Shown here: piece by piece, positions 1 through 64,000 of the stretch
Layout: each line of letters opens with the position of its first letter
How positions within the stretch are numbered: position 1 is the stretch's first letter
From: Frankiales bacterium
Lineage (GTDB): Bacteria > Actinomycetota > Actinomycetes > Mycobacteriales > SCTD01
Assembly (NCBI GenBank): GCA_025465465.1
Contig: JAODND010000034.1
Location: 8,099-72,098 of the forward strand
DNA length: 64,000 nt
Direction of reading: 5' to 3'
Made by a program: the position numbers and the translations under genes
The notes under the pieces: generated by a model
Databases searched by the model: none
Told to the model about the DNA's origin: nothing
Seen by the model: the letters and a program-made list of their open reading frames with translations, nothing else

Positions 1-408
1 GCACGCCGCGTGCCACTCGGCGTAGGCGGTGGCGGCCGTGGCCTGGTCCCAGTAGTCCTCCTCGCGCCTGAACAGGCCGTCCCCGCCGTAGGTCAGCACG
101 GTGAGGCCGGCGAAGTCGATGGGCGGCTGCTCCGGGTCGGGGTGGAAGTAGCGGTTCCACATGTCGAACACGACGCGGTCGCCCGCCACGATGTACCAGT
201 TGAGGACGGCGTGGACGTCGTAGGAGACGGCCATCAGCTCGGTGATCCAGGTGCGGACCGCCTCGCGCCCCTGCATCGTCCCGAGCTGCCGCTCGACGTA
301 GTCGACGTCCTCAGTGAGGTGGTTCGCCCACGCGTCCCAGTCCTCGTTGGTCGCCCCCGTCATCCAGAACGCGTGGAACGCCTGCTCGATCTCGGTGTCG
401 AGGCTCAC
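1..408 (-). CDS. SnoaL-like / NTF2-superfamily protein, partial (C-terminus beyond window edge)
   Basis: Not in the ORF track because it has no stop inside the window. Minus-strand reading from GTG (408..406) gives VSLDTEIEQAFHAFWMTGATNEDWDAWANHLTEDVDYVERQLGTMQGREAVRTWITELMAVSYDVHAVLNWYIVAGDRVVFDMWNRYFHPD... The GTG overlaps the TGA of the upstream reductase (GTGA). Confidence 0.55.
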   Translation of the reverse strand, partial: MSLDTEIEQAFHAFWMTGATNEDWDAWANHLTEDVDYVERQLGTMQGREAVRTWITELMAVSYDVHAVLNWYIVAGDRVVFDMWNRYFHPDPEQPPIDFAGLTVLTYGGDGLFRREEDYWDQATAATAYAEWHAAC

Positions 409-1337
409 GCGATCTCCCGCAGGGCGGCCGCGTCCTCGGCAGTGGGCACCCACTCGCCGGCCTTGACGTTGGCGCGCACCTGCTCGGCACTGGTGGCACC
501 GGCGATCACCGAGGCGACAGCGGGCCGAGCAGCAAGTCCGCCGATGGCGACCTCGAGCAGGGTGATGCCGCGCTGCTCGGCAAAGCCGGCCAGCCGCTCG
601 ACCTTGTCGAAGTCGCGGTCGGACACCGAGATCCCCCACAGCTTGAGGCGGCTGCCCTCAGGGAGCTCGGCGCCGCGCTGGTACTTGCCGGTCAGCAGGC
701 CCGAGGCCAGCGGGAAGAAGGGCAGCAGCCCGATGCCGTACTCCTGCAGGGCAGGCACCAGCTCGGTCTCCACCTTGGTCTTCAGCAGGCTGTACTCGTT
801 CTGTGCGCTGATGAAGCGCTCGAAGCCGCGGGTCCGCGCGACCCAGTCGGCGTGGGCGGTCTGGAAGCCGCTGAAGTTCGAGTGCCCGACATAGCGGATC
901 TTGCCCTCGTGCACGAGGTCGTCGAGCGCGCCGAGCGTCTCCTCGACCGGTGTCTGCGGGTCGGGCCGGTGCAGCTGGTAGAGGTCGATCCAGTCGGTCT
1001 GCAGCCGGGTGAGCGAGGCCTCGACCGCGCGTCGGATGTAGCGGCGCGAACCCCTCGCACCCCAGTCCTTGCCGTTGTCGTTGCCGAGCCGGGTGACGTC
1101 ACTGCCGAACTTCGTGGCGAGCACGACGTCGTCGCGGCGGCCCTTGAGCAAGGCTCCGAGCCGCGCCTCTGACTGCCCGTAGGAGTCGGAGGTGTCGATG
1201 AGGGTGATGCCGCTGTCGAGGGCGGCGTCGAGGACGGCGCGGCAGCCCTCGTCGTCCAGCTTCATCCCGAAGTTGTTGGTCCCCAGACCGACGACGCTGA
1301 CAACGAGCCCGGACGTGCCGAGGCGGCGGAACTCCAT
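405..1337 (-). CDS. aldo/keto reductase family oxidoreductase
   Basis: 310-aa ORF. MEFRRLGTSGLVVSVVGLGTNNFG, IDTSDSYGQSE and GKIRYVGHSNF are typical AKR motifs. Confidence 0.9.
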   Translation of the reverse strand: MEFRRLGTSGLVVSVVGLGTNNFGMKLDDEGCRAVLDAALDSGITLIDTSDSYGQSEARLGALLKGRRDDVVLATKFGSDVTRLGNDNGKDWGARGSRRYIRRAVEASLTRLQTDWIDLYQLHRPDPQTPVEETLGALDDLVHEGKIRYVGHSNFSGFQTAHADWVARTRGFERFISAQNEYSLLKTKVETELVPALQEYGIGLLPFFPLASGLLTGKYQRGAELPEGSRLKLWGISVSDRDFDKVERLAGFAEQRGITLLEVAIGGLAARPAVASVIAGATSAEQVRANVKAGEWVPTAEDAAALREIA

Positions 1338-1352
1338 GACTGGAATGTAGCG

Positions 1353-2171
1353 TCAGCCCGCGAGCTCGGCCGCGAGCTTGGGCGACCAGATGACCCTCCC
1401 GAGGAAGCTGTCAGCTGCGGGATCCCTTGCCAGCCAGGCGATCACGCGCCCCGCCGCATCGTCGGGGGCGAGGTCGAAGCCCTGCCGCTCGATGTGGTCG
1501 GCACCACCGCGTGCGCGCATCGCCTCCGTGACGACGAAGCCGGGGTCGACGTTGAACGCGCGGATCCCGGTGCCGAGGTACTCCGCGTTGACCGCCCCGG
1601 CGAGCCGACCGACAGCCGCCTTGGACGCAGCGTACGCCAGACCCCAGCCGCCCTCGTCGGGCGGGGCCGGCGGGTCCGTCGTCGCGGAGCCACTGGCCAT
1701 CTGGACGATCGTCCCGGAGCCACGCTCGACCATCCCCGGCAGCACGACCTGCACCAGCGCGAGCTGGGCCAGGTAGTTGCCGCGCATCATCTGCTCGGCC
1801 ACCACGAGGTCCTGGGCGAGCACGCGCTCATGCCCGCCCTGCACGTGCACGATCGCGTTGTTCACCAGGAGGTCCACGCGCCCCCAGGTGTCGAGCACGG
1901 TGGCGGCAGCTGCCCGGACGCTGCCCAGGTCGAGAAGGTCCATGGCGACCGGCAGTGCGCGGCCACCGGCGCCCTCGACGAGCGCAGCGGTGGTCGCGAG
2001 GCTGCCCTCGACGCTGACGCCCCCCTCACCGTGCCGGGCGGGCACGGTCCCGGTGCCCTCCTCGACCGTCCGCGCGGTGAAGGCGACGTCCCAGCCCTCC
2101 CGGGCCAGGACGAGGGCGGTCTGGCGGCCGATGCCGCGGCTGGCACCGGTGACGAGTGCAACACGTTTCAC
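1353..2171 (-). CDS. short-chain dehydrogenase/reductase (SDR)
   Basis: VKRVALVTGASRGIGRQ (TGxxxGxG Rossmann motif) and YAASKAAV (YxxxK). The ORF-track start at 2312 would overlap the divergent gene, so GTG 2171 is preferred (ATG 2207 is an alternative). Confidence 0.85.
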   Translation of the reverse strand: MKRVALVTGASRGIGRQTALVLAREGWDVAFTARTVEEGTGTVPARHGEGGVSVEGSLATTAALVEGAGGRALPVAMDLLDLGSVRAAAATVLDTWGRVDLLVNNAIVHVQGGHERVLAQDLVVAEQMMRGNYLAQLALVQVVLPGMVERGSGTIVQMASGSATTDPPAPPDEGGWGLAYAASKAAVGRLAGAVNAEYLGTGIRAFNVDPGFVVTEAMRARGGADHIERQGFDLAPDDAAGRVIAWLARDPAADSFLGRVIWSPKLAAELAG

Positions 2172-2190
2172 ATGTGGGAGCGTGCCAGGC

Positions 2191-3051
2191 GTGAAGTACG
2201 CCGTCATCGCCCCCAGCACCACCGGTGTGTCCGCCGACCCCGCCTGGATCACGGCGTATGCCCAGCAGGCCGAGGCCCTGGGCTTCGAGTCGCTGGTCGT
2301 CGTCGAGCACACCGTGGTCGTCCGTGGCTACCAGAGCAGCTACCCGTACGACGCCTCGGGACAGATGGGCATCGCCGACGACGGCGACCTCCCGGACCCG
2401 CTGCAGCTGCTGGCCTTCCTCGCCGGCCAGACCACGGAGCTCGGTCTCGCGACCGGTGTGCTGATCTTGCCCAACCACCACCCGGTGCCGCTGGCGAAGC
2501 GGGTGGCGACCCTCGCCGCGCTGTCGGGAGGTCGGGTGCGGCTGGGCATCGGCATGGGCTGGATGCGCGAGGAGCTCGAGGCCTGTGGCGCGCCGTTCGA
2601 CGCCCGCGGGCGGCGCGCTGACGAGCAGATCGAGGTGCTCCGCAAGCTCTGGAGCGGGGAGCCTGTCGATCACGACGGAGAGTTCTTCTCCTTCCACCAG
2701 GCGATCTGCCGCCCCGCGGGCCAGGTGCCGATCCACGTCGGGGGTCACACCGTCGCGGCAGCCCGACGTGCCGGGCGGCTCGGTGACGGCCTGCAGCCCC
2801 TGGGCGTCGCGGGTGACGACCTGCGCCGGCTCGTCGACGAGATGCACAGCGCCGCCTCCGACGCCGGACGCGATCCCGCCGCTCTCGAGCTCTCGCTGGG
2901 CCACCTGGTCGCTCGCGTCGACGAGGCGAAGGCGATGCGGATGGCGGCGCTCGGTGCCCACCGGGTCGTTCTGGACCCGACTCCTACGACCGACCTGTCC
3001 GCAGCCCTCGACGAGCTGACGGCCTGCGCCTCCCGGCTCGGGCTCACATGA
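2191..3051 (+). CDS. luciferase-like monooxygenase (LLM) class, probable F420-dependent oxidoreductase
   Basis: From GTG 2191: VKYAVIAPSTTGVSADPAWITAYAQQAEALGFESLVVVEHTVV...LPNHHPVPLAKRVATLAALSGGRVRLGIGMGW. The part of ORF 1777..3051 upstream of 2191 is antisense to the SDR and judged non-coding. Confidence 0.8.
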   Translation: MKYAVIAPSTTGVSADPAWITAYAQQAEALGFESLVVVEHTVVVRGYQSSYPYDASGQMGIADDGDLPDPLQLLAFLAGQTTELGLATGVLILPNHHPVPLAKRVATLAALSGGRVRLGIGMGWMREELEACGAPFDARGRRADEQIEVLRKLWSGEPVDHDGEFFSFHQAICRPAGQVPIHVGGHTVAAARRAGRLGDGLQPLGVAGDDLRRLVDEMHSAASDAGRDPAALELSLGHLVARVDEAKAMRMAALGAHRVVLDPTPTTDLSAALDELTACASRLGLT

Positions 3052-3449
3052 CCTGGGAGCTGTCCCAGCTCGTCCACCGCTACGCCGCGTCGATCGACGA
3101 CCGCCGCTCGGTCGTACCGCTGTTCACCCCGGACGGGGTGCTCGTCACACCCGACCCCCCGACGGTGCTCGACCCGGTCCACGAGCACGTCGGCCCCGAG
3201 GCGATCGCCGCCGCCACCAGCGGGCTGCCCCGCACCTTCCACGCGATCGTGGGGGAGGTGTACGACGGTGAGCGCGGCCGGATCGCCTGCGTCGCGCACC
3301 ACGTCATCGACAACAAGACGGACCTGGTCTGGCACCTGAGGTACCTCGACGACTACCGCCAGGTCGACGGGGTGTGGCTGATCGCGCGGCGCCGGCTGTC
3401 GATCGACCTCATCGAGACGCGGCCCCTGAAGCGCGCCAGAACACCGTGA
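3048..3449 (+). CDS. SnoaL-like (NTF2-fold) domain protein
   Basis: 133-aa ORF. The ATG overlaps the LLM stop (ATGA). MTWELSQLVHRYAASIDDRR...VWHLRYLDDYRQVDGVWLIARRRL is typical of the SnoaL_4 fold. Confidence 0.6.
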   Translation: MTWELSQLVHRYAASIDDRRSVVPLFTPDGVLVTPDPPTVLDPVHEHVGPEAIAAATSGLPRTFHAIVGEVYDGERGRIACVAHHVIDNKTDLVWHLRYLDDYRQVDGVWLIARRRLSIDLIETRPLKRARTP

Positions 3450-3462
3450 CAGACCACCTGAG

Positions 3463-3551
3463 CGGAGGGTGTGGGATTTGAACCCACGAGACGGGATCAA
3501 CCGTCTGGCCGCTTTCAAGGCGGCTGCACTCGTCCACTATGCGAACCCTCC
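3463..3551 (-). tRNA. tRNA-Ser (anticodon UGA)
   Basis: The reverse complement reads GGAGGGTTCGCATAGTGGACGAGTGCAGCCGCCTTGAAAGCGGCCAGACGGTTGATCCCGTCTCGTGGGTTCAAATCCCACACCCTCCG. It has a 7-bp acceptor stem, anticodon stem GCCGC/GCGGC with loop CTTGAAA, a long variable arm and a GGTTCAAATCC T-loop. Confidence 0.9.
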
Positions 3552-3636
3552 CGGGTGCGGCCCAGCCTAATCGGGGGCCGCCGGTCGGATCCCGCAGCGG
3601 AACGGTTGATTCCGACGACAACCCAGCACTCACCTC

Positions 3637-5616
3637 GTGAACGCACACGAGATGGGGCTTTCCATGCGGGCTCGAGCAACAGGCTTCTTCGTGCTGGCAC
3701 TGGTGGCGTCGGGGTGCACGTCCACGCCGCACCCGACGACGCACGGCGGACGGCCAGCACCACTGGCCAGAGCCGTCGCGACCGGCCTCCAGCAGTTCGG
3801 CGACTGCGCGCAGCTGACCCGCGCGATCCGCGGCGAGGCCCTCAAGGAGGTCACCGCCTATGGCCTCCAAGCGCCTCAGCTGATGTATGGCCGCGGGTCC
3901 GGTGTGATGGGCGTGGACGACCGGAGCACCTTGGCCAGCACCGGGATGGCGGCTGCCGGCGGGCTGCCCATGCCCGCGCCCGAGAAGGCGGCCCAGGCCG
4001 CGGCGCCGGCAGCGGGGCCGGGCTTCTCGGGCACCAACAACCAGGAAGCCGGCGTCGACGAGCCCGACCTGGTCAAGACCAACGGCACCGTCATGCTGGT
4101 GCTGCGCCAGCAGGCCGCGGTCCTGCAGCTCATCGACGTGCATGGCGCGCACCCGGCGCTGCTCTCGAAGCTGCCCGTCGCCCTCCACAGCGAGCTGTCG
4201 ATGCTGCTGTCCGGGACGACGGTGGTGGTCCTCGGCCAGCGCTACGAGGGCAACAGCAACGTGACGACGGCTGAGGTCTACGACATCGCCGACCCGACGG
4301 CACCCGTGCACCTGCGCACGTTCCGGATCAAGGGGCAGCTGCTCGACGCGCGCTTCGTGCACGGCCGGGTCGTCCTGGCGACGCAGACCGTCCCCTCCCT
4401 GCGCTTCGTCTACCCCGGCGGCCCCACGACGCAGGCCGGCGCACTCGCCGCCAACCGGATGGTCATCTCGCGCGCCGACGCAAGCAGCTGGCTGCCCGCC
4501 GTCGTCGTGACGCCGCACCGCCGGACCTACCAGGCCCAGTGCGACGCCGCCTACCACCCGGCAGCCGCCTCCGGCACGGGCACGACCTCGATCGTCACGC
4601 TCGACCCGCAGGCTGACGCCCCGACCCAGAACCTCACCGTCGTCGGTGGCAGCAACGTGCTCTACGCGAGTGAGTCCACGCTCTACCTCGCGACCTCGTC
4701 GTGGCGCGACCAGCTCACCCTGGTGCGCGGCCGCGGGGCCGGCGTCACCACCGCACTGCACGGGTTCGACCTGACCGACCCGGACCACCTGCGGTTCCTC
4801 GGCTCCGGCTCCGTCCCCGGGAGCCTCACCGACCAGTACTCGCTGTCGGACCAGCACGGCTACCTGCGCGTCGCCACGACGATCGGCGACCCGCAGCCAC
4901 CCACGGGCGAAGGCATCCAGCCGGCGAAGGGGCAGCTGTCCGACAACCGCATCACGGTGCTCCACCCGACCGGGGGGCAGCTGGCGCAGGTGGGCGTCCT
5001 CACCGGCCTCGGCCGCGGGCAGCGCATCTACGGTGTCCGCTTCCTCGGAGACGTCGGCTACGTCGTCACGTTCCGCACCATCGACCCGCTCTACGCCATC
5101 GACCTCTCTGACCCCCGGCACCCGGCCGTGAAGGGTGCCCTCCACGTCAGCGGCTACTCGTCGACGCTGTTTCCGCTGGCGGACGGGCAGCTGCTCGGGA
5201 TCGGCCAGGCCGTCGGCGCCCGCCAGCAGCAGCTGGGTGCCCAGGCCGAGGTGTTCGACGTCTCGCAGCTCGCCCACCCGAGGCTCACCGGCAAGCTGGT
5301 CTACCCCCAGGCCGCGAGCTCCGCCGAGAACGACCACCACGCACTGCTGTGGTGGGGGCCGGCGCACCTCGTCGTGATGCCGCTGCAGACCTGGACCAAC
5401 GGCTCGTCGCAGGCACTCGTGCTCAAGGTCGAGACCGGGGGCACGCTCAAGGAGCTCGGCCGCATCTCTGCGCCGCACTCGGCAGGGACCTACGGAAGTG
5501 CGCAGATCACCAGGTCCGTCGTGGTCGGGAACCTGCTCTACTCGGTGACGGACGGCGGTCTCGTCGTCAACCCGCTCGACGAGGTGGACCGGCAGACGTG
5601 GCTTCCCTTCGCCTGA
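3637..5616 (+). CDS. secreted lipoprotein with beta-propeller domain (Beta_propel-like)
   Basis: The signal peptide carries a lipobox (FFVLALVASGC). The C-terminal half carries GYVVTFRTIDPLYAIDLSDPRHPAVKGALHVSGYSSTLFPL, characteristic of the beta-propeller-domain secreted protein family. Confidence 0.75.
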   Translation: MNAHEMGLSMRARATGFFVLALVASGCTSTPHPTTHGGRPAPLARAVATGLQQFGDCAQLTRAIRGEALKEVTAYGLQAPQLMYGRGSGVMGVDDRSTLASTGMAAAGGLPMPAPEKAAQAAAPAAGPGFSGTNNQEAGVDEPDLVKTNGTVMLVLRQQAAVLQLIDVHGAHPALLSKLPVALHSELSMLLSGTTVVVLGQRYEGNSNVTTAEVYDIADPTAPVHLRTFRIKGQLLDARFVHGRVVLATQTVPSLRFVYPGGPTTQAGALAANRMVISRADASSWLPAVVVTPHRRTYQAQCDAAYHPAAASGTGTTSIVTLDPQADAPTQNLTVVGGSNVLYASESTLYLATSSWRDQLTLVRGRGAGVTTALHGFDLTDPDHLRFLGSGSVPGSLTDQYSLSDQHGYLRVATTIGDPQPPTGEGIQPAKGQLSDNRITVLHPTGGQLAQVGVLTGLGRGQRIYGVRFLGDVGYVVTFRTIDPLYAIDLSDPRHPAVKGALHVSGYSSTLFPLADGQLLGIGQAVGARQQQLGAQAEVFDVSQLAHPRLTGKLVYPQAASSAENDHHALLWWGPAHLVVMPLQTWTNGSSQALVLKVETGGTLKELGRISAPHSAGTYGSAQITRSVVVGNLLYSVTDGGLVVNPLDEVDRQTWLPFA

Positions 5617-6173
5617 CCCACGCGGCTCGCGATGATGCTCGCAACGATGACAGTGCGCTGCTACGAGCCGCCGCACAGGGGCAGCCCGACGCCGTGCGGT
5701 GGCTGCTCGACGAGGTGGCTCCCATCGTGCACGGGTTCGTGTGGGCCCGCGTGGGTGGCGACCGGCTGGTCACCGAGGACCTGCTGCAGGAAACCCTGCT
5801 CGAAGCGGTCGCCTCAGCCGGCAGCTTCCGTGGCGACTCGGCTGTGTCGACCTGGATGTGCGGGATCGCCCGGCACCGCATCGCGAGGCACTGGGAACGC
5901 GAGCGCCGCGACGAGGTGCTGCAGTCGCGACTGCGCGCGGTCAGCGACGATGTCGAGGACCGGGAGGAGGCCCTGCTCCGGCGGGAGGAGGTCGCGGCAG
6001 CCCTCGGGCGGTTGCCGGCGATGCACCGTCAGGTGCTCGTCCTGAAGTACCTCGACGGCTTGGCCGTTCAGGAGATCGCCGGCCAGATCGGCCGCACCCG
6101 GGTGCAGGTGCAGTCCCTGCTGCAGCGCGCCCGGGACGGACTGCGCACCGAGCTGGGGGATGACCATGGCTGA
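5598..6173 (+). CDS. ECF-type RNA polymerase sigma-70 family factor
   Basis: Region 2 (VHGFVWARVGGDRLVTEDLLQETLLEAV...STWMCGIARHRIARHWERERR) and region 4 HTH (VLVLKYLDGLAVQEIAGQIGRTRVQVQSLLQRARDGL). The first in-frame canonical start near the domain is GTG 5598, which overlaps the end of the upstream gene. The start is uncertain. Confidence 0.8.
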   Translation: MASLRLTHAARDDARNDDSALLRAAAQGQPDAVRWLLDEVAPIVHGFVWARVGGDRLVTEDLLQETLLEAVASAGSFRGDSAVSTWMCGIARHRIARHWERERRDEVLQSRLRAVSDDVEDREEALLRREEVAAALGRLPAMHRQVLVLKYLDGLAVQEIAGQIGRTRVQVQSLLQRARDGLRTELGDDHG

Positions 6174-6840
6174 GCCCTCGAACGAGCTCGCCGGGATGGA
6201 CGCCCCACGGCCGCTGCCGGCTGACCTCAGAGCCCGGCTCGAGGAGCAGCTCCTCGCCGGACTGGACGAGCCCCGGCCGCTGGAAGCCGCGCACCGCAAC
6301 GCCCTCGCCCGCGCCCTGCCCCGCCCGCGGCGCACGCGGTACGTGGCGCCGGGTGCCGCAGCGGCCGCGATCGTCGTCGCGGTCGGCGTCGTGCTGCTGA
6401 GCGACGGCAAGACCACACCTCCCAGGCACGCAGCCGTCGCACCCGTGCAGTCGACGGTCTCCACCGCAGCAGGCGAGACGACCACGACGTCCGACCAGGA
6501 GGCCGGTGCCCCCGTCCCCGTCCCCGTCCCCGCCCCCGCCCCCACGACGGTCCTCGATGCCGGCTCGCCGTTGAAGGCAGTGGCACTGAGGCTGCAGCTC
6601 TCGCCATCGACCGGTCCGCTGAGCGGCAGCCTGACGCAGCTGTCGGGGCCACGGCTCGCCACCGTCACGCAGGTGCTCTTCGGTGGAGTCGCCGGCAGCG
6701 GGATCGTGGTGCACGCTGACGGCACGCTGACGGTGCGGACCCCGCCCGCCCCCAGCGCCCGGTCGGTCGACGTCACGGTCGTGCGGGCCGACGGTTCGCG
6801 CCTGACGGCTCCGTCCGGCTACCGCTACCGGGCGGCGTAG
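6160..6840 (+). CDS. single-pass membrane protein with extracytoplasmic IPT/TIG-like domain (possible atypical anti-sigma factor)
   Basis: The ATG overlaps the sigma gene by 14 nt. Layout: a 65-aa cytoplasmic N-terminus, a TM segment (AAAAIVVAVGVVLL), a Pro/Thr linker (PVPVPVPAPAPT), then LSPSTGPLSGSLTQLSGPRLATVTQVLFGGVAGSGIVVHADGTLTVRTPPAPSARSVDVTVV, which is IPT/TIG-like. Confidence 0.5.
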   Translation: MTMAEPSNELAGMDAPRPLPADLRARLEEQLLAGLDEPRPLEAAHRNALARALPRPRRTRYVAPGAAAAAIVVAVGVVLLSDGKTTPPRHAAVAPVQSTVSTAAGETTTTSDQEAGAPVPVPVPAPAPTTVLDAGSPLKAVALRLQLSPSTGPLSGSLTQLSGPRLATVTQVLFGGVAGSGIVVHADGTLTVRTPPAPSARSVDVTVVRADGSRLTAPSGYRYRAA

Positions 6841-6844
6841 CGGG

Positions 6845-7135
6845 TCAGGCCTCGTCGAAGACCACGTCGAGGTTGTGGAAGCGCGGCGGTCCGTCGCCGA
6901 GCGCCATCATCGTGGCCGCCAGCGCCTGCGTCTCCGGCATCTCCGAGTTCTTCATCGCGTCCTCGTACGACGGGAAGAACACGATGTTCACGTAGTGGCC
7001 GGGGTTGTCGCGGTCCGCCGCGAGGACACCCCTCGTCGCCGTGCGTCGACCCTCTGTCGAAGCGCGGTACTCGTCCACCGCCGCTCGGGCCTCGTCGAAG
7101 CGGCTGGTCTGGAACTCGATCAACTGGACGAACAC
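6845..7135 (-). CDS. small ABM-like (antibiotic biosynthesis monooxygenase fold) protein
   Basis: 96-aa ORF MFVQLIEFQTSRFDEARAAVDEYR...GHYVNIVFFPSYEDAMKNSE, resembling a ferredoxin-like ABM fold. The assignment is tentative. Confidence 0.5.
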   Translation of the reverse strand: MFVQLIEFQTSRFDEARAAVDEYRASTEGRRTATRGVLAADRDNPGHYVNIVFFPSYEDAMKNSEMPETQALAATMMALGDGPPRFHNLDVVFDEA

Positions 7136-7230
7136 GGCATCCCCCTCGGAGTCTCGGTGGTCCTCTCTCTACTCCTCCCGCGCGGGTTGCAACAGGGTCG
7201 TCGCGAGCGGTCGGTCGACCGAGAGGCGCC

Positions 7231-8631
7231 TCAACGGGCCGTGGCCACCAGCTCCGACAGCGCCCCGCGAAGGTGCTCGGCCAGCACGTCGAGGTCAGGG
7301 ACCGCGTCCGCGTCGGCGATCAGTCCGTAGGTCACGTGCCCGCAATAGCTCATGACCGCGACAGCCAGCTGGTGCTCGGGTGCGAGGAACGCGAGCGGGA
7401 CCAGCTCCTCGAGCTGCCGCCCCAGCAGGTAGATGGGGAACTGCGGGCCGGGGACGTTGGTGACCAGCAGGTTGTAGAGCCGGGACGAGAAGCCGAGGCG
7501 TGAGGCACGGGCCAGCATGGCCGGCGGCAGCGCGTTCTCGAGCGAGGTGAGGACCTTCGCGCCCTCTGCCTGCTTCGAGCTCTTGAGGTCCTCCATCGCG
7601 GCACGAACCGCCGCGAGCCGGGCGGACGGGTCTGCCAGCCCGACCGGGAGCGACGCGTTCATGATGGCGATCTCGTTGCCCAGGGCACCGCGCTTGGAGT
7701 CGGGCCGCAGCGACACCGGGACGCAGGCGCGAAGCGACAGCCCCTCCACCGCCACCCCACGGTCGCCGAGGAACCGACCCAGTGCACCGGCTACCGCAGC
7801 GAGCACGACGTCGTTCACGGTCGCGCCCCCCGACGAGGCCTTGACCAGCTTGTAGTCGGCCAGGTCGGTCTCGACGATGGCCACCCGACGGTGCGGTCCC
7901 GGCTTGGCGTTGAACGGGGTCTTGGGTGCTGCGGCGATGAGCGGCTTTGCGGCGTCGGCGAGCGCCGTGACCTTGCCGATCGTCGTGCGGACCGCCTCCT
8001 GCGGGTGCCGGGCCAGCCCGACGCCCTGACCGGCGAGCGTCGCGACGTTGCGGACCAGCCCGAGCGCTCCGGTGGTCAGCAGGTCGGCAGCTCCGGGGGT
8101 GGGCCTCGGCGACCAGGCGGGGGGCGGCTCGTCCTGCACATCGGGTGTGAGGTCGAACAGCACCGACATGAGGTCGACGCCGCTGACCCCGTCGACCATC
8201 GCGTGGTGCGTCTTCGCGACGAGTGCCCATTGGTCCACGCCGGCCACCTTCGCGAGCCCTTCGACGAGCCACATCTCCCACAGCGGCTTGCTGCGGTCGA
8301 GCCGCTGGCCGAGGACGCGGTCGACCAGGTTCAGCAGTTCGCGCTCGCCACCTGGACCGGGCAGGGCGGTGTGCCGCACGTGGAAGCCGAGGTCGAAGTG
8401 GACGTCCTCCACCCACACCGGCCGTCCGGTCCCCAGGGGCATCTCCTGCACGCGCTGCCGATAGCGCGGCAGCCGTGGCAGCCGCGCGTCGATGTGCCCG
8501 CGGAACGCCTCGATCGAAGGCGCCGGACCGGAGAAGACGCCCAGCGCGCCGATGTGCATGCGTGCCCCGCCCTCCTCCAGGTGGAGGAAGCCGGCGTCGA
8601 CACTGGTCAGCCTGTCCAGGTGTCCCTGCAT
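7231..8631 (-). CDS. wax ester synthase / diacylglycerol O-acyltransferase (WS/DGAT)
   Basis: 466 aa. N-terminal LTSVDAGFLHLE and the catalytic HHAMVDGVSG (HHxxxDG) motif. Confidence 0.9.
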   Translation of the reverse strand: MQGHLDRLTSVDAGFLHLEEGGARMHIGALGVFSGPAPSIEAFRGHIDARLPRLPRYRQRVQEMPLGTGRPVWVEDVHFDLGFHVRHTALPGPGGERELLNLVDRVLGQRLDRSKPLWEMWLVEGLAKVAGVDQWALVAKTHHAMVDGVSGVDLMSVLFDLTPDVQDEPPPAWSPRPTPGAADLLTTGALGLVRNVATLAGQGVGLARHPQEAVRTTIGKVTALADAAKPLIAAAPKTPFNAKPGPHRRVAIVETDLADYKLVKASSGGATVNDVVLAAVAGALGRFLGDRGVAVEGLSLRACVPVSLRPDSKRGALGNEIAIMNASLPVGLADPSARLAAVRAAMEDLKSSKQAEGAKVLTSLENALPPAMLARASRLGFSSRLYNLLVTNVPGPQFPIYLLGRQLEELVPLAFLAPEHQLAVAVMSYCGHVTYGLIADADAVPDLDVLAEHLRGALSELVATAR

Positions 8632-8664
8632 GGCAGGAATCTGCCATGAAACACAGGCGGCGCG

Positions 8665-10062
8665 TCAGTCGAGAATGGCCAGCGCCGGGTTGTGACCACC
8701 GTTGGGGTTGAGGAACTGGCCGGTCGTCGGCACCCCTGGCACCGGGATGTTGCGGGGCGTCGTGGCGTCCTGGAACGACACGGCGATCCGCCCGTCGGGC
8801 AGCAGCCCGACGCTCGGGAAGTCGAAGCGGTCGGCGGCCGCACCGGCCACGAGGCCGATCGCGGTGGGCGCGTTGCCGAGGCCCACGGCATAGAGCTTGA
8901 TGACCGTCGGCTGCGGCTTCGAGACGTCCACCCGCCACACCAGGTCCTGCCCGCGGCCGCTCTTGCTGTCGGCGCGCGTGGAGACCACCGCCTGCCCGAG
9001 CCTGCCGTTGACCTTGACGTCGAAGAAGTCGCCGGTGCCCTCGATGGTCGCGACGGTCGGGGGCAGGACCAGCTCGGTCTCCTGCCAGCTGCGCCCGCCG
9101 TTCGGCGACAGCGCCAGGGTCATCGAGTTGCCCTTGCGCGTCACCATGGTGAGCCAGCCGCGCGAGTCCTGGCGCAACGTGCCGGTCGGCCTGAAGGCCA
9201 GCTTCACCCGCTCCCACTTCAGCGTCGTGGGGTTGAGGCGGGCCGCGTCCGCACCCAGGTTGTCCTGGCTGTTGTTGAGCAGCAGCACCCCGCCGGCATT
9301 CAGCGGCGTCGTGAAGGTCCCGGGGTTGGGCTGCCAGAAGTCTGCATCGGGGTTCTTCACCACGGGGATGGCGAACGTCCTGACCTCGGCGCTCGACTGC
9401 GACACGTCCAGGTTGGGATCGGTCGGGGTCAGGTAGGACAGCCCGTCCGTCGACAGCACCTCCAGTGTCTTGCTCACGGTGCCACCCCGGACGATCGTCA
9501 CGTAGGGCACCGTCTTGCCGTCGACGACGAACGGCCCCTTCGCATAGGTGACCCACTCGCGGTCGAACACCGGCGACTTCAGTGGTGCCTCGGCGGTCTC
9601 CCACTTCTTGGTCGCGGCGGTGTACTTCACGCCCTGCAGGTGGTCACCGGTGTAGGGGTCCCACGAGATCCCGAAGTAGTCGCCGTGCGGGCCGGCCACG
9701 ATCGCGCCCTCGCCGTTGTAGAGCGGCGTCGCGAAGCTGATGCGCTGCCAGCTCTTGCCGTGGTCCGGAGAGACATACGGGTACGAGCCGCCGTACTCGA
9801 GCAGGCCGCCCTTGGCCGTCGTGGTGACGTAGACCTCGCAGCAGTTGCCACCCGTCGGCGTCCAGTGCCACTTCGCCGTACCCGTCTTGTGCCCGAGCGC
9901 GTCATAGACGGCGTAGCTCGCGGCGAACCGCTGGGAGGGGTAGTTGGCAGCGTTCGCCGGCTCGGACGGAAGCGGCGGGGCGGCGAGGGCCACACCTCCG
10001 ACGACACTGGCGAGAGCGGCGCCGAGCAGGCCGGCCCGGTAGGAGCGCTTGCTGGGTGACAT
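8665..10062 (-). CDS. secreted BNR/Asp-box repeat protein (sialidase-like beta-propeller)
   Basis: Start moved to ATG 10062 (MSPSKRSYRAGLLGAALASVVGGVALAAPP is a signal peptide). Asp-box motifs SPDHGKSW and SPNGGRSW are present. Confidence 0.6.
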   Translation of the reverse strand: MSPSKRSYRAGLLGAALASVVGGVALAAPPLPSEPANAANYPSQRFAASYAVYDALGHKTGTAKWHWTPTGGNCCEVYVTTTAKGGLLEYGGSYPYVSPDHGKSWQRISFATPLYNGEGAIVAGPHGDYFGISWDPYTGDHLQGVKYTAATKKWETAEAPLKSPVFDREWVTYAKGPFVVDGKTVPYVTIVRGGTVSKTLEVLSTDGLSYLTPTDPNLDVSQSSAEVRTFAIPVVKNPDADFWQPNPGTFTTPLNAGGVLLLNNSQDNLGADAARLNPTTLKWERVKLAFRPTGTLRQDSRGWLTMVTRKGNSMTLALSPNGGRSWQETELVLPPTVATIEGTGDFFDVKVNGRLGQAVVSTRADSKSGRGQDLVWRVDVSKPQPTVIKLYAVGLGNAPTAIGLVAGAAADRFDFPSVGLLPDGRIAVSFQDATTPRNIPVPGVPTTGQFLNPNGGHNPALAILD

Positions 10063-10138
10063 GCCGTGAGGGTTCGCCGCGGCAGGGCCTTCTCCTGCCG
10101 CTGCGCGACAAGGCGGCAGGACAAGGCAGGATGAACAG

Positions 10139-11095
10139 GTGCGCGCCATCACGCTTCCGTCCCATGGTGGCCCGGAGGTCCTGACGCTCGCGGACGTCCC
10201 GGACGCCACTGCCGGCCCGGGCGAGGTCCTCGTCGACGTCGCGGCCACCGCCGTCAACCGCGCCGACCTCCTGCAGCGCCAGGGGTTCTACGAGCCACCG
10301 GCCGGCGCCTCTCCGTACCCAGGTCTGGAGTGCTCGGGTGTCATCAGTGCCCTCGGCGAGGGCGTCGCGGGCTGGTCCGTCGGCGACCAGGTCTGCGCCC
10401 TGCTCGCCGGGGGCGGGTACGCCGAGAAGGTCGCCGTCCCGGTCGGCCAGCTGCTCCCCCTGCCGGCGGGCCTGTCGCTCGTCGAGGCCGCGGCACTGCC
10501 GGAGGTCACCTGCACCGTGTGGTCCAACGTCTTCCAGCTCGCGGCCCTGCAGCCGGGCGAGCGGCTGCTGGTGCACGGGGGTACGTCGGGCATCGGGACC
10601 TGCGCGATCCAGCTGGCGGTCCGCCACGGGGCCGACGTGACGACCACGGTCGGCTCCCCGGACAAGGCGGCGCGGGCACTCGAGCTCGGCGCCTCGAAAG
10701 CCGTTCTCTACAAGGACGAGGACTTCGTCGAGGCCGGTCCGTTCGACGTCATCCTCGACAACATGGGCGCCATGTACCTCGACCGCAACGTCACCGCCCT
10801 CGGCACCAACGGACGGCTCGTGATCATCGGGATGCAGGGCGGCGTCAAGGCCGAGCTCAACCTGGCCGCGATGATGACCAAGCGGGCGTCGCTGCACGCG
10901 ACCTCGCTGCGGGCGAGGCCGACGGAGGAGAAGGCCGCGATCGTCGCCGCCGTGCTGGCGGCCGTGTGGCCGGCGGTCGAGGCAGGAGAGGTGAAGCCGG
11001 TGATCGACCGAGTGCTCCCGCTGGACCAGGTCGCCGAGGCGCACCGGATCGTCGAGGCTTCAGGTCACATCGGCAAGGTCGTCCTGACGACCTGA
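10139..11095 (+). CDS. NAD(P)H:quinone oxidoreductase, zinc-independent MDR family
   Basis: MRAITLPSHGGPEVLTLADVPDATAGPGEVLVDVAATAVNRADLLQRQGFYEPP...PGLECSGVI...VHGGTSGIGT are hallmark Qor/PIG3-type sequences. Confidence 0.9.
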   Translation: MRAITLPSHGGPEVLTLADVPDATAGPGEVLVDVAATAVNRADLLQRQGFYEPPAGASPYPGLECSGVISALGEGVAGWSVGDQVCALLAGGGYAEKVAVPVGQLLPLPAGLSLVEAAALPEVTCTVWSNVFQLAALQPGERLLVHGGTSGIGTCAIQLAVRHGADVTTTVGSPDKAARALELGASKAVLYKDEDFVEAGPFDVILDNMGAMYLDRNVTALGTNGRLVIIGMQGGVKAELNLAAMMTKRASLHATSLRARPTEEKAAIVAAVLAAVWPAVEAGEVKPVIDRVLPLDQVAEAHRIVEASGHIGKVVLTT

Positions 11096-11107
11096 CGTCG
11101 GTCCGGA

Positions 11108-11971
11108 TCAGAGCTTCGGGCCGCTCCGGCCAAAGGCGCCGGACTGCGAGATCGCCTGGGACAACGGACGGACGAGCTCGCGGAGCCGCGCGGCACCGTC
11201 CTCGCCGATCCGCTCCCACGGTGCCATCGCGAGTTCGTCGGTCTGCTTCTCGATCGCTTCGCGCCGGCTCCGGCCCTCGTCGGTGAAGGCGCCCTCGCCA
11301 TCGAGCCAGCCGCGTTCGGACAGCGACGCTGCGGCAGCATCCCACTCCTCGTCGGAGTAGGCCCGGGTCGCCTGCAGCGCCTTGCGGGCCCAGGTGTCGT
11401 TCATGGCGACGTGCAGCACGGCTGCCTCCAAGCCGGTCAGGCCGGCGGCGACCAGCGCCGCGATGTGGCCGTCACCGCGGTACTCGCGGAGCAGCGTCGT
11501 CGCGTGCCAGAGCTGGAGGTGCTCCGGCTCCGGCCAGTCGAGCCCGGCGTGCGCGGCATAGAGCGGCCGCCCGTAGGGAGTGCAGGCGGCCGCCGCGGCG
11601 CGCGCGAGGTCGGCGGCCTCCTTGGTGTCGTCGAGCGTGCGGTCGAGCAGGTCACCGCACATGCGCTGCAGGGCCCGGTCCGCGCCGCGGAGCCGGGCCG
11701 CGACGACCTGCTCGGGCGAGGTGATCGTCCAGACGCCGCTCATGCCGAACTGGCAGGCGAGGGCGGAGAAGTTGAAGAACGTTGCCTGCACGGTCTGCCA
11801 GGTCACTGCACCCATCGCGGCTGCGCGGGCGGGGAAATAGCCGATCGCCCGGTTCTGGCTGGCGTCGAGTCCGAGGGCGAGGTACTCCTCCTGTGCCTCG
11901 GGCGCGAAGTAGACCATCGCGTGATAGGGCTCGAGCGTGCGCCAGGTCTTGCGTGCGACCTCTGGGTTCAT
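11108..11971 (-). CDS. conserved hypothetical protein
   Basis: 287-aa ORF with native codon bias (MNPEVARKTWRTLEPYHAMVYFAPEAQEEYLALGLD...). I cannot assign a family with confidence. Confidence 0.6.
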   Translation of the reverse strand: MNPEVARKTWRTLEPYHAMVYFAPEAQEEYLALGLDASQNRAIGYFPARAAAMGAVTWQTVQATFFNFSALACQFGMSGVWTITSPEQVVAARLRGADRALQRMCGDLLDRTLDDTKEAADLARAAAAACTPYGRPLYAAHAGLDWPEPEHLQLWHATTLLREYRGDGHIAALVAAGLTGLEAAVLHVAMNDTWARKALQATRAYSDEEWDAAAASLSERGWLDGEGAFTDEGRSRREAIEKQTDELAMAPWERIGEDGAARLRELVRPLSQAISQSGAFGRSGPKL

Positions 11972-11976
11972 GCGGC

Positions 11977-12525
11977 CTATCCGACCACATAGCGGTTGAG
12001 CAGCACCCCCGCGGCTGTGGTCTGGGAACCGACGAGGGTCAGGTCCAGCCGGTCGGGCGACTCCGGATAGAGGCGGGCGCCGCTGCCGAGCACGACCGGG
12101 AAGACCTGGACGGACAGCTCGTCGACGAGCCCGGCGTCGAGCAGCCCGTGCACGAGCGTGCGGCTCCCGACGACCAGCACGTTGCCTTCGAGCTCCTTGA
12201 CCTGGTCGAACCCGATGACGTGCGTGTCGTGCCAGTCACTGGCGTCCAGCGTGCTGCTCACGACGTACTTGGTCATCGTGTTGATCTTGTCCGCCATCTC
12301 GCCCTCGCGGGCCGGCCAGGCACCGTAGAAGCTCTCGTACGTCACCCGACCGAGCAGCAGGACGTCCGCCGCGAGCTGCTCCTCCAGCCGGCAGGCACCC
12401 AGGGCCTCGTCGAAGTACCGCTCCACCCAGCCGGTGTGGGCATACCCGGGCTCGCCACCCGGTGCCTCCATGACGCCGTCCAGCGACGCGAACTCCGTGA
12501 CGACCAGCTTCCTCATGTTCCTCAT
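11977..12525 (-). CDS. dihydrofolate reductase family protein (RibD C-terminal domain-like)
   Basis: From ATG 12525: MRNMRKLVVTEFASLDGVMEAPGGEPGYAHTGW...LLLGRVTYESFYGAWP...VVGSRTLVHGLLDAGLVDELSVQVFPVVLGSGARL. The upstream part of the 330-aa track ORF is low-complexity and judged non-coding. Confidence 0.8.
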   Translation of the reverse strand: MRNMRKLVVTEFASLDGVMEAPGGEPGYAHTGWVERYFDEALGACRLEEQLAADVLLLGRVTYESFYGAWPAREGEMADKINTMTKYVVSSTLDASDWHDTHVIGFDQVKELEGNVLVVGSRTLVHGLLDAGLVDELSVQVFPVVLGSGARLYPESPDRLDLTLVGSQTTAAGVLLNRYVVG

Positions 12526-12579
12526 CCTCTCGTGTTGGTGGTGTGACGACCGGGGCACGCCGGACTCATCGCTCTGAGG

Positions 12580-13113
12580 TTGGATGAGGACATGAGCGAC
12601 GACGAGAAGCAGAACATCGTGGTGGTCGGCGAGGACGGCCAGCAGATCGTGGTCCCGCCCGCGACGGGTGACGAGGAGCGGAGCCCGGCCGAGATGGTCG
12701 AGCAGCCGGCCAAGGTCATGCGCATCGGTTCGATGGTCAAGCAGCTGCTCGAGGAGGTGCGCGCGGCGCCGCTCGACGACGGCGCCCGCACCCGGCTCAA
12801 GGAGATCTACGAGAGCTCGATCAAGGAGCTCGAGGAAGGGCTCGCGCCCGAGCTGCGTGACGAGCTCGAGCGGCTCACGCTGCCCTTCACCGAAGGGGTG
12901 CCGCCGTCCGACGCCGAGCTGCGGATCGCGCAGGCCCAGCTCGTCGGCTGGCTCGAGGGGCTCTTCCACGGCATCCAGACAGCGCTGTTCGCCCAGCAGA
13001 TGGCAGCGCGGGTGCAGCTCGAGCAGATGCGCGGTGGCCGCCCGCAGCTACCTCCAGGGATGCTGCAGCCCCCCGAGGCCAACCCCGGCTCCAGCGGCGG
13101 CCAGTACCTCTAG
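12580..13113 (+). CDS. bpa: bacterial proteasome activator
   Basis: 177 aa with an acidic N-terminus, a helical core (MRIGSMVKQLLEEVRAAPLD...) and a C-terminus ending exactly in GQYL. GQYL is the 20S-proteasome-docking motif of Bpa/PafE. Confidence 0.85.
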   Translation: MDEDMSDDEKQNIVVVGEDGQQIVVPPATGDEERSPAEMVEQPAKVMRIGSMVKQLLEEVRAAPLDDGARTRLKEIYESSIKELEEGLAPELRDELERLTLPFTEGVPPSDAELRIAQAQLVGWLEGLFHGIQTALFAQQMAARVQLEQMRGGRPQLPPGMLQPPEANPGSSGGQYL

Positions 13114-13149
13114 CTCAGAGGCTGGCTCAGCGGCTGGCTCAGCGGCTGG
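13114..13149. repeat. 12-nt tandem repeat x3 (CTCAGaGGCTGG CTCAGCGGCTGG CTCAGCGGCTGG)
   Basis: Read directly. It lies between the bpa stop and the HAD gene and includes the HAD stop. In the HAD frame it gives three in-frame TGA codons 12 nt apart. Confidence 0.9.
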
Positions 13150-13936
13150 TGAACCAGCGGTCGAGGACCTGGGCCACGCCGTCCTCGTCGTTGGAGCCCG
13201 TCACGACGTCGGCCGCCTCGAGTACCTCGGGGTGGGCGTTGGCGACCGCCACGGAGTAGCCCGCCCAGGCCAGCATGGGCAGGTCGTTCGGCATGTCGCC
13301 GAAGGCGACCACGTCCGCTGCGGCGACTCCCGCCTCCTCGGCGAAGGCGGCGAGGCCGCTGGCCTTCGACACGCCTTCCGCCGACATCTCGAGCAGGCCG
13401 TCGGCGGAGGAGTGGGTGAAGGTCGCTCCCGACGCACCCGTCGCCCGCGCGGCCGAGAGCAGCTCGTCGGAGCCGATGCTCTCGTGCCGAGCCAGCAGCT
13501 TGACGACATCGTCGGTGAGGAGCTCCTCGATCGGTGCCTGCGTGCGGGCGTCGGAGGAGTCCCAGCGTGGGACATAGGACGGCTCGTGGGCGAACCCCGC
13601 GTGCAGCCTCTCGACGGCGAAGGCGATCCCCGGGATGGCCTCACGCAGGGCCACGACCACCTGGCGCGCGGCCTCCGCCGACAGCAGCGCTGACCGCACC
13701 ACCCGCTCGGTGTGCAAGTCGTACGCCAGTGCGCCGTTCGCGCAGATCGCGACACCGTGGTGGCCGGTCAGCTCCGAGATCTGCTTCATCCAGCGGATCG
13801 GCCGGCCGGTCACCATCACGAACGGGACGCCGGCAGCCTCGACGGCAGCCAGGGCGGCAACCGTGCGCGCCGAGATGGTGCCGTCCGAGCGGACGAGCGT
13901 CCCGTCGAGGTCCGAGGCCACCAACCGAGGGGTCAC
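13139..13936 (-). CDS. HAD-superfamily hydrolase, Cof-like
   Basis: GTG 13936 overlaps the serS TGA (GTGA). [15 protein letters not shown] (DxDGT motif I), VMVTGRP, and [10 protein letters not shown] (motif IV). Confidence 0.85.
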
Positions 13937-15189
13937 GCCGGGGTGATCTCCGTCAGCCCCCCGAGGAACGGCCGCAGGGCGGCCGGGACCTGCACCGAGC
14001 CGTCTGCGCGCTGGTGCACCTCGAGCAGCACCGCGATGGTGCGACCCACGGCACACAGCGTGCCGTTGAGGGTCGCCACGACCCGCGGACCGGCGGCGGT
14101 CCGGTGCCGGATGCCGAGCCGACGGGCCTGGAAGTCCGTGCAGTTGGACGTGGAGGTCAGCTCGAGCCAGCGCTCCTGGGACGGCAGCCACGCCTCGTTG
14201 TCGAACTTCCGGGCCGCGGAGGACCCGAGGTCGCCCGCCGCGACGTCGATCGTGCGGAAGGGCAGCTCGAGATCGGTCAGGAACCCCTTCTCCTGCTCCA
14301 GCAGCCGCTCGTGCTCCGCCTCGGCCTCGGCGAGGTCGACATAGGAGAACATCTCGACCTTGTCGAACTGGTGCACGCGGATGATCCCGCGGGTGTCCTT
14401 CCCGTGTGACCCGGCCTCGCGCCGGAAGCAGGACGAGAACCCCGCATAGCGAGCCGGCAGAGCCTCCAGCACCTCACCGGAGTGGTAGGCCGCCAGCGGT
14501 ACCTCCGACGTACCGACGAGATAGAGGTCGTCGGCCTCCAGCTTGTAGACCTCAGCGGCATGGGCGCCCAGAAAACCGGTGCCCTCCATCGCTTCGGGAC
14601 GCACCAGTGCGGGGGCGATCACCGGGATGAAGCCGGCCGCGACGGCGCGCGCCATCGCCAGGTTGACCAGCGCCAGCTCGAGCAGCGCCCCGGGACCGGT
14701 GAGGAACGCAAACCGGGAGCCGGAGACCTTGGCGCCCCGCTCGGTGTCGATCGCCTTCAGGATCTCGCCGACGGCGAGGTGGTCGCGGACCTCGAAGTCG
14801 TACGCCGGGACAGTGTCCGGCTGCGATAGCACGACGAAGTCGGCCTCACCGCCCGGCGGGACGGACGGGTGCACGAGGTTCGGGATCGCGAGGTGAGCCG
14901 CCCGCAGCAGCTCCTCGGCGGCGAGCTGTGCCGCCTCTGCCTGCTTGACGTCGGTGGCCAGCGCCTTTGCCTGTTCCAGGACGGCGGGGCGCTGCTCCGG
15001 CGACGCGGTCCTGACCGCAGCCGAGACCTCCTTCTGCGCCGCCCGCAGCCCGTCGGCCCGCGTCACGGCCGCGCGGCGGCCCTCGTCGGCGGACAGCAGG
15101 GCGTCGACCAGGGCAGGGTCGTCGCCGCGGGCGAGCTGGGACGCGCGGACCCGGTCGGGGTCCTCCCGCAGCAGCTTGAGGTCGATCAC
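13933..15189 (-). CDS. serS: serine--tRNA ligase
   Basis: 418 aa. [22 protein letters not shown], an N-terminal coiled coil, and class II motifs ([25 protein letters not shown]; [15 protein letters not shown]). Confidence 0.97.
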
Positions 15190-15218
15190 GCGTGCGTCAC
15201 GCGTGCAAGGCTAACCAC

Positions 15219-15917
15219 ATGCGCAGCAACCTTTTCGGCGAGAACCTCGAGGCCGGCACCGTCGACACGATGTCCCTGCAGAACCCACGTCTGCTCAAGG
15301 TGCGCCTCAACGGCGAGCTGCTCGCCCGGCAGGGGGCGATGGTGGCCTACCAGGGCCAGATCACCTTCGCGTACGAAGGTGCCGGCGGCGTCGGGCGGTT
15401 CTTGAAGAAGGCCCTGACCGGCGAGGGCGTCCCCCTCATGCGGTGCAGCGGGCAGGGCGACCTGTTCCTCGCCCAGCACGCCTACGAGCTGCATATCGTC
15501 GACCTCGACGGCGACTCGCTCACCGTGAACGGCGCCAACGTCTTGGCCTTCGACCCGTCCCTGACGTGGGACATCCGCCGGGTCGAAGGCGCGTCGGTGC
15601 TGTCAGGCGGTGTCTTCAACATGGTCTTCACCGGCACCGGACGCCTGGTGCTGAGCGCCTTCGGGACGCCGGTCGTCCTGGACGCCGGCCCGGTCCCGAC
15701 GTTCGCCGACCTGCAGTCCGCCATCGCCTGGAGCTCCTCGCTGCGCACCAGCCTGGTCCGTACGGCGGGCGCGGGTGCGCTGATCGGGCGAGGCTCCGGC
15801 GAGGCGTTCCAGCTGGCGTTCCAGGGTGAGGGCTTCGTGATCGTGCAGGCGTCCGAGGGCCCGTTCGTGCCGAAGCACGACCACGGCGGTGGCGGCGCGT
15901 CGAACCTGTTCGGCTAA
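15219..15917 (+). CDS. AIM24 family protein (DUF124)
   Basis: MRSNLFGENLEAG...LLKVRLNGELLARQGAMVAYQGQITFAYEG...LFLAQHAYELHIVDLDGDSLTVNGANVLAFDPSLTWDI is the typical AIM24 pattern. The start could be 15192. Confidence 0.8.
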   Translation: MRSNLFGENLEAGTVDTMSLQNPRLLKVRLNGELLARQGAMVAYQGQITFAYEGAGGVGRFLKKALTGEGVPLMRCSGQGDLFLAQHAYELHIVDLDGDSLTVNGANVLAFDPSLTWDIRRVEGASVLSGGVFNMVFTGTGRLVLSAFGTPVVLDAGPVPTFADLQSAIAWSSSLRTSLVRTAGAGALIGRGSGEAFQLAFQGEGFVIVQASEGPFVPKHDHGGGGASNLFG

Positions 15918-15918
15918 C

Positions 15919-16467
15919 TCACGAGCGACGCGAGAAGCGGCCGCGCTTGGGCTCCGGCTCGAAGCCCTCGCGTGGCTGCACCGCCGTGCGGTTGGCATAG
16001 CCGATGGCCTGCTGCTCCTCGGGGCTCAGCGAGTGATCGGAGTCACCGGCCTTGACGCCCTTCGCGTAGGTGCGGGTCTCCGAGCGGCCGTTGATCGAGG
16101 TGAGCACGATGCCGTCGCCGGCGTCGTCGAGCAGCGCGGCACTGAACGACAGCCGCCCACCCATGTCGCCGAAGGCGTCGTAGCGCACGACCGCAACGTG
16201 CCGCAGTGCGTCGGAGAGGTCGGCGCGGGCGGCGGCGAGGTCGTCACGCAGGCGGCCGACGTCGGTGCGCAGGCCCTCGACCTCACGGTGCTGGCGGGTC
16301 ACCGACTCCACGAAGGTGGCGCCTCGGTCGCCACCGGTGAGCACGTCGTGGGCGAGCGTCAGCCTGCGGATCCTGACGAGCAGTGAGGCGCTGAAGCCGA
16401 GCGACAGGACGGCCACTCCCGCTGCCGACAGGGAGACGACCTGAGCGGTGTCGGTGTCGAGCAGCAC
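15919..16467 (-). CDS. DUF4446 family protein
   Basis: From GTG 16467: an N-terminal TM segment, a coiled-coil, then HVAVVRYDAFGDMGGRLSFSAALLDDAGDGIVLTSINGRSETRTYAKGV, characteristic of DUF4446. Upstream of 16467 the track ORF is Arg/Pro-rich junk. Confidence 0.7.
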   Translation of the reverse strand: MLLDTDTAQVVSLSAAGVAVLSLGFSASLLVRIRRLTLAHDVLTGGDRGATFVESVTRQHREVEGLRTDVGRLRDDLAAARADLSDALRHVAVVRYDAFGDMGGRLSFSAALLDDAGDGIVLTSINGRSETRTYAKGVKAGDSDHSLSPEEQQAIGYANRTAVQPREGFEPEPKRGRFSRRS

Positions 16468-16490
16468 GCGGTCGAGACTAGCCTCCGCTC

Positions 16491-17216
16491 GTGGACAGGG
16501 ATGCGGCACACGCGCTGCTGCGGGCGGTCGCGGACGGGGATCTGGCGCCCGAGGCCGCCCTGGACCGCTTCGCGACGGCGCCCTACGACGCGTTGGCCCA
16601 CTCCCTCGTCGACACCCACCGAGCGCTCCGCACCGGCGACCCGGAAGTCGTCTACGCAGAAGGCAAGACGACCCAGCAGGTCCTGGACAACGTCGCGGCG
16701 CTCCGGTCCACCAGCGACCGCGTCCTCGTGACCCGCTGCTCGCCCGAGGTGTCGGAGGCACTGGACGCCACAGGTCGCACCGTGTTCCTTGGCACGCCCA
16801 AGGAGCCACGCGGCTGCGTCGCGATCCTGGCGGCAGGCACCTCCGACGGCCCGGTCGCCGAGGAGGCCGCCATCACCGCGAGGGCCTTCGGCGCGCAGGT
16901 GACCCGGGTCGACGACGTCGGGGTCGCGGGGCTGCACCGGCTGCTGGAGGCCCGGGCCGTCCTCGACACCGCAGACGTGCTGGTGGTCGTCGCGGGCATG
17001 GAGGGCGCCCTGCCCTCGGTGGTGGGTGGGCTCGTCGGGACCCCGATCGTCGCCGTACCGACGAGCATCGGCTATGGCGCGTCCTTCCAGGGACTGGCCG
17101 CCCTGCTGGCGATGCTCAACAGCTGCGCTCCCGGAGTCACCGTGGTCAACATCGACAACGGCTTCGGCGCCGGCGTGTTCGCGGCCCGGGTCGCCCGCCG
17201 GGCGCGCCACTCATGA
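16491..17216 (+). CDS. larB: nickel-pincer cofactor biosynthesis protein LarB (PurE-like carboxylase/hydrolase)
   Basis: 241 aa. VAILAAGTSDGPVAEEAAITARAFG...VVVAGMEGALPSVVGGLVGTPIVAVPTSIGYG...LNSCAPGVTVVNIDNGFGAG is the AIR-carboxylase-like LarB signature. Confidence 0.85.
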   Translation: MDRDAAHALLRAVADGDLAPEAALDRFATAPYDALAHSLVDTHRALRTGDPEVVYAEGKTTQQVLDNVAALRSTSDRVLVTRCSPEVSEALDATGRTVFLGTPKEPRGCVAILAAGTSDGPVAEEAAITARAFGAQVTRVDDVGVAGLHRLLEARAVLDTADVLVVVAGMEGALPSVVGGLVGTPIVAVPTSIGYGASFQGLAALLAMLNSCAPGVTVVNIDNGFGAGVFAARVARRARHS

Positions 17217-17275
17217 TCCACGGAGACCTTCAGGTGGATCCAGCCCGCGAAAGCGCACACAACTCTCCGTGGATC
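17215..17275 (+). other. inverted-repeat element in the larB-larC spacer with two alternative pairing partners
   Basis: GATCCACGGAGA (17215-17226) is perfectly complementary to TCTCCGTGGATC (17264-17275). ATCCAC (17216-21) can alternatively pair with GTGGAT (17234-39). Confidence 0.5.
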
Positions 17276-17292
17276 AGCGTCGGGGGGGCGCC

Positions 17293-18468
17293 GTGATCGG
17301 CTGGCTCGACGCCTCGGCGGGCGCGAGCGGCGACATGCTGCTCGGTGCGCTCGTCGACGCCGGGGTGCCGCTGCAGGTCCTCACCGACGCGGTCGACGCC
17401 CTCGGGCTCGACATCCGGTTCGAGGTGTCGCAGGTCGAGCGGGGAGGCATCGGGGCGACCTACGTCGACGTGCTGACCCGCGACGACCAGGTGTCCAGGT
17501 CCTGGCGCGACGTGCAGCGGCTGGTGTCCGGCACGGCGCACGACGTCTTCGCGCGGCTGGCCCATGCCGAGGCGACGATCCACCGGGTGCCGGTCGAGGA
17601 GGTGCACTTCCACGAGGTCGGCGCACACGACGCGCTGGCCGACGTCGTGGGGGCGGTCGCCGGCTTCGCCCACCTCGGCCTGACCGCGCTGCACTGCTCC
17701 ACGGTGTCGCTCGGGAGCGGGACGACCCGGGGCGCGCACGGCCCGCTGCCCGTCCCGGCACCGGCGGTCCTCGCGCTGCTCGCGGGCGTCCCCGTCCAGG
17801 CCGGCCTCGCGCCGTACGAGATGACGACGCCGACCGGTGCCGCACTCCTGGCGACGCTGGTGACCGACTGGGGACCGCTACCGGCCATGCGACCGACGAC
17901 GACGGGCCACGGCGCCGGCACCCGCGACCCGCGAGAGGTCGCGAACGTGCTGCGCCTGACCGTCGGAGAGCTGCTCGCCGGACCGGCCAGCGCCGTCCTG
18001 CTCGAGACCAACGTCGACGACCTGGACCCGCGGCTGTGGCCGCACGTCCTGGAGCTGCTGCTCGCCGACGGTGCGCAGGATGCCTGGCTCACCCCGATCC
18101 TCATGAAGAAAGGCCGGCCGGCGCACACGCTGTCCGTCCTCTGCGACGCGCAGGACACCGATCGACTGCGCACCAGGGTCTTCCGCGAGACCAGCACGAT
18201 CGGCCTGCGCGAGACCATCCTCGGCAAGCACGCCCTGGAGCGCACCGAGTCCACGGCGTACGTCGACGGGCAGCCGATCCGGGTCAAGACGGCCTGGCTC
18301 GACGGCCGACCCGTCAACGCCAACCCGGAGTGGGCCGACATCGTGGCCGCGGCTGCGGCGCTGGGACGCCCGGCGAAGCAGCTGCTCGAGGAGGCCAGGC
18401 GTCAGACCGCGACGAAGAACCCGACGGCACCCGCACCGTCCGACAGCGGCACCCCGACGACGTCATAG
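17293..18468 (+). CDS. larC: nickel insertion protein LarC (DUF111)
   Basis: From GTG 17293: VIGWLDASAGASGDMLLGALVDAGVP...HFHEVGAHDALADVVG...MTTPTGAALLATL...ETNVDDLDPRLW is canonical LarC. Confidence 0.85.
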   Translation: MIGWLDASAGASGDMLLGALVDAGVPLQVLTDAVDALGLDIRFEVSQVERGGIGATYVDVLTRDDQVSRSWRDVQRLVSGTAHDVFARLAHAEATIHRVPVEEVHFHEVGAHDALADVVGAVAGFAHLGLTALHCSTVSLGSGTTRGAHGPLPVPAPAVLALLAGVPVQAGLAPYEMTTPTGAALLATLVTDWGPLPAMRPTTTGHGAGTRDPREVANVLRLTVGELLAGPASAVLLETNVDDLDPRLWPHVLELLLADGAQDAWLTPILMKKGRPAHTLSVLCDAQDTDRLRTRVFRETSTIGLRETILGKHALERTESTAYVDGQPIRVKTAWLDGRPVNANPEWADIVAAAAALGRPAKQLLEEARRQTATKNPTAPAPSDSGTPTTS

Positions 18469-18866
18469 CTGCGCAGGCCGACGCCAGCACGCAGCCGCAC
18501 GAGGCCGCGATGGAGCCGACGCGTGACGACCGCCCGCAGCGGCGCCAGCTGCACGTCGGGGTCCTCGACGGGAACCGCCGATGCTGAGAAGTCGACGACC
18601 TCGACCAGGTCCAGCAGCATCGCACCGGCAACCGCGGCCGGGTCCAGACCGAGCAGCTCGCCGCCGGAAGCGCTCAGGGCGATGAGCCGGCCGGACGCGT
18701 CCACGAGCAGCATCGCCTCAGCCGCCGTCCGGACGCGGGCTGCCCAGTCGTCGAGCAGCGGCGCGCCGTCGAGGTGCAGCGTCCGCCGGACCGGTTCGGG
18801 CTGCGCGGCGACAGCGGGCCGCGACGGCTCCGAGGAGAGTCGTCGCAGCGGGAGGAGAAGGCTCAC
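18402..18866 (-). CDS. hypothetical protein with PAS-like segment
   Basis: 154-aa ORF divergent from arcA. AMLLVDASGRLIALSASGGELLGLDPAAVAGAMLLDLV resembles a PAS core. Its 3' end overlaps the larC 3' end by 67 nt. Confidence 0.45.
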   Translation of the reverse strand: MSLLLPLRRLSSEPSRPAVAAQPEPVRRTLHLDGAPLLDDWAARVRTAAEAMLLVDASGRLIALSASGGELLGLDPAAVAGAMLLDLVEVVDFSASAVPVEDPDVQLAPLRAVVTRRLHRGLVRLRAGVGLRSYDVVGVPLSDGAGAVGFFVAV

Positions 18867-18900
18867 CGGCCAAGCCTAGATCGCCACCTACCCTGGGGCC

Positions 18901-20100
18901 ATGGGAGTGACGAGCGAGGTCGGTCGGCTGCGGACGGTGCTGCTGCACCGGCCCGGCGCCGAGCTCTCGCGCCTCACCCCGCGCAACAGCGCCGACCTGC
19001 TCTTCGACGGGGTGCCGTGGGTCGGGCGGGCGCAGGAAGAGCACGACGCGTTCGCGCAGCAGCTCCGCGACCGGGGCGTCGAGGTGCTGTACCTGCAGCG
19101 GCTCCTGACCGAGGCGCTCGACGTGGCCGAGGCGCGGGCCGAGGCGGTGCACAGCGCCGTGGCCCCCACGCTCGTCGGCCCCTCGCTCGCGACCTCGCTG
19201 CGGTCGTGGTTGCTCGACCTGCCCTCCGACGAGCTCGCCGAGCACCTCATCGCCGGTCTCACCCACGACGAGCTGCCGGCCTCCGGCCCGGAGGGCGTGG
19301 TCGCCCGGATGGCCGGACCGTCGGAGTTCGTGGTGCCGCCACTGCCCAACGTGCTGTTCACCCGCGACTCGAGCGTCTGGGTCGATGACCAGGTGGCGAT
19401 CGCCAGCCCATCGATGCGGGCGCGGCAACGAGAGGCGTCGCTGACCCGCGCGATCTACAGCCACCACCCGCGGTTCGCCGATGCCCAGCTGCTCTACGGC
19501 GCGAGCCACGACGAGGCCTGGTTCGAGGGCGGCGACGTGCTCCTGCTGGCACCTGGGGTGGTCGCGGTGGGTGTCGGTCAGCGGACGACACCCGCGGGGG
19601 CGGAAGCCTTCGCCCTCAGGGCCTTTGCCGCCGGTGTCGCGCACACCGTGCTGGCGGTGCCGATCGCGCAGGAGCGCGCCACGATGCACCTCGACACCAT
19701 CTGCACGATGGTCGCCGCCGACGCCGTGGTGATGTTCCCGGCGGTCGCCGACTCGCTGTCCGCGTGGACGATCACCGCTGACGCCATCCTGGGTCCGTCG
19801 CCGTTCCTCATCGCCGCGGCGAAGGCGATGGAGCTCGACGAGCTGCGGGTCGTCGACACCGGCCTGGACCCGGTCACCGCCGAACGCGAGCAGTGGGACG
19901 ACGGCAACAACACCCTCGCCCTCGCGCCGGGTCTGGTCGTCGCCTACGAGCGCAACGTCGTCACGAACCAGGCACTCGAGGCAGCAGGGATCGACGTCGT
20001 GCGGATCGCCGGCTCCGAGCTCGGCAGCGGACGTGGCGGTCCGCGCTGCATGTCCTGCCCCGTGGAGCGCGAGCCCGTCGTAGGACCATTGACCGATTGA
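18901..20100 (+). CDS. arcA: arginine deiminase
   Basis: 399 aa. [27 protein letters not shown]...NVLFTRDSS...[10 protein letters not shown]...[12 protein letters not shown] contains the catalytic Cys motif. Confidence 0.93.
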
Positions 20101-20132
20101 ACCGAGGGGGCGCGGAGCGCGATGGTCTGGGC

Positions 20133-20561
20133 ATGGACCCTTTGCGACGCAGTCCGCTCTCGCTGGTGCTGGCGGTGCTGACCGCTGCCGGGCTGGCCTA
20201 CGACGCGAAGGTGCACCTGCACCTCGCCAAGACCTACGACCCGGTCGGCGGTTCGATCACGCAGGGCGGCCTGTTCCGGGTCGAGGCCGTCGTCGCGATC
20301 CTCGTCGCCCTCGCCGTGCTGGTGTCCGACCGGCGGCTCGTCTGGGCCGCGGCGGGCCTGACGGGAGTCGCGGGTGTCGCCGCGGTCCTGCTGTACCGCT
20401 ACGTCGACGTGGGGTCGATCGGTCCGATCCCCAACATGTACGAGCCGGTGTGGTTCGGGGAGAAGACGCACTCGGCCATCGCGGAAGGCCTGGTGGCCGT
20501 CCTCTGGCTGGTGCGCGAGGGCCTGCGGCTACGGCGCCGGGCGACCGCTACCGCAAGGTGA
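20133..20561 (+). CDS. small integral membrane protein (4 predicted TM)
   Basis: From ATG 20133: MDPLRRSPLSLVLAVLTAAGLAYDAKVHLHL..., with four hydrophobic stretches. Confidence 0.5.
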   Translation: MDPLRRSPLSLVLAVLTAAGLAYDAKVHLHLAKTYDPVGGSITQGGLFRVEAVVAILVALAVLVSDRRLVWAAAGLTGVAGVAAVLLYRYVDVGSIGPIPNMYEPVWFGEKTHSAIAEGLVAVLWLVREGLRLRRRATATAR

Positions 20562-21396
20562 GCTGCCGGTTCACCAGGCCCTGGCGGGCCCGTCGGCTCT
20601 CGCTGGTCAGGCCCGTCTCGGCGAGGGCGGCGTCCAGCCGTGCACCCCAGGCCCGGGCGGGCTCCTCGATCTCGTCGGCCACGGTCTCGAGCGGCAGGTC
20701 CCAGACGGGCACAAGCAGGCCGTGTGCCCGGAACGAGCCGACGTACCGGGTGCCGTCGCCGAGTCCGAGGCCGCCGGCGACCGACATCCGGGCCAGGGCG
20801 TCGAGCAGCCGCTCCTCCTCATGGGGCAGCACCCATCGCAGGTGCGAGCGCTCGCGCATCCGGCACCAGTAGGCGCTTCGCACCGACGCGAGCCGGGCCG
20901 TCGGGACCACTGTCGCGTTGGCCCGCTCCATCGACGCGGCGACCTCGCCGTCCGGGTCGTCGGCGCCCTCGACCCAGAAGTCGAACCCGCTGTGGATCGT
21001 GATGTCGAGCGGTGCGTCGCTCAGCAGGTCCTGCAGCCGCGCCCCGGGACCGGGCAGGTCGGTCATCGCCACCGAGGAGCCGGGGGCGGCGGCGACGACC
21101 AGCTCGAGCACCGCAGCGAGGTCGCGCGAGGCGTCACCGGAGCGGGACGCGACCTGCAGCCCGAGGTAGCGCAAGCCATCGGCCCGGACCATGCCTGGCC
21201 ACGCCAGCGGGAGCACCGTCGACAGGATGACCGGAGTGCCGTCCTTCAGCGACAGCGGGGCAGTGGCGGCCGGGACGACCTCGCGCAGCGCGACCCAGTC
21301 GGTCTCGTCCGGCAGCCCCTCGAAGGGTCTGGCGACGAAGGGCGTACGGGCCTGCTTGTCGGGCTTGTTGGCGGCGTTCTTGCGACGGCTGCTCAC
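20548..21396 (-). CDS. DUF5926-like conserved actinobacterial protein
   Basis: 282 aa with a basic N-terminus (MSSRRKNAANKPDKQARTPFVARPFEGLPDETDWVALREVVPAATAPL). The family name is recalled from memory and not verified. Confidence 0.65.
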   Translation of the reverse strand: MSSRRKNAANKPDKQARTPFVARPFEGLPDETDWVALREVVPAATAPLSLKDGTPVILSTVLPLAWPGMVRADGLRYLGLQVASRSGDASRDLAAVLELVVAAAPGSSVAMTDLPGPGARLQDLLSDAPLDITIHSGFDFWVEGADDPDGEVAASMERANATVVPTARLASVRSAYWCRMRERSHLRWVLPHEEERLLDALARMSVAGGLGLGDGTRYVGSFRAHGLLVPVWDLPLETVADEIEEPARAWGARLDAALAETGLTSESRRARQGLVNRQLTLR

Positions 21397-21408
21397 AAGC
21401 CGAACAGC

Positions 21409-22218
21409 CTATTGCGCCTCGGCGAGCTGGCGGAGGACCCGACGCGGGTGGTTGCTGATCACGGCGTCGACCCCCAGCGCCAGCACCATGGCGATGTCAG
21501 CCTCGGAGTCCACCGTCCAGACGTGCACGCGGTTGCCGGCGGCATGCACCCTCTCGACGTAGCCGGGGTGGGCCCGCAGCACCTCGAGGGACGGCCCGGC
21601 GATGCCGACCCGCGGCGGCAGGGTCCCGTCCCGATAGCGCAACGGCACCCGCGACATCAGCAGCACGGTCGGGATCGAGGGCGCCATCGCATGCACCCGG
21701 CGCAGCGATGTGGGAGCGAACGACATGACCGTCACCCGCGATGCGGAGCGGGTCAGCGGCTGCGCCAGCCCATACCGGTCGAGCAGGTCGACGAGTGACC
21801 TCTCGACGAGGCCGCCGTAGCGGGTGGGGTGCTTGGTCTCGATGTGCAGCTGCACCGGGCGGTCGCTGTCGAGTGCCAGCTGCAGCAACCGCTCCAGGGT
21901 GAGGACCGTGCTGCCATCGGTGTCCGGCTCCTCCCAGGACGCCTCGAGCAGCGGGTCGTGGTCGCGCTGCTTCCAGCTCGCGAAGTCGAGCTCGGACAGC
22001 TCCGACAGCTCGAGCGTCGACACGACCCCACGGCCGTCACTGGTCCTGTCGACCCGGCGGTCGTGCACGCACACGAGCACGCCGTCCCGGGTCAGCCGGA
22101 CGTCGCACTCCAAGGCGTCCGCGCCGTCGACCACGGCCTTCTCGTAGGCCGTCAGCGTGTGCTCGGCATGATCGCCGCTCGCGCCGCGGTGGGCCACGAC
22201 GAGGGTCACGGAGGCCAC
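21409..22218 (-). CDS. glycerophosphodiester phosphodiesterase
   Basis: VVAHRGASGDHAEHTLTAYEKAVVDGADALECDVRLTRDGVLVCVHD is the GDPD catalytic motif. Confidence 0.9.
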   Translation of the reverse strand: MASVTLVVAHRGASGDHAEHTLTAYEKAVVDGADALECDVRLTRDGVLVCVHDRRVDRTSDGRGVVSTLELSELSELDFASWKQRDHDPLLEASWEEPDTDGSTVLTLERLLQLALDSDRPVQLHIETKHPTRYGGLVERSLVDLLDRYGLAQPLTRSASRVTVMSFAPTSLRRVHAMAPSIPTVLLMSRVPLRYRDGTLPPRVGIAGPSLEVLRAHPGYVERVHAAGNRVHVWTVDSEADIAMVLALGVDAVISNHPRRVLRQLAEAQ

Positions 22219-22245
22219 CAGACCATGGTGCCGGAAACCACGGCG

Positions 22246-23196
22246 TCAGGCGCGCTTTCGCACCAACGGGTCCTGCCCGTTCACGACGTCGACGACCGGC
22301 AGGCCGTCCAGCACGCGCACCAGGTTGGCCTTGGACTGCGCCACGATGCGCATCGCGGCCTCGACCGTGGAGCCCGCCATGTGCGGTGAGAGCAGCAGCC
22401 CCTCGGCCTGCCGCAGACTGGAGTCCTCGGGCAGCGGCTCGACGGCATAGACGTCCGTCGCGGCGGTCAGTCGGCCCTCGGCCAGGGCGTGGAGCAGGGC
22501 CAGCTCCTCCACGACCTCGCCACGCGCACCGTTGATGAGGACGGCTCCCGGCTTCATGGTGGCGAGGAACGAGGTGTCGACGAGACCGCGGGTCTGGTCG
22601 CCCAGTGCGATGACCAGGACCACGACGTCGCTGGTCGAGGCGAGCTGGTGCAGAGACTCGGCCGGCACGGGGGCGTCGGGATGCGCACTGCGCGACCAGT
22701 ACACGACCTGACAGCCGACCGCCGTGTAGAGCTCGGCGGCCGCGCGGCCGATCGCGCCCATGCCGATGATGCCGACCTTGAGGCCGCGCAGCTCGCGGCC
22801 CCCCAGCGACGTCTGCGGCCATTCACCGCGGCGCACCGCCTGGTCCGCATCGACCGTCTTGCGCAGCAGCGCGAGGGTCGCCGACAGGCACCACTCGGCG
22901 ACGCTGACGGCGTTCGCGCCGGCGCAGTTCGACACCGGTACGCGGGCAGCACTGCAGGCGTCGAGGTCGATGCCGTCGACGCCGGCGCTCGGCTGCTGCA
23001 CGAAGCAGACCCGCTGTCCCGGGTCGCGCACGGAAAGCTGCGGGGTCCAGTCACCCAGCACCAGGTCGACCTCCGGGAGCAGCGCGTCGACGTGCTCCTG
23101 GGTGCGGACCGGAGGCATCACGACCTCGAGCCGTGGGTCGCCGAACAGCGTCCGGAGCAGTTCGTAGGGCAGCGGCGGGAGGGCGAGCAGCCTCAC
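22246..23196 (-). CDS. D-isomer-specific 2-hydroxyacid dehydrogenase family protein
   Basis: GTG 23196 overlaps the upstream TGA (GTGA). LKVGIIGMGAIGRAAAE (GxGxxG), INGARGEVV, and LSPHMAGST. Confidence 0.85.
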   Translation of the reverse strand: MRLLALPPLPYELLRTLFGDPRLEVVMPPVRTQEHVDALLPEVDLVLGDWTPQLSVRDPGQRVCFVQQPSAGVDGIDLDACSAARVPVSNCAGANAVSVAEWCLSATLALLRKTVDADQAVRRGEWPQTSLGGRELRGLKVGIIGMGAIGRAAAELYTAVGCQVVYWSRSAHPDAPVPAESLHQLASTSDVVVLVIALGDQTRGLVDTSFLATMKPGAVLINGARGEVVEELALLHALAEGRLTAATDVYAVEPLPEDSSLRQAEGLLLSPHMAGSTVEAAMRIVAQSKANLVRVLDGLPVVDVVNGQDPLVRKRA

Positions 23197-23702
23197 GAGC
23201 CGGCGACTCCGGCGAGGCGTGCTGTGAGCCGAGCGGGGTCGATGCTGCAGGCCTGGTCGAGGCCGAGCACCTGCATGAACCGGCCCATCGCGAGGTACTT
23301 GCCGACGACGAGGGCGAGGTCGGTGAGGCCGGCGGTCCCGAGCTGCCGCTCGAGGTCGGCGAGCAGCTCGTCGTCGATCGCGGTGCTGTCGGTGCAGAAG
23401 AGCTCTGTGAAGCGCAGCGCCTGCTTCTCGAGGGCGGTGAAGCGCGGGCTGGCGGCGAAGCCGGCGACCTCGGCGAGCGTCTCCTCGTCGAGTCCGCTGT
23501 CGGGTCGGCGAAACTCCAGGCACGTCGCGCACTGGTTGATGGTGGCGATCCGGAAGCGGACCAGCTCGTGCAGCCGTGGGTCGATCGGGCTGGCGGCGAG
23601 GGCCTTCTCGTAGCCGAGGACCACCTCGACGAAGTGCGGCGCCGCCATCAGCGCCTTCGCGACGTCGAGCCCGTCGCCCTCGGGCAGGTCGATCCGTGCC
23701 AT
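23193..23702 (-). CDS. carboxymuconolactone decarboxylase (AhpD-like) family protein
   Basis: 169 aa. LHELVRFRIATINQCATCLEFR carries the CxxC of the CMD/AhpD fold. Confidence 0.8.
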   Translation of the reverse strand: MARIDLPEGDGLDVAKALMAAPHFVEVVLGYEKALAASPIDPRLHELVRFRIATINQCATCLEFRRPDSGLDEETLAEVAGFAASPRFTALEKQALRFTELFCTDSTAIDDELLADLERQLGTAGLTDLALVVGKYLAMGRFMQVLGLDQACSIDPARLTARLAGVAGS

Positions 23703-23753
23703 CCGCGTCTCCCTTTGGTCACTGCTGCGAACGGTACGCGATCTTCCCGATCG

Positions 23754-24614
23754 TCACTTGAGCAGCCGGGACATCCTGCGGTCGGCCAGCGGCTTGCCCT
23801 CTGTCTGGCAGGTGGCGCAGTACTGCAGCGACGTGGTGGCGAACGACACCTCACGGACCTCGTCGCCGCAGCGCGGGCACGGCAGCCCGGTGCGGCCATG
23901 GACGTTGAGGTTGCTCTTCTTCTCGGCCTTGAGCTCCCCGGCGGCGGTGCCCGCCGACCTCTCCACCGCAGCGCGCAGGATCTGCTGGATCGCGGCGTGC
24001 AGCTTCTCGACGTCCTCCGGGGTGAGGTTGCCGGCCGGCTTGAACGGCGACATCCTCACCTCCCACAGCACCTCGTCGCTGTAGGCGTTGCCCAGGCCGG
24101 CGATGAGCGACTGATCGGTCAGCACGCCCTTGACCTGGGCGCGGACACCGGCGAACAGCTCGCCGAGCCGGTGGGCGGTGAACTCCTCCGACAGCGGGTC
24201 GACGCCGAGTCGCGCGACCCCGGGCACCTCGGCCGCGTCCCGGACGATGTACACCGCCAGCCGCTTCTGGGTGCCGGCCTCGGTGAGGTCGAAGCCGGAG
24301 CCGTCATCGAGGTGGACGCGCACGCCGATCGGGCCCTTGCCCATCCGCGGCGGCGCCGGGGGCAGCGCGTCACGCCAGTGCAGCCAGCCGGCCCGGGCGA
24401 GGTGCGTGACGAGGTGCAGGCCGCTGACGTCGAGGTCGAGGAACTTGCCGTGTCGGGCTGCCCCGGTGATCTCGAGCCCGGCCAGCGACGTGGGTGACGG
24501 GTCGTAGGTCTTGAGCACGTGGATGCCGGGCACGTCGACGCGGGCGACGACCCGCCCGACGGCGTGGTCGCGCAGGAAGGTCACGAGGGACTCGACCTCG
24601 GGCAGCTCGGGCAC
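23754..24614 (-). CDS. Fpg/Nei family DNA glycosylase (formamidopyrimidine-DNA glycosylase / endonuclease VIII-like)
   Basis: The MPELPEVE N-terminus provides the catalytic Pro2/Glu3. H2TH region. C-terminal zinc finger CPRCGDEVREVSFATTSLQYCATCQ. Confidence 0.9.
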   Translation of the reverse strand: MPELPEVESLVTFLRDHAVGRVVARVDVPGIHVLKTYDPSPTSLAGLEITGAARHGKFLDLDVSGLHLVTHLARAGWLHWRDALPPAPPRMGKGPIGVRVHLDDGSGFDLTEAGTQKRLAVYIVRDAAEVPGVARLGVDPLSEEFTAHRLGELFAGVRAQVKGVLTDQSLIAGLGNAYSDEVLWEVRMSPFKPAGNLTPEDVEKLHAAIQQILRAAVERSAGTAAGELKAEKKSNLNVHGRTGLPCPRCGDEVREVSFATTSLQYCATCQTEGKPLADRRMSRLLK

Positions 24615-24660
24615 ACGATCACGCTAACTCGCACGGAGCGCGCGGGGCTACGGTGCCCGC

Positions 24661-25395
24661 GTGGACGAGCGCGAGTTCCTCAAGGCGTACGACCCGCACG
24701 CCTTCCCCCCGTTCGCGGTCACGGTCGACGTCGTCCTGCTGACGGTGCGCGAGGGCGTGCTGTCCGTGCTGCTCGTCGAGCGTGAGACCCATCCGTTCCG
24801 CGGTCGGCTCGCGCTGCCCGGCGGGTTCGTGCAGGTCGACGAGGACCTGGAGGCCGCCGCGGTCCGACGCCTCGCGCAGGAGACCGGTGTCCGGCGCGAC
24901 GGTGATTCGGTGGGAGCCCACGTCGAGCAGCTCGGCGCCTTCGGAGACCCGCACCGCGACCCGCGGATGCGCGTCGTGTCCGTGCCGTACCTGGTGTTCG
25001 CTCCCGACCTGCCCGCGCCGACGCCCGGCTCCGGTGCGTCGTGGGTGGCGTGGGTACCGGTCCGTGCGGTCGAGACCGACCGGCTGGCGTTCGACCACGC
25101 CGCGGTGCTCGGCGCCGGGGTCGAACGGGCCAGGGCCAAGCTCGAGTACTCACCCGTGGCGGCGGCGTTCTGCACCGAGGAGTTCACGGTCGCCGACCTC
25201 CGCCGGGTCTACGAGGCGGTCTGGGGCGTGCCGCTCGACCCGCGCAACTTCCACCGCAAGACCACCGGCACGCCGGGGTTCCTCGTCCCCGTCGGTCGCG
25301 ACTCGGTGCCCGGACCCGGCGGCGGTCGCCCGGCCGCGCTCTACCGCCGGGGCGACGCCCAGCTGCTGCACCCGGCGATGCTGCGGCCGCACTGA
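24661..25395 (+). CDS. NUDIX hydrolase with C-terminal winged-helix (NrtR-like architecture)
   Basis: GTG start. Nudix box LPGGFVQVDEDLEAAAVRRLAQETGV. The C-terminal ~90 aa (FTVADLRRVYEAVWGVPLDPRNFHRK) resemble the NrtR wHTH. Confidence 0.8.
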   Translation: MDEREFLKAYDPHAFPPFAVTVDVVLLTVREGVLSVLLVERETHPFRGRLALPGGFVQVDEDLEAAAVRRLAQETGVRRDGDSVGAHVEQLGAFGDPHRDPRMRVVSVPYLVFAPDLPAPTPGSGASWVAWVPVRAVETDRLAFDHAAVLGAGVERARAKLEYSPVAAAFCTEEFTVADLRRVYEAVWGVPLDPRNFHRKTTGTPGFLVPVGRDSVPGPGGGRPAALYRRGDAQLLHPAMLRPH

Positions 25396-25399
25396 CCTG

Positions 25400-25432
25400 G
25401 GTGGCCGGGCGGTGAACGCCTGACGAACACCT
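25400..25432. promoter_or_regulatory. candidate PHO-box array upstream of senX3 (3 units, 11-nt phasing, GGTGAAC orientation)
   Basis: GGTGGCCgggc GGTGAACgcct GACGAACacct, with cores at 25400, 25411 and 25422. GGTGAAC is the reverse complement of the GTTCACC core seen upstream of pstS. Confidence 0.5.
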
Positions 25433-25478
25433 CGCCGGGAGGGGTCGGGCGCGCGCTACCGCCCCTAGCATCGACCAC

Positions 25479-26675
25479 GTGGACACCACGTCGGTGGTGC
25501 TGGCTGCCGCCAGCGGCCTGGGAGGTGTGGCCCTCGGGGCGTACCTCGTGGTCGCGCTGCGCCCTCGCGACCGCGGTCCAGCGCTCGCGCCGGCCAGTGG
25601 CAACGCCCACGGGCCGACGGCCGCCGAGGTCCTCGAGGCGCTTCCCGTCGCGGTGCTCATCGTCGACGTGGCCGAGGAGGTGCTGCTCGGCAACCGGGCC
25701 GCTCGCGACCTGGGACTCGTCCGCGAGGGGGTGCTCGCGGCGCTGCCCCAGCTGCGCAGGCTGGTTCGGGACACCCGGGTGCACGGCAAGCCGCATGATG
25801 CCGAGCTCGAGTCGCCGCTCGTACGGCCGGGCCGGCCGCCCGCCGTCTACCGCGCCCGGCTGGCGCCGGTCGGGGACGGCACCGTCGCCGTGCTGCTCGA
25901 GGACGTCACCGATGCGCGCCGGCTCGAGGACGTCCGGCGGGACTTCGTCGCCAACGTGTCGCACGAGCTGAAGACCCCCGCGGCCGCCCTCGGCCTGCTC
26001 AGCGAGGCGCTGCAGGACGCCGCCGACGACCCGCAGGCGGTCCGGACCTTCGCGGCCCGGTCGCAGAAGGAGTCGCGGCGACTCGGCTCGCTCGTCCAGG
26101 ACCTGGTCGCGCTCTCGCGCCTCGAAGGCGCCGAGCGGCACCCGGAGCCGGAGGTGGTCCGGCTCGACCGCACCATCGCCGAGGCCGTCGACCGCGTCCG
26201 CACCACCGCGCAGGCCCGCGGCATCACGGTCGTCCCCAGCGGTGACCACGGCATCCAGCTGTCCGGCAGCGAGGCCCAGCTGACGACGGCGCTGGGCAAT
26301 CTGCTGGAGAACGCCGTCAACTACAGCCCGGACAACGCCCGGGTCGTCATCGGCGCGCGCGTCGTCCAGGAGCAGGACGGTCGGGTCGTCGAGATCAACG
26401 TCGTCGACGAGGGGATCGGCATCAGCGCAAAGGATGCCGAGCGCGTCTTCGAGCGGTTCTATCGCGCGGACCCCGCGCGGTCGCGCGCGACCGGCGGGAC
26501 CGGCCTCGGGCTGGCCATCGTCAAGCACGTCGCCAGCAACCACGGCGGCACCGTCTCGGTGCGCAGCACCGAGGGGTACGGCTCCACCTTCACCTTGCGG
26601 CTCCCTGCCACCGAGTCCGCGTCCACCCGCCCGGCCCCCGCACCGCAGAGCGTTCCCGAGGAGACCCTGTCATGA
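25479..26675 (+). CDS. senX3: phosphate-sensing two-component histidine kinase
   Basis: N-terminal TM, a PAS-like segment, H-box FVANVSHELKTP, N/G boxes (NLLENAVNYS; DEGIGI; GGTGLGLAIVKH). Followed by regX3 with an ATGA overlap. Confidence 0.85.
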   Translation: MDTTSVVLAAASGLGGVALGAYLVVALRPRDRGPALAPASGNAHGPTAAEVLEALPVAVLIVDVAEEVLLGNRAARDLGLVREGVLAALPQLRRLVRDTRVHGKPHDAELESPLVRPGRPPAVYRARLAPVGDGTVAVLLEDVTDARRLEDVRRDFVANVSHELKTPAAALGLLSEALQDAADDPQAVRTFAARSQKESRRLGSLVQDLVALSRLEGAERHPEPEVVRLDRTIAEAVDRVRTTAQARGITVVPSGDHGIQLSGSEAQLTTALGNLLENAVNYSPDNARVVIGARVVQEQDGRVVEINVVDEGIGISAKDAERVFERFYRADPARSRATGGTGLGLAIVKHVASNHGGTVSVRSTEGYGSTFTLRLPATESASTRPAPAPQSVPEETLS

Positions 26676-27355
26676 CCCGCGTCCTGGTCGTCGAAGACGA
26701 GGACTCGATCTCCGAGCCCCTCGCATACATGCTCCGCAAGGAGGGGTTCGAGGTGGCGATCGCCGACGACGGCCCCGCCGGCCTGGCCGCGTTCGACCGC
26801 GACGGTGCCGACCTCGTGCTGCTCGACCTGATGCTGCCCGGCCTGTCCGGGACGGAGGTCTGCCGCGAGCTGCGCACCCGCTCGGCCGTGCCGGTGATCA
26901 TGCTGACCGCCCGCGACAGCGAGGTGGACAAGGTGGTCGGTCTCGAGCTCGGCGCGGACGACTACGTCACCAAGCCCTTCAGCCACCGCGAGCTCGTGGC
27001 CCGGATCCGGGCCGTCCTGCGACGGCACAGCGGCACGGCGCCCGCCGAGGACGGCACCGCCCTTGAGGCCGGCCCGGTGCGGATGGACGTCGACCGGCAC
27101 CTGGTGACCGTCGCCGGTCAGGCCGTCCAGCTGCCGCTGAAGGAGTTCGACCTGCTCGAGCTGCTGCTGCGCAACGTCGGCCGGGTGCTCACCCGCGGCC
27201 AGCTCATCGACCGGGTCTGGGGCAGCGACTACGTCGGCGACACCAAGACCCTCGACGTCCACGTGAAGCGGCTGCGCGCCAAGATCGAGCCGGACCCGGC
27301 CAGTCCGAAGCACCTGCTGACCGTCCGGGGGCTGGGCTACAAGCTCGAGCGCTGA
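26672..27355 (+). CDS. regX3: OmpR/PhoB-family response regulator
   Basis: MTRVLVVEDEDSISEPLAYMLRKEGFEV...DLVLLDLMLPGLSGTEVC...ADDYVTKPF, and the winged-helix TVRGLGYKLE. Confidence 0.9.
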   Translation: MTRVLVVEDEDSISEPLAYMLRKEGFEVAIADDGPAGLAAFDRDGADLVLLDLMLPGLSGTEVCRELRTRSAVPVIMLTARDSEVDKVVGLELGADDYVTKPFSHRELVARIRAVLRRHSGTAPAEDGTALEAGPVRMDVDRHLVTVAGQAVQLPLKEFDLLELLLRNVGRVLTRGQLIDRVWGSDYVGDTKTLDVHVKRLRAKIEPDPASPKHLLTVRGLGYKLER

Positions 27356-27393
27356 GCAGGTGGCCGCGACATGAACGGGGCCTTTTGCCCGTC

Positions 27394-27437
27394 GTTCACC
27401 TGCTGTCCACCTTGGTCGCCCTCCTGCTTCACCGTGC
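27394..27437 (+). promoter_or_regulatory. candidate PHO box upstream of pstS (four 11-nt direct-repeat units)
   Basis: GTTCACCtgct GTCCACCttgg TCGCCCTcctg CTTCACCgtgc, with cores at 27394, 27405, (27416) and 27427, exactly 11 nt apart. The array lies 50-95 nt upstream of the pstS GTG (27488). Confidence 0.65.
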
Positions 27438-27487
27438 CCGCCTAGACAGGTCCACGACAGACCAACCGATCTCTCGGAGGACCTCGC

Positions 27488-28582
27488 GTGAAGGTCATGC
27501 GCACCGGCCAGCTGGCCGGACTGACGCTCGTCGGGGCGCTCGCCCTGACCGCGTGCAGCGGCAACAACACCCCGACGACCAACCCCTCGGCGAGCGGCAC
27601 CGGCACGGCCGGTTGCGCCACCGGGTCGCTGTCGGGCCAGGGCTCGACGTTCCAGGCGAACGCCGAGCTCCAGTGGGCCAAGGACTACGCCGCGAAGTGC
27701 GCTGGCGCCTCGGTCACCTACGAGGGCACCGGCTCCGGCGCGGGCAAGACCGCGTTCGGCAACGGCACCGCCGAGTTCGGCGGCACCGACTCGCTCCCCA
27801 AGCCCGAGGAGCAGGCCGCCGCCGACAAGCGCTGCGGCACGGGCAACAAGGGCATCGTGACCCCGATCGTCGCGGGCGCTGTCGTCCTCACCTACCACCT
27901 CGACGGCGTGGCCAAGCTCACCCTGTCGGCCACGACCGTCGCCAAGATCTTCGAGGGCACCATCACGAAGTGGGACGACCCCGCCATCAAGGCCGACAAC
28001 GCCGGTGCGACGCTGCCCAGCACGACCATCGTCACGGTGCACCGCAACGACAAGTCGGGCACCACGAACATCTTCTCCAGCTGGCTGGACAAGAACGACC
28101 CGGCCGACTGGAAGCTCGGCGCGGCGGAGACGCTGACCTGGCCCGGCGGCCAGAGCGCCAAGGGCTCGGACGGCGTGACCGGCGCGGTCGCCGGCGCCAA
28201 GGGCGGCATCACCTACACCGAGCTGTCCTTCGCCAAGGCCCAGAACCTCCCGGTCGCCGACATCAAGAATGCCGCCGGCACGACGGTGACCCCCAACGCC
28301 ACCAGCGTGTCGGCCGCGCTCGGCACCGCCACGGTCGACACCAGCAAGGGCGACATCCGCATCACGCCCGACTACGCGACCAAGACCAGCGCCGCCTACC
28401 CGCTCGCCGCACCGTCCTACGTTCTCACCTGCGACAAGGGCAACAAGAGCGCGGCACTGCTCAAGGGCTACCTCACCTACGCTCTGACCGACGGTACGGC
28501 GGTGCTGGACGGACTCGGCTACGCACCGCTGCCGGACGCCATCGCCACCCAGGCGAAGACCCAGGTGGCCACACTCTCCTGA
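27488..28582 (+). CDS. pstS: phosphate ABC transporter substrate-binding lipoprotein
   Basis: Lipobox ALALTACSG. GSTFQ...YEGTGSGAGKTAF...DKSGTTNIF are PstS motifs. Confidence 0.95.
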   Translation: MKVMRTGQLAGLTLVGALALTACSGNNTPTTNPSASGTGTAGCATGSLSGQGSTFQANAELQWAKDYAAKCAGASVTYEGTGSGAGKTAFGNGTAEFGGTDSLPKPEEQAAADKRCGTGNKGIVTPIVAGAVVLTYHLDGVAKLTLSATTVAKIFEGTITKWDDPAIKADNAGATLPSTTIVTVHRNDKSGTTNIFSSWLDKNDPADWKLGAAETLTWPGGQSAKGSDGVTGAVAGAKGGITYTELSFAKAQNLPVADIKNAAGTTVTPNATSVSAALGTATVDTSKGDIRITPDYATKTSAAYPLAAPSYVLTCDKGNKSAALLKGYLTYALTDGTAVLDGLGYAPLPDAIATQAKTQVATLS

Positions 28583-28598
28583 TGACAGCCAGCACCTC

Positions 28599-29588
28599 AT
28601 GACAGCGAGCACCGAGAGGCCGCCGCCGGACCTGTCCGGCGGCGGCCTCGGCGCGACCCGGCGCGTCGGCGACCGGGTCTTCGCCGCGCTCACGACCGGC
28701 GCGGGCGTGCTCGTCCTGGCGCTGATCGTGGCGATCGGCGCCTTCCTGCTCACCAAGGCCATCCCGGCCGTGCAGAAGGACTCCACGAACTTCTTCACGA
28801 CCAAGCTGTGGCAACCCGACAACGACCCCTCCGTCTTCGGGATCGCGGCCCTGGTCTTCGGGACCCTGCTCTCGAGCATCATCGCGCTGGTCGTCGCCGG
28901 CCCCATCGCGATCGGCATCGCGCTCTACATCTCCGACTACGCCCCGCGCCGGCTCGCGACACCCATCGGCTACCTCGTCGACCTGCTCGCGGCGGTTCCG
29001 TCGGTCGTCTACGGGCTGTGGGGTCTGCTGTTCCTCGCGCCGCACTCGGACAAGTTCCAGCAGTTCCTCAGCGACCACTTCGGGTTCATCCCGCTGTTCG
29101 ATCTCGGGAAGAACGGCGTCGTCGGCCGCAGCATGATGATCGCCAGCCTCGTGCTCGCGATCATGATCCTGCCGATCGTCGCCGCGATCAGTCGCGAGAT
29201 CTTCCTGCAGGTGCCCCAGGCCAACCGCGAGGCGGCCCTCGCCCTGGGCGCCACGAAGCTCGAGATGATCCGGCTGGCCGTGCTGCCCTACAGCAAGTCC
29301 GGCGTCGTCGGTGCCCTCATGCTCGGCCTCGGCCGGGCCCTGGGCGAGACCATCGCCGTCGCACTCGTGCTGTCGCTGTCCTACAGCACCTCGTTCCACA
29401 TCATCGACGCCAACGTGGGCGGCAACACGATCGCCGCCAACATCGCCTCCCAGTACCAAGCGGCCGAACCGCTCGGACAGCGGGCGCTGATCGCCTCGGG
29501 GCTCGTGCTGTTCGTCATCACCTTTGCGGTGAACGCCCTCGCGCGCTACGTCGTGACGCGCAGCGGCAAGCGGGCGGCAGCGGTATGA
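28599..29588 (+). CDS. pstC: phosphate ABC transporter permease
   Basis: 329 aa, multi-TM, with the EAA-like loop EAALALGATKLEMIRLAVLPYSKSG. Confidence 0.93.
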   Translation: MTASTERPPPDLSGGGLGATRRVGDRVFAALTTGAGVLVLALIVAIGAFLLTKAIPAVQKDSTNFFTTKLWQPDNDPSVFGIAALVFGTLLSSIIALVVAGPIAIGIALYISDYAPRRLATPIGYLVDLLAAVPSVVYGLWGLLFLAPHSDKFQQFLSDHFGFIPLFDLGKNGVVGRSMMIASLVLAIMILPIVAAISREIFLQVPQANREAALALGATKLEMIRLAVLPYSKSGVVGALMLGLGRALGETIAVALVLSLSYSTSFHIIDANVGGNTIAANIASQYQAAEPLGQRALIASGLVLFVITFAVNALARYVVTRSGKRAAAV

Positions 29589-30643
29589 GCGCGCCCAGCC
29601 TGCTCGACCAGCTGCCCGGACTCGGCGACCAGGCGCGCCGGCTGCACGCGCCGGTCCGGCTCGCGCTGTTGGCCCTCACCGTCCTGGTCAGCCTGCTGCT
29701 CTTCGCCAGCACGCCGCTGCAGGGCCGGGTCGACTTCGTCGTCTTCGTCGTCATCGCCTTCGCCCTCGTCCAGACCGGCGTGAGCTTCGCCCTCGAGGGC
29801 CGCCGACACGCCCTCGACCGACTCGTCAGCCTGCTCGTCCACCTGGCGCTGCTCGCCGCGGTCGTCCCTCTCGTCTCGGTGCTGAGCTACACCGTGTACA
29901 AGGGACTGAAGAAGCTGGACGGGCAGTTCCTCACGCACAACCTCACGGGGCTCGGACCGCTCGACACCAACGGCGGCGAGTACCACGCCATCATCGGCAC
30001 GCTCGAGCAGGTCCTCATGGCGACCGCCATCGCCGTCCCCCTCGGGTTGCTGGTCGCGATCTACATCACCGAGTACGGCAAGGGCTGGCTCGCCGCCGCA
30101 GTCCGGTTCGTCATCGACGTCATGACCGGCATCCCGTCGATCGTGGCCGGCCTGTTCGTCTTCGCGTTCTGGGTCATCGGCCTGCACCGCGGCTACAGCG
30201 GGCTCGCGGCCGCCTTCTCACTGACCATCCTCATGCTGCCGGTCGTCGTCCGGTCGTCGGAGGAGATGATCAAGCTCGTGCCGGCCGAGCTGCGCGAGGC
30301 GTCCTATGCCCTCGGGCTGCCGAAGTGGAAGACGATCCTGCGCATCGTGCTGCCCACGGCGAGCGCGGGCATCACGACCGGCACGATGCTCGCGGTCGCG
30401 CGGGTGACCGGTGAGACGGCCCCGCTGCTGCTGACGTCCTTCATCACGCCCGCGACCAACACCTCGCCCATCGCCGGCAAGCAGACCGCCATCCCCACGT
30501 TCATCTTCAGCCAGATCGGGCTGGGCCGGCCGGCCAACTACGACCGCGCGTGGGCCGCCGCCCTGACGCTGATCATCATTGTCCTCGTCCTCTACATCAG
30601 CGCGCGGCTCCTCACCCGGCGCAACACCCTCACCCGGAGGTAG
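29585..30643 (+). CDS. pstA: phosphate ABC transporter permease
   Basis: ATG 29585 overlaps the pstC stop (ATGA). [25 protein letters not shown]. Confidence 0.93.
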
Positions 30644-30645
30644 TC

Positions 30646-31422
30646 GTGTCCAAGCGCATCGTGGCCGAGGACGTGAACGCGTTCTACGGCAGCTTCCGAG
30701 CCATCGCCGGCGTCTCGCTCACCATCGAGCCCAACACCGTGACGGCGCTGATCGGCCCGTCCGGCTGTGGCAAGTCGACGTTCCTCCGCACCATCAACCG
30801 GCTGCACGAGGTCATCCCGGGCGCCCGCGTCGAGGGCAAGGTGATGCTCGACTCCGAGGACCTCTACGGCGCCGGGGTCGACGCGGTCGCCGTACGACGG
30901 ACGATCGGCATGGTGTTCCAGCGCCCGAACCCGTTCCCGACCATGTCCATCTACGACAACGTCGCGGCAGGCCTGCGGCTCAACGGCATCAAGAACAGCA
31001 AGGTCCTCGACGAAGCTGTCGAGCGGTCGCTGCGCGGCGCCAACCTGTGGAACGAGGTGAAGGAACGGCTCGCCAAGCCAGGTGCCGGCCTGTCGGGCGG
31101 CCAGCAGCAGCGACTCTGCATCGCGCGTGCCATCGCGGTCGAGCCGCAGGTGCTGCTCATGGACGAGCCGTGCTCGGCACTCGACCCGATCTCGACGCTC
31201 GCCATCGAGGACCTCATGACCGACCTCAAGCAGCGCTACACGATCGTCATCGTCACGCACAACATGCAACAGGCGGCGCGCGTCAGCGACCGCACCGGCT
31301 TCTTCTCCCTCGAGGCCACCGGCGAGCCGGGCCGCCTCATCGAGATCGACACGACCGAGAAGATCTTCAGCAATCCCTCGGAGAAGCGGACCGAGGACTA
31401 CATCACCGGACGATTCGGCTAA
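30646..31422 (+). CDS. pstB: phosphate ABC transporter ATP-binding protein
   Basis: GTG 30646. Walker [10 protein letters not shown], signature LSGGQQQRL, Walker B LLMDEP. Confidence 0.97.
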
Positions 31423-31433
31423 GGGGCCAACAG

Positions 31434-32099
31434 ATGCGCACCAGCTACCACGAGCAGCTCGCCGGGGTCGGGGACGGCCTCATCGAGATGAGCCGGCTCG
31501 TCGGCTCAGCCGTCAGCAAGGCCACCACGGCACTCCTCGACGCCGACCTCGACGCCGCCGAGGCGGTGATCGTCGCGGACGAGGAGGTCAACAAGCTCTA
31601 TCGCCAGCTCGACGACGAGGCGGTCCAGCTGCTGGCCCGGCAGCAGCCCGTCGCCACCGATCTGCGCGCCATCGTGACCGCGCTGCGGATGAGCTCCGAT
31701 CTCGAGCGCGTGGGTGACTACGCCGTGCACATCGCCAAGGTCGCGCGGCGTCGGCATCCGGCCACCGTCGTGCCGGTGGAGCTGCGGGCCACCATCCTCG
31801 AGATGGGCCAGGCCGCCACCCGCATCGCCGTCAAGGCCGGCACCGTCATCGCGACCCGCGACCTCGCGCTCGCCGCCCAGCTGCTCGCCGACGACGACAC
31901 CATCGACGACCTGCACGCCAGCCTGTTCGCGACGCTGCTCGACGGCAACTGGGACCACGGCGTCGAGGCCGCCATCGACGTGGCCCTCCTCGGCCGCTAC
32001 TACGAGCGCCTCGCCGACCACGCCGTGTCGGTCAGCCACGCCGTCACCTACCTGGTCACCGGCGAGCACAGCGACCCGGAGTCCTACGCCAGCGAGTAG
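31434..32099 (+). CDS. phoU: phosphate signalling complex protein PhoU
   Basis: ATG 31434. Two PhoU repeats (DLRAIVTALRMSSDLERVGDYAVHIAK; LLGRYYERLADHAVSV). Confidence 0.93.
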   Translation: MRTSYHEQLAGVGDGLIEMSRLVGSAVSKATTALLDADLDAAEAVIVADEEVNKLYRQLDDEAVQLLARQQPVATDLRAIVTALRMSSDLERVGDYAVHIAKVARRRHPATVVPVELRATILEMGQAATRIAVKAGTVIATRDLALAAQLLADDDTIDDLHASLFATLLDGNWDHGVEAAIDVALLGRYYERLADHAVSVSHAVTYLVTGEHSDPESYASE

Positions 32100-32223
32100 C
32101 CCCTGCGCACCTTCCCGCGCCGGTCCGGGAGATCAACAGGGCCTCGTACGGCGGGCTCGCCGGCGGGTCGCGCGTGCGAACCTCTGTTGATCACGGGAGG
32201 GGAGCGGGCGGAGACTGCGGGGC

Positions 32224-33309
32224 ATGACGCTCGCACCTGCTCGGCCCGCCGACCTCGACCCGCACGCGCTGGCGACCGCGGTCGCCGACACCCGCCGCGC
32301 GGGGTCGCTCACCTTCCTGGTCGGCAACGACGTCCTGACCTACCGCGCCGACGGCGGCACCGTCACCGAGACCGCCGAGCCCGGCGCGTGGCAGGACCTG
32401 GTCGCGCAGCTGCGGACCCCGATCAACCTGCTGCTGAGCAACGCGCTGGTGTTCGAGCGCGGCGGGTTCGACCAGCTCGCGGCGTGGGACCGGGTGCTCC
32501 GCTACCTGCACGCCGGCTTCCCCCCGTACACCGCACCCGACCTGCAGGGGCGCGACCCGGGAGCGACGCTGACGCCAGAAGATGACGACGACGAGCTGCG
32601 GGCCCAGCTGGAGACCATGGGCTACCTGCACGTGCGGGGCCTGTTCAGCGCGGAAGAGATGGCCGCCGCGAACGCCGCCGTCGACGAGCTCGCGGCGCAG
32701 GCGAGCAAGGGCGACGACGAGAGCTGGTGGGTCGGCACCGACGACGGCGACCAGCTCTGCCGGCTCGTCTACAGCACGTTGCGGTCGGAGGCGCTGCGGC
32801 GGCTCGAGCAGGACCCACGGCTCGCTCGGCTCGGGCGGCTCCTCGACCCCGACGCGATCGTCACCCCGGACCGGATGGAGGGCAGCGCGGTCCTCATCAA
32901 GGTGCCGGGGCAGACGCAGGGACTGTCCAACATCCCGTGGCACCAGGACTGCGGCATGGGCGGACACGCGATCCTCTGCCCCGCGGTGAGCATCGGCATC
33001 CAGCTGACCGGGTCGACCGCCGGCAGCGGCAACCTGCTGATGGTGCCGGGCAGCCATGGCCAGACGCTGCCCTACCAGTGGCACAGCCGCAGCGACGTGC
33101 CTGTCGTCGAGATCGACACCGCTCCCGGGGACGTCACCGTCCACGTGCAGGACGTGATGCACGCATCTCCGAAGCCCACCGGAGCGGGTGGTCGCCGGAC
33201 GATGTATGTGACGTTCTACCCGCGGACCCTGCTCGACCATGTCGGTCCGGGTCAGGCGTTCAACGACCTGGTTCGCAACCGGACGGCTGAGGTCGCCACG
33301 CTCGTCTGA
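32224..33309 (+). CDS. phytanoyl-CoA dioxygenase (PhyH) family Fe(II)/2-oxoglutarate oxygenase with ~120-aa N-terminal extension
   Basis: LETMGYLHVRGLFSAEE... The candidate 2-His-1-carboxylate facial triad is IPWHQDCG (HxD) plus a distal His (VHVQDVMHAS). Confidence 0.7.
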   Translation: MTLAPARPADLDPHALATAVADTRRAGSLTFLVGNDVLTYRADGGTVTETAEPGAWQDLVAQLRTPINLLLSNALVFERGGFDQLAAWDRVLRYLHAGFPPYTAPDLQGRDPGATLTPEDDDDELRAQLETMGYLHVRGLFSAEEMAAANAAVDELAAQASKGDDESWWVGTDDGDQLCRLVYSTLRSEALRRLEQDPRLARLGRLLDPDAIVTPDRMEGSAVLIKVPGQTQGLSNIPWHQDCGMGGHAILCPAVSIGIQLTGSTAGSGNLLMVPGSHGQTLPYQWHSRSDVPVVEIDTAPGDVTVHVQDVMHASPKPTGAGGRRTMYVTFYPRTLLDHVGPGQAFNDLVRNRTAEVATLV

Positions 33310-33326
33310 ACACCAGGCGAACGTCA
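33305..33326. promoter_or_regulatory. weak candidate PHO-box pair upstream of DUF47-pit
   Basis: TCTGAACacca GGCGAACgtca, with cores 11 nt apart (33305, 33316). The orientation matches the senX3 array. It lies 30-50 nt upstream of GTG 33356. Confidence 0.35.
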
Positions 33327-33355
33327 CATGGACGCCCTGGCCTAGCCTGGGCCGC

Positions 33356-33973
33356 GTGCGCCTGCGACTGACACCCCGCGACACCTCCTTCTACGACCAC
33401 TTCACCGCCGCCGCGAGCAACCTCGTGCTGGGGGCCGATCTCCTCGCCGAGCTGCTGGCGCCGGGGGCGGACCGGCCGGTGCTGGCGAAGCGCCTGAGGG
33501 ACATCGAGCACGACAGCGACGAGATCACGCACACCGTGATGCGTCAGCTCAACTCCACGTTCGTCACGCCGTTCGACCGCGAGGACATCTATCGCCTGGC
33601 CAACCGGCTCGACGACGTCATGGACTTCATGGAGGCCGCGGCCGATCTGGTCGTCCTCTACGAGCTCGGTGAGCTGCCGCCGGAGAACCTCCGCGTCGTC
33701 GAGGTGCTGCAGCGCGCGGCGGCGATGACGGCCGAGGCGATGCCGCGGCTGAAGGACATGAAGAACCTCGAGGAGTACTGGATCGAGGTCAACCGCCTGG
33801 AGAACGAGGCGGACCAGATCTACCGGCGCACGGTCGCCAGGCTCTTCAGCGGCGAGTACGACGCGCTGACGGCACTCAAGCTCAAGGACGTGGCCGACGA
33901 GCTCGAGCTCGCCGCCGACGCTCTCGAGGACGTCGCGGACGCGGTCGAGACCATCACCGTCAAGGAGTCCTAG
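33356..33973 (+). CDS. DUF47 family protein (PhoU-like Pit accessory protein)
   Basis: From GTG 33356: VRLRLTPRDTSFYDHFTAAASNLV...IEHDSDEITHTVMRQLNSTFVTPFDREDIYRLANRLDDVMD...NRLENEADQIYR is canonical DUF47. It sits immediately upstream of pit. Confidence 0.85.
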   Translation: MRLRLTPRDTSFYDHFTAAASNLVLGADLLAELLAPGADRPVLAKRLRDIEHDSDEITHTVMRQLNSTFVTPFDREDIYRLANRLDDVMDFMEAAADLVVLYELGELPPENLRVVEVLQRAAAMTAEAMPRLKDMKNLEEYWIEVNRLENEADQIYRRTVARLFSGEYDALTALKLKDVADELELAADALEDVADAVETITVKES

Positions 33974-33977
33974 TCCG

Positions 33978-34985
33978 TTGTCCGGGATGGACCTGGGACT
34001 CGTCGCGATCGTCGTCGTCGCACTGGCCTTCGACTTCACCAACGGCTTCCACGATGCCGCCAACGCCATCGCCACAGCGGTGTCGACCAGGGCGCTGAGC
34101 CCGAGGGTGGCGCTCGCGCTCGCCGGTGTGGCCAACCTGGTCGGCGCGCTGCTGTCGACCGAGATCGCCAAGACGGTCGGCAAGGGCATCATCGACCCGA
34201 CGCTGCTCACCGGCACCGACGGTCTGGTCGTGGTGTTCTCCGCTCTGGTCGGGGCCATCACCTGGAACCTCATCACCTGGTACTTCGGCCTGCCCTCGTC
34301 CAGCAGCCATGCCCTCATCGGCGGCCTGGTCGGGTCGGCGCTGGCAGCGGGCGACGCCGTGCAGTGGCACGGCATCTACACCAAGGTCCTGAAGCCGATG
34401 GTGCTCTCCCCGCTGGTCGGCTTCGTGCTGGGCGCCATCCTCATGATCATCATTCTCTGGCTGGTACGACGGAGGAACCCACGCCGCGTCAACCGCGGGT
34501 TCCGCCACGCGCAGATCGTGAGCTCGACGGCGATGGCCTACGGCCACGGTGTCCAGGACGCCCAGAAGACCATGGGTGTCATCACCCTCGCGCTGATCGT
34601 CACCGGCAATCTCGGGGCGAACGCAGACATCCCGCTCTGGGTGATCCTGTCGGCTGCGACGGCGATCTCGCTCGGCACCTTCTCCGGCGGCGCGCGCATC
34701 ATGCGCACCCTCGGACGGCGGGTCATCAAGATGGACCCGGCCGCCGGGTTCGCGGCGCAGACGGTCGCCTCCAGCGTGCTGTTCACCACCGCGCACTACG
34801 GGCTGCCGGTGTCGACGACGCACGTCATCACCAGCTCGATCATGGGGGTCGGGGCCACCCGCAAGCTGTCCGCCGTCCGCTGGGGCGTGGCCGGCAACAT
34901 CGCCCTCGCCTGGGTGCTGACGATCCCGGCCGCCGGTCTCGTGGCCGCGCTGTTCTGCCTGCTCGGCCGCGCGATCTTCGGCTGA
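33978..34985 (+). CDS. pit: inorganic phosphate transporter, PiT family
   Basis: ALAFDFTNGFHDAANAIATAVSTRAL and a second GANDxxN-like half. About 10 TM. The start is TTG 33978 or ATG 33987. Confidence 0.93.
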   Translation: MSGMDLGLVAIVVVALAFDFTNGFHDAANAIATAVSTRALSPRVALALAGVANLVGALLSTEIAKTVGKGIIDPTLLTGTDGLVVVFSALVGAITWNLITWYFGLPSSSSHALIGGLVGSALAAGDAVQWHGIYTKVLKPMVLSPLVGFVLGAILMIIILWLVRRRNPRRVNRGFRHAQIVSSTAMAYGHGVQDAQKTMGVITLALIVTGNLGANADIPLWVILSAATAISLGTFSGGARIMRTLGRRVIKMDPAAGFAAQTVASSVLFTTAHYGLPVSTTHVITSSIMGVGATRKLSAVRWGVAGNIALAWVLTIPAAGLVAALFCLLGRAIFG

Positions 34986-35008
34986 CGGCGACGGGGTACA
35001 GCACTGTC

Positions 35009-35320
35009 ATGACCGAGACGCCGCCGCCCCCACCCCCCTCGACGGCCCGCGACGAGCCCGCGCTCCAGCGCACCCGCACGCAGGGCCTGTGGCTCGCAGC
35101 GGTGGGCTTCGCGCTGGTCCTGCTGCTGCTGGCGATCTTCCTGCTCCAGAACGGCCCGCGGGTCCAGGTCTCCTACCTGGGCGCCAACGGGCACCTGCCG
35201 CTGGCCCTCGCGATGCTGCTGTCGGCCGTGGCGGGCGCGCTGCTGGTGGGCATGGCGGGCATGGCACGGGTGCTGCAGCTGCGGCACAACGTCCGTCGGG
35301 AGCGCAAGGCTCGGGTCTGA
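35009..35320 (+). CDS. LapA-domain (DUF1049-like) small membrane protein
   Basis: ATG 35009. A Pro-rich N-terminus, two TM segments flanking NGPRVQVSYLG, and a basic tail. Confidence 0.55.
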   Translation: MTETPPPPPPSTARDEPALQRTRTQGLWLAAVGFALVLLLLAIFLLQNGPRVQVSYLGANGHLPLALAMLLSAVAGALLVGMAGMARVLQLRHNVRRERKARV

Positions 35321-35361
35321 GCTGCCGACAGCTGCTCTCGACGTGGCGGCGTCGGGTTCGC

Positions 35362-36801
35362 TCAGGCCCGCGAGGCCGGGCGTCGGATCGCCGCAGCCAC
35401 GGTCAGGACGAGCAGGGCGAGGTACGCCGGCAGGGCGCGGCCGCCCGTCGAGGCCAGCTGTCCCCCTGGGCCCGCGGTCGTCGGGTGGTCCGACGTTGTC
35501 GTGCTCGGCTGCTGCCGCGGCGGGGCCGGGGCCGTGAGCGGCGCGAGCGAGTTGCCGGCGCCGATGCGCGAGCAGTTTCCCGCGAACGGCAGGCCCGCGA
35601 ACCGCTGCACCAGGAAGCGCACCGCTGCCGGCTCGAACTCCAGAGCAGCCGGGGTGTGCGACGCGTTCGCGTACTCGACGTATTGCACGGTCACGCCCTG
35701 ACCGCAGTACTCGTGGGCGAGCGCCTCGACGTCCTTGGTCACCATGATGTCGTCGCCGATGGAGCTGCCGTTGTTGCCGACGCCCATGAAGAACGGGCCC
35801 TTCGGATGGCCGGGCGCGGTGCCCATGATGAGCTTGTTGATGACCGCCACGAACTCGGGCTGGGCCAGGATGTCGCGGTACTGGGGCTTGAGCAGCTGGG
35901 CGACCTTCAGCCCCGGGTGGGTGCCGCTGAAGTCGCCGATGCAGCCGCTGCTGTCCTTCGCGACCAGCTCCTTGCCATACGCCGACAGGTAGTGGTCAAG
36001 CTTCAGGCCGTAGCTGCTCGCCAGCGTGTGCAGGACCGCCGGGATGATCCCCGACCAGACGGCGCTGCCGTCGATGTAGCGCAGGTTGTGCGCGAAGTGC
36101 ACCGGCACACCGCCGGCCGCGACACCGACGATGTTCAGCCCGGGCGCGTACCTCGGTGCCAGCTCCGCCGCCCAGTCCGCCGCGATGGAGCCACCGGAGT
36201 ACCCGGTCAGGCCGACCATGGTCGACGCCGGCGCCTTGAGGAAGGACTCGGTGGCGCGCACCGCGTCGAGGGTCCCGTAGCCGGACTCGTGGCCGGCAGT
36301 CCAGTGCAGCTGCTCGCCCTCGAAGTCCGGGACGGTGACGACGCTGCCGGTGGCGGCATAGGCCTGCACGAAGGCCTGTTCGGCATCGGACAGCTGGGTG
36401 TTGTTGGGACCGGGGTCGCCACCCTGCAGCGTGTAGCTCGGGTCGCACTTGTCCGACAGCGAGTCGTAGAAGGACAGGTAGGCGATGATCTTCGGCGCCA
36501 CCGTCGACCCGGGCGGGGTGATGACGGTCGTGACTGTGACGGTCGGGCGTCCCACCTCGTCGGCGGTCCGGTACAGCAGCTGGGTCGCTGGCAGCGGCGT
36601 GGCCGTGGTCTGGATCGCGAGCGTGACCGGCCGCGTCTTGAGCACCGTTCCCGGCGGTACCTGCGCGAGCGGCGTGCTGCCCGTGTAGCGGTAGAAGGGG
36701 TCCACGTGCGGCAGCGCCACGTCCGCGCGCGCCGGGGTCGCACCCACCAGCCCCAGCAGGAGAGTCAGCGCGGCGAGGGCGGTGATGCGGGAGCGTTGCA
36801 C
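35362..36801 (-). CDS. secreted lipase (LIP / secretory-lipase family) with C-terminal LAxTG cell-wall sorting signal
   Basis: GTG 36801 (VQRSRITALAALTLLLGLVGATPARA is a signal peptide). DPFYRYTG...YLSFYDSLSDKCDPSY...GYSGGSIAADWAAE (GxSxG). The C-terminus reads LASTGG + ALPAYLALLVLTVAAAI + RRPASRA. Confidence 0.8.
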   Translation of the reverse strand: MQRSRITALAALTLLLGLVGATPARADVALPHVDPFYRYTGSTPLAQVPPGTVLKTRPVTLAIQTTATPLPATQLLYRTADEVGRPTVTVTTVITPPGSTVAPKIIAYLSFYDSLSDKCDPSYTLQGGDPGPNNTQLSDAEQAFVQAYAATGSVVTVPDFEGEQLHWTAGHESGYGTLDAVRATESFLKAPASTMVGLTGYSGGSIAADWAAELAPRYAPGLNIVGVAAGGVPVHFAHNLRYIDGSAVWSGIIPAVLHTLASSYGLKLDHYLSAYGKELVAKDSSGCIGDFSGTHPGLKVAQLLKPQYRDILAQPEFVAVINKLIMGTAPGHPKGPFFMGVGNNGSSIGDDIMVTKDVEALAHEYCGQGVTVQYVEYANASHTPAALEFEPAAVRFLVQRFAGLPFAGNCSRIGAGNSLAPLTAPAPPRQQPSTTTSDHPTTAGPGGQLASTGGRALPAYLALLVLTVAAAIRRPASRA

Positions 36802-36849
36802 GGGTCGGTCCTGCCCGCTCTGTCGGCTCCCCACGCTAGGAAGGCGATC

Positions 36850-37401
36850 ATGGTTCGCACCATCTACTACACCGCGACGACGCTCGACGGCTTCCTCGCC
36901 ACCGCGCACGACTCCCTCGACTGGTTGTTCGAGGTCCCCGCTGAGCCGCCCACCGAGCGCTTCAGCGCCTTCTTCGCCGGCATCGGCGCCTTTCTCATGG
37001 GATCGGCGACCTATGAGTGGATCCTCGACCACGAGAAGGTCCTCGAGCACCCCCAGAAGTGGACGAGCTGGTACGGCGAGACGCCGTCGGTGGTCATGAC
37101 CACCCGCGAGCTGCCGGTCATCTCCGGAGTGTCGTTCGCCCGCGGGGACGTCCGTCCGGTGCACGCCCGCCTGGTCGAGGCCGCCGGTGAACGCGACATC
37201 TGGGTCGTCGGCGGCGGCGAGCTCGCGGGGCAGCTGGCCGACGTCGGGCTGCTCGACGAGCTGCGGCTCTCGGTCGCGCCCGTCACGCTCGGGTCAGGCA
37301 AGCCGCTGCTGCCGCGCGTCCTGACCTCGAAGGATCTGGAGCTGACCGGGGTCGAGCCCGACGGCCAGTTCGTGCACCTGACCTACACCGTCAAGCACTG
37401 A
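36850..37401 (+). CDS. dihydrofolate reductase family protein (RibD C-terminal domain-like), second paralog
   Basis: ATG 36850: MVRTIYYTATTLDGFLATAHDSLDWLF...FLMGSATYEWI...IWVVGGGELAGQLADVGLLDELRLSVAPVTLGSGKPLLP. Confidence 0.8.
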   Translation: MVRTIYYTATTLDGFLATAHDSLDWLFEVPAEPPTERFSAFFAGIGAFLMGSATYEWILDHEKVLEHPQKWTSWYGETPSVVMTTRELPVISGVSFARGDVRPVHARLVEAAGERDIWVVGGGELAGQLADVGLLDELRLSVAPVTLGSGKPLLPRVLTSKDLELTGVEPDGQFVHLTYTVKH

Positions 37402-37993
37402 CCGGCAGGTGTTCGCCGACCGCACGAACGTGCGGACGAGGTGCGGCGACAGACCGGAAATATCGCACAACGGGGGAAGGGCGGGCGTGCTTCGGCTTCC
37501 GGCGCGGTACGGCCTTCTCGGACTTCGGCCACAGCATGACGAGAACCGTGAGGCCGGCACAGAGGCCACCGAGCGGGATCGGCTTGGACAGCGCCAGGAA
37601 GTAGCTCGCAGCACCCGGCACCCGCAGCTCACTGTGACCGACGATGTCGGCGGTGCGGGGATGCCACGGGTCGGGGATGTTCCTGTTGTCGCCCTGTGTG
37701 GTGAAGCCGGTGGTGCCGTTGCCACCCGTGATGCGGTGGATGACGTTCGCCCCCGCACCGAACTCACCCTTGGGAATGCGGTAGGTGACGATGTCGCCGA
37801 TCTGGTAGCTCGGCTGCTTGCGTACGACGATGAGGTCGCCGTTCGCGTAGGTGCCGTCCATGCTGTGGCCGTCGACGCTGATGTAGGCGACTCGGCCGTG
37901 CATCGACTGAGGCCAGACCAGCCAGAGCAGGGCGAGGATCAGTCCGGTGCCGAGCGCCGTCACGACCCGGCGCAGCATCGTCGGCCGGCCCAT
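37391..37993 (-). CDS. ER/archaeal-type signal peptidase I (S26B, SipW-like)
   Basis: N-terminal TM. SVDGHSMDGTYANGDLIVVRK (Ser box), NVIHRITGG (a His, not Lys, general base), TTQGDNRNIPDPW (GDN box), and a C-terminal TM (LCAGLTVLVMLW). The ATG overlaps the stop of the upstream gene (TGATG). Confidence 0.8.
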   Translation of the reverse strand: MGRPTMLRRVVTALGTGLILALLWLVWPQSMHGRVAYISVDGHSMDGTYANGDLIVVRKQPSYQIGDIVTYRIPKGEFGAGANVIHRITGGNGTTGFTTQGDNRNIPDPWHPRTADIVGHSELRVPGAASYFLALSKPIPLGGLCAGLTVLVMLWPKSEKAVPRRKPKHARPSPVVRYFRSVAAPRPHVRAVGEHLPVSA

Positions 37994-38601
37994 CAGAACT
38001 GCACCGCCGACGTCGTGGACACGGTGTTCGTCCCGACGCCGTTGGCGGCTGTGTCCGTCATCGCGGGATCAGGTGTGTACTTCACGATCGTCGCCGTGTT
38101 CACCGTCGTGGCAGGGGTCGACGCCGTCCCAAAGGTGAGCACGACGGTCGTCGTGCTCGCACCGAGAGTCATGGCGATGGTCGAGGAGGGGTAGGTGATC
38201 GCCGCGCCTGCGTTGTAGTTCGGACTGCCGAGCGTGAAGCTGCCGAAGTGCAGGGCCAGACAGGAGGTACCGCCGCCGATCGACAGGATGTCGTTGCTGG
38301 CGCCGCCGTTGGTGAGCGTGAACAGGAACCCGGCGGCGCTCTCCGTGGTCTGGGGGGTGCCGGCGCAGATCGTGCTGAGCAGGATCTGCCTGTTGAACGT
38401 GACGGTGATCGTGTCGGGCTTGTCCGGTCGGCCCGCCGTCGCAGCGTTGGCGATGACGACGGAGTCGGGGAAGAACACCGGCCGGGTGACCGTCGCGGCG
38501 CCGAGCTTCTGGCTGGTGACGGTGAGGTTCGTCGCCCAGGCGACGCCCGCGGCGAACACGGCCGCGACGGTCGCCGCGACGACCACGGTCCGCCTCGTCA
38601 T
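37993..38601 (-). CDS. secreted charge-poor beta-rich protein A (paralog family with B and C), unknown function
   Basis: ATG 38601 overlaps the stop of gene B (ATGA). Signal peptide MTRRTVVVAATVAAVFAAGVAWA, then TNLTVTSQKLGAATVT. Cys pair (STICAG...GTSCLALHFGSFTLG). 202 aa, rich in Thr/Ser/Ala/Gly/Val. Confidence 0.7.
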   Translation of the reverse strand: MTRRTVVVAATVAAVFAAGVAWATNLTVTSQKLGAATVTRPVFFPDSVVIANAATAGRPDKPDTITVTFNRQILLSTICAGTPQTTESAAGFLFTLTNGGASNDILSIGGGTSCLALHFGSFTLGSPNYNAGAAITYPSSTIAMTLGASTTTVVLTFGTASTPATTVNTATIVKYTPDPAMTDTAANGVGTNTVSTTSAVQF

Positions 38602-39023
38602 CCCAGGACCCCGATGTAGAGGCCGGTGACCGAGGCGGCGGTCACGGTGGCGGACAGAGAGCTCGCCGTCACGCTGCCGGACGCCACGGTCAGCGGCCCT
38701 GCTTGCGCGTTGGTCGTGCCGTTGGTCAGCGTGAGATAGAGGCTCGCGCCGTTGCAGGCTGTCGGGATGCTGCTGATGACGATGCCCGTGACGTTCTTCG
38801 AGGTCAGTGCGTAGGAAACGACGACCGAGCCGAACGAACCGCATGGCGAGACGGTCGCGGCACCGGAGAGGACTCCCTTCGTCGTCGGCCCTTGGCCGGA
38901 GGCGACTGCGGGACTGTCCGCAGGGACGAGCACCGCCAGACCCGCGGCAGCGACCACCAACAGAGCGCGGCCGAATCGCGGGCGGCGCACCTGCGCCGGC
39001 CCGGTCCGGCCGCGGGGGTTCAT
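38598..39023 (-). CDS. secreted charge-poor beta-rich protein B (paralog of A and C), unknown function
   Basis: 141 aa with a long basic n-region signal peptide (RRPRFGRALLVVAAAGLAVLVPADSPAVA). KGVLSGAATVSPC...PTACNGASLYLTLTNG. The C-terminus is AASVTGLYIGVLG. The start overlaps the gene C stop (TGATG). Confidence 0.65.
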   Translation of the reverse strand: MNPRGRTGPAQVRRPRFGRALLVVAAAGLAVLVPADSPAVASGQGPTTKGVLSGAATVSPCGSFGSVVVSYALTSKNVTGIVISSIPTACNGASLYLTLTNGTTNAQAGPLTVASGSVTASSLSATVTAASVTGLYIGVLG

Positions 39024-39406
39024 CAGCCCGAGATGACCACGGAGACGCCGGTGACGTTGGCCGCGCTGATGTTGCTCGCGGAGAAGTCCGGCGATGCGTT
39101 GCCGCTGGCGTCCAGGGTGCCCGTGATCTCAGCCAGTGAGGCGTTGGCGGCACCGGTCAGGGTGACCTTGAACGCCTTCGAGGCGCACGCCACCGCCGTG
39201 GTGACCGGAGCGGTCAAGACCTTGTAACCGGGCACTGTGGCCGAGTAGGCGGTCGTGTACGTCACTGCTGCGCTCGCGTTGCACGACGCGACCGTGGCGT
39301 TGCCGGACCCGAGGGTCTGGCTGCTGACGTTGAGCGTGGCGGCGAAGGCCGTGACCGTACCGAAGACGGTGACCCCCGCGATGATCGGCACCAGGTAACG
39401 CTTCAT
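39023..39406 (-). CDS. secreted charge-poor beta-rich protein C (paralog of A and B), unknown function; first gene of operon
   Basis: ATG 39406 preceded by AAAGGTGGG (SD). MKRYLVPIIAGVTVFGTVTAFA|ATLNVSSQTLGSGNATVASC...AVACASKAFKVTLTG. The C-terminus is AANVTGVSVVISG. 127 aa. Confidence 0.7.
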   Translation of the reverse strand: MKRYLVPIIAGVTVFGTVTAFAATLNVSSQTLGSGNATVASCNASAAVTYTTAYSATVPGYKVLTAPVTTAVACASKAFKVTLTGAANASLAEITGTLDASGNASPDFSASNISAANVTGVSVVISG

Positions 39407-39601
39407 GTCCCACCTTTGTCCTGTCGGTCCGACGGCCCCTTGGTCGTCGCGTGGAGGGCTTGAGCCCCATTGGAGTGAAAGATCGGCCCGGCCGGCGGGA
39501 ACTTGACCCCGTGGGTGGGCCATTTACCTGGCCCATCGGGACTAGTCGCCTGATGGTCATGTTCGGACATATCGGCAGTCCGATCCCGCCGAAAAGGAGG
39601 T

Positions 39602-39774
39602 CCTGGCTGCTTCTTGCGCCGTCGGACTAGTACTTCTGGCAGCCTGACCGGGCAACTGCGGGTGGCGGCGGCTGCCGGGGTCGCCGTCGCTGCCTCCGTC
39701 GTCAGGAGCGGCTAGGTCACTCGACGATCGCGATCACGCTCGGCATCTACGGTCACGTCTCGTCGCGGCCCTGA
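39602..39774 (+). pseudogene. tyrosine recombinase (phage-type integrase) 3'-terminal remnant
   Basis: Frame 1, 39703-39774, reads QERLGHSTIAITLGIYGHVSSRP*. This matches the conserved integrase C-terminus (LGHSxIxxTxxxYxH, with the catalytic Tyr). Upstream the frame is broken: there is a stop at 39646, and a related AAAAGVAVAASVV stretch sits in another frame. No N-terminal ~300 aa is present. Confidence 0.5.
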
Positions 39775-39788
39775 TGCTGCCCAGCTGA

Positions 39789-40856
39789 TCACGCGGTCGA
39801 AGCAGCTCGATTCACCGCGGCGCGCAGGACCGGCTCGAAGGCCTTGCCGCCGGTCTTGAGGTCCGGATTCAGATCAAAGCTGATCATGAAGAACGTCGTG
39901 CGAACAACGAAGGCGGCTTCTCGACGCGTGCCCCTCGTTGACGTGACATCGCGCTGCCACACAAGCTCGTGCTGGAGGTGGCGTGACGTCTTCGCGTCGT
40001 AGCTGACGGAGCAGCACGCGGAGGTCGAGGCAGCGGGATGCCACCAGGTCCTGAGGTAGTCCGTCGCAGCGGAAGTCGACACGAATTGCATCTCCGACTC
40101 GAGGATGAGGTGATCCAGGGACCACACCTGGCCCGTCCAGTGTTGCTGCGTCACAATGGCGCGCGCCGCAGCCACCTCGCCGGTTGCCGATGCATCGTTT
40201 CGGACCCGAGCGACGGTCGGATTCGGCTTCGTCCCGTCGTACCAACCGGCTCCGAGATCGCTCGGGCGCAATACCCGCGCCGCCAGCGCGGTAGGCGCAG
40301 ACGCAGAGAAGGAAGGCAGCACTGGCGGCGCCTTGTGGTAGTTGCGCAGCCAAGCCTCGACCTTGTGCCGGGCAGATGCGGCCGCCGCCGTGTGATCGGA
40401 CGCCCAAGAGAACGCGGCTCGCATCGGAGCGACGGCGAGGCCGCCTGCGAGCAGTCCCGGCAGCAATGCCGCGAGGACCACCGCTCGACGGTGCGGCGTG
40501 CGATCCCGGAGACGGCGGTATCGCGGGACAGACATCCACGCAGCGCTGACCCCAACGCCGAGAACAACGAGCGCCAAGACGGCTTCGACGACGTGCAGCT
40601 GCCATCCGCTGAATTGCGCGAACGACGAGAACCCGTTCCGCCGTTCGAGGATCAGTCCGACGTACCCGACGGCGGCCGCGACAGCAGCGAACATGGCAGC
40701 GGCGAGGAGGCCCAGCCGAGGCAACTCTCGTCGGACGTCGCCGATCTGCGGCCAGACGTCTACCGCCCCCGTTTCTGAAGCGTCCACATGTGAAACCTCG
40801 GCACCTCCCCGCCGCCGCTGAACCGACAAGACTCCCACGCCGAGCCGGCGGAACAC
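39789..40856 (-). CDS. hypothetical membrane protein (about 3 TM plus a ~200-aa extracytoplasmic domain)
   Basis: 355-aa ORF. Codon usage looks less GC3-biased than neighbours (gtt, ttt, gat codons). No family recognised. The start is uncertain. Confidence 0.5.
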   Translation of the reverse strand: MFRRLGVGVLSVQRRRGGAEVSHVDASETGAVDVWPQIGDVRRELPRLGLLAAAMFAAVAAAVGYVGLILERRNGFSSFAQFSGWQLHVVEAVLALVVLGVGVSAAWMSVPRYRRLRDRTPHRRAVVLAALLPGLLAGGLAVAPMRAAFSWASDHTAAAASARHKVEAWLRNYHKAPPVLPSFSASAPTALAARVLRPSDLGAGWYDGTKPNPTVARVRNDASATGEVAAARAIVTQQHWTGQVWSLDHLILESEMQFVSTSAATDYLRTWWHPAASTSACCSVSYDAKTSRHLQHELVWQRDVTSTRGTRREAAFVVRTTFFMISFDLNPDLKTGGKAFEPVLRAAVNRAASTA

Positions 40857-41170
40857 CTACCGGCCGCTCGACCTCACCGCCACTCGACCGAGGTTCCGCA
40901 GCGTGGCTCCGTCTGCGGGCTGTGTTTGGCGTCGGCGCGCGAAGCGAGATCTTGCGCGTCCTTCTCTCACCGGCGGAAGGGATCCTGAGCGTTGCGAAGC
41001 GCAACGTCGCCGACGAGTGTGAGGCCCTCGCCGGCGCCGGTGTGCTCGCCGTGGGTCCGGTGGGGAACCGCCTCCACCACGCGCTCGCCAGACCGCAAGC
41101 ACTTGAAGGATTCGTCGGTGACCTCCCCGCGATCCGTCCGCCCTGGCCCGCACTGCTTCGGGTGCTCTGA
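40790..41170 (+). CDS. possible small winged-helix-like protein (very tentative)
   Basis: The ORF contains GARSEILRVLLSPAEGILSVAKRNVADECEALAGAGVLAVGPVGNRLHHAL, reminiscent of a wHTH. It could equally be a non-coding or decayed gene. The true start is probably well downstream of 40790. Confidence 0.25.
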   Translation: MKPRHLPAAAEPTRLPRRAGGTPTGRSTSPPLDRGSAAWLRLRAVFGVGARSEILRVLLSPAEGILSVAKRNVADECEALAGAGVLAVGPVGNRLHHALARPQALEGFVGDLPAIRPPWPALLRVL

Positions 41171-41512
41171 GGCCTCGTTCAGCTTGAAGAGCGAGCAGAT
41201 CGCGGCCCGACGAAGACGCTTGCGGTCGAGGTCCACAGACCCTGCCACTGATCCGCGCAGACGTTCAGGACCTGCGCTTGGAGCCACTCGCTCCTGGAGG
41301 AGTCGTGGACGACGCCTGGGAGCCGATCAGACATCTCGCTGCGAATTGGCTCTCATCGTGGTCGCTCGGGCGATGGCCGATGCCCCGACAGGCGGACGCA
41401 TAGCCCGGGCAAAGACATGGGGGATGCACGCCCGAGGTCACTGGTGATGCGCCTGGGACCTAACCGGAGTGGCCCTCAACTGCAAAAGCCCAGGTCACAA
41501 GGGGTCTCACGG

Positions 41513-41595
41513 TGGGCGAGGGGGGAGTTGAACCCCCACGTCCTTTCGGACACACGGACCTGAACCGTGCGCGTCTGCCATTCCGCCACTCGCCC
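41513..41595 (-). tRNA. tRNA-Leu (anticodon CAG)
   Basis: The reverse complement is GGGCGAGTGGCGGAATGGCAGACGCGCACGGTTCAGGTCCGTGTGTCCGAAAGGACGTGGGGGTTCAACTCCCCCCTCGCCCA. Acceptor GGGCGAG/CTCGCCC, anticodon stem CACGG/CCGTG with loop TTCAGGT, a long variable arm, and T-arm GGGGG-TTCAACT-CCCCC. Confidence 0.93.
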
Positions 41596-41673
41596 GAGTT
41601 GCGATCGACAACGGTAGCAGGGGCGGGAGGCCGCACGCGGATACGATCACGAGGGCTAGGGAAGGGGTGACGC

Positions 41674-42348
41674 GTGGGTGTCGTGCAGCGCTTCGAGCGA
41701 CGGCTCGAGGGCCTGGTCCAAGGTGCCTTCGCCCGTGCCTTCGGCGGCTGGGTCGAACCCGTCGAGGTCGCCGCCGCACTCACCAGGGAGGCCGAGGACA
41801 AGAAGGCCATCGTCGCGGCCGGCCGGGTGCTGGTGCCGAACGCCTACACCGTCGAGCTCGGCCGCTCCGACGCCGACCGCCTCAAGGAGTACGACGAGCC
41901 GCTGCGCACGGAGCTCGCCGCGATGGTGAGCGAGGCGGCGCAGGAGCGCGGCTGGTCCTTCGTCGGTCCGGTCGAGGTCGCGTTCGAGGAGGTCGAGTAC
42001 CTGGCGACGGGAGCGTTCCAGGTGCGATCGGCCGTGGTCGCGGGCGCCTCGACCGGCGCGCAACCGGTACCCGAGCCCGAACCGCTGCAGGCGCACCTGG
42101 AGGTCGGCACCCGCTCGGTCCCGTTGGCTGGTCCCGTCGTGCTGGGTCGCGGGATCGAGGCCGACGTCCAGCTGGCTGACACCGGCGTGAGCCGGCGGCA
42201 TGCGCAGCTCGACGGCAACCGGCTCACCGACCTCGGCAGCACCAACGGGTCAAAGGTCAACGGCATCCGCGTGCAGGAGGCCGAGCTGGTCGACGGCGAC
42301 CGCATCACGCTGGGCAGCACCGACCTCGTCTACCGGTCGGGCCGCTGA
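41674..42348 (+). CDS. fhaA: FHA-domain protein FhaA (DUF3662 N-domain + FHA), short form
   Basis: GTG start. MGVVQRFERRLEGLVQGAFARAFGG (DUF3662). C-terminal FHA (VVLGRGIEADVQLADTGVSRRHAQL...DLGSTNGSKVNG). Confidence 0.85.
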   Translation: MGVVQRFERRLEGLVQGAFARAFGGWVEPVEVAAALTREAEDKKAIVAAGRVLVPNAYTVELGRSDADRLKEYDEPLRTELAAMVSEAAQERGWSFVGPVEVAFEEVEYLATGAFQVRSAVVAGASTGAQPVPEPEPLQAHLEVGTRSVPLAGPVVLGRGIEADVQLADTGVSRRHAQLDGNRLTDLGSTNGSKVNGIRVQEAELVDGDRITLGSTDLVYRSGR

Positions 42349-42821
42349 TGGGCAGCGCGCTCGTCGTGGCACTGCTGAAGTACGGCCTGCTGGCCCTGCT
42401 CTGGGTGTTCGTGCTGCTCGCCGTCCGCACGATCCGGGCCGACCTGCTGGGCAAGCCGTCGGCCGTACCGCAGGCAGCGGCAGCGGTGCCCAAGGCGGCG
42501 AGGCAACCGAAGCCGCAGCGCAAGAAGGGCGTACCCCGGGTGCTGGTCGTCACCGAGGGTGCCCTGCAGGGCACGACCGTGACCCTGTCCACTGTCCCGG
42601 TCACCCTGGGCCGTGCGCACGACTCGACCTTGGTGCTGACCGACGACTACGCGAGCAACAAGCACGCCCGGCTCGTCCCGACCGCCGACGGCTGGTCGCT
42701 CGAGGACCTCGGCAGCACCAACGGCACCTATCTCGGCGCGACCAAGGTCAGCCGGCCGACGCCCGTGTCCGTCGGCAGTGCGATCCGCATCGGCAAGACG
42801 GTCCTCGAGCTCCGCTCATGA
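42348..42821 (+). CDS. fhaB: FHA-domain membrane protein FhaB/FipA
   Basis: N-terminal TM (LLKYGLLALLWVFVLLAV) and C-terminal FHA (VTLGRAHDSTLVLTDDYASNKHARL...DLGSTNGTYLG). Confidence 0.85.
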   Translation: MGSALVVALLKYGLLALLWVFVLLAVRTIRADLLGKPSAVPQAAAAVPKAARQPKPQRKKGVPRVLVVTEGALQGTTVTLSTVPVTLGRAHDSTLVLTDDYASNKHARLVPTADGWSLEDLGSTNGTYLGATKVSRPTPVSVGSAIRIGKTVLELRS

Positions 42822-42831
42822 CGGGCCGCTC

Positions 42832-44112
42832 GTGACTCTCGCCATCCGCTATGCCGCCCGGTCCCACGCCGGGTTGCTGAGGTCGCTCAACGAGGACAGC
42901 GTGTACGCCGGTCCGCGGCTGCTCGCCGTGGCCGACGGGATGGGCGGACACGCCGCGGGTGAGGTCGCGAGCGCGGTGGCCATCGCGAGCGTCGCCCCCC
43001 TCGACGAGGACGCCCCCGGCGCGGACCTGCTGAAGGCCCTGCGGGACGCGGCCATGACCGCCAACGACCAGCTGCGCGCGATGGCAGAAGCCGACGACGC
43101 GCTGTCGGGGATGGGCACGACCCTCGTCGCGCTGCTGTTCTCCGGATCGCGCGTCGGGCTCGCACACGTCGGCGACTCCCGCTGCTACCTGCTGCGCGAC
43201 GGCGAGCTCAGCCAGATCACCCATGACCACACGTTGGTGCAGGCGCTGGTCGACGAGGGCCGCATCAGCGAGGAGGAGGCCCGCAGCCACCCGCAGAAGT
43301 CCGTCGTCACGCGAGTGATGGACGGCCGCACCGACGTGGAGCTCGACCTGTCGGTCCGCGACGTCCGCGTCGGCGACCGGTTCCTCGTCTGCAGCGACGG
43401 GCTCACCGGACCGGTCGGCAGCCTCGACACCCTGCGCGAGGCGCTGCTGATCGCCGACCCGCAGGAGTCCGTCGACCGGCTGGTGCAGCTGGCGCTGCGC
43501 GGTGGCGGGCCGGACAACGTGACCGCGATCGTCGCCGACGTGATCGACAGCAACGGGCCCTCCGACGTGCGCGGCCTGCCACCCATCGTCGCCGGCGCGG
43601 CAGCGGAGTCACCGCAGGAGGCACCACCCGGTATCGCCGACAGCCCCGCCTCCCGGGCACGGGTCGCCGAAGGACGAGACGCCGCCCCAGCCGTCCGGGC
43701 CCGACCGGCCCCGCCACCACGCAGGCGCGGCAAGGCGCTCGCCTGGCTGCTCGCGTCCCTCGTCGTCGTCGCCGTCGCCGCGGTCGCCGGCGTGCTCTAC
43801 ATCCGGTCGCAGTTCTACGTCGGCTTCGACAAGGACGACGTCGCGGTCTTCCGCGGGGTGCAGGGCCACATCGCCGGGGTCTCGTTCTCGACCGTCGCGG
43901 ACAAGAGCACGCTGACCCGCAGCCAGCTGTCCGACATCGAGGCCGAACGCGTTCAGGACGGCATCCCGGCCACCGACGAGAAGGACGCCCGGGCCATCGT
44001 CGACCGGCTGATCGCGCAGACCCAGTGCGCGTCCCCGACCCCGTCAGCCACCCCGACAGCCACCCCCGGCCCGACCCCGAGCCCCAGCCCCAGCCCCGCG
44101 ACCAGCTGCTGA
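42832..44112 (+). CDS. pstP: PP2C-family Ser/Thr phosphatase
   Basis: GTG 42832. RSHAGLLRSLNEDSVYAG...AVADGMGGHAAGEVAS...GMGTTL...VCSDGL...GGPDNVT, then a TM segment and a Pro/Thr/Ser tail. Confidence 0.93.
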   Translation: MTLAIRYAARSHAGLLRSLNEDSVYAGPRLLAVADGMGGHAAGEVASAVAIASVAPLDEDAPGADLLKALRDAAMTANDQLRAMAEADDALSGMGTTLVALLFSGSRVGLAHVGDSRCYLLRDGELSQITHDHTLVQALVDEGRISEEEARSHPQKSVVTRVMDGRTDVELDLSVRDVRVGDRFLVCSDGLTGPVGSLDTLREALLIADPQESVDRLVQLALRGGGPDNVTAIVADVIDSNGPSDVRGLPPIVAGAAAESPQEAPPGIADSPASRARVAEGRDAAPAVRARPAPPPRRRGKALAWLLASLVVVAVAAVAGVLYIRSQFYVGFDKDDVAVFRGVQGHIAGVSFSTVADKSTLTRSQLSDIEAERVQDGIPATDEKDARAIVDRLIAQTQCASPTPSATPTATPGPTPSPSPSPATSC

Positions 44113-45527
44113 TGACGTCCTTCACCCTCCCCAAGCCACCCGGCCGCACCGGGCGCTCGGCCGAGCTCGTCCTGCTGGTCTTCGCCGTCGCACTGGCGGC
44201 GCTCGGCTACACCGCGGTCCAGGTCGCCGTCACCGGCTCGCCCAGCGGCGGGATCCTGAGCTACGCCCTCGGCCTCGGCGTGCTCTACGGCCTCGCGCAC
44301 CTCGCGGTACGCCGATGGGCGCCGTATGCCGACCCGCTGCTGCTCCCGTGCGTCGGCCTGCTCAACGGACTCGGCCTGGTGATGATCCGGCGACTCGACC
44401 TCGCGGCCGCGGAGTCCGCGCGCCAGCAGGGCAAGGTGATCCCCCGCGCCGACGCTCCGCTGCAGCTCGTCTGGACCGTCATCGGCGTGGTCGCGTTCGT
44501 GGCGCTGCTCGCCGTCGTGCGCGACCACACCAGGCTCACCCGATACGCCTACACCTGCGCCGCGGCCGGCCTCGTGCTCCTCATGCTTCCCGCCGTACCA
44601 GGAGTGGGCGCCACCATCAACGGCGCCCGCCTCTGGATCCGGGTCGGGCCCCTGACGGTGCAGCCGAGCGAGGTCGCGAAGATCCTGCTGATGGTGTTCT
44701 TCGCGGCGTTTCTCGTGGCGAAGCGCGACGTGCTGTCGCTCGCCAGCCGACGGATTCTGGGGCTGGACCTGCCGCGGGCCCGCGACCTCGGACCCGTCCT
44801 CGTGGCCTGGGGGTTCTCGATCCTCGTCCTCGTGCGCGAGAACGACCTCGGCAGCTCGCTGCTGTTCTTCGGCATCTTCGTCGCGATGCTCTACATCGCG
44901 ACCGAGCGCACGAGCTGGCTGCTCATCGGGCTGTCGATGTTCCTCGCCTCGAGCTTCCTCGTCTACGGGTTGTTCGCCCACGTGCAGAGGCGGGTCGACA
45001 CCTGGCTGGACCCCTTCGCCTACAGCAGCGGCAACGGCTACCAGATCGTGCAGGGCTTCTTCGGCATGGGCACGGGCGGCATCTTCGGTACCGGCCTCGG
45101 TGAGGGGTCGCCGGGCACGGTTCCCTATGCCAAGACCGACTTCATCGTCGCCGCGATCGGCGAGGAGCTCGGGCTCGTCGGGGTCATGGCGGTGCTGGTG
45201 GTGTTCCTCGTCGTCGTCGCTCGCGGGCTGCGGGCCGCGATCGGCTGCCGCGACTCCTTCGGCAAGCTGCTCGCAGGTGGGCTCGCCTTCTCCATGGGGC
45301 TTCAGGTGTTCGTCATCGTGGGCGGCGTCACCGGCCTCATCCCGCTGACGGGTGTGACCTTGCCGTTCCTGTCCTACGGCGGGTCCAGCGTCGTCACCAA
45401 CTACGTGCTCATCGCGCTGCTGCTCCGCATCAGCGACGCCGGCCGCCGCCCGGCGCCGGCGCCGGTGTCGCCGGCCGCGGCTCGGGCCCAGCTGGCCGAC
45501 GCGCCGACGACTGTGGTGCGGCGATGA
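44112..45527 (+). CDS. rodA: FtsW/RodA/SpoVE family peptidoglycan glycosyltransferase
   Basis: ATG 44112 overlaps the pstP stop (TGATG). About 10 TM. QPSEVAKILLMVFFAAFL, TDFIVAAIGEELGLVG, and PLTGVTLPFLSYGGSS. Confidence 0.93.
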   Translation: MTSFTLPKPPGRTGRSAELVLLVFAVALAALGYTAVQVAVTGSPSGGILSYALGLGVLYGLAHLAVRRWAPYADPLLLPCVGLLNGLGLVMIRRLDLAAAESARQQGKVIPRADAPLQLVWTVIGVVAFVALLAVVRDHTRLTRYAYTCAAAGLVLLMLPAVPGVGATINGARLWIRVGPLTVQPSEVAKILLMVFFAAFLVAKRDVLSLASRRILGLDLPRARDLGPVLVAWGFSILVLVRENDLGSSLLFFGIFVAMLYIATERTSWLLIGLSMFLASSFLVYGLFAHVQRRVDTWLDPFAYSSGNGYQIVQGFFGMGTGGIFGTGLGEGSPGTVPYAKTDFIVAAIGEELGLVGVMAVLVVFLVVVARGLRAAIGCRDSFGKLLAGGLAFSMGLQVFVIVGGVTGLIPLTGVTLPFLSYGGSSVVTNYVLIALLLRISDAGRRPAPAPVSPAAARAQLADAPTTVVRR

Positions 45528-45531
45528 CGCC

Positions 45532-46995
45532 ATGAACAGGCCACTGCGCCGGGTCGGCCTGGCCTGCCTCGTGCTGTTCGGACTGCTGCTGCTGCAGGTC
45601 AACTGGATCCAGGTCGTCAAGGCCAAGGACTACCGCAACGACCCGCGCAACCGACGCGTGCTGCTGCGGACCTACGACCGCGAGCGCGGCCCGATCGTCG
45701 TGGGCAGCGGCAAGAACCGGCTCGCCGTGGCCAAGTCGATGGTGACCACGGACGCGTTGAAGTACCTGCGGGTCTATCCGGGTAAGGAGGCCTACGCGCC
45801 CGTCACGGGGTTCGCCTCGTTCGTCTACGGCTACACCGGCATCGAGCGACAGGAGAACTCGGTGCTGTCCGGCGACGACGAGCGACTCCTCGTACGCCGG
45901 CTGTCCGACTACATCACCGGCCGCCAGGTCAAGGGCGGCACGGTCGAGCTGACCCTGCAGGACAAGGCGCAACGGGCGGCGTACAACGGGCTCGCGGGCA
46001 AGCGCGGCGCAGTCGTGGCCCTCGATCCCCGCACCGGGGCGATCCTCGCCGAGGCCACCTCACCGTCGTACGACCCGGCAGCGGTGTCCTCCCACGACGC
46101 GAAGGGCATCCGGGCCGCCTACCAGCAGCTGCTCGGGCTGACCACCGACCCGATGACCAACCGAGCGGTGCAGCGCACCTACCCTCCGGGTTCGACCTTC
46201 AAGGTCATCACCTCCGCCGCGGCGCTGGCGCACGGCTACTCGCCGACGACGCGGATCCCCTCGCCGCCGGTCCTCAACCTGCCCGGCACGACCGCCAACC
46301 TGGGCAACTTCGGCGGCGAGCACTGCGGTGACAACAAGACCGACACGCTGCTCGACTCCCTGGTCATCTCCTGCAACACGGCGTTCGGCGCCCTCGGCAT
46401 GAAGCTCGGCCAGGACGTCGTGCGGCAGCAGGCGGAGGCGTTCGGGTTCGGCGACTCCTCTCTCGACCTGCCGCAGCCCGTCGCCGGCTCGGTGTTCCCG
46501 ACCGACCTCACCCAGGCACAGACGGCGCAGTCGTCCATCGGTCAGTACGACGTGCGCGTCACGCCCCTGCAGATGGCCCTGGTCGCAGCGGGCATCGGCA
46601 ACGGCGGCGACGTCATGCGGCCGTACCTCGTCAAGGACGTCCTCGCCCCTGACCTGTCGACGCTCGGCAAGGCCGACGTGAAGCTCTACCGGCACGCCGT
46701 GTCGTCCTCGGTCGCGGCTCAGCTGACGGCCATGATGGTTGCCGTGGTCGCCCGCGGCACCGGCACGGCAGCCCAGATCACTGGCGTCACCGTCGCCGGC
46801 AAGACCGGCACCGCGCAGCACGGGCCCGGCGCCGCACCGCACGCCTGGTTCATCGGCTTCGCGCCGGCAGTCAACCCTGTCGTCGCGGTCGCGGTCGTCG
46901 TCGAGGACGGCGGGTCGCTCGGTTCGGACGCCACCGGCGGCAAGGTCGCCGCCCCGATCGCCAAGGCCGTCATGGAAGCTGTCCTGCACCCATGA
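45532..46995 (+). CDS. pbpA: class B penicillin-binding protein (transpeptidase)
   Basis: N-terminal TM. PGSTFKVIT (SxxK), SCN (SxN), and KTGTA (KTG). Confidence 0.93.
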   Translation: MNRPLRRVGLACLVLFGLLLLQVNWIQVVKAKDYRNDPRNRRVLLRTYDRERGPIVVGSGKNRLAVAKSMVTTDALKYLRVYPGKEAYAPVTGFASFVYGYTGIERQENSVLSGDDERLLVRRLSDYITGRQVKGGTVELTLQDKAQRAAYNGLAGKRGAVVALDPRTGAILAEATSPSYDPAAVSSHDAKGIRAAYQQLLGLTTDPMTNRAVQRTYPPGSTFKVITSAAALAHGYSPTTRIPSPPVLNLPGTTANLGNFGGEHCGDNKTDTLLDSLVISCNTAFGALGMKLGQDVVRQQAEAFGFGDSSLDLPQPVAGSVFPTDLTQAQTAQSSIGQYDVRVTPLQMALVAAGIGNGGDVMRPYLVKDVLAPDLSTLGKADVKLYRHAVSSSVAAQLTAMMVAVVARGTGTAAQITGVTVAGKTGTAQHGPGAAPHAWFIGFAPAVNPVVAVAVVVEDGGSLGSDATGGKVAAPIAKAVMEAVLHP

Positions 46996-48647
46996 GCGAG
47001 CTGCTGGGTGGGCGCTACCGCCTGGGCGAGGTGATCGGACGCGGCGGCATGGCCGAGGTCCGGCACGCGACCGACGTGCGTCTCGGCCGCGACGTCGCGG
47101 TCAAGGTGCTGCGCGCGGACCTCGCCGCCGACCCGTCGTTCCAGTCCCGGTTCCGTCGCGAGGCGCAGTCGGCAGCGGCGCTGGACGCGCCCACCGTCGT
47201 GGCCGTCTACGACACCGGCGAGGACCACCGCGGCGTGCCGTGGATCGTCATGGAGTACGTCGACGGGCGCACGTTGCGCGACGTCCTGACGACCGAGGGA
47301 CGGCTGCTGCCCCAGCGCGCCTTCGAGGTGACCGCCGACGTGTGCTCGGCCCTGGAGGTCGCGCACGACGCCGGCATGGTCCACCGCGACATCAAGCCGG
47401 CGAACGTCATGCTCACCTCGCGCGGCGAGGTCAAGGTGATGGACTTCGGCATCGCCCGCGCGGCCGCCGGCAACGAGTCGACGATGACCAGCACCGAGTC
47501 GGTGATCGGGACGGCGGCCTACCTCTCGCCCGAGCAGGCTCGCGGCGAGCACGTCGACGCGCGCTCGGACATCTACTCGACCGGCTGCCTGCTCTACGAG
47601 CTCGTCACCGGGTCGCCGCCCTTCACCGGCGACTCCGCCGTGGCAGTCGCCTACCAGCACGTCCGCGAGAACCCGGTCCCGCCGTCGGAGTTCGACCCTG
47701 CCCTGAGCAGGGACACGGCCGCGACCCTCGACGCGGTCGTCCTCAAGGCGATGGCCAAGAACCCCGCCAACCGCTACCAGTCGGCCGACGAGATGCGCGA
47801 GGACCTGCTGCGCGCGGTGGCCGGCCGACCCGTCCTCGCGACCCCGGTGCTGGACGAGGCAGTGGCGGCGGTGTCGGAGGTCCCCCAGCGGCTGCGCAAC
47901 GGCACCGTCGTCTACGCGATCGCGGCCGTCGTCGCGGTGATCCTCGCCGTCGCGAGCGGACTGTTCGTGCACACCCTGCTCGGCACGCCCAGCGACCTGG
48001 TCAAGCCGCCGGACGTCGTCGGGCTCCGGCAGGCCGCCGCCATCCAGCAGCTCGCCATCGAGGGCTTCGTCGTCAAGGACGTCATCGCCCAGCCGCATGC
48101 CGAGGCCGCCGGCATCGTCTTCGACCAGAACCCCGACAAGAACTTCCTCATCAAGAAGGGGTCGGGGATCACGCTCACGGTCTCGCAGGGTCCGGTTCTC
48201 GCGATGGTTCCCCAGCTCGCCGGCCTCAGCAGGGAGCAGGCGATCAGCGCGCTCAACGCGGCGAAGCTCAGCTATCGGCTGGACCCGCACCCGGGCAACT
48301 ATGCGGCCGGCCTGGTGCTCGGCAGCAACCCGCCCGCCGGGACGCAGGTGCAGATCGCGCCCGGCGTCCAGAAGCCCGTCGTGGCCGTGGCCATCACGTC
48401 GGGGACCAACCTCGTACCCGACGTCCGCAGCCTGACCCAGGAGCAGGCGGTCGGGATCCTCGGAGCCGCGGGCTTCGGCATCGCGGTGCGCGGAGTGCCG
48501 TCGCCGGTGACCCCGGGGACGGTGCTCGGCCAGACCCCCCTCAAGGCCTACGCACAGGTCGGGTCCAACGTCATGATCGACGTGGCCTACGACCCCGCCG
48601 GCCCCCCGCCCACCGGCCCCACCCCAACCCCCACCCCAACCCCCTGA
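46992..48647 (+). CDS. pknB: Ser/Thr protein kinase with three extracellular PASTA domains
   Basis: The ATG overlaps the pbpA stop (ATGA). GRGGMAEV...VAVKVL, HRDIKPANV, DFGIA, a TM segment, three PASTA-like repeats, and a Pro/Thr tail. Confidence 0.95.
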   Translation: MSELLGGRYRLGEVIGRGGMAEVRHATDVRLGRDVAVKVLRADLAADPSFQSRFRREAQSAAALDAPTVVAVYDTGEDHRGVPWIVMEYVDGRTLRDVLTTEGRLLPQRAFEVTADVCSALEVAHDAGMVHRDIKPANVMLTSRGEVKVMDFGIARAAAGNESTMTSTESVIGTAAYLSPEQARGEHVDARSDIYSTGCLLYELVTGSPPFTGDSAVAVAYQHVRENPVPPSEFDPALSRDTAATLDAVVLKAMAKNPANRYQSADEMREDLLRAVAGRPVLATPVLDEAVAAVSEVPQRLRNGTVVYAIAAVVAVILAVASGLFVHTLLGTPSDLVKPPDVVGLRQAAAIQQLAIEGFVVKDVIAQPHAEAAGIVFDQNPDKNFLIKKGSGITLTVSQGPVLAMVPQLAGLSREQAISALNAAKLSYRLDPHPGNYAAGLVLGSNPPAGTQVQIAPGVQKPVVAVAITSGTNLVPDVRSLTQEQAVGILGAAGFGIAVRGVPSPVTPGTVLGQTPLKAYAQVGSNVMIDVAYDPAGPPPTGPTPTPTPTP

Positions 48648-48651
48648 CCCG

Positions 48652-49296
48652 TCAGGTGAAGGCGGCGAGGCGCTTGGATTCGACGTGCTCCGAGAGCGCG
48701 GGCGCCCGGTCGAGCGCATGGTCGTCGCCGCACTGGCGCAGCCAGCTCGCCAGCAGCAGGTGACCGCCCTGGGTCAGCACCGACTCCGGGTGGAACTGCA
48801 CCCCTTCGACGGGCAGGTCGCGGTGCCGCAGCGCCATGACCACGCCGCTCGGGGTGCGGCCCGTCACCTTCAGCTCCGAAGGCAACGTGTCCTCCTCGAC
48901 AGCGAGCGAGTGGTAACGGGTCGCGGTGAAGGGCGTGGGCAGCGCGTGCAGCACACCGGCGTGCTGGTGCACGACCTCACTGGTCTTGCCGTGCAGCAGC
49001 TCGGGTGCCCGGCTCACCGTTGCGCCGTGCGCGACCGCGATGGCCTGGTGACCGAGGCAGACGCCGAGCAGCGGCACCCCCTTGTCCTCGCACGCGCCGA
49101 CGAGCTCGACCGAGCAGCCGGCGTCCTCGGGGACACCCGGGCCGGGTGACAGCAGCACACCGTCGTACCCGTCCACGTCGTTGACCCCGACCTCGTCGTT
49201 GCGGCGCACGACCGTGTCCGCGCCGAGCTGGCCGAGGTACTGGACCAGGTTGAACACGAAGCTGTCGTAGTTGTCGACGACGAGGACACGGACCAC
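48652..49296 (-). CDS. trpG: anthranilate/aminodeoxychorismate synthase component II (glutamine amidotransferase)
   Basis: MVRVLVVDNYDSFVFNLVQYLGQLG...LGVCLGHQ (catalytic Cys)...GVQFHPES. Confidence 0.9.
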   Translation of the reverse strand: MVRVLVVDNYDSFVFNLVQYLGQLGADTVVRRNDEVGVNDVDGYDGVLLSPGPGVPEDAGCSVELVGACEDKGVPLLGVCLGHQAIAVAHGATVSRAPELLHGKTSEVVHQHAGVLHALPTPFTATRYHSLAVEEDTLPSELKVTGRTPSGVVMALRHRDLPVEGVQFHPESVLTQGGHLLLASWLRQCGDDHALDRAPALSEHVESKRLAAFT

Positions 49297-49305
49297 GTCG
49301 CCAAC

Positions 49306-51273
49306 CTACTTCTTCGCGGGTGCCTTCTTGGCCGGCGCCTTCTTCGCTGCGGGAGCGGCCTTGCGCGCCTTGGGGGCGCTCGACGGCACCGATGCCGGCT
49401 TGACCTCGCCCGCCTGCTTGGCCGCCTCCTCCTCGACGAGCACCCGCCGCAGCACCTTGCCGACCGTGTTGCGCGGCAGCTCGGTCCGGAACTCCACCAG
49501 CTTCGGGACCTTGTACGCCGTCAGGCTGGCCGAGCAGTGCGCGACCACGTCGTCCTCGGTGAGCTTGGCGCCGGGGGCCTTCACGACGAACGCCTTGACG
49601 GTCTCGCCGCGGTACTTGTCCGGGACACCGATGACGACAGCGTCCTGCACGCCCGCGAGCGCGAACAGCACCTCCTCCACCTCGGACGGGTAGATGTTGA
49701 AGCCGCCCGCGATGATGAGCTCCTTCTTGCGGTCGACGACGAAGAAGTAGCCGTCCTCATCCATCACCGCGACATCGCCTGTGAGCACATAGCCGTCGCG
49801 GGTGAAGACGCCGGTCTGGTCCGTACGACCCCAGTAGCCCGAGAACACCTGCGGGCCGGCGATCGCGAGCTCGCCCGGCTGGCCGACCGGGACCTCCTTG
49901 GACGGGTCGTCCTGGTCGACGATCTTCACCGACGTGCCGGGGAGCGGCAGTCCGATGGAGCCGGGCTTGCCCAGGCCGTCGGTCGGGTTGGCGTGCGTCG
50001 AAGGCGAGGTCTCGGTCATGCCGTAGCCCTCGATGAGGGTCGCGCCGGAGACGCGGCTGAAGTGCTCGGCGATCTCGACCGGCAGCTTCATGGCACCGGA
50101 GACGCAGAGCCGGATGCTCTTCAGGTCGGTGGTGCGCGCCTTCGGGTGGTCCGCGATCGCCTTGTACATAGGGGGAACCGCCGGAAACAGCGTCGGCTTC
50201 CACTCCGCGATCGTGCTGAAGACGAGGTCGAGGTCCCACTTGGGAATCAGCACCAGGGTGCCGCCCAGCAGGATCGTGTTGGTCATCGCGACGGTGAGGC
50301 CGTAGGCGTGGAACAGCGGGATCGCGGCCAGGGTGATCTCCGTGCCGCCCTTCGCCTCGATGTCCCAGAGCCGGTTCATGTAGGCGTTGCTCACCAGGTT
50401 GCCGTGGCTGAGCATCGCCCCCTTCGCCAGGCCGGTGGTTCCGCCGGTGTACTGCAACAGGGCGAGGTCGGAGGACTCGACCGGCTCCTGGCGGGTGACG
50501 GGCGTGGCCGACTTCATGATGGCCGTGAAGTCCTTCACCGCGGCGCCTCGCGGCAGGACTGCCGACAGCTCGGCGCGCGTCCGCTTCGCCTTCTTCAGCG
50601 GCAGCCGCAGCTGGAGCTGCTTGGTGCGCGGCAGCCAGTCCGTGAGGGAGGTCGTCACGATGGTCTCGACGGCCGTGTCCTTCTGCACCTTCGCGACCCT
50701 GTCGTAGACCCGGTCGAGGCAGACCACGACCTTGGCACCGCAGTCCGCGAGCTGGTGGGCGAGCTCGGGCTCGGTGTAGAGCGGGTTGTGCTCGACGACG
50801 ACGGCACCGAGGCGCATCGCGGCGAACAGCGCGATCACGTTCTGCGGGCAGTTCGGCAGCACGAGCGCGACCCGGTCGCCCTTGGTCACGCCGAGCGCCT
50901 GCAGGGCGCCGGCGAAGCGGTCGACGTGGTCCTTGAGCTGCTTGTACGACGTCTTCGCACCGAGGAACGCCAGCGCGACGTGCGTGGGGTAGGAGGTGGC
51001 AGCGTCATCGAGCAACCGGGTCAGCGGGGTCGTCGGGAACAGGTAGGTGGTCGGCACGCCCTTCGGGTAGTGCGCGATCCACGGCTGGTCGCCGTACCTG
51101 GTCGCGGCCTTCTTGGCGGGAGCCTTCTTGGCCGGCGCCTTCGCGGCCGGCGCCTTCGCGGCGGGAGCCTTCTTGACCGGGGCCTTCTTGACCGGGGCCT
51201 TCTTGACCGGCGCCTTCTTGGCGGGAGCCTTCGCGGCGGGGGTCTTCTTGGTGGACGGGCTGGGGCCGGGCAC
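49306..51273 (-). CDS. long-chain fatty-acid--CoA ligase (AMP-binding) with Lys/Ala/Pro repeat tails at both termini
   Basis: AMP-binding core ([21 protein letters not shown]; GYGMTETS; GDV...[16 protein letters not shown]). The N-terminus is (KKAPx/AKAPA)n and the C-terminus is [18 protein letters not shown]. Start is GTG 51273 or ATG 51324. Confidence 0.85.
49309..49371 (-). repeat. C-terminal PAKKA-type coding repeat
   Basis: The last 21 codons read [21 protein letters not shown]. Confidence 0.85.
51113..51255 (-). repeat. 15-nt tandem coding repeat encoding (K/A)KAP(A/V) x ~9
   Basis: DNA: gccttcttggcggga/gccttcttggccggc/gccttcgcggccggc/... Protein: [48 protein letters not shown]. Confidence 0.9.
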
Positions 51274-51387
51274 GACAACGCCTCTCCGTGCACGAGGTGT
51301 GCACGTGCTACTGGACAACCGCACGACCCGGTTGCTGGTCCGGACAAGTGTGGCAGATCAGTGCTGTGGTGTGCGCCGCCGTCCGGT

Positions 51388-51555
51388 CTACCCGGAGCCG
51401 CCGGTGACGGTGACGTCGTTCCACGGCAGCTGCGGCTCGATCCACGGGAACACCACGAGCATGAGCAGCGCCACCACCGCGGTGAGCAGCAGCAGGGTCT
51501 GCAGCAGGCGCACCACGAGCGGCCCGGGCAGGTGCCGCCAGATCCAGACGTACAT
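51388..51555 (-). CDS. small membrane protein (55 aa) downstream of sortase
   Basis: ATG 51555 overlaps the sortase stop (TGATG). MYVWIWRHLPGPLVVRLLQTLLLLTAVVALLMLVVFPWIEPQLPWNDVTVTGGSG. Confidence 0.5.
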   Translation of the reverse strand: MYVWIWRHLPGPLVVRLLQTLLLLTAVVALLMLVVFPWIEPQLPWNDVTVTGGSG

Positions 51556-52244
51556 CAGCCGGTCACCACCCTCGCGAGCGCGGGCGGTACGACGCCGGGC
51601 TGCTTGGCGAGCGGAGTCGACAGGACGGCGTGCACGATGAGCCGGTTCTGGGCGGAGTACTTCGGGTTGCACGTCGTGAGGGTGAGCAGCCGCTTGGTCG
51701 GCCGCTCTCCCAGGTGCCCCGGGACCGGGTAGGTCACCTCCACCGCAGTCGGCTTCACGATCGTCTCGGCGGTGACGGTGTAGGTGTACCAGAAGGTCTG
51801 CGTCTCCAGGACGATCGCGTCACCGGGACGCAGCTCGTCGACCCGGTTGAAGGGCGCGAGGTAGGTCGTGCGGTGGCCACTGATGACGACGTTGCCGACC
51901 GCGCCGATCCGGGCACTCGTCGGGTAGTGGCCAGGCCCCTTCTTGAGGTCCTCGCGGCCGACGCCCTGGACCACGACGTAGTGGACGTCCTTGCCGAGCG
52001 TCGGAAACCAGATCCGCGCGATGCCCTTGCCGACCTGGTAGGGCAGCGGGTGGCGCGGGTCCGGAGCCGGCGCCTGGGCCCAGGTGCGATCGAGCCCCCG
52101 ACCGAGGTCGTGCTGCTGCCGCTCGGTGTAGAGACCGGTGACCCACAGCTCGTAGCCGCAGAACAGCAGGACCACGACACCGAGCGTGATGAGCGCCTGC
52201 CCGATCCCACGGGCGTACCAGCGCACGCGCTCAGCGGTGGTCAC
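51555..52244 (-). CDS. class E sortase
   Basis: N-terminal TM. NVVISGHRTT (catalytic His), LLTLTTCNP (TLxTC catalytic Cys), and RLIVHA (Arg). Confidence 0.9.
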   Translation of the reverse strand: MTTAERVRWYARGIGQALITLGVVVLLFCGYELWVTGLYTERQQHDLGRGLDRTWAQAPAPDPRHPLPYQVGKGIARIWFPTLGKDVHYVVVQGVGREDLKKGPGHYPTSARIGAVGNVVISGHRTTYLAPFNRVDELRPGDAIVLETQTFWYTYTVTAETIVKPTAVEVTYPVPGHLGERPTKRLLTLTTCNPKYSAQNRLIVHAVLSTPLAKQPGVVPPALARVVTG

Positions 52245-52984
52245 CCGGAGCCGGTCGTGGTCGGCAGGTCGAGCGTGCCGTCATAGGCAGGCAGGTGCAG
52301 CTGCCGCTCCGTGACCAGGTCGAAGCGCAGGCCGTAGTCGTCGACGTAGTGCTGGAACAGCGCGACGCCCGGCTCGACCTGGAGAGCGGCGCGCATGCCC
52401 GCCGCGTCGCCGATCGCCTTGATGACGAACGGCGGACCGATGAGCCTGCCCTGGACCAGCAGCGTGTTGCCGACGCACCGGACCGCGCTGGTGGACACGA
52501 TCCGCTCGCCCATGAGCGTCATCGCCTCCGCACCCCCCGACCAGAGCGCGTTGAGCACCGACTGGACATCTTGCTGGTGCACCACGAGGTCGTCGGGATT
52601 GTCGCTGGCAGGTGCCTCACCGGGCTTGCGGGGCGGGGCGTCGTCGAGGCTCACCGTGAGGCCGGGTCCGCGCACGGCCACCAGGCCCGCGCTGCCGAGC
52701 CACTGGTCGCCGCGCGCCTTCTCGGCTGCGACCGTCGAGGAGCCCGAGGCGGCCCCCTGGGTGGCCGCCGCTACCTCCCGGCGCAGGACCGCGGCCTGCT
52801 GCTCCTGCTTGCTCACGCTCTTGCTCGACGCGTCGATCAGGCTGGTCAGGTCGGAGAAGCGCCCGCCGCGCAGGTCGGTTCCCTGCGCGGTGTGCGCGCT
52901 CGCCGCGAACAGCAGCCCGGCCAGGAGCGCCGTCACCGGCACCAGCACCCGCCACGCCCGCGCGCGCGTCTCGGGAGTGGTCAC
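52241..52984 (-). CDS. DUF881 domain-containing protein
   Basis: N-terminal TM, a coiled-coil (SKSVSKQEQQAAVLRREVAAAT), and a C-terminal DUF881-like domain (LNALWSGGAEAMTLMGERIVSTSAVRCVGNTLLVQG). The stop overlaps the sortase start. Confidence 0.8.
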   Translation of the reverse strand: MTTPETRARAWRVLVPVTALLAGLLFAASAHTAQGTDLRGGRFSDLTSLIDASSKSVSKQEQQAAVLRREVAAATQGAASGSSTVAAEKARGDQWLGSAGLVAVRGPGLTVSLDDAPPRKPGEAPASDNPDDLVVHQQDVQSVLNALWSGGAEAMTLMGERIVSTSAVRCVGNTLLVQGRLIGPPFVIKAIGDAAGMRAALQVEPGVALFQHYVDDYGLRFDLVTERQLHLPAYDGTLDLPTTTGSG

Positions 52985-53027
52985 TCCGATACGCTAACCC
53001 GACCAGCCGTGCCAGGAGGTCGACGTC

Positions 53028-53285
53028 GTGCCCGAGTCCAAGAAGCGGAAGAAGTCGGTCTACGTGCCGCCTCCGACCCCAGCCGCCTCGCGGAAGAAGG
53101 GGCCGAGCCCGGTCTGGGTGCCCGCCCTCATGCTCGCGCTCATGCTGATCGGTGTGGCCTGGCTGGTCGTCTTCTACATGGCCAGCACCTCGATGCCGCT
53201 CGTCGGTGACCTCGGCAACTACAACCTGCTGATCGGCTTCGGGTTCATCGTGGCGGGGTTCGCGATGTCCACCCAGTGGCGCTGA
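53028..53285 (+). CDS. crgA: cell division protein CrgA
   Basis: 85 aa. MPESKKRKKSVYVPP...SPVWVPALMLALMLIGVAWLVVFY...NLLIGFGFIVAGFAMSTQWR has two TM segments and a canonical CrgA C-terminus. Confidence 0.9.
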   Translation: MPESKKRKKSVYVPPPTPAASRKKGPSPVWVPALMLALMLIGVAWLVVFYMASTSMPLVGDLGNYNLLIGFGFIVAGFAMSTQWR

Positions 53286-53327
53286 GCCTACTTACACAGC
53301 TGTAGTTCTCCCCAGGAGTTACCCACA

Positions 53328-53705
53328 GTGTGGAAACCCGCTCGCGGTTGGGGCTGGGGTCAGCTCACCCTCGCCGCCGTGCTCATCGCGGGGCTGTTCG
53401 GCGTCGACCGGCTGAGCTGGGTGATCCTGCTGCCCGTCGCTGTGGGCACTGCGGCATCAGGCCTGCGCGACCTGCTGCTCAGCCCGGTCCTCACGGCCGA
53501 CGCGGACGGCCTGCTGGTCGTCGACGGGGTACGGCGGGTGCGCGCGGGCTGGTCTGAGGTCGAGCGACTCCGGACGGTGCAGGACCGGCGCACCCCGCTG
53601 CTCGAGCTCGACCTCGGTGACCGGGTCGTGGTTCTCACAAGCCGCCGCCTCGGCGCCCCCGTGGACGAGGTGCTCGCAGCGCTGGAGGAGCTGCGGCTCA
53701 GCTGA
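53328..53705 (+). CDS. PH-domain-like membrane protein
   Basis: GTG start, two TM segments, then LLVVDGVRRVRAGWSEVERLRTVQDRRTPLLELDLGDRVVVLTSRRLG, which is bacterial PH-like. Confidence 0.6.
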   Translation: MWKPARGWGWGQLTLAAVLIAGLFGVDRLSWVILLPVAVGTAASGLRDLLLSPVLTADADGLLVVDGVRRVRAGWSEVERLRTVQDRRTPLLELDLGDRVVVLTSRRLGAPVDEVLAALEELRLS

Positions 53706-54600
53706 GCTGGGCGGTCCTGGCCGCGACCATCGCTGCAATGACCAGTGCGACCACGACGCCGCCGGCCGCCTGGTAGCCACTGCGCTGCAAGCTGTCGGGC
53801 TTGCTGTTCGGCGCAGTGACGATCACCCACGACAGGGCTGCCCCCGTGACGAGGCCGCCCACGTGGCCGCGCCAGTCGATGCCGGACAGCGAGAAGCTGA
53901 GGAACAGGTTCAGCGCGATGGTGGTCGTGATCGAGGTGACGTCGAGGTTGCGCTTGCGGCCGAAGACATACCACGCGCCGAACAGCCCGAAGACCGCGCC
54001 GGACGCGCCGGCGGCCAGCTCGTACTGCGGGCCGAAGGCGTACGACAGGGCGGCGCCGCCGAGTCCCGACAGGAGGTAGGTCGCCGCGAAGCGCAGCTGG
54101 CCGAACGCCTGCTCCAGCGCGGGGCCCAACATGTAGAGGGCCACCATGTTCAGGGCGAGGTGGATGATCCCGAAGTGCAGGAAGGTCGAGGTCAGCAGCC
54201 GGTAGTACTGACCGTCCGCGACCCCGTGCTGCACGACCTGGGCGCCGTTGGCGTCGGTGTAGGAGTAGCCGTGCGGGACGAGGGCCAGCTTGCGGAAGAC
54301 CGCGTTGTTGACGTCCCCGTTCAGGATGCCTGAGCCGCTCGTCGTGGCCACCAGCATGATCACGTTGATCGCGATCAGCGTGTAGGTCACATACGGGACG
54401 CTGCGCGCCCGCCCCCCGTACGCCGCCTTGACGGAACGCAGGGTCTTGCCGCCCGCCTTGACGCAGTCCGGGCACTGGAAGCCGACCGAGGCCTCCCGCA
54501 TGCACTCAGGGCAGATCGGGTTGCCGCATCGCGTGCAGCTGACGTAGGTCTCCCGATCCGGGTGGCGGTAGCAGACCGGGGCTGCCTGCTGCTCGCTCAG
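53698..54600 (-). CDS. rhomboid family intramembrane serine protease with N-terminal zinc ribbon
   Basis: [25 protein letters not shown]...FQCPDCV (Zn ribbon). [19 protein letters not shown] (GxSG catalytic Ser). GHVGGLVTG (His). There is no ATG/GTG/TTG just upstream of the ribbon. The only nearby candidate is CTG at 54600, overlapping the ppiA stop. Confidence 0.85.
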
Positions 54601-55139
54601 CTGTCGACCTGCTCGATCGTGATGCTGTCGATGACAACCTCGTCCCTGGGACGGTCCATGGCACCGACGGGCGTCTTGGCGATCGCGTCGACGACGTCGC
54701 GGCCGGCCTGGTCCGCGACCTCGCCAAAGATCGTGTGCTTGGTGTTGAGCCACGGCGTGGCGGCCACGGTCACGAAGAACTGCGAGCCGTTGGTGCCGGG
54801 ACCGGCGTTGGCCATCGCCAGCAGGTAGGGCTTGGAGAACTGCAGCTCCGGGTGGATCTCGTCGTTGAAGCGGTAGCCGGGGCCACCGGTGCCGGTGCCG
54901 AGCGGGTCGCCGCCCTGGATCATGAAGCCGTCGATGACCCGGTGGAACGCCGTGCCGGCGTAGAGCGAGCCCTCGCCCTTCGCGCCGGTGCGCGGGTCGG
55001 TCCACTCCCCGGTGCCGTCGGCCAGGCCCACGAAGTTCTTCACCGTCTTCGGGGCGTGGTCCGGGAACAGCCGCACACGGATGTCACCGCGGTTGGTGGA
55101 GAGGGTGGCAAACAGCTCGGTGGCCACAAGGGCTCCCAT
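54597..55139 (-). CDS. ppiA: peptidyl-prolyl cis-trans isomerase (cyclophilin type)
   Basis: [15 protein letters not shown]...[15 protein letters not shown]...HTIFGEV. Confidence 0.95.
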
Positions 55140-55166
55140 CGGTGTCGGGGTCAGACCCGGATCACT

Positions 55167-56840
55167 CTAGGAGGGTTCCGAACCGCGGGGCGTCGGGGTG
55201 ACGACGTCCGCGTCGTCGCTGCCCGCCGGCCTGCCCAGGCGCTGGCTCACGGCCCGCCGCAGCAGCGCGTCGACCTGAGCCTCCGGTGGCACTCCCTCGC
55301 TGACCGACGTGCGGTCTCGACCGGCGTGCTTGGAGCGGTAGAGCGCCTCGTCCGCGGCGCGCACCAGGGTGTCGGCGTCTCCTGCGTGCGACGGGTAGGT
55401 CGCGACGCCGGCGGACGCGGTGATCGGGACGATCGAGGGGGCGGCACCGACGGCGCGGCGCAGCCGTTCGGCGATGTCCAGCGCCTCGTCCGGGCCGCAG
55501 CCGGGCAGGATGACGGCGAACTCCTCACCGCCGTAGCGGGCTGGGGTGTCGAAGTCACGGCACTCGCAGGACAGCGAGGCCGCGACGTTGCGCAGCACTT
55601 CGTCACCTGCCTGGTGCCCGTGGGTGTCGTTCAGCCCCTTGAAGTGGTCGATGTCGACCATCACGAGGCTGACGTGCTCGGCGCTGCGGGTCGCACGGGC
55701 GACCTCCCGCTCCAGGGTGGCCTCAAAGGTGCGGCGGTTGGCGATCTTGGTGAGGCCGTCGGTCGCGGCAAGGCGTTGCACCTGCTCGAGCAGCCAGGCG
55801 TTGCGCAGGGCGAGCGCGGCATAGGAGGCGGAGCGCTCGAGGCCGGTGACGACGCGGCGCTGGATGCGGTGGCCGCCGGTGTGCTCGACGACGAGGGCAC
55901 CGAGCGAACGGCCCTCGGCCGACAGTGGGACGACCACGAGGTTGGCGGCGCCCGGGAGCAGCCGGGCCAGCCACGGGTCAGCCTCGGTGTCGAGACCGCG
56001 GACGAGCACCGTGGCCTTCGACTCGTGCGCCTGACCGACGACCAGCGACGGGCCCGGCCGTCCGGGACGGCGGGCCACGTCCTCGTCGAGGCCATAGGAC
56101 GCGAGCACCGGCAGGTGGCCTTCGGAGCTCGCCAGGACGACACCGCGCGGGAAGCCGTAGGTGGTGACGGCGGCGTCGAGCAGGGTCCGGGCGACCGAGC
56201 TCGAGTCGTCCGTGCGCTCGATCTGCTCTGCGAGGCTGGTCAAGGCCTCGAGGTCACCGCGGCGCCGGCGCAGCTCGCGTTCGTTGATCGCGGACAGCGT
56301 GCTGGTGGAGAACGCGACCAGCCACAGCACGACGATGAAGATGGCCAGCCTGTGGTCGGCCGAGCCGTAGCCGGTGAGGTTGGCGGGGGACGTGTCGCTC
56401 AGCACATGGCCCGCGACCATGTTGCGGATCGTGAAGAGCAGCAGCGAGTGCCAGACGGCCAGCTTGATGCCGGTGCGGTAGGACGCCAGCAGGCAGACGG
56501 CTCCGAGGTGCAGCAGCATCGCGTAGCGCAGCGGGCTGGTGGTGCTGCCGGTGAGCCAGCTGGCGCCGGCGAGCCATACCCCGTCGACCATCAGCATGCC
56601 GCTGAACAGCAGCAGCGTCCGGCGAGGCAGCGTACGCGCGAGCACCTCTGCGATCCCGGTGAGGCAGAGGAAGCCGAGCGTCCACGGCACGAGGTCGTGC
56701 CGGTCGGGCAGCAGCGTGTCCGGCGCGAGCAGCTTGCACAGCAGCACCAGACCCACGGCACCGAGCCGCAGCCACTGGGTGATCCGGAAGCGCTCGGTGA
56801 CCGGAACGGCATCGCCGGGCAGGGTCGCGACACGGGTCAT
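55167..56840 (-). CDS. membrane-bound GAF-GGDEF diguanylate cyclase
   Basis: About 6 N-terminal TM segments, a GAF-like middle, and DGLTKIANRR...VMVDIDHFKGLNDTHGHQAGD...RDFDTPARYGGEEFAV. The A-site is GGEEF, with an RxxD I-site 5 residues upstream. The ATG overlaps the stop of the giant upstream gene (ATGA). Confidence 0.9.
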   Translation of the reverse strand: MTRVATLPGDAVPVTERFRITQWLRLGAVGLVLLCKLLAPDTLLPDRHDLVPWTLGFLCLTGIAEVLARTLPRRTLLLFSGMLMVDGVWLAGASWLTGSTTSPLRYAMLLHLGAVCLLASYRTGIKLAVWHSLLLFTIRNMVAGHVLSDTSPANLTGYGSADHRLAIFIVVLWLVAFSTSTLSAINERELRRRRGDLEALTSLAEQIERTDDSSSVARTLLDAAVTTYGFPRGVVLASSEGHLPVLASYGLDEDVARRPGRPGPSLVVGQAHESKATVLVRGLDTEADPWLARLLPGAANLVVVPLSAEGRSLGALVVEHTGGHRIQRRVVTGLERSASYAALALRNAWLLEQVQRLAATDGLTKIANRRTFEATLEREVARATRSAEHVSLVMVDIDHFKGLNDTHGHQAGDEVLRNVAASLSCECRDFDTPARYGGEEFAVILPGCGPDEALDIAERLRRAVGAAPSIVPITASAGVATYPSHAGDADTLVRAADEALYRSKHAGRDRTSVSEGVPPEAQVDALLRRAVSQRLGRPAGSDDADVVTPTPRGSEPS

Positions 56841-59800
56841 GCCGGGGCACCTCCTCCCAGGTGGAGGACCGGACCGAAGTCGAGCTCCGGCTCCGCTCCG
56901 ACGGGCGCCGACGCGAGCTTGGGGTCACGTCGGTCGATGCGGTTCTGCAGCAGGAGGAAGCCAATCACGACGCCGAGCACGACGAGGGGGATCGTGGGTT
57001 TCCGTGCCACCTGAGCCAGCGTGTTGCCGATCGCCTGCGGCACCTCCTTGGTGATGAGAGCGCCGGGGGTGGGCACGGTGAGCATCCGGTCGACAGCCCG
57101 CTTCACCGGTCCGCTCGTTCCCTGATGCGCGGGTACGAGGCCGGAGCCCGCGGGAGGCTGGGTCGGGTGGACGGGCGGCGGTGTGCTGACTCCCGGCAGG
57201 CCGGTCGATGGCGTACCCGGCTTTCCGACGTGGTGCACCACCGTCGGGGGGGTGACCGACGACGCGCGGTAGTCGTAGGGGGTGCTGCGGGTGAAGGGCC
57301 CCTCGTCGCCCCGGGTGTTGATCAGCTGGACCGTCAGGAAGTACAGCCCGTGCGGCTGGGACGACAGGTCGGCCGTGAAGCGGCCGGACGAGCAGGATGC
57401 CTGCGCGAGCACGGCCTCGCCCGCGTTGGAGAGCAGACAGGCTGCCGTGTAGGACGGGGGCACCGTGAAGGTCCAGGTGGGACGGGTGCCCGGACCGGAC
57501 GCCGGCGTCCTGAGATCGGTGACGGCGGGGACGGGCGAGACGAACGTGTAGCGCGACGAGACGGGCGTCGCCCGGTTCCCCGCGGGATCCACGGCCCAGA
57601 CCCACAGCAGCCACGTCCCTGTCTGGGTGAGCAGTTCCGTGTGCGGGGAGCGGCAGCTCTTCGACGCAGCATCCGACGGAGCCACGCCCCCCTTAGTGAG
57701 CTGGCAGCGGAAGCTGGTGCCTGCGGCACTGAGCGGTCCGCTCGTCAGCGAACCGGAGCGCAGCGCGGTGCTGGGCTCGCCGAAGGTCCAGGTCACCCGG
57801 GGAGTCGTCCCCACATCGGCGGCGAGCGGGCGGATCTGTGCCGGAGCTGGCGGGATGCTGTCGAAGAAGTACGACGCCATCGCGGTCCCACTGACGTTGC
57901 CGGCGGCGTCCTGGCCCTGCACCGAGAGGGACACCGCGCCCTGCGAGCGGGGCGCCATCCCCACCAGCGCGACGGTGTTGCTGCCCAGTGCGCAGGGGGA
58001 CGCGGTGGCCGGCTTGCCGTCGAAGCGGGTGACGGAGCAGGTCAGGCCCACGATGTCCTTGCTGCCTGCGCCCTCGGCGATGCGAAACACCGGGCTGGTG
58101 GAGTTGCCCGGCGACTTCAGCGGCGGGCTGACCTCCGGGGGGACAGGGGCGTTGCTGTCCAGCAGGTACGGCGGCGCGGACACCGGAGCCGACACGTTGC
58201 CGGCCGGGTCGGTCTCACGAGCCTGCAGGGTGTAGGAGCCGGAGGTCGCCGGCGCGAGGTCGTAGGTCACCGGGGCAGCGCAGGGCGCCCAGCTCGAACC
58301 GGGCAGTCCCACGAGCCGGCACTCGAGCAGGTCGCCCGGCTCGCTCACTTCGACACCCCACACCGGCGTGACGACCGGACCGGGTGAACCCGGGGTCTTC
58401 GTGATGAGCGGCGCGCCGGGGGCGGTGCGGTCGACGATGTAGTCGGCGGTCACGAGCGGACCGAGGTTGCCCGCGGCGTCCTGCGCGCGAACCGTGAGTG
58501 AGTACGTGCCGTCGGGCTGCTGGCCGAGGTCGGTGACGAGCGGCGAGCTGCAGGGCTGCTCAGCGGTGACGGCACCGGAGATCGACAGCAGCTGGCACAG
58601 CGCCGTGCTGCCGCCCTCGACGGCGAAGGACCACGTCACACTCCCGGCGTTGCTCGGTGACGGGGTGAGGGCCCGCAGCCCCGTCGGCGCGGCCGGCGCG
58701 AGAGTGTCGAGCACATAGGCACTCGAGACGCTCGGGCCGAGGTTGCCGGACGCGTCGCGGGCGCGGACGATCAGCACATAGGTCCCGTCGTTCGCGGACG
58801 TGAGGTCGGCGGTGAAGCTGCCCTGCCCGTTGGCCGACCCCGGGCACGTGGCAAACGCCGGCGGCGAGGCGGGGTCGGTCTGGAAGGCACACTCGAGCGT
58901 GCTGTCGGTGTCACCGATGAGGGTCCAGGTCACGACCCGCGCCGCTGCCGGTGTCCGCGGTGCCGTGACGACGACGGCGCTGGGCGCGGTCGTGTCGAGG
59001 ACGTATGCGGTCGACGTCGCGGAGGTCTTGTTGCCGGCGGCGTCCGACACCTGGACGGTCAGCGTGTAGCTGCCGTCCGTCAGCCCGGTGAGGTCGACGC
59101 CGAAGGGCGCTCCGGAGGGCGGCGCGGAGCAGCTGACCGGCGCGGCGACGGCGCCACCGGGTCCGTTGAGGGTGCACACGGCCGTCACACCCGGCTCGTC
59201 GTCGCTGACCGTCCACGTCGGCTGGAGGCCCTTCGACGGCGACGCGGGCGTGAGCATCGTCGCCGCCACCGGCGCCGCGCGGTCGAGCACATAGCTGCTG
59301 GTGGCGACGGCCGACAGGTTGCCCGCTGCGTCCACGGTCCGCGCGGTGAGGGTGTAAGTGCCGTCGGGTCCTGTCAGCGACGTGCTGAAGCCCGATGTGC
59401 AGTCGGTCCAGTCGACGAGGACGGTGCCGCCGAAGGTCAGCTGGCACTGCACCGTGCCCTCCGCGGTGCTGACCCCCCAGGCGGGCGCAGTGCTCTGGCT
59501 CGGGGAGCTGGGCGGTGTCAGCGTCGGCGTCGCCGGGGCGGTGGTGTCGAGCACATAGGTCTCCGACAGCGCCGGCCCGGTGTTGCCGGCGGCGTCCGTT
59601 GCCGTGACCGTGAACGTGTAGGTGTCATCCGTGCTGAGCGTCGGCGCGAAGGGGCTCGTGCACGGCGCCGACACCACCTGTCCGGTGCTGGCACCGGTGA
59701 CGGTGCAGGTGGTCGTGGTGCCGGCCTCCGCCGTGAAGCCCCAGCTCGGCGAGGTGGACGGCGACGGCGAGGCGGGCGTGCTCGTCGCCACCGGTGCGGC

Positions 59801-62800
59801 TGGGGCCGTCCGGTCGAGCACATAGCTGGCGGACCCGGTGCCGCCGGGGTTGCCTGCCACGTCCGTCGCGTCGACGGCGAGGGTGTACGCACCGTCCGCG
59901 CGGCCGGCGAGGTCGACCGTCACCGGGCTGGTGCAGGGGGCCGTAGCCGACACGACCGTCGCACCGCTCGTGACCGTGCACCGCGTGCTGCTCCCGGCTT
60001 CGCTGGTGAAGCCGAACACCGGACCGGTCGTCTGACTCGGACTTGTGGGGGCCGTCACGACGGGTGCCGCGGGCCCGGTGGTGTCGAGGGTGTACGTCGC
60101 CGAGACCACCGCGCTGGTCAGGCCCACCTCGTCGACGGCGCGCACCGTCAGCGTGTAGGTGCCGTCGGGCTGGTTGCGAAGGTCGGTCGTCCAGGGGAAC
60201 GTGCAGGCGGCCCAGTCGGCGACCACCCGGGCACCGGACGACGTCGCGCACTCAGCGGTGTCGCCCGCCGTGAACGTCGCCGACCACACCGGCATCGTGT
60301 CCCTGCCGGGACTCGCGGGCGCCGTGAGCACCGGCGCACCGGGCGGGGTCGTGTCGAGGACATAGGGGCCCGCCACACCGGCGCCGCTCTGGTTGCCCGC
60401 GGAGTCGGTGAGCTTCACCGAGACGTCCCAGGAGCCGTCGCCGACGAGGGTCGGCTGCCACGGCGTACTGCACGAGACAGCTGCCGCGGCGACCCCGTCG
60501 TGAACCAGGACGCAGCTGCCGCTGGTCCCGACCTCACCTGTCCAGCTGACCGTCGGCGAGGTGCCTGTCGACGGGCCGGTCGGCATGGCGACGACCGGGG
60601 CCGCGGGAGCAGTGGTGTCGAGCCGGTAGGCGAGCGACGTGCCGACGGCGCCGGTGTTGCCGGCCGCATCGATGGCCCGCACGTCGAGCTCGTAGTCGGC
60701 GTCCGGCATCGCACTCACGTCGGCGGTGTAGGGAGTGGTGCAGGAGGACCAGTCGTTCACCACCGTGGTGCCCTGCCGCCAGCGGCACTGCGTCGCAGCA
60801 CCCGGCTCGGCGGAGAACGGGAAGGCCGGTGCGCGCACCGCCGACGGGCTGCTGGGGGTGGTCACCGTCGGTGCCGCGGGCGCGGTCGTGTCCAGCTGGT
60901 AGGGCGCGGACTGCGCCGCCGGACTGACGTTGCCGGCCGCGTCCTGCACGGTCACCTGCAGGACGTAGCTGCCGTCGGAGGACAGCGGCACGGCGGTGCC
61001 GCTCGTGCAGGGTGCGGGTGCGCCGGGCACGCCGTCGCGGATGAGCACGCAGTTCGAGGCCGCGCCCGCCTCGGCGGTCCAGCTCCAGGTCGCGGTGGTC
61101 GTCTGCGCCGTCCCGGTCGGGCCCGACACGACCGGGGCAGCGGGTGCTGACGTGTCCAGCAGATAGGCGCTCGTGGTCGTCGCGGGGCTCACGTTGCCGG
61201 CCGCGTCGGTCAGCTGCACGACCACGACGTAGCTCGCGTCACCGGTGAGCGCCGGGCTGAAGGAGCCGCTGTTGCAGGGCACCTCGCTGCCCACCACGCC
61301 GGCCCGGTCGAGCCGGCAGCTCGCGGTCACGCCGGCCTCTCCGGTCCACGTCCACGTCGGGGCAGTCGTGTTGCCAGGACCTGCCGGACCGGCAACGGCC
61401 GGGGCGGCCGGGGCGGTGCGATCGGAGGTGTACGGCGCGCTGCTCGCGATCTGGGCGTCGTTGCCGGCGAGGTCGGTCACGAGGACGTCCACGGTGTAGG
61501 TGCCGTCGGAGGGGCTCGCGACCGTGTAGCGACCCGAGCTGCAGTCGCTCCAGGCACTGATGGCGATCCCCTGGACGAGGCGGCACTGCGCGGTGGTCCC
61601 GGCCTGGACCGGGAACGTCCAGGACGGCGCCAGGGCGTTGCCCGCTCCGGTCGGACCGCTGACGGTCGGGACGGTCGGCGCCGTGGTGTCGAGGGTGTAG
61701 GGCCAGGTCGTGACGGCCGCGTTCTGGGCGGTGTCGTGCGCCGTCACCTGCAACGTGTAGTCGCCGTCCGCGAGGCCGGTGAGGTCCGCTGTGTAGCTCG
61801 TCGTGCAGGGCGACACCCCGCCGGCGGTGCCCCCGCTGGGCGGGTTGCCGACGAGCAGCTGGCAGGTGATCGTGTCGCTGGCGTCGCCGACCAGCGACCA
61901 CGTCGGCGTGCGGTTGTTGCTCGGCCCGGTGGGCCCGGAGATGACGACCGCCGTCGGCGCTGTCGTGTCGAGCACATAGCCGAACGTCGTCGGTGCCGAC
62001 GTGTTGCCGGCGGCATCGGAGAGCCGGACCGCCAGCGTCCAGGTGCCGTCGCTCGCGAGGGCTGGTGTGTAGGACCCGCTGGTGCAGTCGGTCCAGGTCG
62101 GGGAGGTCGGCGCGCTCGTGCCGCTGTAGACGGTGCAGGTCGCGGTCCCGCCCGGGGTCTCGGGCGTGAACGTCACGGTCGGCGTCGTGTCGTTGCCGGG
62201 GCTCGACGGGGTGGTGAGGGCGGGCGGGGCGGGCGCCGTCCCGTCGTACAGGTAGGGGGTCGAGGTCGTGCCGACCACGCCGACGTTGCCGAGCGGATCG
62301 GTGAGCTGCGCCTGGAACACATAGCTGCCGTCACCCGGCAGCGTCGGGTAGAAGTCCCGTGCGCTGCAGTCCACCCAGGTGCCGTCCGTGACGACGCTGC
62401 CCACTGTGCGCTGCCACCGGCAGACCGCGGTGCTCGGGAGCTCGCCCATCCAGGTGACGTGTGGGGTCGCGGAGTTGGCCAGCCCCGTCGGACCCGAGAC
62501 GTCGGGCGCGTCCGGACCGGTCGTGTCGAGCAGGTAGGCCGCGCTGGTGGTGGCGACCGTGTTGCCATGGCCGTCGTCTTCGGTAACGACGAGCTGCCAG
62601 CTGTCGTCACCCGGCAACGTGAAGGTCGCCGGGGAGGAGCAGGGGGCGGTCGAGACCGTGCCGTGGGTGCTGCCGACGAGGGCGCACATCGTCGAGGCAC
62701 CCGGCTCGGTGAAGGTCCACGTCACCGAGGTCGACGTGCTCGGGCTGGTCGGCGGCGTCCCGAAGACCGCTGCCGCCGACGGCGTCGTGTCCAGGGTGTA

Positions 62801-63694
62801 GCTCGGTCCGACCGCGGCGGTGCTGCGGTTGTGGGCGGCGTCCTCCAGGACCACCGACAGGCTGTAGTCGCCCTCGGTGGCCGCACTCGCGGTGTAGGAG
62901 GTGTGGCTGCTGCAGGCGACTTCCGCGCCGGCACCGGCGGGCGACGTCAGGGTGCACAGGGCGGCGACGTCCTCCGGGTTGGCCCAGGTCCAGGTCGGCG
63001 AGGTGTCGTTGCCGATCCCGTTGGCGCCGGTGACCGTCGGCGCCGCCGGGGCGACCGTGTCGAGGACGTAGCTCGTGGTCGAGACGGGCGAGGTGTTGCC
63101 GGCCGGGTCGGTCGCGGTGACGGCGAGGTCGTGGCTGCCTTCGGTGAGGTCGGCTGAGGGCGTGAAGCCGGTGGTGCAGGAGACGTCCGGTCCGGCATCC
63201 AATGAGCAGGTTGCGGCCCCTGACGGGTCGACCGAGATGCCCCACGTCGGCCGGGGATCGTTGCCCGGCGAGGTCGGCGGGGTCACCGTGAGGCCGGCGA
63301 CGGTGTCCAGGGTGTAGGCCACCGTGGCGGGCGTCCCGTCGTCGGACAGCGACTTCTCCCGGACCGACAGCGTGTAGTCGCCGTCTGGGCCGAGGGCCGG
63401 TACTGCCCAGGGGCTGCTGCAGTCGGCGTAGGCGGGAGTCGGGTCGGAGGCCGGCGCGGCGGCGCACTCGTACTGCAGGCCGGCACCGGTGAACGTCACG
63501 AGCGGGCTGGGGTCGTTCGAGGTGACGGTCGCGGCCGGGCTCGAGATGTCCGGTGGGGGCGCGAGCGCGTGGGCTGGGGTGGCGAGCGCGACGACGCCGG
63601 TGGCCGCGACGCCGGAGCAGAGCAGCAGAGCAGCAGCGCTGCGCACCACACGCAGCTGCGGGGTGCGGAGCAGGCGTGCTGGCGCCATGCCCAT
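56837..63694 (-). CDS. giant (~2285 aa) type-I membrane-anchored surface protein built of 23 tandem Ig-like repeats
   Basis: ATG 63694 is preceded by AAGGAG at 5-nt spacing. Signal peptide ...AAALLLCSGVAATGVVALATPAHA. Repeats have the form Y(V/T)LDTTAPAAP...P.W.(F/W)...C.(L/V)...C(T/S)SP...DG.YTL.V.A.DAAGN. Near the C-terminus there is a TM segment (IPLVVLGVVIGFLLL) followed by a ~38-aa tail. Confidence 0.85.
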   Translation of the reverse strand: MGMAPARLLRTPQLRVVRSAAALLLCSGVAATGVVALATPAHALAPPPDISSPAATVTSNDPSPLVTFTGAGLQYECAAAPASDPTPAYADCSSPWAVPALGPDGDYTLSVREKSLSDDGTPATVAYTLDTVAGLTVTPPTSPGNDPRPTWGISVDPSGAATCSLDAGPDVSCTTGFTPSADLTEGSHDLAVTATDPAGNTSPVSTTSYVLDTVAPAAPTVTGANGIGNDTSPTWTWANPEDVAALCTLTSPAGAGAEVACSSHTSYTASAATEGDYSLSVVLEDAAHNRSTAAVGPSYTLDTTPSAAAVFGTPPTSPSTSTSVTWTFTEPGASTMCALVGSTHGTVSTAPCSSPATFTLPGDDSWQLVVTEDDGHGNTVATTSAAYLLDTTGPDAPDVSGPTGLANSATPHVTWMGELPSTAVCRWQRTVGSVVTDGTWVDCSARDFYPTLPGDGSYVFQAQLTDPLGNVGVVGTTSTPYLYDGTAPAPPALTTPSSPGNDTTPTVTFTPETPGGTATCTVYSGTSAPTSPTWTDCTSGSYTPALASDGTWTLAVRLSDAAGNTSAPTTFGYVLDTTAPTAVVISGPTGPSNNRTPTWSLVGDASDTITCQLLVGNPPSGGTAGGVSPCTTSYTADLTGLADGDYTLQVTAHDTAQNAAVTTWPYTLDTTAPTVPTVSGPTGAGNALAPSWTFPVQAGTTAQCRLVQGIAISAWSDCSSGRYTVASPSDGTYTVDVLVTDLAGNDAQIASSAPYTSDRTAPAAPAVAGPAGPGNTTAPTWTWTGEAGVTASCRLDRAGVVGSEVPCNSGSFSPALTGDASYVVVVQLTDAAGNVSPATTTSAYLLDTSAPAAPVVSGPTGTAQTTTATWSWTAEAGAASNCVLIRDGVPGAPAPCTSGTAVPLSSDGSYVLQVTVQDAAGNVSPAAQSAPYQLDTTAPAAPTVTTPSSPSAVRAPAFPFSAEPGAATQCRWRQGTTVVNDWSSCTTPYTADVSAMPDADYELDVRAIDAAGNTGAVGTSLAYRLDTTAPAAPVVAMPTGPSTGTSPTVSWTGEVGTSGSCVLVHDGVAAAAVSCSTPWQPTLVGDGSWDVSVKLTDSAGNQSGAGVAGPYVLDTTPPGAPVLTAPASPGRDTMPVWSATFTAGDTAECATSSGARVVADWAACTFPWTTDLRNQPDGTYTLTVRAVDEVGLTSAVVSATYTLDTTGPAAPVVTAPTSPSQTTGPVFGFTSEAGSSTRCTVTSGATVVSATAPCTSPVTVDLAGRADGAYTLAVDATDVAGNPGGTGSASYVLDRTAPAAPVATSTPASPSPSTSPSWGFTAEAGTTTTCTVTGASTGQVVSAPCTSPFAPTLSTDDTYTFTVTATDAAGNTGPALSETYVLDTTAPATPTLTPPSSPSQSTAPAWGVSTAEGTVQCQLTFGGTVLVDWTDCTSGFSTSLTGPDGTYTLTARTVDAAGNLSAVATSSYVLDRAAPVAATMLTPASPSKGLQPTWTVSDDEPGVTAVCTLNGPGGAVAAPVSCSAPPSGAPFGVDLTGLTDGSYTLTVQVSDAAGNKTSATSTAYVLDTTAPSAVVVTAPRTPAAARVVTWTLIGDTDSTLECAFQTDPASPPAFATCPGSANGQGSFTADLTSANDGTYVLIVRARDASGNLGPSVSSAYVLDTLAPAAPTGLRALTPSPSNAGSVTWSFAVEGGSTALCQLLSISGAVTAEQPCSSPLVTDLGQQPDGTYSLTVRAQDAAGNLGPLVTADYIVDRTAPGAPLITKTPGSPGPVVTPVWGVEVSEPGDLLECRLVGLPGSSWAPCAAPVTYDLAPATSGSYTLQARETDPAGNVSAPVSAPPYLLDSNAPVPPEVSPPLKSPGNSTSPVFRIAEGAGSKDIVGLTCSVTRFDGKPATASPCALGSNTVALVGMAPRSQGAVSLSVQGQDAAGNVSGTAMASYFFDSIPPAPAQIRPLAADVGTTPRVTWTFGEPSTALRSGSLTSGPLSAAGTSFRCQLTKGGVAPSDAASKSCRSPHTELLTQTGTWLLWVWAVDPAGNRATPVSSRYTFVSPVPAVTDLRTPASGPGTRPTWTFTVPPSYTAACLLSNAGEAVLAQASCSSGRFTADLSSQPHGLYFLTVQLINTRGDEGPFTRSTPYDYRASSVTPPTVVHHVGKPGTPSTGLPGVSTPPPVHPTQPPAGSGLVPAHQGTSGPVKRAVDRMLTVPTPGALITKEVPQAIGNTLAQVARKPTIPLVVLGVVIGFLLLQNRIDRRDPKLASAPVGAEPELDFGPVLHLGGGAPA
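57260..63565 (-). repeat. 23 tandem ~91-aa coding repeats (Ig-like, DTTAP...DAAGN type, two conserved Cys each)
   Basis: Counted from the translated ORF by the recurring (Y/F)x(L/V)D(T/R/S) boundary. The repeats have diverged at DNA level, so this is not a recent amplification. Confidence 0.8.
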
Positions 63695-63711
63695 TCGTGC
63701 TCCTTGCGTCG

Positions 63712-63745
63712 CCCAAGTCGCAGCAGGGTGCTTGGGTCCCTGCTG
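63712..63745 (-). other. interleaved helix pair (pseudoknot-like) in the 5' leader of the giant gene
   Basis: The mRNA sense reads CAGCAGGG-a-CCCAAG-ca-CCCTGCTG-cga-CTTGGG. An 8-bp and a 6-bp perfect complement are interleaved, ending 6 nt before the AAGGAG SD. Confidence 0.45.
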
Positions 63746-63902
63746 CGGCAGGACGTGCCGTCGCACGCCCTGAGGACTGCTTCGGCAGGGTCACCCGAAA
63801 AGGTGAGGGCTGATCGGCGGGAAATTCACTGCGCCGATCGTGCTGCCCGCAAGGCCGGATATGGTCCGAATGGACGCACCCGCCCCGTTGCCGGTCCTTC
63901 GG

Positions 63903-63974
63903 TGGAGCCACGGGGATTCGAACCCCGGACCTTCGCCTTGCAAAGGCGCTGCTCTACCACTGAGCTATGGCCCC
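63903..63974 (-). tRNA. tRNA-Ala (anticodon UGC)
   Basis: The reverse complement is GGGGCCATAGCTCAGTGGTAGAGCAGCGCCTTTGCAAGGCGAAGGTCCGGGGTTCGAATCCCCGTGGCTCCA. It has the G3:U70 identity pair, anticodon loop CTTTGCAAG and T-loop GGTTCGAATCC. Confidence 0.93.
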
Positions 63975-64000
63975 CGGTCGCTCAGCGCAGATCCACGTCT

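Follow-up and report, generated by a model that had tools for sequence, protein, structure and literature searches.

The window analysed here, a 64-kb stretch of DNA, contains a gene for a giant Ig-like repeat protein that runs directly into a gene for a membrane-bound diguanylate cyclase. This arrangement raises the question of whether the two products work together, and which part of the large protein would matter to the cyclase. Both genes lie on the minus strand, and ORFs and translations place the TGA of the large gene over the ATG of the cyclase gene in an ATGA (56837..56840 (-)), as given in the preliminary description. Its proposal that both proteins are made from one message was also supported. 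A 4-nt NTGA overlap can be read in the cyclase frame for 84 of 99 pairs, from high-GC genomes, and 56 of these have ATGA, indicating that translational coupling is a conserved trait.

The cyclase gene (55167..56840 (-), stop included; Pfam, homologues and AF2) encodes 557 aa. A six-helix N-terminal membrane domain (residues ~1-190; 56271..56840 (-)) was delimited by hydropathy and the AF2 model, with helices at 14-43, 47-70, 72-96, 105-118, 121-143 and 161-208 (pLDDT 86.6). The loops of this domain are short, helix 6 extends as a long cytoplasmic helix, and neither hydropathy nor the model showed an extracellular domain. The GAF domain follows (residues 212-347; 55800..56207 (-); Pfam GAF_2, GAF and GAF_3), and then the GGDEF domain (residues 358-510; 55311..55769 (-); Pfam E = 8.7e-45, TIGR00254). 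The GGEEF motif (residues 437-441; nt 55518-55532 (-)) is preceded by an RDFD I-site of the RxxD type (nt 55548-55559 (-)), five residues away as in PleD. GGEEF, RxxD and the catalytic residues were invariant or nearly so among 53 family members, and the GGDEF domain is thus apparently catalytically intact and I-site-regulated. The earlier account of a 6-TM GAF-GGDEF enzyme therefore agreed with the Pfam matches, motif positions and AF2 helices.

Homologues from the first search shared 68-99% identity with this cyclase. Its conserved features include two intramembrane polar residues, D86 and H111, and the stretches SYRTGxK and NERELRRRR. Pfam 6TM_PilS (PF25323) was matched by five of eight close relatives (best E 8.9e-6) and was also listed for locus L126. 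The window cyclase itself stayed below any reported Pfam score for PF25323, and it is through the relatives' matches that its membrane domain appears to be related to 6TM_PilS. The GGDEF fold is close to those of WspR, PleD, SadC and SiaD. For the cytoplasmic half, the best solved matches were DcsbIS / PA2771-type GAF-GGDEF and phytochrome-linked cyclases (PDB 4zmu, 5llw), which share the order GAF, helical linker, GGDEF but are soluble. No solved structure matched the 6TM domain or the tail of the partner protein.

The partner gene (56837..63694 (-), stop included; ORF list and translation, Pfam Big_13, orthologues) lies in an uninterrupted ORF (56837..63766 (-)). Translation from the ATG at 63694, 5 nt downstream of an AAGGAG ribosome-binding site read from the sequence (63700..63705 (-)), gives 2285 aa. 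The protein consists of a signal peptide, 23 two-Cys Ig-like repeats, a Pro-rich stalk, one TM helix and a tail, in the order first described. The Sec-type signal peptide (residues 1-43; 63566..63694 (-)) was recognised from the sequence, with its hydrophobic segment at 20-38, and would be cleaved between AHA (residues 41-43) and the following L.

The 23 tandem Big_13-type domains (residues ~45-2150; 57245..63562 (-)) were defined by motif splitting, HMM, AF2 and orthology. Whether the array was cut at the Y-x-L-D-T motif or scanned with an HMM of its repeats, the count came to 23 repeats of ~82-107 aa. All 23 have exactly two Cys, and the 47th Cys of the protein is in the signal peptide. Pfam matched the repeats to Big_13 (E = 3e-85), and the NCBIfam Ca_tandemer model also matched the large protein. 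The AF2 model of repeats 8-9 (pLDDT 95.5) had the SiiE BIg tandem 2yn3 as its best PDB match (TM 0.72). If extended as SiiE is, the rod of 23 putatively disulfide-type domains would be roughly 80 nm long.

TRF found no tandem repeat of ~270-nt period at the DNA level, and amino-acid identity between the repeats averages 38%; they have diverged, as had been noted. Positional orthologues were found for 23/23 repeats in L001 and 20/23 in L010, indicating that the array is old. The related idea that it is under selection for length is plausible, but it would fit as well if the diverged repeats simply do not recombine with each other. Repeat identity to L001 was 51-77%, compared with 86% for the cyclase. 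Collapse or expansion in assembly was also considered. The ORF is intact, the same number of 23 repeats was present in nine independent assemblies, and orthologues in independent assemblies had 2288-2386 aa. Because the window's own subclade has exactly 23 positionally orthologous repeats, the array is not an assembly artefact.

Contrary to what the preliminary description had implied, the giant array is not the conserved feature of the partner. Among 43 complete partners in the tail-based sample, 39 lacked it. Ectodomains ranged from <200 aa up to ~32 Ig domains, and the ectodomain type changes altogether. Since most complete partners lack the giant array, the system is better described as a variable ectodomain, a constant anchor and tail, and a cyclase. 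The conserved part of the partner is its last ~50 residues. The Pro-rich stalk and juxtamembrane segment (residues ~2151-2233; 56996..57244 (-); translation and alignment of orthologue C-termini) is moderately conserved at VPxAI...KPT. It leads into the TM helix (residues ~2234-2251; 56942..56995 (-); hydropathy and column counts) and the cytoplasmic tail (residues 2252-2285; 56840..56941 (-)), which begins RIDRRDPKLASAPVGAEPELDFGP and was identified by its near-invariant signature. The single TM helix and short tail stood as first described, while the tail, given as 38 aa, has 34 aa when counted from R2252, the difference lying in the residue chosen as the helix end. Family tails have 22-43 aa.

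The C-terminal signature reads P-L-x-L-x3-V-x2-F-L-x2-Q-N-RIDRRDPKLA-x-AP, of which the cytoplasmic motif is RIDRRDPKLA-x-AP...E-L-x-F. Across 101 distinct sequences, the helix columns held P in 91, V in 83, F in 98, L in 88 and Q in 99. The metagenome scan used RIDRRDPK as its pattern, and the invariance of these eight residues there is by construction; the independent evidence for tail conservation comes from the flanks and the genome-scan set. Flanks outside the search pattern stayed fixed (F 98/101, Q 99/101, L 100/101, A 98/101). The anchor/tail signature matched no Pfam or NCBIfam model.

The linkage of tail and cyclase was examined in both directions. Metagenomes scanned with the tail profile alone gave 80 loci, 72 of them with at least ~350 nt downstream, and a full-length cyclase homologue adjoined the tail at 70 of these 72. 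In 68 cases the cyclase was co-directional and within 0-100 nt, in one it was fused and in one convergent; two loci (L090, L116) had the tail protein without a cyclase. The 68 homologues include the 6TM domain, because the matches begin at query residue ~1-13. Conversely, a genome scan with the cyclase N-terminus gave 33 loci with enough upstream DNA. The tail motif was present 97-185 nt before the cyclase match in 30 of them (a variant in L034) and missing in L009, L012 and L028; in L012 the cyclase comes directly after a tRNA. The fusion, from an Acidimicrobiales MAG, joins anchor/tail and 6TM-GAF-GGDEF in frame, with 606/607 residues identical across separate assemblies. It represents the only fused lineage among 484 proteins fetched, and its topology is consistent with the tail and the cyclase N-terminus both lying inside. 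All members found so far come from uncultured Actinomycetota genomes or metagenomes.

In the window the pair is set into a conserved gyrA-DUF3566-tRNA / ppiA-rhomboid-crgA site, which is the same in relatives. Its upstream neighbour is tRNA-Ala(TGC) (63901..63974 (-); ARAGORN), and the cyclophilin gene ppiA (54597..55139 (-); Pfam Pro_isomerase) lies 27 nt downstream of the cyclase. ppiA is possibly co-transcribed with the pair, but it is a conserved-cluster neighbour and not a member of the module, because it is absent beside the pair in other contexts. The Frankiales-like clade always has the pair at one conserved site. Counting the oriC-proximal site, it was found in at least five unrelated contexts, the others including neighbourhoods with MreB/serS/nuo (L043), MurB/Laminin_G (L044), DUF3263-otsB-groEL (L125/L127) and a sigma factor with a ceramidase (L126). 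Cyclase identity among pairs falls to ~35%. Co-conservation of the two genes thus goes well past common ancestry of one locus.

We lean towards the view that the two proteins are obligate partners in a membrane complex, in which the anchor and tail are docked on the six-helix domain of the cyclase, with outside-in signalling favoured. A direct link through TM helix and tail, raised in the preliminary description, is strongly suggested because the tail is near-invariant, a natural fusion exists and the membrane part of the cyclase lacks an extracellular domain; the outside-in direction is less settled, since the data fit an inside-out one too. Physical contact, contact surface, direction and sensed input are what we infer. 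The large protein would be a type-I membrane protein whose ectodomain is free to vary while its last ~50 residues are held almost constant. In the cyclase, the PilS-like bundle would be the sole membrane-exposed part, followed by the long helix, GAF and GGDEF. One message would yield both proteins through translation coupled at the stop/start overlap, and the anchor helix and tail would dock on the bundle and its cytoplasmic face (SYRTGxK, NERELRRRR). What happens to the ectodomain, be it load, ligand, contact, loss or cleavage, could then shift the seating of helix and tail, and this shift would be relayed via helix 6 and GAF to set c-di-GMP synthesis. The GAF domain and I-site show that cytoplasmic inputs also act on the cyclase independently of the partner, which counts against this reading.

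A possible but rather unlikely alternative reverses the direction. The cyclase would sense through GAF and I-site, and the tail would be a local c-di-GMP receptor or effector that alters display, conformation, clustering or proteolytic release of the ectodomain. Linkage, coupling and fusion fit this equally well, as do the cytoplasmic GAF sensor and the Arg-rich tail, whose RIDRR has an R-x-x-x-R spacing shared with PilZ-type c-di-GMP binding. The variable ectodomains could be differing cargo under one control, similar in function to LapD/LapG-LapA with a different mechanism. However, a tail of 22-43 aa would make an unusually small nucleotide receptor, and it matches no known c-di-GMP-binding family in Pfam or NCBIfam. 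This reading also leaves unexplained the conservation of the partner's TM helix and of a six-helix bundle with D86 and H111 instead of a simple anchor.

It is clearly improbable that the C-terminus is a sorting or localisation signal, read by a sortase-, rhombosortase- or exosortase-like system, the nearby rhomboid or a site-2 protease, with the cyclase merely co-localised or co-regulated. Its tripartite make-up of motif, TM helix and basic cluster resembles C-terminal sorting domains, rhomboid and sortase genes lie in the same window cluster as the pair, and tail release by cleavage could also be one signalling step. However, these two genes belong to a general actinobacterial cluster and are missing from the other contexts, where the constant neighbour is the cyclase. 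No LPXTG or LAXTG precedes the helix in the window protein or the orthologue C-termini, no NCBIfam sorting-signal model matches, and ~20 further tail residues are conserved outside the basic cluster. The signature occurs once in the 64-kb window and never more than once per fetched locus. That shared descent alone keeps the genes adjacent, or that repeat mis-assembly produced the giant ORF, might be read from the single Frankiales-like site and from frameshifted copies in some long-read assemblies (L004, L013, L042, L043), but is hardly credible and already contradicted by the unrelated neighbourhoods kept to such low cyclase identity, the fusion and conserved NTGA overlap, the 1:1 orthology of exactly 23 repeats in nine assemblies and the lack of any DNA-level repeat able to collapse.

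The docking reading has precedents. In PilS, it is the 6TM domain that binds the pilin PilA at its membrane helix, according to a passage in PMC6058289 that cites Kilmury & Burrows 2016, and PleC senses the PilA helix, raising c-di-GMP (PMC7196804). In both PilS-PilA of Pseudomonas aeruginosa and PleC-PilA of Caulobacter, a multi-helix sensor with scant extracellular part reads the membrane helix of a single-pass protein that lies mostly outside the cell, and PleC-PilA shares the c-di-GMP output. Their output module is a histidine kinase, whereas here a GAF-GGDEF cyclase is directly fused. PilA is a pilin anchored at its N-terminus, whereas the partner is a type I protein held by its C-terminus, with a conserved cytoplasmic tail; moreover, the module belongs to a monoderm actinobacterium, and pilus genes are absent nearby.

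LapA, SiiE, MpIBP and BapA also have very long tandem Ig-like arrays, and LapA/LapD/LapG likewise links a giant surface protein to c-di-GMP. The adhesin function of the large protein would rest on this analogy. The comparison with LapA/LapD made earlier did not hold in mechanism. LapA-type proteins use T1SS/RTX export and an N-terminal retention plug, whereas the present protein has a Sec signal peptide, a C-terminal TM anchor and no RTX/T1SS signal. Two Cys per domain would putatively replace the Ca2+-dependent rigidity of LapA/SiiE-type giants. LapD is a degenerate GGDEF-EAL receptor with a periplasmic domain; a LapD-type receptor is absent here, the cyclase being apparently active, and no LapG-type protease was present among the window genes examined.

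In YfiN-YfiR-YfiB, SadC with MotC/PilO, SiaD-SiaC and GcbC-LapD, a dedicated partner encoded nearby governs what the cyclase does or where it goes, as proposed here. The tail motif, which matches nothing in Pfam or NCBIfam, is absent from those systems, whereas the present partner is bitopic, with an invariant anchor/tail and interchangeable ectodomain, and the pair has overlapping stop/start codons and one fusion. Streptomyces CdgE is a conserved actinobacterial GAF-GGDEF cyclase of unknown input (PMC6205966), soluble, of 382 aa and without the six-helix domain (PMC7911125); its family architecture differs from that of the window cyclase, and it has no described partner gene. The literature searched contained no account of such a pair, in agreement with the earlier remark that none was known in Actinobacteria. 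These results suggest a previously undescribed module of two proteins for envelope signalling. What is conserved in this family is not an adhesin with a cyclase specifically but a variable ectodomain joined to a constant anchor and tail, together with the cyclase.

The larger gene of the pair lies on the minus strand, in an open frame at 56837..63766 whose ATG at 63694, 5 nt past AAGGAG, yields a 2285-aa protein (the partner). Read from the sequence, the partner begins with a Sec-type signal peptide with an AHA-L cleavage motif (AHA/L). This is followed by 23 consecutive repeats of ~82-107 aa apiece with exactly two cysteines in every repeat, a Pro-rich stalk, a single hydrophobic helix placed by hydropathy at residues ~2234-2251, and a 34-residue tail whose first residues are RIDRRDPKLA. 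The order of signal peptide, 23 two-Cys Ig repeats, stalk and one TM helix, as judged by ORF, translation, HMM and hydropathy, agrees with what the preliminary description had claimed. The ATGA overlap at 56837-56840 and the GAF-GGDEF neighbour with GGEEF and an RxxD I-site, which had been described as well, are all present in the sequence.

The repeats were assigned by Pfam to Big_13 (E = 3e-85), an Ig-like family, as the preliminary description had expected. An AF2 model of repeats 8-9 was all-beta (pLDDT 95.5). When the model was searched with Foldseek, the best solved match was the SiiE BIg tandem 2yn3 (TM 0.72), followed by GhpA, the MpIBP adhesin and FN3 tandems. The repeats are predicted to fold as Ig-like beta-sandwiches in head-to-tail order. 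The modeled fold indicates that the Ig array probably forms an extended rod. In the repeat model, the Cys pair C34/C48 sits on or adjoining the neighbouring strands 31-38 and 45-47, a placement that would be compatible with a disulfide. By HMM, the window and eight other assemblies (loci L001, L006, L007, L010, L011, L033, L036 and L040) have exactly 23 repeats each, and more distant lineages have 26-32. The best repeat matches of the window array were collinear at 23/23 positions versus L001 and at 20/23 versus L010, indicating positional orthology. No DNA-level tandem repeat was found by TRF at the repeat period, and mean amino-acid identity among the window partner's repeats was 38%. The constant count, the positional orthology, the absence of DNA-level tandem repetition and the low identity together indicate that the array is old and that the giant ORF is not an assembly artefact, so that the divergence at DNA level proposed earlier holds and the feared interruption or misassembly of the ORF was not encountered. 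A promoter scan of 54400-64000 gave no promoter-like site. The terminator scan of the same region gave one hairpin at 62324-62342 on the minus strand, inside the large gene, which is at chance level (1 found versus 1.2 expected).

The cyclase gene (55167..56840, minus strand) encodes a 557-aa protein with GAF and GGDEF domains, scoring 152.8 bits with PF00990 (cut-off 23.8) and 169.4 with TIGR00254 (cut-off 37.4). GGEEF is found at residues 437-441, and D361, N368, R369, D396, D398, K401, N404, D405 and R435-F441 are invariant in 53 members, from which the active-site motif and the metal/GTP-binding residues appear intact. An RxxD five residues before GG[DE]EF marks product-inhibited cyclases; here an RDFD I-site occupies 428-431, five residues before GGEEF, with R428 invariant and D431 at least 90% conserved in the 53 members. 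Also invariant or nearly so in this set are the intramembrane D86 and H111 and the cytoplasmic-face segments SYRTGxK and NERELRRRR. In the AF2 model (pLDDT 86.6), membrane helices span 14-43, 47-70, 72-96, 105-118, 121-143 and 161-208; helix 6 extends as a long helix to the GAF domain, which is followed by a second long helix and then GGDEF. Since the outer loops predicted by hydropathy measure 5-22 residues and both ends are basic, the cyclase lacks an extracellular sensing domain. The modeled six-helix layout, short loops and cytoplasmic termini would match those of the 6TM_PilS domain. PF25323 (6TM_PilS) was matched by 5/8 relatives at 60-85% identity (best E 8.9e-6) and is precomputed for many homologues; the window protein gave no reported match, so the family link is indirect. 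Pfam and NCBIfam returned nothing significant for the isolated 6TM domain, and a PDB fold search with the cyclase gave GAF/GGDEF matches only, none for the membrane domain. Clustering of the TM+GAF region at 50% gave 157 representatives at E <= 1e-30 and 447 at E <= 1e-10. The same 6TM-GAF N-terminus was found with a C-terminal EAL domain in six family members of 756-1269 aa (P0208, P0213, P0225, P0235, P0262 and P0220, with a PAS domain in P0225), indicating that some relatives may be bifunctional or phosphodiesterases.

The linkage of the two genes was examined from both sides. A genome scan with the cyclase TM+GAF region as query gave 37 loci, all from MAGs. Where enough upstream DNA was available, a large Cys-pair Ig-repeat ORF, of 1700-3270 aa when complete, stood directly before the cyclase, and the tail motif was located 97-185 nt ahead of the cyclase match in 30 of the 33 evaluable loci. 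The motif was missing upstream of the cyclase in L009, L012 and L028, whose cyclase orthologues are 62-77% identical. In L012 (~5500-5821), the cyclase comes straight after tRNA-Ala, which looks like loss of the giant gene. When metagenomes were scanned with the tail only, 80 loci were obtained, 72 of them with at least ~350 nt downstream. In 68 of these 72, tblastn with the window cyclase detected a co-directional cyclase homologue within 0-100 nt (35-84% identical), and because these homologues start at query residue ~1-13 the membrane domain is included. In L051, the partner (2146-3873) and the cyclase (3955-5517) are adjacent and convergent, tail-to-tail, the sole such arrangement seen. 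No cyclase homologue was found downstream of the tail protein in L090 (1006-2886; 10 kb examined) or L116 (1-276; 1.1 kb); these are either orphan partners or have their cyclase encoded elsewhere. In L123, anchor/tail (the partner's last ~50 residues) and cyclase are fused in frame into a 607-aa protein (P0228/P0356, from an Acidimicrobiales MAG), and the fusion was recovered in separate assemblies with 606/607 residues identical. The topology of the fusion is consistent, as the tail and the six-helix domain's N-terminus, to which it is joined, are both cytoplasmic.

The surroundings of the pair vary. It lies beside MreB/serS/nuo in L043, beside MurB/Laminin_G in L044 (a Rugosimonospora MAG, where full-length identity of the cyclase is 41%), beside DUF3263-otsB-groEL in L125 and L127, and beside a sigma factor and a ceramidase in L126; the partners in L125-L127 have the motif and the NTGA overlap (partner stop codon with cyclase start codon) in 3/3. 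With the cyclase frame open back to the partner's stop codon, this overlap is possible in 84 of 99 pairs (ATGA 56, GTGA 24, TTGA 4), which is not due to chance given that third-position A is rare in ~70% G+C DNA. The two genes are linked across contexts from both search directions, with coupled stop and start codons and one natural fusion, and the co-conservation on which the earlier proposal depended was found in unrelated neighbourhoods. A second c-di-GMP gene (GGDEF-GAF-HD/HD_5) lies at 3253-4836 in L043, 2 kb upstream of the pair. Large Laminin_G_3 proteins adjoin the pair in two contexts (L044 1803-3962 and L125 690-6599); these might be additional envelope components linked to the module.

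In the window, the order is tRNA-Ala, the pair, ppiA, rhomboid, bPH protein, crgA (seen in relatives), DUF881, sortase, AMP-ligase, pabA, pknB and pbpA, which is a conserved actinobacterial origin-proximal cluster. Inside the crgA-pknB part, 49306-51324 (minus strand) encodes a 672-aa AMP-binding (acyl-CoA ligase-like) enzyme with a Pro/Lys-rich N-terminus giving weak Extensin/HC2 matches; the gene is also present in L001, L003 and L004. The GyrA of L004 (1-1092 and past the locus end) has 1310 aa with LAGLIDADG_3 between two topoisomerase segments, suggesting that this gyrA carries an intein. The closest relatives of the window are uncultured 'Frankiales' MAGs (98-99% identity), and homologues are labelled Frankiales, Mycobacteriales, Acidimicrobiales and one Rugosimonospora MAG. 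No cultured host was found among ~240 homologues listed and 20 cluster look-ups, all of them metagenomic or MAG-derived.

It is in the ectodomain that the partner varies. Among complete partner ORFs of the tail-based sample, only 4/43 had Cys-pair Ig repeats (7, 11, 11 and 22 copies), and the other 39 had 85-755 aa of other content, including frameshifted fragments (L042 and L043) and the fusion (L123). Giant versions are under-counted here because they run off contig ends; of contig-truncated partner ORFs of at least 300 aa, 15/21 had repeats. Short partners showed low-complexity Thr- or Pro-rich segments and one weak WxLIP peptidoglycan-binding-like match (E = 1.5e-5). A ~150-aa domain is common to the partners of L067, L073, L095, L098, L101, L125 and L127, with the pattern ...LF.L.DL.PG....C..L.Y.......L....G.GG.FG.C.GF.G...F.GTL..... 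It is matched by no Pfam model, and we presume that it resembles a TasA/camelysin-type beta-sandwich.

When the C-termini of orthologues were aligned, stalk and ectodomain drifted freely while the last ~50 residues were almost fixed, following the signature KPT-[IL]-P-L-x-L-L-x-V-V-x-x-F-L-L-x-Q-N-R-I-D-R-R-D-P-K-L-A-x-A-P-V-x-A-E-P-E-L-x-F-G-P. It is kept even in an 'Acidimicrobiales' MAG whose cyclase shows only 49% identity. Searched against proteins, the tail profile recovered none of the long proteins, only short fragments from contig ends, and the analysis relied on DNA scans of genomes and metagenomes instead. The metagenome scan was queried with the tail profile, pattern RIDRRDPK, and the invariance of these eight residues there is by construction; independent evidence of conservation comes from the tail flanks (P 91, V 83, F 98, L 88, Q 99, L 100, A 94 and A 98 in 101 distinct sequences) and from the genome-scan set, whose loci were retrieved with the cyclase as query. 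Constraint on the anchor and tail of the partner is much stronger than on its ectodomain.

Genetic linkage and the one fusion lead us to propose that the 6TM domain may bind the membrane helix of the partner. In such a complex, the 6TM bundle, together with its cytoplasmic face, would be the docking site of the anchor helix and tail, and the extracellular state of the partner would be passed on to the cyclase. This outside-in flow is favoured because the cyclase is blind to the outside, the partner helix itself is conserved, and PilS (PMC6058289) and PleC (PMC7196804) are precedents for sensors that read a surface protein through its membrane helix. Inside-out control, in which the tail would serve as a local c-di-GMP target, agrees with the genetics just as well; it is the blind cyclase, the conserved helix and the two precedents that incline us towards outside-in flow. 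The reading of the conserved C-terminus as a sorting signal is weak: a sortase-anchored wall protein was rejected, as no LPXTG/LAXTG stands before the helix (the preceding sequence is ...LAQVARKPTIPL...) and the 34-aa tail is conserved beyond the basic cluster, and so was a PEP-CTERM, GlyGly-CTERM or PGF-CTERM-like sorting domain, as Pfam and NCBIfam gave no match to the isolated tail even at E = 10, the motif occurs once in the 64-kb window and twice in none of the fetched loci, and the constant neighbour is the cyclase, not a sorting enzyme. Building on outside-in flow, we tentatively propose, as a less probable reading, that the anchor/tail could be a portable docking tag through which a PilS-like 6TM cyclase receives the state of extracellular beta-sandwich modules of nearly every kind, ranging in size from one domain of ~100 aa to a rod of 32 Ig domains. 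The pair would then belong to a family of modular outside-in receptors in monoderm Actinomycetota, and in the window lineage the fixed 23-domain, disulfide-stiffened rod, reaching through and beyond the wall, would be a contact or tension probe setting c-di-GMP.

LapA-type adhesins have a C-terminal RTX/T1SS signal, an N-terminal retention module and no Sec signal peptide. The partner, on the other hand, has a Sec-type signal peptide and a C-terminal TM anchor, with no RTX/T1SS family in the Pfam/NCBIfam output, and was not retained as a LapA-type/RTX giant adhesin. LapD/LapG control was likewise rejected: the neighbouring cyclase has an intact GGEEF and neither an EAL nor a periplasmic domain, LapD scored 59.6 bits versus a cut-off of 1020, and no LapG-like gene was present among the neighbours scanned. 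The module is unlike LapA/LapD in mechanism, the analogy drawn in the preliminary description. Streptomyces CdgE, which is soluble and 382 aa long, was rejected as a counterpart; DcsbIS and phytochrome-linked cyclases resemble the cytoplasmic half of the cyclase. BIg arrays, GAF-GGDEF cyclases and PilS-like 6TM domains are each known already. Their combination here is a dedicated bitopic partner, with an invariant anchor/tail signature and an ectodomain that can be interchanged, whose translation is coupled to that of a 6TM-GAF-GGDEF cyclase. Neither a family model nor a published description of this combination was found in the literature searched, in line with the preliminary description, which knew of no described pair of this kind in Actinobacteria. 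We rate the module as belonging with membrane cyclases governed by a partner protein.

To our knowledge, the external signal input to c-di-GMP cyclases in Gram-positive and actinobacterial cells is largely unknown, and we know of no input for the sensor domains of most annotated membrane cyclases. The module offers a concrete, testable wiring, in which a ~50-residue anchor/tail signature predicts a cyclase partner, the natural fusion fixes the topology and the interchangeable ectodomains give clues to the sensed input. Since every member found comes from uncultured Actinomycetota, direct experiments are limited, but the interaction could still be tested in a heterologous host. The signature could become a family model for genome annotation. 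The module also provides a function-linked handle on the giant Ig-repeat proteins of abundant, uncultured soil Actinomycetota, and it would extend the idea from PilS and PleC, that a sensor can read a surface protein by its membrane helix, to another output and another cell envelope.
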